Below are positions 1-30,713 of a stretch of DNA of 30,713 nucleotides, in pieces. The notes under the pieces are model-generated. The model did no database searches and was not told the DNA's origin. It was given only the letters and a program-made list of their open reading frames with translations. The first letter of the stretch is position 1. The number at the start of each line of letters is the position of its first letter. The stretch covers positions 1-30,713 of the IMG/VR virus record IMGVR_UViG_3300036814_001747; one strand, given 5' to 3'. This DNA is from a virus. Lineage: Duplodnaviria > Caudoviricetes. Position numbers and translations under genes: made by a program.

Positions 1-4
1 CTGC

Positions 5-68
5 TTGCGGGCAGCGGTTGTGGACGTTATACTTGTTGTGTGACGTGGACAACAACAGCAAACAGGAG
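5..68 (+). promoter_or_regulatory. Early promoter-like repeat copy 1
   Basis: TTGCGG(5-10)-N17-TATACT(28-33), GGTTGTGG in the spacer, then TTGTTGT..ACAACAA inverted repeat and RBS. Confidence 0.65.
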
Positions 69-77
69 ATGACAGCA

Positions 78-362
78 ATGGCAGAACTCAAAATCACAGT
101 CGAGCTCACTTTTGGAGAAGCGGCAATTGCGGAGCTGCTCGCACTGGCAGGTCGATTTGCAGACACTGAGTCTGGCACCCGTGCCGTTACCGTTGACGAC
201 CTGAAAGACAATCCGCAGTGGCTTGAGCGTTTGATCGTTCAGCTGCGGGAGACGCCTTTTGAAGAGGAGATAATTGCTGAGTCGCAGAATGCGATCGACA
301 ACGATTGGCTGGGAGATTTTACCAGCGTTGCTCGTTTGGAAGAAGCTGAAGAAGAAGACTGA
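78..362 (+). CDS. Small acidic hypothetical early protein
   Basis: ORF 18..362. Start moved to ATG 78, 9 nt after CAGGAG. Lies downstream of promoter-like repeat 1 and ends LEEAEEED. Confidence 0.75.
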   Translation: MAELKITVELTFGEAAIAELLALAGRFADTESGTRAVTVDDLKDNPQWLERLIVQLRETPFEEEIIAESQNAIDNDWLGDFTSVARLEEAEEED

Positions 363-377
363 GAAAGATGAAGAAAC

Positions 378-452
378 AAGCACTTCGTGGCAGCTGAACA
401 CGGTTGTGGTCGTTATACTTGTTGTAAGGCAAACGAAACAACAAACAGGAGA
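378..452 (+). promoter_or_regulatory. Early promoter-like repeat copy 2
   Basis: CAGCTG(391-396)-N17-TATACT(414-419). 411-452 is identical to 784-825. Confidence 0.7.
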
Positions 453-460
453 TGAAGAAG

Positions 461-634
461 ATGCTCGACAGAACTGAAAAACTTTTCACGCCTGAAGCCG
501 CTGAAAAAGCCGCTGCCGACATGCAACGCGGAGACGAAGACTGGACGTATGTTGTCCGACACTGCCCGAAAGGAACTGGATATTCCTTTATCGAAATTTG
601 GGACGAATGCGGCGAGATGATTGGCAAGGTCTGA
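461..634 (+). CDS. Small hypothetical early protein
   Basis: ORF 452..634. ATG 461 is the better-spaced start after the AGGAG RBS. Confidence 0.7.
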   Translation: MLDRTEKLFTPEAAEKAAADMQRGDEDWTYVVRHCPKGTGYSFIEIWDECGEMIGKV

Positions 635-666
635 TTCACTTCACAACAACAACGGGAGACGGTACG

Positions 667-735
667 ATGGACAACGGTTGGCTGGACGATTTATGCAGCA
701 TTGCGAGCCTGGAAGAAGCTGAAAAAGAAGACTGA
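667..735 (+). CDS. 22-aa micropeptide MDNGWLDDLCSIASLEEAEKED, paralogous to the C-terminus of ORF 78..362
   Basis: GGGAGA RBS upstream of ATG 667. Aligns with DNDWLGDFTSVARLEEAEEED and has the same stop context TGAGAAAGATGA. Confidence 0.5.
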   Translation: MDNGWLDDLCSIASLEEAEKED

Positions 736-750
736 GAAAGATGAGGAACG

Positions 751-825
751 AGCTGCCTTCGGGCAGCTTTGCTCCACAACCTACGTTATACTTGTTGTAA
801 GGCAAACGAAACAACAAACAGGAGA
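751..825 (+). promoter_or_regulatory. TTCG-loop hairpin plus promoter-like repeat copy 3
   Basis: AGCTGCC-TTCG-GGCAGCT (751-768). CAGCTT(764-769)-N17-TATACT(787-792). CCACAACC in the spacer. Confidence 0.7.
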
Positions 826-831
826 CACAAA

Positions 832-1203
832 ATGACCAAACAACTTCCAGATTTCGCTGCTGACAACCATGTGCTCGATGCACTTGCAAGCTGCATGATT
901 GGCGAGATGACAGGCGAGCTCTCCGGGCGAGAGGTCCTCGATCGTTTCGCAGCAGCTGAATCTCGCGACGCTGCAAGCATGGACAGGCGCCTAAAGCGAG
1001 TCCAAGAAGTGGCAGCATACATCGTGCTGGTTCTGGACGATGGTCGCGAACGCAAACGCGGAGAAATCCGCCTGGGTGTCGCGGAAGCAATCACGTTTCA
1101 ACACGCAGACGAATTCAACGAAGTTCTCAATCACATGGTGAAAAAGGGTGTTGTCGCCAAACGCTCGATCACCAAAGCAACGGCAGCTTTCAAGCTCGCA
1201 TAA
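832..1203 (+). CDS. Hypothetical early protein
   Basis: ORF 769..1203. ATG 832 (MTKQLPDF) follows the CAGGAG RBS. Confidence 0.75.
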   Translation: MTKQLPDFAADNHVLDALASCMIGEMTGELSGREVLDRFAAAESRDAASMDRRLKRVQEVAAYIVLVLDDGRERKRGEIRLGVAEAITFQHADEFNEVLNHMVKKGVVAKRSITKATAAFKLA

Positions 1204-1217
1204 CTCAAGGAATCTCC

Positions 1218-1580
1218 ATGTCCATCACATTCTGGGTCCCATCTGCAGAAGACTCTCACGCTCCAGAGCTCAATGTCGCAAACGGCAATTTCCAGCATCT
1301 TGGAGAGGCTTTGGGATTAAACCCTGCCGCAATTGAAGACGGGTGCGGGCAGATCGCAGCTGGAGATCTGTACGACAAAGTCCGTAAACTGCAACGCGGG
1401 CTGGAAGAGCAGCATCAAGAATTTGAGCGGAGCGAGGTCGTCAACACTCCGGACGACACAGGCGGCTGCACAGAGATTCTGTGCGGATGCACTGCACAGC
1501 AGCTTGAACGGTACTGCGGCATACTGCTGCAAGTGGTCGTGACAGCATACCGTTACGAATCTGATATCACTTTTTCTTAG
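1218..1580 (+). CDS. Phage hypothetical protein (ELNVANGN..LGL motif)
   Basis: 120-aa ORF with AAGGA RBS, contiguous with its neighbours. Confidence 0.75.
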   Translation: MSITFWVPSAEDSHAPELNVANGNFQHLGEALGLNPAAIEDGCGQIAAGDLYDKVRKLQRGLEEQHQEFERSEVVNTPDDTGGCTEILCGCTAQQLERYCGILLQVVVTAYRYESDITFS

Positions 1581-1591
1581 AAAGAAGGCTG

Positions 1592-1780
1592 ATGAAATTA
1601 ACTGAAAAACAAGAGATGTTGATCGACAGTATCTGCTCGACAAGCGACTGCGAAAATGAGGCACGCGACGGCACAGTGTACTGCCGAGCCTGCTTGAACG
1701 GTGGAGATAGAAAAGCAACTGACGCCGCGATTGCTTTGAAGAAACTTATTGAAAAGGAAGCGAAACGAAGCACTCCGTGA
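1592..1780 (+). CDS. Small Cys-containing protein (CxxxxC..CxxC, possible Zn finger)
   Basis: 62 aa, CSTSDC...YCRAC, GAAGG RBS. Confidence 0.65.
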   Translation: MKLTEKQEMLIDSICSTSDCENEARDGTVYCRACLNGGDRKATDAAIALKKLIEKEAKRSTP

Positions 1781-1840
1781 CAGCTAATCGCGGTTGTGGT
1801 CGTTATACTCGTTGTAGAGGTTAGCAAACAACGCAACAAC
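1768..1840 (+). promoter_or_regulatory. Early promoter-like repeat copy 4
   Basis: CAGCTA(1781-1786)-N17-TATACT(1804-1809). About 70 bp near-identical to copy 5. Confidence 0.7.
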
Positions 1841-1853
1841 GGAAAGCAAAACA

Positions 1854-2042
1854 ATGACACGAACACGAAAAGACAGCGAAGGACGCATCTGGGAATACAA
1901 CGAAGGAGAAGGAACGTGGAGTTACGGCGAATTCCTGATTGGAATGGGCGCTCTGAACGTTCGGAAATTTGCAAACTGGAATGCGGACTGCAAGTATCCA
2001 GAAGAATTCAAGACTTTGAAACTGGCGATGGAATCTTGCTGA
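1854..2042 (+). CDS. Small hypothetical early protein
   Basis: 62-aa ORF directly after repeat copy 4. Confidence 0.7.
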   Translation: MTRTRKDSEGRIWEYNEGEGTWSYGEFLIGMGALNVRKFANWNADCKYPEEFKTLKLAMESC

Positions 2043-2217
2043 ATGGGGGGAGACGAATAACGCCAACTATCGCAAGCACAACGACGGGCAGCACAACTCC
2101 AGCACCTATCACAAAAAAGACGGCACTCCTGTCCGCTCAATTCTCAACCGTGAATCACAGAAAGAAATCGACGAATTGGAAGAAGATCCAGCAGATCGAC
2201 CCTCAAAAAAGAAGTGA
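2043..2217 (+). pseudogene. Small ORF out of frame by one G in a G6 tract (MGETNNANYRKHNDG...PSKKK if G5)
   Basis: ATG abuts the upstream TGA. Deleting one G (2045-2050) opens a 57-aa ORF that stops at the TGA of the shared TGAGAAAGATGAAGAAAC motif. Confidence 0.55.
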
Positions 2218-2232
2218 GAAAGATGAAGAAAC

Positions 2233-2310
2233 AAGCACTCCATGACAGCTAATCGCGGTTGTGGTCGTTATACTTGTTATAGAGGTTAACAAACAACGCA
2301 ACAAAGGAGA
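2233..2310 (+). promoter_or_regulatory. Early promoter-like repeat copy 5
   Basis: CAGCTA(2246-2251)-N17-TATACT(2269-2274), followed by an AAAGGAG RBS. Confidence 0.7.
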
Positions 2311-2316
2311 TGAGAG

Positions 2317-2586
2317 ATGGAACTTCCAGAAGGCTGCAAAAAAGTTGAGCTGACACTTGTTGGGCTCGACGGTAACGCATTCGCGTTGATGGGTGCGTTC
2401 AGCAATGCTGCAAAGCGGCAGGGTTGGAATGCAGCAGCAGTCAAAGCCGTGTGCAATGAGTGCATGAGCGGCGACTACAACGCATTGCTCCGCACATTGA
2501 TGTCGGTGTGCGACGAAGGAGAAGAAGTTGACGACGATGACGAGGAAGGAGACGATGAACACTGGGACGAAGGTGAAGAGTACTAG
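2317..2586 (+). CDS. Phage hypothetical protein (LVGLDGNAF...SGDY type) with acidic tail
   Basis: The LVGLDGNAFALMG and SGDYNALL motifs recall small phage proteins. Strong RBS and D/E-rich C-terminus. Confidence 0.8.
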   Translation: MELPEGCKKVELTLVGLDGNAFALMGAFSNAAKRQGWNAAAVKAVCNECMSGDYNALLRTLMSVCDEGEEVDDDDEEGDDEHWDEGEEY

Positions 2587-2607
2587 TCTTCACAATCGAT
2601 GGGAAAG

Positions 2608-2690
2608 GCAGCCCTTCGGGGCTGCTAATCTCCACAACCTGTGTTATACTTGTTGTGTGACGTGGACAGCAAACAGGAAACAGGAAACAC
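2608..2690 (+). promoter_or_regulatory. TTCG-loop hairpin plus promoter-like repeat copy 6
   Basis: GCAGCCC-TTCG-GGGCTGC (2608-2625). CTGCTA(2622-2627)-N17-TATACT(2645-2650). CCACAACC in the spacer. Downstream half matches copy 1. Confidence 0.7.
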
Positions 2691-2692
2691 AG

Positions 2693-2908
2693 ATGAAACT
2701 TTCAAGCAACCAACTCAACGCACTGAAGACAATCCGCCGAACCCTGGTAAATGGCGTTGGGCGGACAACGGACGTCAGAGCAGCCAAAGGATTGGAGAAA
2801 AAAGGCATCGTGAACATTCTTACTCTCGATGGGGCCAACGTGTCAGATCATCGAGGAATCGCCGGAAACTGCACAGGCACGCGATGTGCAAGATGCGAAA
2901 TCGTATAA
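2693..2908 (+). CDS. Small hypothetical protein (possible winged-helix-like)
   Basis: In-frame ATG 2693 (MKLSSNQLNALK) after CAGGA within ORF 2528..2908. Confidence 0.65.
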   Translation: MKLSSNQLNALKTIRRTLVNGVGRTTDVRAAKGLEKKGIVNILTLDGANVSDHRGIAGNCTGTRCARCEIV

Positions 2909-2913
2909 CAGGA

Positions 2914-3077
2914 GAAGAGGTGCCTTCTGCACGGTAAAGCGGTGTGCCTGAATAGGCATCCAGAAGCGAATCGGGGATACAAAGGCAGGTAAAACTCGGC
3001 GACCTGGACCCGGCACTACAGCCTCTCGAAGAAGCTGCACTCGGCTAGACTGAGTGCCGTGCAGAAGACACCTCCTC
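2914..3077. other. ~165-bp non-coding element closed by a 21-bp imperfect inverted repeat (candidate structured RNA or MITE-like element)
   Basis: 2914-2934 pairs with 3057-3077 with 2 mismatches, both G-U on the minus strand. Internal hairpins are present. Confidence 0.5.
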
Positions 3078-3148
3078 ACCAAAATATTCAAGTTTCAGGT
3101 TGAACCTTTAATCTTCCTCTTGCACAATTCGATCAAAGGAGAAATGAG

Positions 3149-3343
3149 ATGCTTACTCCAAGAAGCTACACCGAACTGAGACAGGGCGACGTTATCGTTC
3201 TGGAAGGCGACGTGCTCATCACTATTGATCGGGTTGTGAAGAAGCAGAAGACCTTCACCGTAGTCGAGGGGACTGATAAAGTGAGATACACTTTTGATGG
3301 TCTCGTCTTCACTGCGGATTCTTCCGTACTTCAAACGATCTGA
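3149..3343 (+). CDS. Small beta-rich hypothetical protein
   Basis: 64 aa, AAAGGAG RBS. Confidence 0.7.
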   Translation: MLTPRSYTELRQGDVIVLEGDVLITIDRVVKKQKTFTVVEGTDKVRYTFDGLVFTADSSVLQTI

Positions 3344-3350
3344 GAGATAA

Positions 3351-3869
3351 ATGGCACCGACGAAAAAAGCGTCCACCACAGAGATGACAGACACCCTTTG
3401 GAAAACCTTGCTTGATGAATGCTGCCAGCGTGCTGAAGATGGCCCACTCAATCAAGAGCACACGGCTCACGGCTACGATCATTGGGAGCGTGTCCGCACT
3501 GCTGGCATGATGCTTGCATACATGGAGGGAGGGTCTCCTAAAATCTCTCAGGCGTTTGCGTGGCTGCACGATTGCTGTCGCGAAAATGAGGTGCACGACC
3601 CACGACACGGTCGCCGTGCTGCACTGTTCGCTCAGACATTACGAACCCGAGGCATCCTACGGGTAACAGACGACGAGTGGGAGACGCTAAAAGAGGCGCT
3701 CACAGATCACAACGGAGGACGCACACATCCAGACATCGATGTCGCGTGCTGCTGGGATGCAGATCGACTCGACCTGGGTAGGGTTCACATAACTCCGGAG
3801 ATGCGTTTCATGTCCACAGCAACGGGCATCGGTATCGTGGAGCAGATGAACAGACTCGACCCACGATAA
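3351..3869 (+). CDS. HD-domain metal-dependent phosphohydrolase
   Basis: HGYDHWERV, FAWLHDC (HD), HGRRAA and CWDADRLDLGRV motifs. Confidence 0.85.
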   Translation: MAPTKKASTTEMTDTLWKTLLDECCQRAEDGPLNQEHTAHGYDHWERVRTAGMMLAYMEGGSPKISQAFAWLHDCCRENEVHDPRHGRRAALFAQTLRTRGILRVTDDEWETLKEALTDHNGGRTHPDIDVACCWDADRLDLGRVHITPEMRFMSTATGIGIVEQMNRLDPR

Positions 3870-3889
3870 TTACCAGGGATTGAACGGAA

Positions 3890-4630
3890 CTACAGGTTCC
3901 GTCCTTTTGGTGTATGCCGGATTCGATACACGCCTGGAATGTCAACTGCAACGCTCTTGCCAACCGCTTTGCGATAATGCTGATCGCATCTGCAGGAACG
4001 GAATCCATCTACGTTCTTCTCCAGCGGTTTGGATCTCTCATTCCCTTCGAGGTATCCCTCCTCCCTCGCCAAATTGCCTGACACGATTTGGATTCCTCCA
4101 ATCGCTCGTCCGTAATGTTTTGGCACGAACAGTTTCTCGTCTGCCAAGAACCAATCTTCATGAACTTTTCTCGAGCGTTCGATCAGCCTATCGCCTGCCA
4201 GCTCATCTATGTTCGCACCTACCGTTCGCGGATAGTAGACGCAGCGTCTGTCTAAATCGCATTCTTCGATCGCGACTTCCAGAGACAGATTGTGGAAGAG
4301 ATAATCGCAATCCGTGAACCACACTACATCGGCATCTGTCTGTTTTGCTGCTATGTTTCTACCACAAGCTCTTCGGAACAGATGGGAATGAGGAAGCGGC
4401 AGCAGCACAAGACGGACGCCATTTGTCGTCAGCAGAGGTTCCATTTCCTTCAAGCACTGGACAGTCTTGGGATCATCTTTTGCGTACGCCACTGTGATAG
4501 AAACCCAGCAATCGTTCGTCCGACTGAAGAGTGATGACAACTGGTACCGTAACAGGTAGGCGTAGATATCTGTTTGTCCTGCCCAGCAATGCGTGACAAT
4601 CTCGATGGAATTATTGGCGCTCGTCGTCAC
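3890..4630 (-). CDS. GT-A/GT2-like glycosyltransferase
   Basis: GRNIAAKQTDADVVWFTDCDYLF is a GT2-type RN..A...FxDxD signature. GTG 4630 follows AGGAGG. Confidence 0.8.
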   Translation of the reverse strand: MTTSANNSIEIVTHCWAGQTDIYAYLLRYQLSSLFSRTNDCWVSITVAYAKDDPKTVQCLKEMEPLLTTNGVRLVLLPLPHSHLFRRACGRNIAAKQTDADVVWFTDCDYLFHNLSLEVAIEECDLDRRCVYYPRTVGANIDELAGDRLIERSRKVHEDWFLADEKLFVPKHYGRAIGGIQIVSGNLAREEGYLEGNERSKPLEKNVDGFRSCRCDQHYRKAVGKSVAVDIPGVYRIRHTPKGRNL

Positions 4631-4805
4631 CTGGATTGTCCTCCTCAAGACAGAGTGGTTGGTTCAACGCCCACCTATGACATAGGAAGGCTATCTTTTC
4701 ATTGGAACCTGGAAAGAACTTACACGGACGCGTGACGTCGTAATCTTCAAAGTCTTCAATCGCCCTGTCAATCCCATCCAAACGCTGCTCAAGATTCTTG
4801 CTCAC
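4611..4805 (-). CDS. Small hypothetical protein (PGSxEK..L..R....PL motif)
   Basis: 64-aa ORF filling the gap within the operon. Confidence 0.7.
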   Translation of the reverse strand: MSKNLEQRLDGIDRAIEDFEDYDVTRPCKFFPGSNEKIAFLCHRWALNQPLCLEEDNPGDDERQ

Positions 4806-4807
4806 GC

Positions 4808-5368
4808 CTACCAGTAATCATAGGTGTCGCAAAAGTCCTCTTCTTTACGAGTGACGATTGCACGAAGCTTCTTATCATCTATCTTCGCGACTTCTTTGAA
4901 CCTGTGCCAAGATGTTTGATTGAGAGGGTTCAATCCTTTCAGTATTCCTTCATCCACTTTGAAGCCGAAAGGAGCGAGAAAATCAAACAGACAATGAGGG
5001 AGATCCTCCATACGGAGCACTGAGCCTGCCTTGTAAGTATCGAACATCGTCCCCACAGCACCCTCATCTAATCTACCGACGAACTCGGTAAAAGATTTGG
5101 ACTCGCGAGAGTGCATCTTGAAGACATTGTCAACAGCAGGAACGTCTACGTGTCCTCCACCAAGAGAAAAGTAATATGATTTGAGCCAGGTGTACGGATG
5201 CCGAACCATCGACAATTGTATCTGACTCTCGTATTTTGGCCACGGCTGATGCTTTGCAGACGCACGACCTTCAACAGGCTCGATACCAAGCCTACCGAGT
5301 ACATCGATGGTCCATGTGGTTGCTGTACGAGGTGCTGAGCAGAAGGAAAAACCCTTGTATCTAATCAT
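4808..5368 (-). CDS. PAPS-dependent sulfotransferase family protein
   Basis: 5'-PSB loop APRTATTW and 3'-PB motif VRHPYTWLKSYY. Confidence 0.8.
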   Translation of the reverse strand: MIRYKGFSFCSAPRTATTWTIDVLGRLGIEPVEGRASAKHQPWPKYESQIQLSMVRHPYTWLKSYYFSLGGGHVDVPAVDNVFKMHSRESKSFTEFVGRLDEGAVGTMFDTYKAGSVLRMEDLPHCLFDFLAPFGFKVDEGILKGLNPLNQTSWHRFKEVAKIDDKKLRAIVTRKEEDFCDTYDYW

Positions 5369-5940
5369 TCTTCATCCTTTACGATGTAGCCCCAAAGACG
5401 CTTCCCTGGGGAGATGATTTTGTCTCTCCCAAACTTCTCTTCAACTGCTTTCTGGACACCCTTGTACGTGCCTCCGAAATCGTGACCACAAATAATGCCA
5501 CGTGTCTTCGGAAGCCACGCATCGAGATCCTCTTTGACGGATTGGTATGAGTGGTTCGCATCGATAAAGACAAAATCGTATTCCTTGTCTTTGGATGCTG
5601 CTGCTACCTTGATTGACGGCAGTGTGAAGATGAGGCAGTGATTGGTGATACCCCTACCGATATTTCGATCCCCCACCCGATTGAGATGTTGGATTTTATC
5701 CCAGGCGAGATCTTTGATTTTGTCCCACTCATCTTGCGTGAGCTTGCCTGTTCGTTTGTGCGTTTTGTGATAGGTAGAACCTTCGTCCCATGCCTTCCAC
5801 ATATCAACAAAGTAGAGACGACAATCAACGAACGCCTTAATCAAAGCAACGGATGTCTCAGCTTTGTAGACACCTACCTCTACTCCTGTTTTTGGTTCAC
5901 CAACCGCGTCACGAATCATCCTGATCAATGCCTTTTGCAC
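5365..5940 (-). CDS. Class I SAM-dependent methyltransferase (Methyltransf_24-like)
   Basis: VEVGVYKAETS, YDFVFIDANHSY, IICGHDF. Start GTG 5940 or ATG 5919. Confidence 0.85.
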   Translation of the reverse strand: MQKALIRMIRDAVGEPKTGVEVGVYKAETSVALIKAFVDCRLYFVDMWKAWDEGSTYHKTHKRTGKLTQDEWDKIKDLAWDKIQHLNRVGDRNIGRGITNHCLIFTLPSIKVAAASKDKEYDFVFIDANHSYQSVKEDLDAWLPKTRGIICGHDFGGTYKGVQKAVEEKFGRDKIISPGKRLWGYIVKDEE

Positions 5941-6550
5941 AGCTCGGCTTCCTCTTAATGGCGAATATCTTCCTGAGACATTCATCGGGACCAGTAACAG
6001 ATAGAACAGACTGAACAACAGCCTGCTCTTCAAATAACTCTCGATACTCTTCATCTGTTGCGGCAAAGCAATCTGCGAAATTACCTCGCGTCCCTAGCTT
6101 ATCGTGCCACTCCGTCCACTCAATGTAGAGTGTTCCAGTTGGCTTGAGTGACATCAGCCAAGTTTCAAGAGTATTACGCGGGTCTCGGCTGTGGTCAAAC
6201 GAATTGGTGTAGATAACATCAAAATTATCGTGCCACCCCTTCTGTATCTGATCAAAGTCTTGCAGCAGCACTCTGTCGTCTCGATCAGCCGCCCGTTTGC
6301 AGATCTCTGTTCCAATCCAATCTCCACCAAAAAAGAATTGAAACAGATCCAGTTCTTGTCCTGTTCGTACACCGTGGCAGAGCCCCTGCGTGGGACAGTT
6401 TCCTCTAGGATACCCATAATGCTCAAAACAAGCGGCGACCACTTCATGAATCGCGAAGCACCTCAACTTGACTTTATTCAACTTGCGATTGGTAATTCGA
6501 TCTTGAGCAAGACGATAGGCTTTGTAGCTCTTGAACTCGTGCTGTTTCAT
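5909..6550 (-). CDS. Class I SAM-dependent methyltransferase-like protein
   Basis: LCHGVRTGQE, IGTEI, FDVIYTNSFDH, LKPTGTLYIEW. TAATG overlap with the upstream gene. Confidence 0.75.
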   Translation of the reverse strand: MKQHEFKSYKAYRLAQDRITNRKLNKVKLRCFAIHEVVAACFEHYGYPRGNCPTQGLCHGVRTGQELDLFQFFFGGDWIGTEICKRAADRDDRVLLQDFDQIQKGWHDNFDVIYTNSFDHSRDPRNTLETWLMSLKPTGTLYIEWTEWHDKLGTRGNFADCFAATDEEYRELFEEQAVVQSVLSVTGPDECLRKIFAIKRKPSCAKGIDQDDS

Positions 6551-7197
6551 TAGATCTTTTCTAAGCAATCACAATGACGATGAAACCAAACTTCTTCAAC
6601 CCTGTCTCCGAAGTCTGCTTTGAAATCATCCAAACCAGCTTGGACGTGATCTGCCTTCTCGCGTCGATTACGGACGTCGTCAAACAGCATCCAGCCGCCC
6701 TTCTTCAGCAACGGCAGTGAAAGCATCGCGTCTTTGTAAACAGCGTCCGAGTTATGATCGCCGTCGACTACAACGAGGTCGAATGATTCTTTTGGAAGCA
6801 CCTTCAAAACGTCGGCACTGAAACCTTTGTGGATTGTCACCTTACCTGGAGCAACTGACAAATTGGCACGAGCATTCGCTTCGACCTGATTCATTCTATC
6901 TTTCTTGAGCTTGCGAGTTGGCTCCCAAGGATCGATGGCAACGGCGTGTGACTCGCGATTCTTCAGAATGTTTTGCAAGCACCACACCAGGTCCATACCC
7001 TCAAACACTCCGATCTGAACCATCTTGACGGGATCCATTCCGCCGTATTTCGGAAGCAGGAACGTACTCCACGTCTTCTGATTGCGATAGCGGAACCAAG
7101 ACTTGGTAAACGCCATCTGTTTCTTGCCCTCAATGCCCACGTTTTGCTCGTTGGGCAATTTCTTGAAAGCTTCTTCTTTGCGTGCTGCGAGGTCCAT
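6550..7197 (-). CDS. Class I SAM-dependent methyltransferase (Methyltransf_24-like)
   Basis: QIGVFEG, FDLVVVDGDH, LKKGGWMLFDD. Start ATG 7197 (MDLAARK). Confidence 0.85.
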   Translation of the reverse strand: MDLAARKEEAFKKLPNEQNVGIEGKKQMAFTKSWFRYRNQKTWSTFLLPKYGGMDPVKMVQIGVFEGMDLVWCLQNILKNRESHAVAIDPWEPTRKLKKDRMNQVEANARANLSVAPGKVTIHKGFSADVLKVLPKESFDLVVVDGDHNSDAVYKDAMLSLPLLKKGGWMLFDDVRNRREKADHVQAGLDDFKADFGDRVEEVWFHRHCDCLEKI

Positions 7198-7207
7198 CAA
7201 AAACTCC

Positions 7208-8110
7208 TTACCAAGAACAAGTATCAAAACCAGCTTCCTTTTCGCGACGGCGGAGATGCTTGTTGTTGATTGCATTCCACCATTCGTCGATCTTGCCCAC
7301 TTTGTTCTCTAATGCGAACAAGTAGCGAGGCCACCACAGCTCAAAGCCTAATGGGGATTTGTCTGGACGCAAATTCGAATCACCATGAAAGTGCCATATC
7401 TTCACGTCAGAACGGTTTGTGCTGCGTGGCAAATACTTCGACGACGCATTCCACAGACCTCCAGTAGCAACGCCACAGGCGTCAGTCTCGCGTAGATCGT
7501 GAGCGACTGGGTGGAGGCAGACCTCGTCAGCTATGAAGAGAGTCGTTTTGTGCAAGTCCGTCCAATGGGACCACGCTGCCAACGCTTTGGATTCACCTCT
7601 CACGCCCCAGATCCCTCCGTTAAGAGAGGGGAAGTCGAAATCCGCAATACAATCGATGACCATCTTGCGAGGCATGTGATTGTGTTCCAGCAGTCGTGCG
7701 ACTCGTTTCTGAATCGTTCCCTTCCCTATCGTCCACAGATTGAATTGGGTCGTGATGAACGAGTAATACTCGAGCATCTCAAACAACTCGTCTATCGGCT
7801 TGACAGGAGAGGTATCGGCATCCAGATAGATGAATGACTCTGTTGGTCGTTTGCTGGTAAGCTGCTGCATCATTTTGGTTTTGTCGAGAAACTGAGCATT
7901 CTTACCACGGTACTTTGGCTTCCTCTCGTGGACGGAGATGTCAAGTCGTCTGTCAGTCGCGATTTCATTCACGATGTCCAGAGATTCAGGCCAGGCGTGA
8001 ACCTCGATGTTGCCCTTCCATCCGGCAATAGTACGCAGGTCGAGGATCGAGATCACCAAGTTTGGCAGGTGTGCTCGACCCGATATGAGGTAGACAATTG
8101 TCTTATCCAA
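7208..8110 (-). CDS. GT-A fold glycosyltransferase (GT8-like)
   Basis: FIYLDADT (DxD), LNGGIW, ADE and IWHFHG motifs. Confidence 0.8.
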   Translation of the reverse strand: MDKTIVYLISGRAHLPNLVISILDLRTIAGWKGNIEVHAWPESLDIVNEIATDRRLDISVHERKPKYRGKNAQFLDKTKMMQQLTSKRPTESFIYLDADTSPVKPIDELFEMLEYYSFITTQFNLWTIGKGTIQKRVARLLEHNHMPRKMVIDCIADFDFPSLNGGIWGVRGESKALAAWSHWTDLHKTTLFIADEVCLHPVAHDLRETDACGVATGGLWNASSKYLPRSTNRSDVKIWHFHGDSNLRPDKSPLGFELWWPRYLFALENKVGKIDEWWNAINNKHLRRREKEAGFDTCSW

Positions 8111-8876
8111 TTTGCATCTCTCTTTCTTTGATCTTTTCTTCCATCTGCGAGAGCTTCGAACAGTGTACCCACCCCATGCTCTTCATATTGACACGATGGA
8201 CGAGTTGGTTCGTTCGATTTGCAACGTAGAACATGAATCCATCTTGCGAGGGGACAGGCATACTTCCGTATCCAACTGTCCGCACTGCGAGCTCCTTGCA
8301 GTAACGAGTGAAATCTGTGTTGAAGAAACAGCACCACGAAATGATGCGTGGATGTGATACGCTGCTGCATCCTTTCGATGGATGTAAATTGAGAGGCGGC
8401 GTAGGCCAATAGCCTTGAGACTCAGCCCACTTGTCCAAAATTTCCATCTGGTTGGCAGGTTTTGTGTACCCCCAACGATGGCCAACTATAGCAGGCGTGT
8501 CTCCAAACAGTCTGGTGTCTGGCCAGGTGTGTTTTGACGTGGTGCCTAGTACATCCAAATCTAATTTCAGCCAGTACGGTGCTGTCACGTACTCTGCCGC
8601 AGTGTAAAGGAAGCCAGCCAACATTTTCTGCCGCTGAGCAATGGTCCAGCGAGTTCCGTCCTCAAAATACTTTGCTGTCTTCGGCAAGAAAGGGACGACG
8701 TTGATAGAAGGGAATTCTGCCTTCACGATATCTTCTGTTTCTGGATCATCAACAAACGCCGTAACGTGCTCGCACACATCCGGATGGAACTGCTGCCACG
8801 TAGGCCATGCCAAACGCAAATGAGGGAGATGTGCAGCGTCAACTCCAATAACGGTTTGGTAATCAAGTGACGACAT
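8103..8876 (-). CDS. Putative GT-A fold glycosyltransferase
   Basis: YWLKLDLDV (DxD), QDG and WVHC motifs, inside the glycan cluster. Confidence 0.65.
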   Translation of the reverse strand: MSSLDYQTVIGVDAAHLPHLRLAWPTWQQFHPDVCEHVTAFVDDPETEDIVKAEFPSINVVPFLPKTAKYFEDGTRWTIAQRQKMLAGFLYTAAEYVTAPYWLKLDLDVLGTTSKHTWPDTRLFGDTPAIVGHRWGYTKPANQMEILDKWAESQGYWPTPPLNLHPSKGCSSVSHPRIISWCCFFNTDFTRYCKELAVRTVGYGSMPVPSQDGFMFYVANRTNQLVHRVNMKSMGWVHCSKLSQMEEKIKEREMQIG

Positions 8877-9273
8877 TGAAGCCTTCTTTCTCTATCTGAT
8901 CTAGCACGTCTGCCTTCCCTGTAGTCAAGCGGGTGATTACGGGCATCACTTCGCCGTAGAGTTCGATCACCACAGCATCTTCCACAATTTGCAGTTGGTG
9001 TGGGACCCAGGCAGGGATACGAAAGGAAAACCCTGGAGTCAATATCACACCGTCCGTTCGATGTGGGAAATCGATCAGCAGCTTTACCTCACCACTCACA
9101 ACAATAAAATCATTCCAGGTGTCGTGGAAATGGAGTGAGGTGCAGCACCCTTTGTTCATCAGCTGGTGCGCCTTTCTTTTTTCGTCTGCTCGGAAGTACC
9201 CGCTCGCTGGCACTATCGTTGTCACTTTCCCCCACACCTTGTCTACCCATTGACTCCTCGTACCAGTACTCAT
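8863..9273 (-). CDS. Cupin-domain protein (sugar isomerase-like)
   Basis: KVWG, TSLHFH, FIVVSG and IPAWVPHQL cupin motifs. Confidence 0.8.
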   Translation of the reverse strand: MSTGTRSQWVDKVWGKVTTIVPASGYFRADEKRKAHQLMNKGCCTSLHFHDTWNDFIVVSGEVKLLIDFPHRTDGVILTPGFSFRIPAWVPHQLQIVEDAVVIELYGEVMPVITRLTTGKADVLDQIEKEGFNVVT

Positions 9274-9303
9274 CTTCGTAATCCTCTTCAGTATAAGGAC
9301 GTC

Positions 9304-10125
9304 TCATTTCTCGTACCATCCTTCTAAATCAAACGGCTGCTCAGGAAATCCTTCCAAGCAGTCTGTCAAAGCGTCCTCAAACGGCATGTGAGGAAAGCAG
9401 GATAACGCAGCATCTGGATTGGTGTTGAATACTTTCAGATCTGCTCTCTCGAATACGCCTTCATTTGCCATCTGTCCTAACCAGTTCCCTACGACATTGA
9501 ACTGGTTGTTATTCGTAGTAATAGCTCCTTGATCTCGTTTCTGTGCGAAGGAGTAACCAGAACCTTCTGACATTTTGAAATCAACGCCAATTAGATGAAT
9601 GCGGCGTGCTCCCAGCTCATGTGCAATGCGGAGAGCGAGAAGGAATGTGCAAGCAGTCTTCGGTTGTCCGGTACGCTTGCATCCTGCATTCAAATTTCCC
9701 CAGCTCGCTTGCTTGTCCGTAAAGAACGTATCGTCAGGCTCCAACCAGGTGCGGCGATCTACTGCCCATACGTTTGGACAATGGCAAGCACTGAAACCGG
9801 TCGCTTCAAATTCCTCGCCTACCTTGCGACGTATTCCTCCGCGTCCAACCTTCAACTTTGGGCGAGGGATAAACTTCATCACGTTTGGATCGAGCCAAAT
9901 CCCTGTGTGAAACTTCTTTGGCGGGTCAGCACAGATGAACGCTGATGGACAAAAGCGAGGATGTCCTGCTACGTTGTTGATTGCGAGGCTCCAAACGCCG
10001 CGTTGGTTGAGCTTCTCGAGCTCTAACTCGTTCGCGGACGGGCCTCCACCGATTATGAATACGGCAGGGACGTTACCCAAATGATCGGTAAGCGAAATCA
10101 CTTCGCCCTTGCGAGTAAAGAACAT
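9304..10125 (-). CDS. Maf/DUF115 (MptE-like), CstII-type sialyltransferase-like glycosyltransferase
   Basis: VFIIGGGPSA, AINN, FICAD and ALRIAHELGARRIHLIGVDF motifs. Confidence 0.75.
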   Translation of the reverse strand: MFFTRKGEVISLTDHLGNVPAVFIIGGGPSANELELEKLNQRGVWSLAINNVAGHPRFCPSAFICADPPKKFHTGIWLDPNVMKFIPRPKLKVGRGGIRRKVGEEFEATGFSACHCPNVWAVDRRTWLEPDDTFFTDKQASWGNLNAGCKRTGQPKTACTFLLALRIAHELGARRIHLIGVDFKMSEGSGYSFAQKRDQGAITTNNNQFNVVGNWLGQMANEGVFERADLKVFNTNPDAALSCFPHMPFEDALTDCLEGFPEQPFDLEGWYEK

Positions 10126-10135
10126 GAATCACTCA

Positions 10136-10696
10136 TTATGGTTGAACAACGAAACCCACAGTGTCGTAAGAATCACGATTGGAATAACAGTACTCTGCCG
10201 GAACTACGCTTGACGAAGACATGGAGCTTTGTCCAGACGACTCGTCACTTTCTGGTTCATCTATATCTTCGTATCTTGCCCATCCCATAAACTGATCGCC
10301 ATAATCAACGCGGGCATAGTTGGCGTAGAGTGTTTTTGATTCTTCCGCTCCCAAATGGAGCCAATCCATGTCAATGGATTCTCTCTCGTGATTGAATTTG
10401 TCGTCGTCGTAAAAGGCAACAGGGGCAGGATACAGCAGCAAGTCGATACGCCAGATAGGCTGGGTAGAGAGATTGGTGATCACGAAAACGAGATCATTGT
10501 CTTGTCCAGACTGAGCAAAAAACAAATCCGAAAACACAAACTGAATTTCCTTCTTAGCAACTGGACAGATGGACGTGCTCTCGCATTCACCTGTCGCGTC
10601 GTCACTGTACTCACTTGTCTCGTCGTGATACCTCCACACCAGCGTTCTTTTCAGAAGCTGCACTGCTTCAATCTCAATGACAAATTCAAGTTTCAT
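10136..10696 (-). CDS. Hypothetical tail-module protein with Ser-rich patch
   Basis: 186 aa, ESDESSGQSSMSSSS near the C-terminus, overlaps the upstream stop. Confidence 0.65.
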   Translation of the reverse strand: MKLEFVIEIEAVQLLKRTLVWRYHDETSEYSDDATGECESTSICPVAKKEIQFVFSDLFFAQSGQDNDLVFVITNLSTQPIWRIDLLLYPAPVAFYDDDKFNHERESIDMDWLHLGAEESKTLYANYARVDYGDQFMGWARYEDIDEPESDESSGQSSMSSSSVVPAEYCYSNRDSYDTVGFVVQP

Positions 10697-11132
10697 CGAA
10701 TGTCACTGCGAGGAACAAATCTTGAAACCAATCTATCGGGTCTTCAACATACAGAAACACTCCGCGAATTCTCTCTCCGTAGACACTGTAGAGCAGCTCT
10801 GCTTCAAAACTGGACAAACCCCTCGCATCTAGAAACGTTCCCTCAGGAAACGAAGCCATTCCATCTCGTAGCGGGACCTTCAGTTTCCTCTTAGGTCGTG
10901 GATTTAAGGGCTCAGGCGGAGGTCCTTCATCATCTTGTACTGGGTACTTATCGCTCGCACTAAAGAAATTGACAACACCGTCTCCAAAATCATCCAACCA
11001 CTCTTCTCGTCCATCGCATCCACAATCCTCTCCCTCTTTAATCAAACCAGTTTTCGTGGCGATTTTTGCGACGCGTTCTTTAGTAACGCCGACAGACGAA
11101 AGGACTTTGGTTGTCGCTTTGCCTAGTTTCAT
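10686..11132 (-). CDS. Hypothetical protein with CGCxxRxxWL motif
   Basis: ATGA overlap at 11129-11132 (MKLGKATTK); DCGCDGREEWLD. Confidence 0.7.
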   Translation of the reverse strand: MKLGKATTKVLSSVGVTKERVAKIATKTGLIKEGEDCGCDGREEWLDDFGDGVVNFFSASDKYPVQDDEGPPPEPLNPRPKRKLKVPLRDGMASFPEGTFLDARGLSSFEAELLYSVYGERIRGVFLYVEDPIDWFQDLFLAVTFDET

Positions 11133-11404
11133 GATGATGAGGAAGAACTCTCGTCTGGACAGGGGTCGAGCCAAAACTCTTCGTCAGGCTTGACTGGGAA
11201 GACGCAAACCTTATGACAGTGTCCTCGCACAACTGTACCGCTGTGATTTGCAGGGTAGATTTCAGCAGGAGGAGATGGTCTCAAATCTCTCCAAGTATAG
11301 GTAGCAGCTATCACCTTTTCTGGGAACGTCTCCTTCCGCACGAAGGATGTCCCCATCAACGATACCTGCTCTTTGTCTATGCTGTAAGTGACTGTGAAAC
11401 TCAT
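11129..11404 (-). CDS. Small tail-module protein ending DESSSSSS
   Basis: ATGA overlap at 11401-11404 (MSFTVTYSIDKE). Confidence 0.65.
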   Translation of the reverse strand: MSFTVTYSIDKEQVSLMGTSFVRKETFPEKVIAATYTWRDLRPSPPAEIYPANHSGTVVRGHCHKVCVFPVKPDEEFWLDPCPDESSSSSS

Positions 11405-13200
11405 TTTGAGAAGAACAGTTTTCCGGTAGTGGGGAATGAATTTGGAAACCAACTGACGCCAACACCTGAGTTATCATTCCAAGACGACTCTAGTGTCAAA
11501 TCGTAACCAATACAGTCACGAACGGTGCAATCTAAGTTCACATTCCAAGTCGCAAGAGTAGAGCCGTGAACACCGACGTTCCCCGCAGGGTAGTTCAAAA
11601 CAGGAGGAACAAGAAGATCGGAGAACACATCTCTGAAATTATTGTTCTCAGCAGTATTGCCAAAATTGATTCTCCGACCCGGCCCATCTGAAACGTACCC
11701 GACCTCTGGGTTCATCTTCTCCAAATATTCAGTTACCCCACCTGGCCAATGCAGCGGATGATTGAGTGAGGTATAGATAGCAGGGTCGGTAAGCAGAGGA
11801 TCTGGATTGCCTACTATACCTATCCTACCGGCGTTCGCTCTGATCATCGACCACCGCCCACCATTGGTAGGAAAGAGCGTGGCGTCTACCCCATCTATAA
11901 GAGGATAGATGTCATGTGCCTCTTGACCACGTCCATAGTTTTCGAAATGCTGAATATAACTCGGCACTCGAGGGTCGGTTGGTGGGAAAGAAGGGCAACG
12001 TAAAAACAGCGTCTGTACAGATCCATCAGCAACAGAGCTTCCTAAAAAACCACCTAACTGAAAAGGATCGGCACCTATAAAAGGTAGAAAACTCTGCCCG
12101 CCAAATCTAAGCTCCCAGCGTGTCGCCCCAGCTCTTGTTATCGTGAATTTCATCGTGGTGGGTTTGGGAGCAGCTAGTAGGTGAAGTTTCTTATCACGAA
12201 ACTTCCATTGGTACCCATACCAACCTGCAGTTCTAATCCGCCAGGCAGATTGTGCTCGTGTTCCAAAATCAGGCTGAACAGGCATGCTCAAACCAGCAAG
12301 CACTTCTGGGCGTGGCAGGTACCTAAAAGATGAGGCAGGGTCATCAACAAACCCAGGACCAAACTCATCAGGAAGGCTAGCCATCTCCTCTGGAAAGATT
12401 TCTTGATAACGAAGATAAGAGAACTGGAAGTCTTCATCCTTTTCCGGTGATAGATTAGGTCCCATGTCTGGGTTTTGACTACTTACTCTTCGCACTGCCC
12501 AGAGGTCGGCGATGTTTTGAGGTGGGCGGTAGGTTGCGAGTCTGTAATTGTGCCCTGATTCAGACAAAGGGACTCGCGTAGCCACCTTAGTCATCCAGGT
12601 AGCGTTGTACTGAGAAGGAGGACCCGATGTTGCACAGGCATTCAAGATGGTTGGGTCAGGATTGTCCAGTGAGATAATTTGGTAGGTCGTTTCAAGAGAG
12701 TCTTGGATATCTAAATTGACGTAATATGTGGCAAGGTTGCTTGCCCAATCACATCGCAGTGGTTGGAAGCTTTGGTGCCAAACCCCATGGCTCGCTCTGA
12801 AAGCCAAGTTCATCTGATCCATCAGCTCATCTTGAAACCAAGGATTGTGCAGCGTACCAGACGAAGCGGGGTTGCCTATTCCTTCAGTCGTGTCTTCTAA
12901 CTCCCACTCTTTGCTGTGAGCATGAATGAGAGACTGAACGAAATTAGGAGGCCCATCTCCTTGCACAGCCGCCCCAGTAATCTCTCCATCAAGCTCAAAC
13001 GAGATTACAGATGGAATGTTCTCATACGGGTTTGGTTCTGGGCAACTGAAGCATCCAGAAGTCGGTTTGACTGTCGCAGATGGATTGACGCATACCGTGC
13101 AGTTTTCAGGCTCGATACTGTCTCCGGGATCTTCTAGCGTCACTTCTGTAGACGCATGATTGTCCCAGTATTCTTTGTCTACGCTATACTCAACTCGCAT
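11401..13200 (-). CDS. Putative tail tip/receptor-binding protein
   Basis: 599 aa, Pro/Gly/aromatic-rich. Called by position downstream of the tape measure only. Confidence 0.5.
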   Translation of the reverse strand: MRVEYSVDKEYWDNHASTEVTLEDPGDSIEPENCTVCVNPSATVKPTSGCFSCPEPNPYENIPSVISFELDGEITGAAVQGDGPPNFVQSLIHAHSKEWELEDTTEGIGNPASSGTLHNPWFQDELMDQMNLAFRASHGVWHQSFQPLRCDWASNLATYYVNLDIQDSLETTYQIISLDNPDPTILNACATSGPPSQYNATWMTKVATRVPLSESGHNYRLATYRPPQNIADLWAVRRVSSQNPDMGPNLSPEKDEDFQFSYLRYQEIFPEEMASLPDEFGPGFVDDPASSFRYLPRPEVLAGLSMPVQPDFGTRAQSAWRIRTAGWYGYQWKFRDKKLHLLAAPKPTTMKFTITRAGATRWELRFGGQSFLPFIGADPFQLGGFLGSSVADGSVQTLFLRCPSFPPTDPRVPSYIQHFENYGRGQEAHDIYPLIDGVDATLFPTNGGRWSMIRANAGRIGIVGNPDPLLTDPAIYTSLNHPLHWPGGVTEYLEKMNPEVGYVSDGPGRRINFGNTAENNNFRDVFSDLLVPPVLNYPAGNVGVHGSTLATWNVNLDCTVRDCIGYDLTLESSWNDNSGVGVSWFPNSFPTTGKLFFSK

Positions 13201-13208
13201 CGTCCACC

Positions 13209-13925
13209 CTATGGGCTAGAGATAACCGCCGCCACATCGATGATGACTTTTGCCTTTGGATCAAAGAACGGGTTCCACGTTATCGTTCCTTCGATTGGAT
13301 CATCTGTTGTCGCAGCGTTGCCAGCATAATTGAAAACATCAAAATCAGAAGCCGCGACAGTGTACGCCCAAATCTCAGTAGGGGTAGATCGAGTGCCCGT
13401 ATTATTCAAGGTGTACGTGGCGCCCTTCAATACCAATATCCCGCACTCTTGGAACTCTACAATCCGTCCGAGTGGTATCGCAACAGTGTACGTCGCCTTC
13501 TTACCGTTAATTTCAATATCAGGATTCGTAACAACTTCGCAACCGCAATGCGATACAGATGCCGATGCCCCTGTCCCACCTCCGCTTTTGATAGGGATGT
13601 ACGCGGACCGTTGATCGTCAAAATAGGCTGCTACCTTATCACCAACCGAGTACGAAACATTCTCGTCAGCAGACGGATCGAACGGATATCCAATCACTGT
13701 CTCGTCGTCTATTACCCATCCATCCCCATCGTAATAACGAGGCACACAGGTGTAGAGATCTGTATCGCCATCGTAATCTGTTTCCGTCACCTCGACTTGA
13801 CGCATTGGAAAGGCACGAGGATTAGATGCACCTTGATTGAGGAACATCTCCGCAGCACGAGACAATTCGTTGACGTGCTCAGCACCAAGTTGGTCGCCTT
13901 CTTTTTTCTTTGGAAGAGCTGTCAC
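13209..13925 (-). CDS. Putative minor tail protein
   Basis: N-terminal KEGDQLGAEHVNEL, GGG linker, second gene after the tape measure. Confidence 0.55.
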   Translation of the reverse strand: MTALPKKKEGDQLGAEHVNELSRAAEMFLNQGASNPRAFPMRQVEVTETDYDGDTDLYTCVPRYYDGDGWVIDDETVIGYPFDPSADENVSYSVGDKVAAYFDDQRSAYIPIKSGGGTGASASVSHCGCEVVTNPDIEINGKKATYTVAIPLGRIVEFQECGILVLKGATYTLNNTGTRSTPTEIWAYTVAASDFDVFNYAGNAATTDDPIEGTITWNPFFDPKAKVIIDVAAVISSP

Positions 13926-13927
13926 GC

Positions 13928-14917
13928 TTAGGCCTTGAAGAGAAAGTTCATGTCTGTGTCTTCATACGGAGCATCTGTCGAATCAGCTCCAATATACAGA
14001 CGTCTCCATCCTTTACCGGGCTCCCAGACATGGTTGTGCCCCACGATCGTATTCTTCCAGAGCACTCGCTTTTCCAGCAGCTTGAACGTCACGTCAATTG
14101 GAGGTGTTGCTACCTTGTCGTCTCGCCAGGTGTACTTTTCGGAATAGTCAAAGCCCGCAAACAGCAGCGTCTCAGGAGTTGCGTTGTACAGCCAAGGTAT
14201 GCGGAGAGAGTTGACTTTGCCGTTAAGCTTTCGCAAGCGATGGATGACGACATTTTTGAAGTGATCGAAGGGAATCTGTTTCCACGTAATGTTCCACTCA
14301 GTTGTCGGAACTAAAATCGTAGAAGGGAGATTGGGAGTGCGGACAACCTTCTTCGAGTCGCCACTTCCCTCAGCAGGCTCGACATCGTCCTCATCTACTT
14401 CTCCAGTTTCAGGATCCACTTCGCCAGTGTCGTTCTTTTCCTCTTCTAGCTTGCCGCCTTCAGCAGGACTGAAGATAAAGTCCCCACCTGCTTTGGATGT
14501 GATCTCTAGAAACGTTCTTGGATCTTGAGGATCTGATCCACCGGACGTACCTGATGGCCCAAACGTCACAATGATTTTGATGCTACCGTGATACGTTCCA
14601 AATACTGCGGAGGAGTCAAACGAGAATGGATCGATCGGCTTTTCACCGTCTTGCGATTCGAACGAGATATTGTTGGCGACCATGCTGGGCAATCCAGGCA
14701 TGAAACCACCACGCGGAATGACTACGCTACCAATTATCAATGCTGGAGGGAAGAGCTCTGTAAGCACAGCAGATAGATGAGTGGCAAGAATCAATGCTGA
14801 CCATTGTATTTCTCCTTCCTCTGGATCGAAACTGCCGCTCATGCCAAGAAACTTGTATGGGATCCCTCCGGACGTTGTGAGTCTCCAGGTGTATGGATTG
14901 TCTGTTTGGACTGTCAT
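13928..14917 (-). CDS. Putative distal tail/hub protein
   Basis: Directly after the tape measure; LNGKVNS..W...PETLLFAG motif. Confidence 0.6.
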   Translation of the reverse strand: MTVQTDNPYTWRLTTSGGIPYKFLGMSGSFDPEEGEIQWSALILATHLSAVLTELFPPALIIGSVVIPRGGFMPGLPSMVANNISFESQDGEKPIDPFSFDSSAVFGTYHGSIKIIVTFGPSGTSGGSDPQDPRTFLEITSKAGGDFIFSPAEGGKLEEEKNDTGEVDPETGEVDEDDVEPAEGSGDSKKVVRTPNLPSTILVPTTEWNITWKQIPFDHFKNVVIHRLRKLNGKVNSLRIPWLYNATPETLLFAGFDYSEKYTWRDDKVATPPIDVTFKLLEKRVLWKNTIVGHNHVWEPGKGWRRLYIGADSTDAPYEDTDMNFLFKA

Positions 14918-16929
14918 TTACCCAAAGCTCCTTTTTTCTTCTTCGTTTCGTCCAACAACTTCTTCTGTGTCTCGTTTCCTTTACCGAGCAGGTCAACCAT
15001 CTTCGCTTGCTGATCATCGCCCTTGCCCTTCAGCACAGCATCCTGGAGCTTGGTTCCAAACGCTTCAAATCCAAATCTACCCGCGTCAAGGAGAGCATCC
15101 ACCCCACCCTTGTCCTTCTTCTTCTCCTCGTCCTTCTTCTTGTCCTTCTTCTGCTCCTTGTCCTTCTTCTTGAGATTAGATCTCTCTAGTTCGTTTGCGG
15201 CGATCAGATCTTGCAGCCGTTTCTTTTCAGCGAGTAAAGCGGAAGTTCCCCCACCCTCCTCATTCATCTCATCTACAAATTCGTCCTTGCCTTCTTTGTA
15301 CGCCTTAACCATCTCCGAAAACGGATTGCCGCCACTCTCAACGTCTTCTTGTGCAGAGAGCGTCTCAATGAACGCGTCCTGCATCGCCTCGAACGGGTTG
15401 CCGCCCGACCATAACGCATCCATTCCAGCCTCCATCGAAGTCCAAAGAGCTTCTCCAAACTGCTTGATCTCTTTCAATCCGCCGATGATGTTCGTAACCC
15501 ACGATTTGAAGAATGCACCAACCGCTTTCCACATACCGACAAAGATACCGCCCGTTGTCGTCACTTCCGTATTACTCATCGCAAAGAAGTCTATCAGATA
15601 CAATGCGAAATCGATCATTGCAATCTGTGCGAGCTCACTTGCATTGCGAAAGTTGAAAGCGAGGATGTTTGCAGCGTCGATGATGGAGTTGGACACATCG
15701 ATCATCCAACCTGATACGTTTTCGATCATAGTGAGAACAGAATCAGCTCCAAGATTAGCCGCATCTGGTAGAGTGACTCCTAAAACCTCTTCTACCAATT
15801 CGCCAAAAGTCTCCCAAAGAATCAGCCCAGCCTCTTTGAGATTCTCCCAAACTATGACTAATGATTCACTGACAACGGTATAGGCGGTTGTCCCTTGTTC
15901 TAAAGAAGAGAAATATCCAACCATTGCTCCAAGAGCAGCCCCTACCAAAACTATTGCAATACCGAAACCACTACCAATCAAAACACCACGCAGTCCAATA
16001 CCAAACAACTTGGCAGCTTTGGTCGCAAGGAAGAAACCTCCAGCAGCAGTGAACAGAGCAGTACCCAGCCCAGCAGCGGCTTTCGCTCCGACTATCATTC
16101 CAGACGCCATTTGCGGATTCTTGTTGATCAGCTCTCCCATAAACTCAACAATCGCAATCTTGACGTTGAGCAGCGTCTTCATAGCAGGCACGACGGACGA
16201 TGCAAGTATCCGCCCGTTGATGTCCCAAGCATCGGTAAGAGTAGACTGTAAACCAATCAGCGTTTGCGATTGCTTCTCAGCCATTTGATAGAAGCGACCT
16301 CCCTCTTCAGTCAGCCCTTTCATCACATTTCGGAAATCATCGAAACTGATAGACCCATTGCTCAGTTTCTCCTGAGCCTCTTCTGTCGTTGTTCCGAAAT
16401 GATCGGCAATGTCCGTCAAACTCAGAATACCTTGCGTCGACAACTGACGGAAGTCTTGCGTCATCAGTTTACCGACGCCTCGCACCTGATTAAATACGTT
16501 GCCCAGTAGCTGGAATTTAGGTGCTGTACCTCCGGAGGCGTCCGCAAGTAAGCCCATAGTATCCATCAACTCGTCACCGCGTTCACCAAATGTGATCATC
16601 TGGTTAGCTATGCTGAGGATGCCCGGCATCTCGAATGGAGTCTTGGCGGCAAAGTCAGTCAGCCCAGCGAGAGTCTCTTCTGTTTCTTCTGCCGATCCAG
16701 TCATAGTCTCCATTGAGACGAATGTCTGTTCAAATTCTCCAGCAGCTTTGATACCACCAGACAACAGGTTACCGAGAAAACTATTAATAGGGGCAAGCAC
16801 AGCAGCGGCACCGAGAGCAACTTCGCCGAGGAAGTCAAAGTAGTTGCCCTTCGCTGCGTTCAAATCAGCAGGTAGTTCGGAAGTGTCTGCACCAACTTTC
16901 AGATACGCTTTCGCGAGTTCAATCCCCAT
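14914..16929 (-). CDS. Tail tape measure protein
   Basis: ELAKAYLKV N-terminus, LTDFAAKTPFE and QSQTLIGLQSTLTD tape-measure motifs, hydrophobic Gly/Ala segment, follows the chaperones. Confidence 0.92.
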   Translation of the reverse strand: MGIELAKAYLKVGADTSELPADLNAAKGNYFDFLGEVALGAAAVLAPINSFLGNLLSGGIKAAGEFEQTFVSMETMTGSAEETEETLAGLTDFAAKTPFEMPGILSIANQMITFGERGDELMDTMGLLADASGGTAPKFQLLGNVFNQVRGVGKLMTQDFRQLSTQGILSLTDIADHFGTTTEEAQEKLSNGSISFDDFRNVMKGLTEEGGRFYQMAEKQSQTLIGLQSTLTDAWDINGRILASSVVPAMKTLLNVKIAIVEFMGELINKNPQMASGMIVGAKAAAGLGTALFTAAGGFFLATKAAKLFGIGLRGVLIGSGFGIAIVLVGAALGAMVGYFSSLEQGTTAYTVVSESLVIVWENLKEAGLILWETFGELVEEVLGVTLPDAANLGADSVLTMIENVSGWMIDVSNSIIDAANILAFNFRNASELAQIAMIDFALYLIDFFAMSNTEVTTTGGIFVGMWKAVGAFFKSWVTNIIGGLKEIKQFGEALWTSMEAGMDALWSGGNPFEAMQDAFIETLSAQEDVESGGNPFSEMVKAYKEGKDEFVDEMNEEGGGTSALLAEKKRLQDLIAANELERSNLKKKDKEQKKDKKKDEEKKKDKGGVDALLDAGRFGFEAFGTKLQDAVLKGKGDDQQAKMVDLLGKGNETQKKLLDETKKKKGALGK

Positions 16930-17315
16930 CAGTTCGCCTCCGTCTGTTCTCTCGTCAATCGTGCAACAAGAGACTCACCTTTGATCTGTGCCGTCATTGG
17001 ATTACCGTATTTGTCACGACCTTTAATCATTCCATCTGTGTCCGACATAGCAGCAGCCTGGTAGGCATTTTGTTCGAGCACTCGACCTCTTGTAGATCGG
17101 AGATTGTCCTTGTTGCACAATAGCATGAATATCTGATCTAGTGTCAAGTCCCCAACTTGATTTGGACTGTATCCGTATCCTCCTTCAAACCCATTCATGC
17201 AGAGAACTCTGATGTGATGCGGAGTGACTCCACACATCAAATCTGATTGAACATCCTCCTCTTCATCTTCGGTATCTTTGTCTTCGCGGGCAGTACCTAG
17301 CCCTGCCCATTTCCC
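16929..17315 (-). CDS. Tail assembly chaperone, -1 frameshift extension (lambda gpT-like)
   Basis: The -1 frame from GGGAAAT is open straight into ORF 16929..17240. Confidence 0.75.
   Translation of the reverse strand, partial: GKWAGLGTAREDKDTEDEEEDVQSDLMCGVTPHHIRVLCMNGFEGGYGYSPNQVGDLTLDQIFMLLCNKDNLRSTRGRVLEQNAYQAAAMSDTDGMIKGRDKYGNPMTAQIKGESLVARLTREQTEAN
17288..17315 (-). other. Programmed -1 ribosomal frameshift site G GGA AAT plus adjacent hairpin
   Basis: X XXY YYZ heptamer at 17315-17309, followed by a GGGCAG..CTGCCC stem. Confidence 0.8.
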
Positions 17316-17947
17316 ACTTGTGGGGTCGACATGGATTCAATATCTCTGCTCAGCATTGCAAGTTGAGCGTCCTTGTTGCTGAACTGTTCTATCACATCCT
17401 CTTTTGTGATACCTCCGTGCTTCACGCAATGGTAAATCATACTGACCATGCCTTCCGCCTCAGCAGTAATCCACCAGTTGACATAACCGGTTGCGATCTT
17501 TCTAGGCGTCTTGCCTGTCATCGCTTTGACTTGTTCGGGTTTGAGAGCTTCTTTGTCCAAGCAGTTGAGCACTATCTTTTCCAATGCTCGCTTGTTGTAC
17601 TTGTCGGCATCCTCTCCTACGTTGTTCACCAGCCACTGTTTGAGCTTTGGAGTGATTACGATACCAGACATATCGTACACGAATTTCTTAGGCAGGATGT
17701 CCACATCCCAACGAGCACATTCCTCTGCCTTTTGAAGAAGCAAATCATCTCCACCCGGCAGAAGGTCGACATTGTCTGCAAACGCTTGCAAATATCGGCG
17801 GCGGTACTGCTGCAAACAGTCACGTTCTATTTCGCCAATTTCACGGATGGACAAGGGTCTCGCTGAACATGGTTTACCGTTTATGGTTAACCCATCAGGA
17901 GACCCTGAGGCCACTGCTCTAGCTACATCATCACTCATCACATCCAC
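17297..17947 (-). CDS. Tail assembly chaperone (lambda gpG-like)
   Basis: Between tail tube and tape measure; slippery site just before its stop. Confidence 0.8.
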   Translation of the reverse strand: MDVMSDDVARAVASGSPDGLTINGKPCSARPLSIREIGEIERDCLQQYRRRYLQAFADNVDLLPGGDDLLLQKAEECARWDVDILPKKFVYDMSGIVITPKLKQWLVNNVGEDADKYNKRALEKIVLNCLDKEALKPEQVKAMTGKTPRKIATGYVNWWITAEAEGMVSMIYHCVKHGGITKEDVIEQFSNKDAQLAMLSRDIESMSTPQVGNGQG

Positions 17948-17954
17948 CTAATCA

Positions 17955-18389
17955 CTAGGATGGATACGTTCGACTTCCAGCCCCAGACTGACCTGGGTAA
18001 TAGAATATTCCGTCCGCACCCCAAGCTGATGTCCAACCAATGACTTCTTGCGTGTCTACATCGACCACAAGAGAGAAGTCGTCATTCATCGCACATGGGA
18101 AGTCCCAATACAGCGTCGTGCTCATAAACAGAACACAAGCCGCCTTATCGCCCGGTTGAAAGAGGTCCCACTGCTCGGAAGTTGAATCAAACTTCCCTTC
18201 TGCAGAGTAAGTCGCGTCTTTCCGTCCAGGCGTACGAGCGGTGTATCCACCAGTATCGCTGTCGCCCCATTCGCTCTTAGAAGCGAGCTTGGGGTTGACA
18301 CTCCATTTGGTAGTACGAGCGACGCTGGTTGCACCTACTGTGAATCGACCTGCAACTCCGGTAACGGCAGTTGTGGTTGCTGTTGTCAT
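17955..18389 (-). CDS. Major tail tube protein
   Basis: KWSVN..DSDTGGY..PGRKDATYSAEGKFD resembles siphovirus tube proteins; synteny supports it. Confidence 0.75.
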   Translation of the reverse strand: MTTATTTAVTGVAGRFTVGATSVARTTKWSVNPKLASKSEWGDSDTGGYTARTPGRKDATYSAEGKFDSTSEQWDLFQPGDKAACVLFMSTTLYWDFPCAMNDDFSLVVDVDTQEVIGWTSAWGADGIFYYPGQSGAGSRTYPS

Positions 18390-18400
18390 TTTTCAAATCC

Positions 18401-19090
18401 TTAACTTGTTGATGAGCTAGAGCTGCTACTCGCCGAACTAGAACTTGCACTAGACGAACTCTGACTCGACGAGCTTTCACTTGATGAACTTGAACTAGAG
18501 CTTGATGAGCTGCTGCTGCTTGACGAACTGGATTCGTTGTCGTCGTGTCGCCCAAGTATCAAAATCTGGAAACTTACATCAGCGTCCACTGCTGTGAGTT
18601 TTAAGCGATGCGAGCTTGCGTCAGCAACGTCAAATCCTTCTTCCGCTTTTTGAATCTTGATCAACACTCCGCCCGGATACAAAGCTCCACCATTTGATGT
18701 GGTGTGCGATCCAATTGGAGCCCAGCCTGCTGTTGAATCAGGCTCAATTTCCAGACGACCTGTGAGTCCTGTGTTCAAGTTCTGTATTCCGAAGAATACA
18801 ACTTCTTCAAGAGAGAGGGCTTGCCCAACAATGTCTAAGCCCGCCCCTGCACCGGCATCCAAACCCGCGAAGTCATACAGGTCGATCACGAGAGTACCTG
18901 CGGCAGTGATTGTCGCTTTGTACTCCCATGCCCGGTTTGCTTCGTTGGCACTGACGCCTGACGTCAATGTCGGGTCAAACTGGAATGTCTGTTGCCCGCT
19001 TGCCGTCTTTGTGATCGGTGTGAGCACATTCTGCACAGTAGCGAGAGTTGACACTTTGAGCGAAATGGATTCGAGTGTTCGTACTGTCAT
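18401..19090 (-). CDS. Putative virion beta-rich protein with C-terminal poly-serine tail (38 Ser in last 43 aa)
   Basis: Between tail terminator and tube; tail encoded by mixed TCN/AGY codons. Confidence 0.8.
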   Translation of the reverse strand: MTVRTLESISLKVSTLATVQNVLTPITKTASGQQTFQFDPTLTSGVSANEANRAWEYKATITAAGTLVIDLYDFAGLDAGAGAGLDIVGQALSLEEVVFFGIQNLNTGLTGRLEIEPDSTAGWAPIGSHTTSNGGALYPGGVLIKIQKAEEGFDVADASSHRLKLTAVDADVSFQILILGRHDDNESSSSSSSSSSSSSSSSSSESSSSQSSSSASSSSASSSSSSSTS

Positions 19091-19093
19091 GAT

Positions 19094-19600
19094 TTATACC
19101 GATACAGGGACGTCTGCTGTGAGTTGATAATTGATCGTCCAAAGGTGTTCGTCTTCCGGCATTCTGGCACCAAAATCATTTTGGTATTGGCATAGAAGAA
19201 TCCCACCATGGTCTAAATCCCAAACTTTCGGAGAGTACTCTGGATGACCTCCATAAACTCTCATCACTTCTTCTGCCATTGCAGCCGCAACCCGCTTCGC
19301 GTTGCCTACGTTGATTATGTTGCGAGCATATATCTGGAACTGGATTGGGTGTTGTCTTATTTCCTGAATTCGGACGTTTGCCCGACCAGTAGTTGCTGCA
19401 CTGCTACGCGATGTCGTAGCACCTGAAGAAACGGAAAAATTGCAGTACGGAAAAGGCTGCCCACCTGGTGCTTCTGTATCATTAAGAACAAGAAACTCAT
19501 CTGACTGCCCTGTCGTCCAGTATTGACTGAAGTGAGCGTCGAGGGCCTCATCGTCCCAGACGCGTACCAATCCCTTTTCTATGTCAACTTGATTCATCAT
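19094..19600 (-). CDS. Tail terminator/completion protein
   Basis: APGGQPFPYCNF and IQFQIYA motifs; synteny after the gp10-like gene. Confidence 0.7.
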   Translation of the reverse strand: MMNQVDIEKGLVRVWDDEALDAHFSQYWTTGQSDEFLVLNDTEAPGGQPFPYCNFSVSSGATTSRSSAATTGRANVRIQEIRQHPIQFQIYARNIINVGNAKRVAAAMAEEVMRVYGGHPEYSPKVWDLDHGGILLCQYQNDFGARMPEDEHLWTINYQLTADVPVSV

Positions 19601-20037
19601 AGCTTACGAGTGATCATTCTAACAATATTCGCCCTTTCAGCATTCCAAGTCCGGACAAGAAACGATCTGTCCATCTTCAGCTCTAGTATCACTCCATAGT
19701 CAACAGGCGTACCGACGTATCCTTCTGTCACTCCGCCCTCTGTCTTCACTTCTGCAATGATCGTCTTCAACAGGTTTGTTGTATCAGCACGAGGAAACTC
19801 TCCGGGCAACGAACGTTCAGTCACTCTCGTTATCCCACCTATCACTTCTTTTGTGACGGGCTTGGATATGTTCTTGACCACCTTGTCTCTGAGCCAGTTT
19901 GTCGCGATCGCAACTCTATCAGCCAGTGCCAAGTTCGTGTTCTCGACTACCTTTTGAATGAACCATTCGTCCTTCTGTGACTGAACGTCCTCACGTTTGC
20001 CGCGTCGAGCTTTTGCTGCTTGTACTGCTGCGGACAT
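19597..20037 (-). CDS. HK97 gp10-like neck/tail completion protein
   Basis: SLPGEFPRADTTNL, VGTPVDYGVILE and RSFL motifs. Confidence 0.75.
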   Translation of the reverse strand: MSAAVQAAKARRGKREDVQSQKDEWFIQKVVENTNLALADRVAIATNWLRDKVVKNISKPVTKEVIGGITRVTERSLPGEFPRADTTNLLKTIIAEVKTEGGVTEGYVGTPVDYGVILELKMDRSFLVRTWNAERANIVRMITRKL

Positions 20038-20576
20038 TATCCGCCTTTGTGCTCATAAGACATGAAGTACCCGTTCGCTTTTCCTACTGGCTTCCCTGCC
20101 AATACTTCAGAAGTCCTTCGCACTGGATAGGAGACTTTGAAGGTAAACGAATGACCATCCTCGTGAGTGAAATGAGTCTTTCGCTTGTGATGCGGAGTGT
20201 CGTTCTTAGGATGGTGTTCTTTGAATCCCTGCTTTTTGAGTTTTGATCCAATCACAGACGCTGCTGTCTGTGCCTGCATAATCTTTCGCATGTTCTTCGT
20301 TTTGATTTCCATCAAACCGACAGAAGATTTTCCATGCTTCGAGAATTTCATAGATCCAGGCATAACACCTTTCATATCATCAGCTGATACAGCCTTTGGA
20401 GGTTTCTTACCACCACCTCCTCCACTGCTACTCCCTCCACTACTCCCAGAGGATGGTTTTGCCCCACCCCCTCGAGGACAGGGACCCGGACGTCCACTGC
20501 CCGGTCCTCCGCACTTGGATGCTTCAATTAGAATAGCTGCTATGAGTTTTTCTTCACCTTTGGACACAACAATCAA
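20037..20576 (-). CDS. Basic protein with KCGGPGSGRPGPCP tag (putative internal head protein)
   Basis: Motif shared with 22965..23792; Gly/Ser linker; Lys-rich. Confidence 0.7.
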   Translation of the reverse strand: MIVVSKGEEKLIAAILIEASKCGGPGSGRPGPCPRGGGAKPSSGSSGGSSSGGGGGKKPPKAVSADDMKGVMPGSMKFSKHGKSSVGLMEIKTKNMRKIMQAQTAASVIGSKLKKQGFKEHHPKNDTPHHKRKTHFTHEDGHSFTFKVSYPVRRTSEVLAGKPVGKANGYFMSYEHKGG

Positions 20577-21178
20577 CCTCCAGATGCTGTCAGTTTCTCA
20601 ACCCAAGTGTCCCAATCCTGTGCGAACATCGGTTGCGTGTTCATCACAACAGAACCAGGATTCAGAAGATACTTACCTGGCAGATCGTCAATGTCATCAA
20701 TGTCCGGTTGAGCACCGGCAACCATCTTGACGTGCCTATTTTTCAATGCGTGCCATACTTCCTTGCACAGCGATTTCATTCTGTGGACGTCAAGCTCGCC
20801 CTTTTGCTGCGGGATTCCATTCAGCGAGTCCAGAGTATAAGGCGAATGGCTTTTCATCCACTTCATAATCCGCTCAAGCATGTCTGTATCGTCACGCAGT
20901 GGGTCGGTAATCGTGTACTTCAATTCCAGTGGATCAATCGCAAGGATCATTCCAGGGATCGGAGGCAATGAAGCCAACGTCCGTGCCTGATCTAACGGGA
21001 CCCTTGATTCGTTTGGGTCTTCTGTCACGATCGCTTTGCCGCCTCGGATTGTCGAACGCAAACGACATCCAGGGATGCACTGCACAACCAAGTCATCATT
21101 ACGAGGATGATCTACTTGGACAGCGAACTTGGGTACTACCAAATCGCCTTCTGTTGTTTCAACTTCTGCTGTAGACAT
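20573..21178 (-). CDS. Hypothetical head-module protein
   Basis: 201-aa ORF directly after the capsid gene and terminator. Confidence 0.75.
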   Translation of the reverse strand: MSTAEVETTEGDLVVPKFAVQVDHPRNDDLVVQCIPGCRLRSTIRGGKAIVTEDPNESRVPLDQARTLASLPPIPGMILAIDPLELKYTITDPLRDDTDMLERIMKWMKSHSPYTLDSLNGIPQQKGELDVHRMKSLCKEVWHALKNRHVKMVAGAQPDIDDIDDLPGKYLLNPGSVVMNTQPMFAQDWDTWVEKLTASGG

Positions 21179-21215
21179 AATTTCTTCTTTCAGTGTTTTT
21201 GGGAAAACCCCACAT

Positions 21216-21257
21216 AAAGAAAACAGCCTGCACCCACAAGATGCAGATGCAGGCTGT
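21216..21257 (-). terminator. Intrinsic terminator after the major capsid gene
   Basis: 10-bp stem ACAGCCTGCA/TGCAGGCTGT followed by TTTCTTT on the minus strand. Confidence 0.65.
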
Positions 21258-21275
21258 CAAAACTCAACACAGCGA

Positions 21276-22895
21276 TCAGACAAGGGCGTCGGTTGTCCGC
21301 CCAATGACTGCACCACGTTCCATCTGGCCACCGTAGCGGGCCATCGCGACCATCAGCATCTCATTATTTCTAATGAGCGTATCGCCTTCAGTAGAGGTCC
21401 TCATTGTGAGGCCTCGACGTCGGTACATACGATAGCGTGCCATAATCGCGTACATGATTTGGCGGTTGGTCAGAGACTCATTGATTTTGAAGTCTCGTTC
21501 CATCCACGAGTAGCTGTCGTAAGACATACCACCCAGACGACGTGCATCACTAGCACCAACTGGAATAGCACGAGCTCTCATATAGCTCGTTTCTGTTCCA
21601 AGGAACACAGCAGACGATTTCACGTTGCTACGGTGCTCATTTTTCGGCACAGCAAAACGAAGTGATTCGTAATTGCCAAGCGATGTGGTCGAACTGAATG
21701 TGACAGCAGAAGCGCCTGACTTGTTGACAATGCCTTCCGGCTGCGTTGTGCCGTTACCAGCTGCGATCACATCGTCGAGGTCTTCAAGAAGACGTTCGCC
21801 GTACTGAGCGGAGACATGGGAACCAAAATCGATTGGCGTATCGGACAAGAAGTCCAAGCCAATTCGAATAGCACCTTCCCAGCGGAAAATGGTCGTGTCA
21901 AATGCTGACACGTAGGAGGTTGTGGAGAAGAGCGAGATAGCAGAGTCGTCGACTCCACCCCAGCTCGACGTCACAGTACCTGTCGCAACGCCTTCGACCC
22001 GTCGTCCTCGATCAAGTGGCTTGACTTGGACAAGCGGATACAACTCTCCGTGCAGCAGGGGCGTCTGGATGATCTGATCGTCAAAGACAATCGGAGCAGC
22101 TTCCAATCCGCCTGAAGTGGCATCGTCGATCAAAGCCTTTTGCTCTGAAGGATTCAACTTGCGATCCTTGATGTCGGCATAGTCACCGCCATCAGAAGCA
22201 CCGCCCCACTTTTCGTTCTCTAACGCATAGAGAACCAATTCCCTGTCATGCTGAGGGAGCTGTTGAAGAGCAAGTGACTTGGACTTGATGATCTTTGAGT
22301 GACAAAGATACTTCGCCCAAGCACCAGCGACAGCTTTGTCGCGTTCTGACGCATCGTCCATCGGACGACCCGTATCGAAGTCCCGCATTGGCTGACCTGC
22401 CAACGGGTGCTTCTTGCCCCTGTTGTTCTCCATCGGATACTGTGCAGCCGACTTGGTAGTGTCGTAATGCTCAGCAGCCTCTTTGACGCGGACATTGAGG
22501 GCTTTTTCGCCTTCGTCTTCGTCAAAGGAATTGAGATTCTGGAGACCAATCGAAGTCAGCATCTTTTCCATACGAGAAGGAACGTGAACTTCCTTCACTT
22601 CTGGCTCGTCGATGACGACCTTCTTCTCGCCTGCTGGTTCTACAACCTTTGCAGGAGCAGCAGCTTTGGCTGCCGTGTTCGCGTCCAACGAAGTTTTCAA
22701 ACCTGCAATGATTGATTTGAAATCACTTGCAGCTTCGTCTTCTTCATCTACGGACATTGCCTTGAACTCGTCAAGGCTCAGGTCACCGCTTACAATCGCA
22801 GCGGCGGCCGCTGACTTGAACTCATCATCAGATGCGTCTTTCGACACGTCTGAATTTTCAATGAGCCAAGTCTTAATCTTTGCTGTCAGATTCAT
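21276..22895 (-). CDS. Major capsid protein (HK97 fold) with long N-terminal scaffold domain
   Basis: QKALIDDATSGG, LSDTPIDF, GNGTTQPEGI and ARYGG motifs; AAAGGAG RBS. Confidence 0.9.
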   Translation of the reverse strand: MNLTAKIKTWLIENSDVSKDASDDEFKSAAAAAIVSGDLSLDEFKAMSVDEEDEAASDFKSIIAGLKTSLDANTAAKAAAPAKVVEPAGEKKVVIDEPEVKEVHVPSRMEKMLTSIGLQNLNSFDEDEGEKALNVRVKEAAEHYDTTKSAAQYPMENNRGKKHPLAGQPMRDFDTGRPMDDASERDKAVAGAWAKYLCHSKIIKSKSLALQQLPQHDRELVLYALENEKWGGASDGGDYADIKDRKLNPSEQKALIDDATSGGLEAAPIVFDDQIIQTPLLHGELYPLVQVKPLDRGRRVEGVATGTVTSSWGGVDDSAISLFSTTSYVSAFDTTIFRWEGAIRIGLDFLSDTPIDFGSHVSAQYGERLLEDLDDVIAAGNGTTQPEGIVNKSGASAVTFSSTTSLGNYESLRFAVPKNEHRSNVKSSAVFLGTETSYMRARAIPVGASDARRLGGMSYDSYSWMERDFKINESLTNRQIMYAIMARYRMYRRRGLTMRTSTEGDTLIRNNEMLMVAMARYGGQMERGAVIGRTTDALV

Positions 22896-22964
22896 TTGAA
22901 TCTCCTTTGATCAGCAAAACAGAAAACCACGTTCGCGACCGCTTCGCTCACTATGGTGTATCAC

Positions 22965-23792
22965 TTACAAGTATCGAGACAGGAATGCCTCGGCTGAGTA
23001 GAGCTTGCTTATAATTTTCTTGGAGGAGGATATCAACTTAGATTTCGGAGCTTCTGGGAATTTGGTGGCAGAGAACTTCAACGCCGCTGCTGCGGAGCCT
23101 CTCGCATCTTCCCAAAGAGCTGATATCTTCTCCTTCTTGAGAATGTTCAATGCCTTCCTTCTCACGGCAGGAGGCAATGCCGCTCCTCCAATTTCTAATG
23201 CTCGTGACAACTTGATTTGAACGGATGTCTTCTCTTTACGACTGACCAATCCTTTTTCATACAAGTGATTGATTGTCTCTTGTTGATGGATCCTTTCGTT
23301 TGGAGACTTGGATTTGATCTTCGCCTGCTTGGCTTTGGTTGCGACCCTCTTTGCGAGCTTTGGCTCAAGATGCTCAATCGCCTGCTGCTCGTTTATCCAT
23401 GGATCCTTTGAGGTAGGTTTGAAGCCTTCCTTCTGAGCCTTCTTCAATGCTGCGATTCTACCTTTACTTGACTTGATCTGTTTATCGAATTCAGCGATCT
23501 CAAGATCAAGCTCTGCCTTCCTCTTTTCGAGTTTGGCGAGTTGAGCAAAGGTCTTTGGGGGCTTGATTTTGCCAGCAGGTTTCTTAGGCGGCTTTTTCTT
23601 GGGCGGTTTCTTAACCGGCTTTTCAGCATCACCTGCAGCGGGCTTCTTTGGGGGCTTACGAGGCTTGGCAGGAGGCTTCTTACCTGGTTTGCGTGGCGGC
23701 TTTTTGCCTCCACTACCTGAAGGCTTCCGCGGGCCTGGGCAGGGACCTGGTGTACCACCTGGGCCTCCGCACTTGTCTGCCTCTGTGGACAT
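22965..23792 (-). CDS. Lys/Pro-rich protein with KCGGPGGTPGPCP tag (putative internal head/DNA-binding protein)
   Basis: KKPP repeats and coiled coil; lies between protease and capsid. Confidence 0.75.
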   Translation of the reverse strand: MSTEADKCGGPGGTPGPCPGPRKPSGSGGKKPPRKPGKKPPAKPRKPPKKPAAGDAEKPVKKPPKKKPPKKPAGKIKPPKTFAQLAKLEKRKAELDLEIAEFDKQIKSSKGRIAALKKAQKEGFKPTSKDPWINEQQAIEHLEPKLAKRVATKAKQAKIKSKSPNERIHQQETINHLYEKGLVSRKEKTSVQIKLSRALEIGGAALPPAVRRKALNILKKEKISALWEDARGSAAAALKFSATKFPEAPKSKLISSSKKIISKLYSAEAFLSRYL

Positions 23793-25399
23793 TACAGCCC
23801 CTTGACGAATTCATTGACTGCGAGAGTTTCCGACTTGATAGCGGACACAGAGGCGATCGTATTGACGACCTGTGTCAGCTTCGCGAAATCATCTGCATCG
23901 CCTTCAGTAAGAATGAATTCCAATGCGTCAGACACAGTGTAATCTTCTTCAGCAGGTTCGTCGACGATTGAATCAATCGTGCCCTTGATTCCAAAAGCAA
24001 CTTCTTTCAATGTCTCGTGGAAGACCTTATCCTGCACCGTGAGTTTGAGCTGCACTTCTTCCGGAGCACCTGCCCACTTCGCCTCACCGTCTGTCATCGT
24101 CCATTTGATTTTGTAGTGGTACTCTCCACCATCTTTGGAGCACATGACAATCGCATAATCTGCCTTCGTTGCGATGATGTACGAATAGCCGGACATCATT
24201 CCTTTGCCTTCTTCGTAAGGCTCAACCACTCCGGCGTTTTCTAGAAACTTGTTCAGTCCTCGCTCTAGCTGCAACTTGTATTCTTCCCAACTGCCGGCGA
24301 TGTGCGATTTAGTTTCCAATTCTGCATCAATGTCCTTCTGGTAACCGCAATCGTCGCACTTGCCATCATCTATTGCGGCGCCGCAGTCCGGACAGTTTAC
24401 TTTCGATTCTTTGGAGTCATCCGCTCCTGCTGGGGCTGAGATGGGATCGTCATCTGTTTTCGCTGGTGCACAGTCGCATCCGTCTTGTCCGGCTTTTGCG
24501 GGGTCTCCTCCGCATCCGCAATCCTTTTTGGCGAGTGACTTTGATTCATCATCTGCATCTGCCTTCTTAACAGTGATTGTGAGATCCAATCCACCCGCGG
24601 ACACTGTGGTGGTGTTGTTTTCGCGGAGTCGTTTTCCGTATCCCTTCATCATGCTTGAAGTCAGCTTATCGCTCTCGATCAGGTCCAGCATGATTTCTTG
24701 GACACCTGCATCGGTATTGGCTGGAACGGACACAAGGCTTTCTTCCATCACCTCAAAAGACTTGACATCAAATCCATCCTTGCCTGTCGTTTTCCCACTT
24801 TTGCCTGCCAATGCTTCATATTCCAGAGCACGGAAGCCATGGCTAAATCGACCCATGTCATTGTCGACCATCGTAGCAGCGTCGTTGGCAAGTTCATTCA
24901 AGTCAACGATTGCGGTGTACACTTCCAGGGATTTGGATGTGTGCGACGCAGTGCCGACCACTTTTCCAATCGGCAGGGTGTGGACGTGTTGCCACAGCAG
25001 CAGCATCTTAGGGTCTAGCTTTGCTCCTTGCGTACGAAGGATATCGCCGTCCCTGTCTTTTTTGGGTGACGTGAGAACATTCTTGAAAACCATCAACGTG
25101 TTCTTTGGAAGCTCCATCTCCCCTTTATCTACACGGGATTTGAAGTCCATGTAAATCTCCTGAACCTGCATATCAGGCTGGGAGTAGGTCAGCGTTGACT
25201 CTGCCTTTTTGAGAGCGTCATTGAAACTGACGTTCCCTTTCGCAGCATAGCGATAGCACAGATCGGAACCTACGCACTGCTGCAAGGTCTTCACGTACCT
25301 ATCGGCAGTGGTGATGCCATAGTTGAATTCACCACCAGGCTCATTTCTGGACTTCACGTCAATTAGAAGCGAGCTATTTGGATCAGTTGACGTTGGCAT
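23792..25399 (-). CDS. HK97-family prohead protease with Cys-rich C-terminal extension
   Basis: DRDGDI, LLWQH..PIGK, FSHGF and EESLVSVPAN motifs; TAATG overlap at 25399. Confidence 0.9.
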   Translation of the reverse strand: MPTSTDPNSSLLIDVKSRNEPGGEFNYGITTADRYVKTLQQCVGSDLCYRYAAKGNVSFNDALKKAESTLTYSQPDMQVQEIYMDFKSRVDKGEMELPKNTLMVFKNVLTSPKKDRDGDILRTQGAKLDPKMLLLWQHVHTLPIGKVVGTASHTSKSLEVYTAIVDLNELANDAATMVDNDMGRFSHGFRALEYEALAGKSGKTTGKDGFDVKSFEVMEESLVSVPANTDAGVQEIMLDLIESDKLTSSMMKGYGKRLRENNTTTVSAGGLDLTITVKKADADDESKSLAKKDCGCGGDPAKAGQDGCDCAPAKTDDDPISAPAGADDSKESKVNCPDCGAAIDDGKCDDCGYQKDIDAELETKSHIAGSWEEYKLQLERGLNKFLENAGVVEPYEEGKGMMSGYSYIIATKADYAIVMCSKDGGEYHYKIKWTMTDGEAKWAGAPEEVQLKLTVQDKVFHETLKEVAFGIKGTIDSIVDEPAEEDYTVSDALEFILTEGDADDFAKLTQVVNTIASVSAIKSETLAVNEFVKGL

Positions 25400-25689
25400 T
25401 AGACTCCCCGTCCGCCGTGGCATATAACTTCAAAATCGGCGTCCGTGCCAGTTGCTCTGATGAACTTGATGTTCTTCGCATCTTCAACAGGTACCGTCCT
25501 CGTGGCGTTGGCACTGAACAGGATGCCAAGGCTCACACTTGGCACACCCGTTCCATCGAACGATGCCCAGAAAGTATTGGTAGCTCCGTTGATTATCTCA
25601 ACAAAGTTAGTACCAACTGCAAAAGTGATGGCTGATTCCGTGAGTACGGAACTGGTCGCCGTCACTCTTTCGTGCGAGAGTACTGACAT
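25399..25689 (-). CDS. Small beta-rich hypothetical protein (possible decoration protein)
   Basis: 96 aa, coupled to the protease start. Confidence 0.7.
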   Translation of the reverse strand: MSVLSHERVTATSSVLTESAITFAVGTNFVEIINGATNTFWASFDGTGVPSVSLGILFSANATRTVPVEDAKNIKFIRATGTDADFEVICHGGRGV

Positions 25690-25697
25690 AGTTCTTA

Positions 25698-26102
25698 TCA
25701 GCTAGTAGAGGATGAAGAGCTGCTCTGTGAGCTGCTGCTGCTTGAGCTCTGACTTGATGAGCTACTGCTAGAACTCGATGAGCTGGAAGATAAGTCTTCC
25801 ATAGAGAGGACACGAAATCCTCCGGGCGTTGCAGCAGGACCAGGAAACTGAAGTTCGCCGGTGTGAAAATTCAACACCTGCGTAGATCCAACTTCTCCGG
25901 AGTCCAATGTGTCGACGAGTGTCGCTTGCCAAATCACGTCGTTGGTAAGATTGACTGTCACTGTCTCGACCGTCGATCCCAACGACTGAGTCGAAAATGC
26001 AGACGGCATCGTATCGTCGCCCGCTTTGGGCATACGAGTGATTGTCAACGCTCTTGACGCAAGGTTGAAAGCGGGTCCAAGATAAAAATCGACGCCACGC
26101 AT
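25698..26102 (-). CDS. Small beta-rich protein with C-terminal poly-serine tail (27 Ser in last 30 aa)
   Basis: GGAG RBS; mixed Ser codons; ends SSSSSSTS like 18401..19090. Confidence 0.8.
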   Translation of the reverse strand: MRGVDFYLGPAFNLASRALTITRMPKAGDDTMPSAFSTQSLGSTVETVTVNLTNDVIWQATLVDTLDSGEVGSTQVLNFHTGELQFPGPAATPGGFRVLSMEDLSSSSSSSSSSSSSQSSSSSSSQSSSSSSTS

Positions 26103-26169
26103 AATTCATTCTCCAATGGTTTTGGAATCAATCGGATTGTAAGGGACTTCTTCTTCTCTGCAATACGTG

Positions 26170-26553
26170 TCAGAGGGAAATTGATGGAAGTTGTTGCCAC
26201 CTCACTCCACATCCACTCCACGCCTTCAAATTTGATAAAACGATTTTGGGGACAGCCTGTGTGCATTCAATGCACATCTCATCATCCTTGTGAATGCCTA
26301 TCTTTGATACCTCAAGGAATATGCCCTTTGGAGGTGGTGGTTTGATCCAACTGGGACCTGCCAACTCTTTTTGCTCTTCGCCTCTAATTTGAATCAAACG
26401 GAAGTGAGCACAGTCTAGAAACAGCAGAGGGAAGTCCTTGCCGATCTTCTTCCGCAAAATCTCCACCAATGCCTCATGCTGCACTTTGGTGAGCGAAATG
26501 GACACTCGGGCAAGATACGAGTACTGCTGATCTAGTGAGTAGTCAATCGCCAA
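26170..26553 (-). CDS. Hypothetical protein
   Basis: ORF 26170..26580. Start uncertain; TTG 26553 lies just upstream of the preceding gene's stop. Confidence 0.55.
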   Translation of the reverse strand: MAIDYSLDQQYSYLARVSISLTKVQHEALVEILRKKIGKDFPLLFLDCAHFRLIQIRGEEQKELAGPSWIKPPPPKGIFLEVSKIGIHKDDEMCIECTQAVPKIVLSNLKAWSGCGVRWQQLPSISL

Positions 26554-26860
26554 ATTCAATCTTCTTAATAGGTGTACCACACAACTTGCAGTTCTCGTCT
26601 ACCGTCCATTGTGCAAGGATGCGAACGTACTTCTTCTCACTCGCCTTGTGTCGGAAGTCTTTCTTGCGATAACGGGCAACGCAAGTCCTCCAAGCGAAGA
26701 TAGCTTGCGTTATCTCCTTTGGGAACTCAATGTCCATTCCCCACTTGCGTTGAAACCTTTCACATACTGTCAAAAACCGCTCCTGAAGAGCAGCAGCAAG
26801 TGACACGTCATCTTGTGTCGAGTTTTCCAAATGGTCGAGTGAGGCGTCAGTTGCTGGCAT
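26543..26860 (-). CDS. Hypothetical protein (CxxC near C-terminus)
   Basis: 105 aa, overlaps its neighbours in operon style. Confidence 0.65.
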   Translation of the reverse strand: MPATDASLDHLENSTQDDVSLAAALQERFLTVCERFQRKWGMDIEFPKEITQAIFAWRTCVARYRKKDFRHKASEKKYVRILAQWTVDENCKLCGTPIKKIEFGD

Positions 26861-27338
26861 TTTCTTTTACCGGTTCATTCGGAGGTACACCCATAAACAG
26901 ATTAGTCCATCTATTGAACAGGGCGTCTAAATCGGGTTTGATGTCTGTCATCACCATTCTGGGCTGACCAGCTCGAACAATAACGTCCATCAGCTCATTG
27001 AAAAAGCTCAACGCCGCGTGCTGTGCAATCAATCTTGGTTTTGTTTCTTTTGACCCGACCCACTTCTTCAGGAACGGTGTGATACCTTTAGGTTCGTTCC
27101 ACTTGCGAACACCTGTGTATCGTCTGTCTCGTCCAAACAGAATCCTCACGAGCTTGTTTGCACAAACCTCAATCACGCGTCCTTTGTCTTCGCCTACTTG
27201 CATCCGCTTGATGAAATCGTCTGCTTCCATCTGCAGCATCATCTTGACAATATCGTCATCACCAAGAGAGTTCCCTTCCGCTTTCAGTTTCATGGACTCA
27301 GCGAATGGATTTTCTTTTGTCTCGTGTACGGAAGGCAT
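26847..27338 (-). CDS. Hypothetical helical protein downstream of the ART effector
   Basis: ATG 27338 (MPSVHETK) lies 4 nt after the effector stop. Confidence 0.7.
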   Translation of the reverse strand: MPSVHETKENPFAESMKLKAEGNSLGDDDIVKMMLQMEADDFIKRMQVGEDKGRVIEVCANKLVRILFGRDRRYTGVRKWNEPKGITPFLKKWVGSKETKPRLIAQHAALSFFNELMDVIVRAGQPRMVMTDIKPDLDALFNRWTNLFMGVPPNEPVKENASN

Positions 27339-27342
27339 AGTA

Positions 27343-30288
27343 TCAATTCGGACAGCATTGGTTATCGAGAGTAGGCAGCATGATGGCATCTACGTAATGC
27401 TTCGCCCCTACCCTTTGGACTGACTTTACCATGATGCGTTGGTTAGGAGGAAACAAGATTTCTTTCTCACTACTGTGGCTCGATACGTTTGAAACTGCAA
27501 GCCCCTTCACATCGGGGCCTATTGTGATATTCCATTTGACGTTGTTGGCGGTGAACACTCCTTCTGGTTTGGTGGACGTACTGAGCACACCTTTGTCAGA
27601 TACGATCTTACCAGGAGTTAGAGATTGGATCGCGAGCGGCGCTAGACTATGAAACCGAGTTACCTTTTTCCCTTCTGGAAGTTTTCTAGCAGCAGTCATC
27701 ACTCCGTTCGCGACATTTTTGGCACGAGCTGCTGCCTTATCCCAACCGCCTCTCAATTGGGGATTGGTGATGCGATATCCGCCACCGGTATAGGATCTGA
27801 TTGCATTCTGCTTCGTCTGCGGAAGTTTATTGAACTCAGCTTCCCCTTTAGCGTGAGTGGCGTTTTCAGAAGCACCAAAAGAAAATCCTTGAGGAATCCC
27901 TTCGGGTATGCCGCCCATATCGGCTAGTACATCCCAATAACCGATCTTCTCGAGTCCTGCCTTACCAGCTGCTGATTCTACCTTTGCAGAGATCTCATGG
28001 AAAGCTCCACTGAGAGGCGTAGGAGCAGGTGGCGGATTCTGTTGCTGCATCACATTGCTGATGACCTCCTCGGCAAAGTTCTTCACTTTTGGAGACTTGT
28101 AGAAACCGTTGTCTACACGCCATTGCAGTGTCGCAATATCTCCAGCCGCTCCGTCTGATATGATAGATTTGACATCATTTTTATTCGCCGCGATGTGTGT
28201 TTCGTTTGTAGATAGAAGAGTAGGCGGTGGTGGGAATTGATCGGTGTCGATAGTGATCTTCTTTTTCACAGCAGCAACCTTCTGAACTGCTGCTACCTTC
28301 TTCCCATCATGTTTATCTGCTATCTTCTCTTGCATAAACAACCCCTTCTCTTCGAGATCGTCTTTACGGGCAATCAGTTTCTTTACCATATCTTGTTTCG
28401 CAGCAGCATTACCTGGATGGTACTTATTGACAATGTCTTTGACAGTTTGCTCTGTTATATTCGTCACCTTTTCGGCAGACTCCATCAGCTGCTCATCCGT
28501 CATTTTGCCAAACACCTTGTGCATCGACGGATTTTGCTTCGCGTCTCGCATGGAACTGAACTCATTTGCGAATTCTCCCATCGGTTTCTTACCACCACCT
28601 CCCATGCCCTTGTAATCAAGTCCACCGCCCACATCGATCGCAACGAGCTCTCCGTTTGGCAACTGCTTGATGTTATCCATCGGATTTTCGCTGCCAGCTC
28701 CAACCGCATCTCTATTATTGAGCCACGCATGAACACCGAAATCATCTGCAGCTTTGTCCTTGACTGATTGCATGTCCCATTTTGGTTTAGTCGACCCCTC
28801 TAACCACTCAGTCGCAACTCCGACCTTCCCATCTATCTCAACTAGGTGGTGATCGGCAATGCCTGCTCCAGCAGCTTTGTAGAGCTTGGACGTCAGAACT
28901 TCGTTGTGAGCTCTGTTTGGATCGTCTGGAATCTTGACATAATACTTCTTCCCTCCCATTTCATACGTACCGCCAATCTCAGTACCAAGAGATGGGCCTA
29001 TCTTCTTCCAGTTCTTACCATCAGCCACCGCCGGATTGTTGTCCGTTGCACTCGCACCGGGTGCCAGTTTCTGTAGCTTCTTTCCTTTCTGAGCCAACAG
29101 ATTTTCTTGTGCTTGGAGCTGTGCCTTAAGTTTCGCAGATGAAGCTGTCGCCGGGTTTGCTTTGGACATCTTCTTCTGGAACTGTCCCCATTTTCCTTCG
29201 GATGCGAGTTTTTCAAGGGTCGCTATCTTTTTGAGGTGAACTTGGGCGGACGCTTGGCTTATCTTCCAACTGCCTGTGCTTATTCCGGCGAACTTACCTA
29301 CCGTACCAGGTACCAGCTGTCCTGCTTCGTTTGTCGTAGGCGGTACGTAGGCGCCTTTTGCGCCTGCTTTACAGGTAGCATCGACTCCACCACCAGCACC
29401 TGTTGGACAAAAGACTTTTGTTTGCAGTGAAGCAGCTTTCTTCTTATCTGAAACGAGCCTCTGCATAGGGAGTAATCCCCCTACCATCTGGAATTCAAAC
29501 TTGTATCCCTTCTTAGGAACCACTTCAACAACACCTACCTTCTTCAAAGTCTCGCGTTTGATCTTCCCTTCTTTGAATAGCTCCCCTATCGCTTTCTGAT
29601 AATGATTTCCATCTTGTAGATGGTACTTCCCATTTTCCATCTTTGACACAACGAATGGACGCGTGAGTCCATTCTTCTCAATCGCCTTCTTGTGTTTCTT
29701 GACTGTTCGCTTGTTGATGGAAACGGCAGCGTCACTCTTGATGTCTGCAATATCAAGTTCGTGGTATTTGGTAGTGACCTTTCCTTTCCAATCCTTTTGG
29801 TCTCCTACCCAACCTCTCGCCTTCTTAATTTCTGCCGCACTCGCAACACCACCTCCACCGGGCTTACAACTCGAATCGACTCCGCCTCCTGAACCAGTTG
29901 GGCAGAAGACTTTTGTTTGCAGTGAAGCAGCTTTCACCTTCTCATTAGTCGCGACATTCAAAACTGCCTCAGAATAGTCTCGCATGCCAGGAGAAACACC
30001 AAGCAGTAGATCGTGAGCTCTATCTACAACAGCAGATATCTCCAGCTTGTCGTTCGCTTCCATGACGTCCAAGAACACATCAAGGAAAAAATGATAGAGA
30101 ACAGCATCTGGCAGAGTGGACTTCGATCCGGAGTGCAACGCTATCAAATCGATATCAGCACCACGATTGAACACCCGAACGAGTTGCTTCGCTTGCTGCT
30201 TCATTCCCCGTTCGCCTCCTCTTAAACCAAGAGCTAGGCGGTTTTTAAGAACGGCGGCTGTTTTGTCTTGATCGAAGAGTGATATCAT
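27343..30288 (-). CDS. Multi-domain effector: ParB/Srx-like + PI3K/HipA-like kinase + VIP2-type (R-S-E) ADP-ribosyltransferase
   Basis: PFVVSK..YHLQDGNH; YYVK..NEVL..WLNNRD..AIDVGG; YTGGGY..N..LR, VTR, LSTS, EKEILFP. Confidence 0.85.
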   Translation of the reverse strand: MISLFDQDKTAAVLKNRLALGLRGGERGMKQQAKQLVRVFNRGADIDLIALHSGSKSTLPDAVLYHFFLDVFLDVMEANDKLEISAVVDRAHDLLLGVSPGMRDYSEAVLNVATNEKVKAASLQTKVFCPTGSGGGVDSSCKPGGGGVASAAEIKKARGWVGDQKDWKGKVTTKYHELDIADIKSDAAVSINKRTVKKHKKAIEKNGLTRPFVVSKMENGKYHLQDGNHYQKAIGELFKEGKIKRETLKKVGVVEVVPKKGYKFEFQMVGGLLPMQRLVSDKKKAASLQTKVFCPTGAGGGVDATCKAGAKGAYVPPTTNEAGQLVPGTVGKFAGISTGSWKISQASAQVHLKKIATLEKLASEGKWGQFQKKMSKANPATASSAKLKAQLQAQENLLAQKGKKLQKLAPGASATDNNPAVADGKNWKKIGPSLGTEIGGTYEMGGKKYYVKIPDDPNRAHNEVLTSKLYKAAGAGIADHHLVEIDGKVGVATEWLEGSTKPKWDMQSVKDKAADDFGVHAWLNNRDAVGAGSENPMDNIKQLPNGELVAIDVGGGLDYKGMGGGGKKPMGEFANEFSSMRDAKQNPSMHKVFGKMTDEQLMESAEKVTNITEQTVKDIVNKYHPGNAAAKQDMVKKLIARKDDLEEKGLFMQEKIADKHDGKKVAAVQKVAAVKKKITIDTDQFPPPPTLLSTNETHIAANKNDVKSIISDGAAGDIATLQWRVDNGFYKSPKVKNFAEEVISNVMQQQNPPPAPTPLSGAFHEISAKVESAAGKAGLEKIGYWDVLADMGGIPEGIPQGFSFGASENATHAKGEAEFNKLPQTKQNAIRSYTGGGYRITNPQLRGGWDKAAARAKNVANGVMTAARKLPEGKKVTRFHSLAPLAIQSLTPGKIVSDKGVLSTSTKPEGVFTANNVKWNITIGPDVKGLAVSNVSSHSSEKEILFPPNQRIMVKSVQRVGAKHYVDAIMLPTLDNQCCPN
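29411..29935. repeat. Perfect 30-bp direct repeat (29411-29440, 29906-29935) flanking the ParB-like module
   Basis: AAGACTTTTGTTTGCAGTGAAGCAGCTTTC occurs twice, 495 bp (165 codons) apart. Confidence 0.9.
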
Positions 30289-30521
30289 GATTTTGGCCCG
30301 TACTCTCTACGGTAGGGTTCTACCTCTTTATCGAATCGAGAGAGCTCATCATCTGTAAAAATCCCATCACCCCCTTCATCAAAATCAGCATATCGCAAAC
30401 GTGTTATCCGGACAGGGCGAGCCCCTCGACAAGAAACCACAGCTTCGTCTTTTACTCGATCGTATCCCACCAAACGGCACTCTTTGATTTCTAGATCAGA
30501 TTCGAAAAACCCAATATCCAT
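30285..30521 (-). CDS. Small acidic hypothetical protein
   Basis: ATG 30521 (MDIGFFES) lies 2 nt after the upstream stop; ATGA overlap with the effector gene. Confidence 0.65.
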   Translation of the reverse strand: MDIGFFESDLEIKECRLVGYDRVKDEAVVSCRGARPVRITRLRYADFDEGGDGIFTDDELSRFDKEVEPYRREYGPKS

Positions 30522-30523
30522 TA

Positions 30524-30712
30524 TCAACCTTTCTCGTCTAACGATTGATCCCATTTACTGTACGATCGAGAACCGAGACCTAGCCGAGGAGGAACATGCC
30601 GCACAGCAACCCCCGCATCGGAAAAATTCTTCAACGCCTTCTCGCTCAAAGGTGTCCCTGGAACTATTCTGACCTCTTTAATAGAAGACAACGTCACGGG
30701 ACCGTGTATTTG
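30524..30712 (-). CDS. C-terminal fragment of a gene running off the window (QIHGPVTLSSIKEV...DEKG*)
   Basis: Open frame from the window edge to TGA 30526-30524. Confidence 0.55.
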   Translation of the reverse strand, partial: QIHGPVTLSSIKEVRIVPGTPLSEKALKNFSDAGVAVRHVPPRLGLGSRSYSKWDQSLDEKG

Positions 30713-30713
30713 A

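Follow-up and report, generated by a model that had tools for sequence, protein, structure and literature searches.

The window, i.e. the whole stretch of 30,713 nucleotides that was analysed, is a partial 30.7 kb contig from a marine phage and carries a large cargo gene, P0001, in the head module. The gene order is portal (PF04860, E 2e-24), MuF (PF04233, E 8.5e-9), an 89-aa ORF, P0001, protease and capsid, the portal lying three genes and the MuF gene two genes upstream of P0001 in locus L081. The features concerned are the following:

30285..30554, minus strand: 89-aa ORF overlapping the first ATG of P0001, with the MuF gene (outside the window) on its other side
27343..30288, minus strand: cargo gene P0001, 981 aa, or 953 aa if the start is M29 (30204)
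29932..30204, minus strand: N-terminal segment of P0001, residues 29-119, which a cut at the first tag is predicted to remove
29864..29943, minus strand: repeat copy 1 (80 nt), coding tag 1, K126 followed by VFCPTGSGGGVDSSC; predicted cut after K126
29443..29841, minus strand: ParB/Srx-like cassette, DGNHY at residues 226-230 (29599-29613), variable between phage variants
29369..29448, minus strand: repeat copy 2, coding tag 2, K291 followed by VFCPTGAGGGVDATC; predicted cut after K291
29059..29301, minus strand: small helical domain A, residues 330-410, kept across the subfamily
28324..29031, minus strand: CtkA/HipA/PI3K-like kinase domain with K452, E463, N525, D527, N539 and D552
28009..28239, minus strand: small helical domain B, residues 684-760
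27364..27891, minus strand: R-S-E class ART of Alt/VIP2 type with R878, STS 903-905 and EKE 941-943
26847..27389, minus strand: partner ORF, 180 aa, or 163 aa from M18
23792..25423, minus strand: S78 prohead protease, the predicted cutter (PF04586 E 8e-5; PHROG 80 E 6e-13)
21276..22895, minus strand: HK97-type major capsid protein, whose predicted maturation site holds the invariant K253 (22137-22139)

The ORF of P0001 and its three main domains are real, and the ParB/Srx-like, kinase and ART domains that the sequence-only reading had placed in 27343..30288 were borne out, with coordinates right to within about 70 nt. The two tag repeats, the two small helical domains, the variability of the ParB cassette and the partner ORF come in addition to that reading; domain B weakly resembles domain A (46% hhalign probability over 24 columns). 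At the 5' end of the gene, AGAGGAGG is found 10 nt upstream of the M29 codon (30204), M29 is the start in six of the eight P0001 cluster members reaching the N-terminus, and it may be the true start. No homologue of the N-terminal segment outside its own phage was found among the fetched loci and proteins, and the idea that these approximately 90 residues represent a MuF N-terminal domain was rejected on that account. No RNA dataset carrying P0001 is listed.

The conserved kinase–ART unit and its partner ORF

The Lys, Glu, NxD and DxG elements expected of a PI3K/HipA-like kinase are present as K452, E463, N525-R-D527, N539 and D552-V-G-G, and the assignment also held in AlphaFold domain parsing: the model of residues 317-663 (pLDDT 87.6) has CtkA as its top Foldseek match in the PDB (E 1.3e-5; TM 0.43 on the query, 0.52 on the target), actin-fragmin kinase as the next distinct protein, and sugar and lipid kinases also among its matches. 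The helices following D552 are confident in this model, indicating that the C-terminal subdomain is present. At the sequence level, no Pfam kinase family, HipA_C and PI3_PI4_kinase included, matched P0001, and one homologue (P0043) gave a HipA match below the cut-off. Among 88 distinct kinase domains, E463, N525, D527, N539, G554 and G555 are kept in all 88, D552 in 87 and K452 in 86. As modelled, the CtkA/HipA-like fold of P0001 is intact, and phosphorylation of host targets is predicted.

The C-terminal ART, recognised previously by its R, STS and ExE elements, was confirmed as R878, S903-T-S905 and E941-K-E943, with PF03496 matching residues 821-961 (E 2.6e-10; 40.4 bits against a cut-off of 23.4). 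R878, S903, E941 and E943 are conserved in 42/42 rows having a residue in the column, and the R-S-ExE ART of P0001 is, judged by these residues, intact. ExE-type ARTs modify arginine, and some ART folds are NADases; arginine ADP-ribosylation of host proteins is predicted for P0001.

The two domains commonly travel together. Of the 45 kinase homologues lying outside the 90% cluster, a PF03496 ART is present in 41, a MuF domain in 11 and a portal domain in 4, while the 34 viral kinase proteins retrieved from 80 loci include 21 with ART, 17 with Nudix (mostly directly upstream of the kinase), 9 with portal, 2 with MuF and 2 with DUF2213 domains; fusion to the protease is also seen. Besides, the kinase is fused to a DSP-PTPase in Rhodobacter locus L250, tail-to-tail with draG-draT, the kinase+ART pair is also kept by cellular genes, of which one has a WXG100 domain, and 22 kinase ORFs are without ART. 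Taken together, the conserved unit of P0001 is the kinase–ART pair, the ParB-like part being variable.

The partner ORF, directly downstream, is without matches in Pfam, PHROG and PADLOC, and no Atlas match exceeds TM 0.43. It stands behind 16/16 genes with kinase, domain B and ART having at least 600 nt of flank, against 2/16 other kinase+ART, 0/22 kinase-only and 0/13 ART-only genes, and all 28 of its matches sit directly behind such a cargo gene. It is taken as a candidate immunity protein or chaperone. Among cultured phages, of which Pseudomonas putida phage Dolphis (gp117/gp118) is one example, 20 records contain the module (tblastn), with the partner ORF confirmed in the 2 checked; they annotate it only as ART or hypothetical. 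The homologue gp129 of phage fHe-Yen8-01 and its partner gp130 are annotated as particle-associated, a weak flag that is also borne by other genes of that region (10 of 21 features, among them terminase and a DNA methyltransferase). The protein goes unmentioned in the Mecenats66 paper, no literature was found on the combination of portal, Nudix, HipA and ART, and a search on the polyprotein/protease theme returned only Iyer 2017.

The ParB-like cassette and the tag repeats

The third domain, claimed to be ParB/Srx-like with DGNHY, does adopt a ParB_N fold according to ESM Atlas models (TM 0.56-0.65; three of four rows named ParB_N), with weak sequence matches (PHROG 4715, E 6e-4; PF02195, E 0.057, below cut-off); a single-sequence AlphaFold model of residues 29-291 (pLDDT 34.9) was left out of the fold assignment. 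DGNH, RPFVVS and W-x-G are invariant in the four close members, three of them encoded as stand-alone genes and bearing tag-like leaders, and the best PDB match, SbnI, is non-significant (E 0.15). A conserved Arg is described for ParB/Srx active sites in the portion of PMC5512222 available; in all four members this usual Arg is replaced by Tyr or Gln (DGNH[Y/Q]). Sequencing error as the source of DGNHY was rejected, the motif being the same in 5/5 cassette-carrying cluster members and in locus L082. The domain is missing from all 45 outside kinase homologues; searched against the 50% representatives, the region matched five proteins, one of which is the window's own cluster, this cluster being the sole match among longer proteins.

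The cassette is a private insert of 165 aa between the two 80-nt repeat copies, which are 83% identical and 495 nt apart, a further copy in the MuF gene being 92% identical over 49 nt. Three of the eight cluster members covering the region lack exactly this insert, and other sequence was joined right after tag 1 in four of the eight runs examined; variants of the phage thus diverge at the tag repeats, with the ParB-like part missing or replaced. A second loose end (3/8 runs) may belong to the tag copy of the MuF gene and not to the ParB slot. The alternative cassette was sought in viral contigs and none was found, so that only its 30-letter ends are seen. The cassette-less forms could be assembly artefacts, since in two runs the 30 letters of the skip joints fit both sides; contig depth, lower over the cassette than over its flanks in four runs, fits a mixed population, although such depths are not copy numbers and carry little weight. 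The cassette appears dispensable, and the ParB-like piece is probably not a normal ParB enzyme.

Each repeat codes K-VFCPTGxGGGVDxxC, and an FCPTG tag stands before cargo domains in many phages. In a survey of 208 distinct contexts in 95 groups, the residue preceding the tag does not vary within 31 of the 34 multi-copy groups (the exceptions being K/R, F/Y and F/Y), compared with 16/34 for the first tag residue, 3/34, 9/34 and 3/34 for the next three residues upstream, and a mean of 5.7 uniform groups with a maximum of 13 in 10,000 shuffles. This residue varies by phage lineage (K, R, N, E, L, F/Y), tracks the head-module type and equals a residue that is invariant where the capsid domain begins (K 9/9, R 6/6, N 5/5, E 2/2), at predicted capsid cut sites picked by position and by eye; the K and R capsid residues both lie 10 residues before position 1 of Pfam PF05065. 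R-class tags show E-x-R in 84/102 contexts and R-class capsids D/E-S-R. Leader and capsid agree in all 18 loci having both (the FCPTG tag in 17 and an HPR-type leader in the other; one locus has four K tags and one R), but these amount to about four independent cases, because the classes are whole lineages and the sites were hand-picked. Recombination among tag copies could also homogenise the preceding residue. D-class leaders (HPR type), with an Asp at most 4 residues before an aromatic in 41/49 contexts, were kept out of the counts because this Asp has no fixed position. No protease family was identified behind the E, L and F/Y tag classes, the FCPTG tag was not found in cultured homologues, and a literature search on the motif strings returned no phage paper by title. 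Since the preceding residue is uniform, lineage-specific and in accordance with the capsid site, the tag junction is likely to be a cut site of the head protease.

Proposed mechanism and comparison with known systems

The reading that we consider probable is that P0001 is a modular head-cargo polyprotein which is cut, packed, injected and host-modifying, and whose cassettes are swapped through the repeats. Its folds, catalytic residues, context, tag statistics, partner co-occurrence and divergence at repeats are observed, and from them we infer its cutting, packaging, injection, substrates and partner binding. P0001 would likely be packed into the prohead, and cuts by the S78 protease of the phage behind K126 and K291 would likely release one ParB-like and one kinase–ART fragment, each beginning with VFCPTGxGGGVDxxC; both are predicted to enter the host with the injected DNA. 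The prediction for the new host is that the ART modifies arginines of its proteins with ADP-ribose while the kinase phosphorylates host targets, so that the cell would be redirected or disarmed early in infection; such a role in host takeover or anti-defence is what we infer. In the producing cell, the partner ORF would likely restrain or chaperone the ART. Finally, the tag-coding repeats would serve as joints for gain, loss and swap of cargo cassettes, making of the ParB-like piece an optional passenger.

The packaged and processed effector foreseen by the sequence-only reading is thus well supported by context (location between portal/MuF and protease/capsid, MuF and portal fusions, a tag residue tracking the capsid site, the gp129 annotation), although P0001 itself has no MuF (PF04233) or portal domain that would account for its route into the head. 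Its label of a triple enzyme is overstated, because the usual Arg is missing from the ParB-like domain in 4/4 close members; the domain is also absent from the 45 homologues and from variants of its own phage. That all three domains are nevertheless active enzymes, the ParB-like one having rebuilt its active site as that of a nuclease, NTPase or kinase, is rather doubtful: the invariant motifs, the stand-alone members and the SbnI match speak for it, and the lost Arg (PMC5512222, as far as its available portion describes it) and the apparent dispensability of the cassette against it. In concert with the ART, the kinase could also act on ADP-ribose chemistry, its substrate being ADP-ribose itself, a protein bearing ADP-ribose or a nucleotide signal, and thereby lock in the modification or blunt NAD-based defence. 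Its company of ART (41/45 and 21/34) and Nudix (17/34) domains, the Rhodobacter fusion beside draG-draT and the pair kept in cellular genes would fit such a role, but the top structural matches are protein kinases, 22 kinase ORFs go without ART, and co-fusion may reflect only shared cargo slots, so that this role is judged unlikely.

Regarding processing, uniformity is higher at the preceding residue than at the first tag residue, and its switch from K to R falls in the same register as the capsid site. This makes it quite improbable that the cargo is injected uncut or cut elsewhere, the tag being only a binding or recombination motif and the residue match a product of lineage and gene conversion. 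Such an explanation would draw on the conservation of the repeats at the DNA level, on the divergence of variants at these repeats and on the N4 virion RNA polymerase, reported to be packaged unprocessed in the part of Iyer 2017 (PMC5512222) available. Least probable is a non-virion toxin–antitoxin or superinfection-exclusion pair of ART and partner merely located in the head region; the partner linkage is strict and phage ART toxin–antitoxin pairs are described (PMC9503650, in the portion available), but fusions to portal, MuF and protease are frequent, the tags match the protease and a homologue is annotated as a particle protein.

Beyond P0001 as a cut and injected head cargo, one cargo grammar might be common to many uncultured tailed phages, a view to which we give slightly less than even chances. 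A universal tag, xFCPTGxGGGVDxxC, would stand behind a lineage-specific protease site identical to the capsid maturation site; the domains behind it would be released in the head with a common N-terminus directing retention or ejection; the tag DNA would act as a swap joint in the living population; and a common cargo would be a new CtkA-like kinase with an arginine ART and its own inhibitor. Were this the case, one could read protease specificity from the tag sequence and use the tag to list injected effectors across whole genomes. Release and delivery of MuF- and portal-type effectors from the phage head is a standing question, and published accounts, in the portions available, predict effector packaging without giving a processing signal. 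A tag residue switching with the capsid cut site is testable and offers a handle for mining injected anti-host proteins. Besides, the kinase–ART–partner module is widespread and its kinases form a phage family assayable now, hidden because cultured records annotate the module as ART or hypothetical.

Compared with known systems, the CtkA/HipA/actin-fragmin kinase group shares the fold and the K, E, N-x-D, N and D-x-G-G residues with P0001, whose kinase differs from the Helicobacter CtkA group by an identity of about 12%, an insert between the catalytic Asp and Asn, a phage head context and the lack of a Pfam HipA match. The phage kinases T7K and JSS1_004 are described as disarming host defence by phosphorylation in the portions of PMC13645617 and PMC12345140 available. 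Set beside P0001 by these descriptions only, they offer a functional precedent for its kinase. Neither is known to be CtkA-like or to be packaged; both are expressed once the phage has entered the cell.

Polyvalent proteins, as treated in the portions of Iyer 2017 (PMC5512222) and Iyer 2022 (PMC9503650) available, are multi-effector proteins predicted to be virion-delivered, with ART, kinase and ParB-type domains and proposed recombining cassettes; like P0001, they unite several conflict domains in one phage polypeptide. As described there, however, their ARTs are of H-Y-D and not R-S-E type, their kinases are without the C-terminal subdomain whereas the modelled P0001 kinase keeps a helical C-lobe, and their DdrB-like ParB keeps the active-site Arg that P0001 has lost.

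MuF polymorphic toxins (Jamet 2017, PMC5576092; Zhang 2012, PMC3482391) have in common with P0001 a head module adjoining the portal and ART cargo, which represents 14% of MuF toxins, and 11/45 kinase homologues of P0001 are MuF fusions; the words kinase and ParB are absent from the main text of Jamet 2017. MuF toxins carry their own N-terminal MuF domain, whereas in P0001 MuF is a separate gene, and P0001 strings several cargos together, each with a tag. A downstream ORF accompanies both, as an immunity ORF below 150 aa in MuF toxins and as a dedicated ORF of 163-180 aa, a candidate immunity protein, in P0001.

Finally, T4 Alt is packaged in the head, cut by the prohead protease gp21 and injected, according to the portions of PMC7411985 and PMC5512222 available. 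Like P0001, it has an R-S-ExE ART, but Alt stands alone as an ART and loses its N-terminal targeting sequence, whereas the ART of P0001 is fused to a kinase and the tag, following the predicted cut, would stay. T4-type capsid targeting relies on a short N-terminal propeptide, against an internal and repeated tag in P0001, which, unlike T4 Alt, also goes with an S78-type protease and a dedicated partner gene. P0001 would be a variation on known head-packaged effectors, namely T4 Alt and the MuF toxins.

A probable two-enzyme phage cargo carrying an optional ParB-like cassette

The window corresponds to a tailed phage's head-tail region, and at least half of the words of the searched stretch were present in nine runs, all of them seawater/marine metagenomes, from nine studies; the window itself may stem from one of these. 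The following features are concerned, all on the minus strand:

27343-30288 (-): cargo gene encoding P0001 (981 aa)
28240-28310 (-): linker between the kinase and domain B (a small helical domain) of P0001, with K-V-A-A twice; could hold extra Lys cut sites parting kinase from ART
26847-27389 (-): partner ORF, just downstream of the cargo gene
22965-23792 (-): Lys/Pro-rich head-neck ORF
20037-20576 (-): Lys/Pro-rich head-neck ORF
25698-26102 (-): ORF ending in a long poly-serine tail
18401-19090 (-): ORF ending in a long poly-serine tail
3890-10125 (-): after the tail genes, cluster of glycosyltransferase-like, methyltransferase (Methyltransf_24 twice), cupin and MptE-like genes, possibly for virion or surface glycan modification

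The cargo ORF called by the sequence-only reading is real and correctly located, and its domains were found. The C-terminal ADP-ribosyltransferase (ART) matches PF03496 above cut-off (E 2.6e-10) and resembles solved R-S-E ARTs, R878, S903, E941 and E943 being invariant in the 42 aligned rows having a residue in those columns. The middle domain gave no match in the Pfam search. A model of residues 317-663 (pLDDT 87.6, 25-row alignment) has CtkA (E 1.3e-5) and actin-fragmin kinase as best structural matches, with further protein, lipid and sugar kinases ranked lower, and the kinase catalytic set is almost invariant across 88 distinct domains.

As regards the ParB-like domain, sequence matches are weak and Atlas structure matches reach TM 0.56-0.65. 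Since its three close relatives all read DGNH[Y/Q], the Arg loss is a family trait; a fourth, distant match retains GGERR. Besides, the ParB core (residues 209-270) is aligned by none of the 45 kinase-region homologues outside the window's cluster. Among the eight cluster members covering the region, three miss exactly the cassette's 165 residues and five carry it; in one of these five, the second tag region has taken the place of the first. In metagenome runs, foreign sequence is joined just after the first tag in 4/8 and another foreign sequence just before a tag copy in 3/8, while contigs skip the 495 nt in 2/8. These skips could be explained by repeat collapse, as 30 letters fit either side, but the foreign joins are not; the full sequence of the alternative cassette was not recovered in scans of viral contigs. 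Of the "triple enzyme" initially proposed, the ART and the kinase keep their catalytic residues, whereas an enzymatic role is not supported for the ParB-like part, which lacks the Arg and is optional. Two probable enzymes plus an optional ParB-like cassette would be a better description of P0001, and the tag system around them has the wider bearing.

The tag and the residue preceding it

The ParB-like domain is flanked by two 80-nt direct repeats, 83% identical and 495 nt apart, that code for the tag K-VFCPTGxGGGVDxxC, and a MuF gene beyond the window holds two further copies, one ahead of each cargo domain. Of an estimated 190 tag-bearing stretches in viral contigs, a scan recovered 160, and 80 of these had complete flanks. 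After pooling with separately fetched loci and merging of loci with an identical 25-residue context, 95 groups remained, with 208 distinct contexts. The preceding residue is R in 102 contexts, N in 61, K in 23, E in 8, L in 6, Y in 5 and F in 3. Of the 34 multi-copy groups, 31 show a single residue there, a figure that conversion among tag copies could have inflated. The next upstream positions are uniform in 3/34, 9/34 and 3/34 groups and the first tag residue in 16/34, while shuffling gives a mean of 5.7 (maximum 13).

This residue follows the head type (95 of 214 candidate ORFs scanned): K and R classes occur with HK97-type portal, S78 prohead protease and the PF05065 capsid domain. Where N precedes the tag, the head module has portal_3, weak DUF2213 and DUF6260; where E does, it has a lambda-type portal and PF25209. 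L and F/Y occur with Mu-type portal. At the start of the capsid domain, where sites were chosen by position, the residue of the tag class is invariant: K in 9/9 and R in 6/6, both at one register, 10 residues ahead of the point where the Pfam domain begins, then N in 5/5 and E in 2/2. Leader and capsid residues agree in all 18 loci having both (one E locus with an HPR-type leader, one K locus with one R among five tags), which would amount to about four independent matches, the residue classes being lineages. HK97 cuts after Lys, and cuts in P0001 are predicted after K126 and K291. According to PMC7411985, prohead proteases strip the propeptide from the capsid protein, and internal cargo, Alt for instance, can be cut as well.

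Other leaders were also encountered. A second tag type, K-CGG(P)G...GPCP, starts the two Lys/Pro-rich ORFs, for which no homologues beyond this phage were found among the fetched loci, and also leads P0055, a stand-alone ParB-like relative. In portal_3/DUF2213 phages (L023-L079), an aromatic-x4-HPR...G-x-F leader, usually with Asp shortly upstream (41/49 contexts), precedes Nudix, kinase, topoisomerase IB and ART cargos. Further domains in tag-bearing proteins (L120, L132, L140, L104, L156) include 2H/Acb1-like phosphoesterase, zeta-toxin kinase, topoisomerase IB, C39 peptidase and ART-PolyVal.

The kinase–ART unit, its partner and its possible function

The kinase-region search gave 46 proteins, of which one belongs to the cluster of the window; among the other 45, ART is found in 41, MuF in 11 and portal in 4. 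From 80 viral loci, 34 proteins with the kinase were selected, and their partner domains are ART (21), Nudix (17), portal (9), topoisomerase IB (3), MuF (2) and DUF2213 (2). Two more assemblies of the same phage extend beyond the window, where the order is portal, a MuF protein (1,242 aa) in which a DUF3626 domain is weakly matched, an 89-aa ORF and P0001. These domain counts and this gene order point, from sequence comparison, to a stable kinase–ART unit as cargo of the head module, carried in P0001 on a gene without MuF.

A partner homologue lies directly behind 16/16 kinase+domain B+ART genes, but behind only 2/16 other kinase+ART genes, 0/22 kinase-only and 0/13 ART-only genes (duplicates removed, each ORF having 600 nt or more of flank). 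The partner occurs across K- and E-type head modules, and fHe-Yen8-01 and Dolphis, two phages in culture, encode it too; the two ORFs that come next, by contrast, follow the K-type module alone. Family searches (Pfam, PHROG, PADLOC, Atlas models) assigned it to no known family; it is a candidate immunity protein or chaperone. The fHe-Yen8-01 annotation marks both the kinase, domain B and ART protein gp129 and the partner gp130 as particle-associated, a label borne by 10 of 21 features in that region. The FCPTG tag is absent from both cultured phages, which by eye show L/I-x-K-A near the N-terminus, also in capsid and protease.

Taken together, we regard as most likely, with reasonable confidence, a packaged, cut and injected kinase–ART cargo acting on the host. 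P0001 would be synthesized late, recruited to the prohead and cut after both lysines, the injected pieces being a 165-residue ParB-like and a 690-residue kinase–ART fragment; host targets would undergo arginine ADP-ribosylation and phosphorylation, the partner restraining the cargo in the producer cell. That the kinase instead acts on an ADP-ribose-linked substrate is made plausible by the domains that accompany it (ART and Nudix, and also the phosphatase to which it is fused in Rhodobacter, next to draG-draT), yet we consider it rather unlikely.

Several related genes deserve mention. The MuF protein beyond the window (L081:780-4631(-)) bears two tagged cargos: the first (~residues 115-370 from Met) gave no match in the Pfam search and displays by eye R...S-V-T...E-x-E-like residues, being perhaps a second ART, and the last matches DUF3626 weakly. 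Kinase and DSP-PTPase are fused in Rhodobacter-type genomes (L250:5413-8360, L244, L245, L253-L255, L257), the L250 gene standing tail-to-tail with draG and draT. Cellular kinase+ART genes (L239, L240, L243, L249, L246) look like secreted effectors: those of Massilia, Collimonas and a Burkholderiaceae bin have N-termini of low complexity, and a WXG100 domain is present in the case of a Mycobacteriaceae bin. The same kinase is embedded in viral proteins of 3,100-5,900 residues (L047, L060, L063, L064, L067).

Comparison with described systems

Head-packaged ARTs and MuF or portal fusions have already been described (PMC9503650, PMC5576092 and PMC3482391); one supplement file of PMC9503650 contains no mention of kinase, HipA, PI3 or ParB. 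The literature searched, with few subscription papers, gave nothing on the kinase–ART–partner module or the tag, and the online architecture files of Iyer 2017 may list such proteins. In PMC5512222, the ART, kinase and ParB types of polyvalent proteins differ from those of P0001. Finally, the T4 targeting sequence is N-terminal (PMC9958956), whereas the P0001 tag is not.
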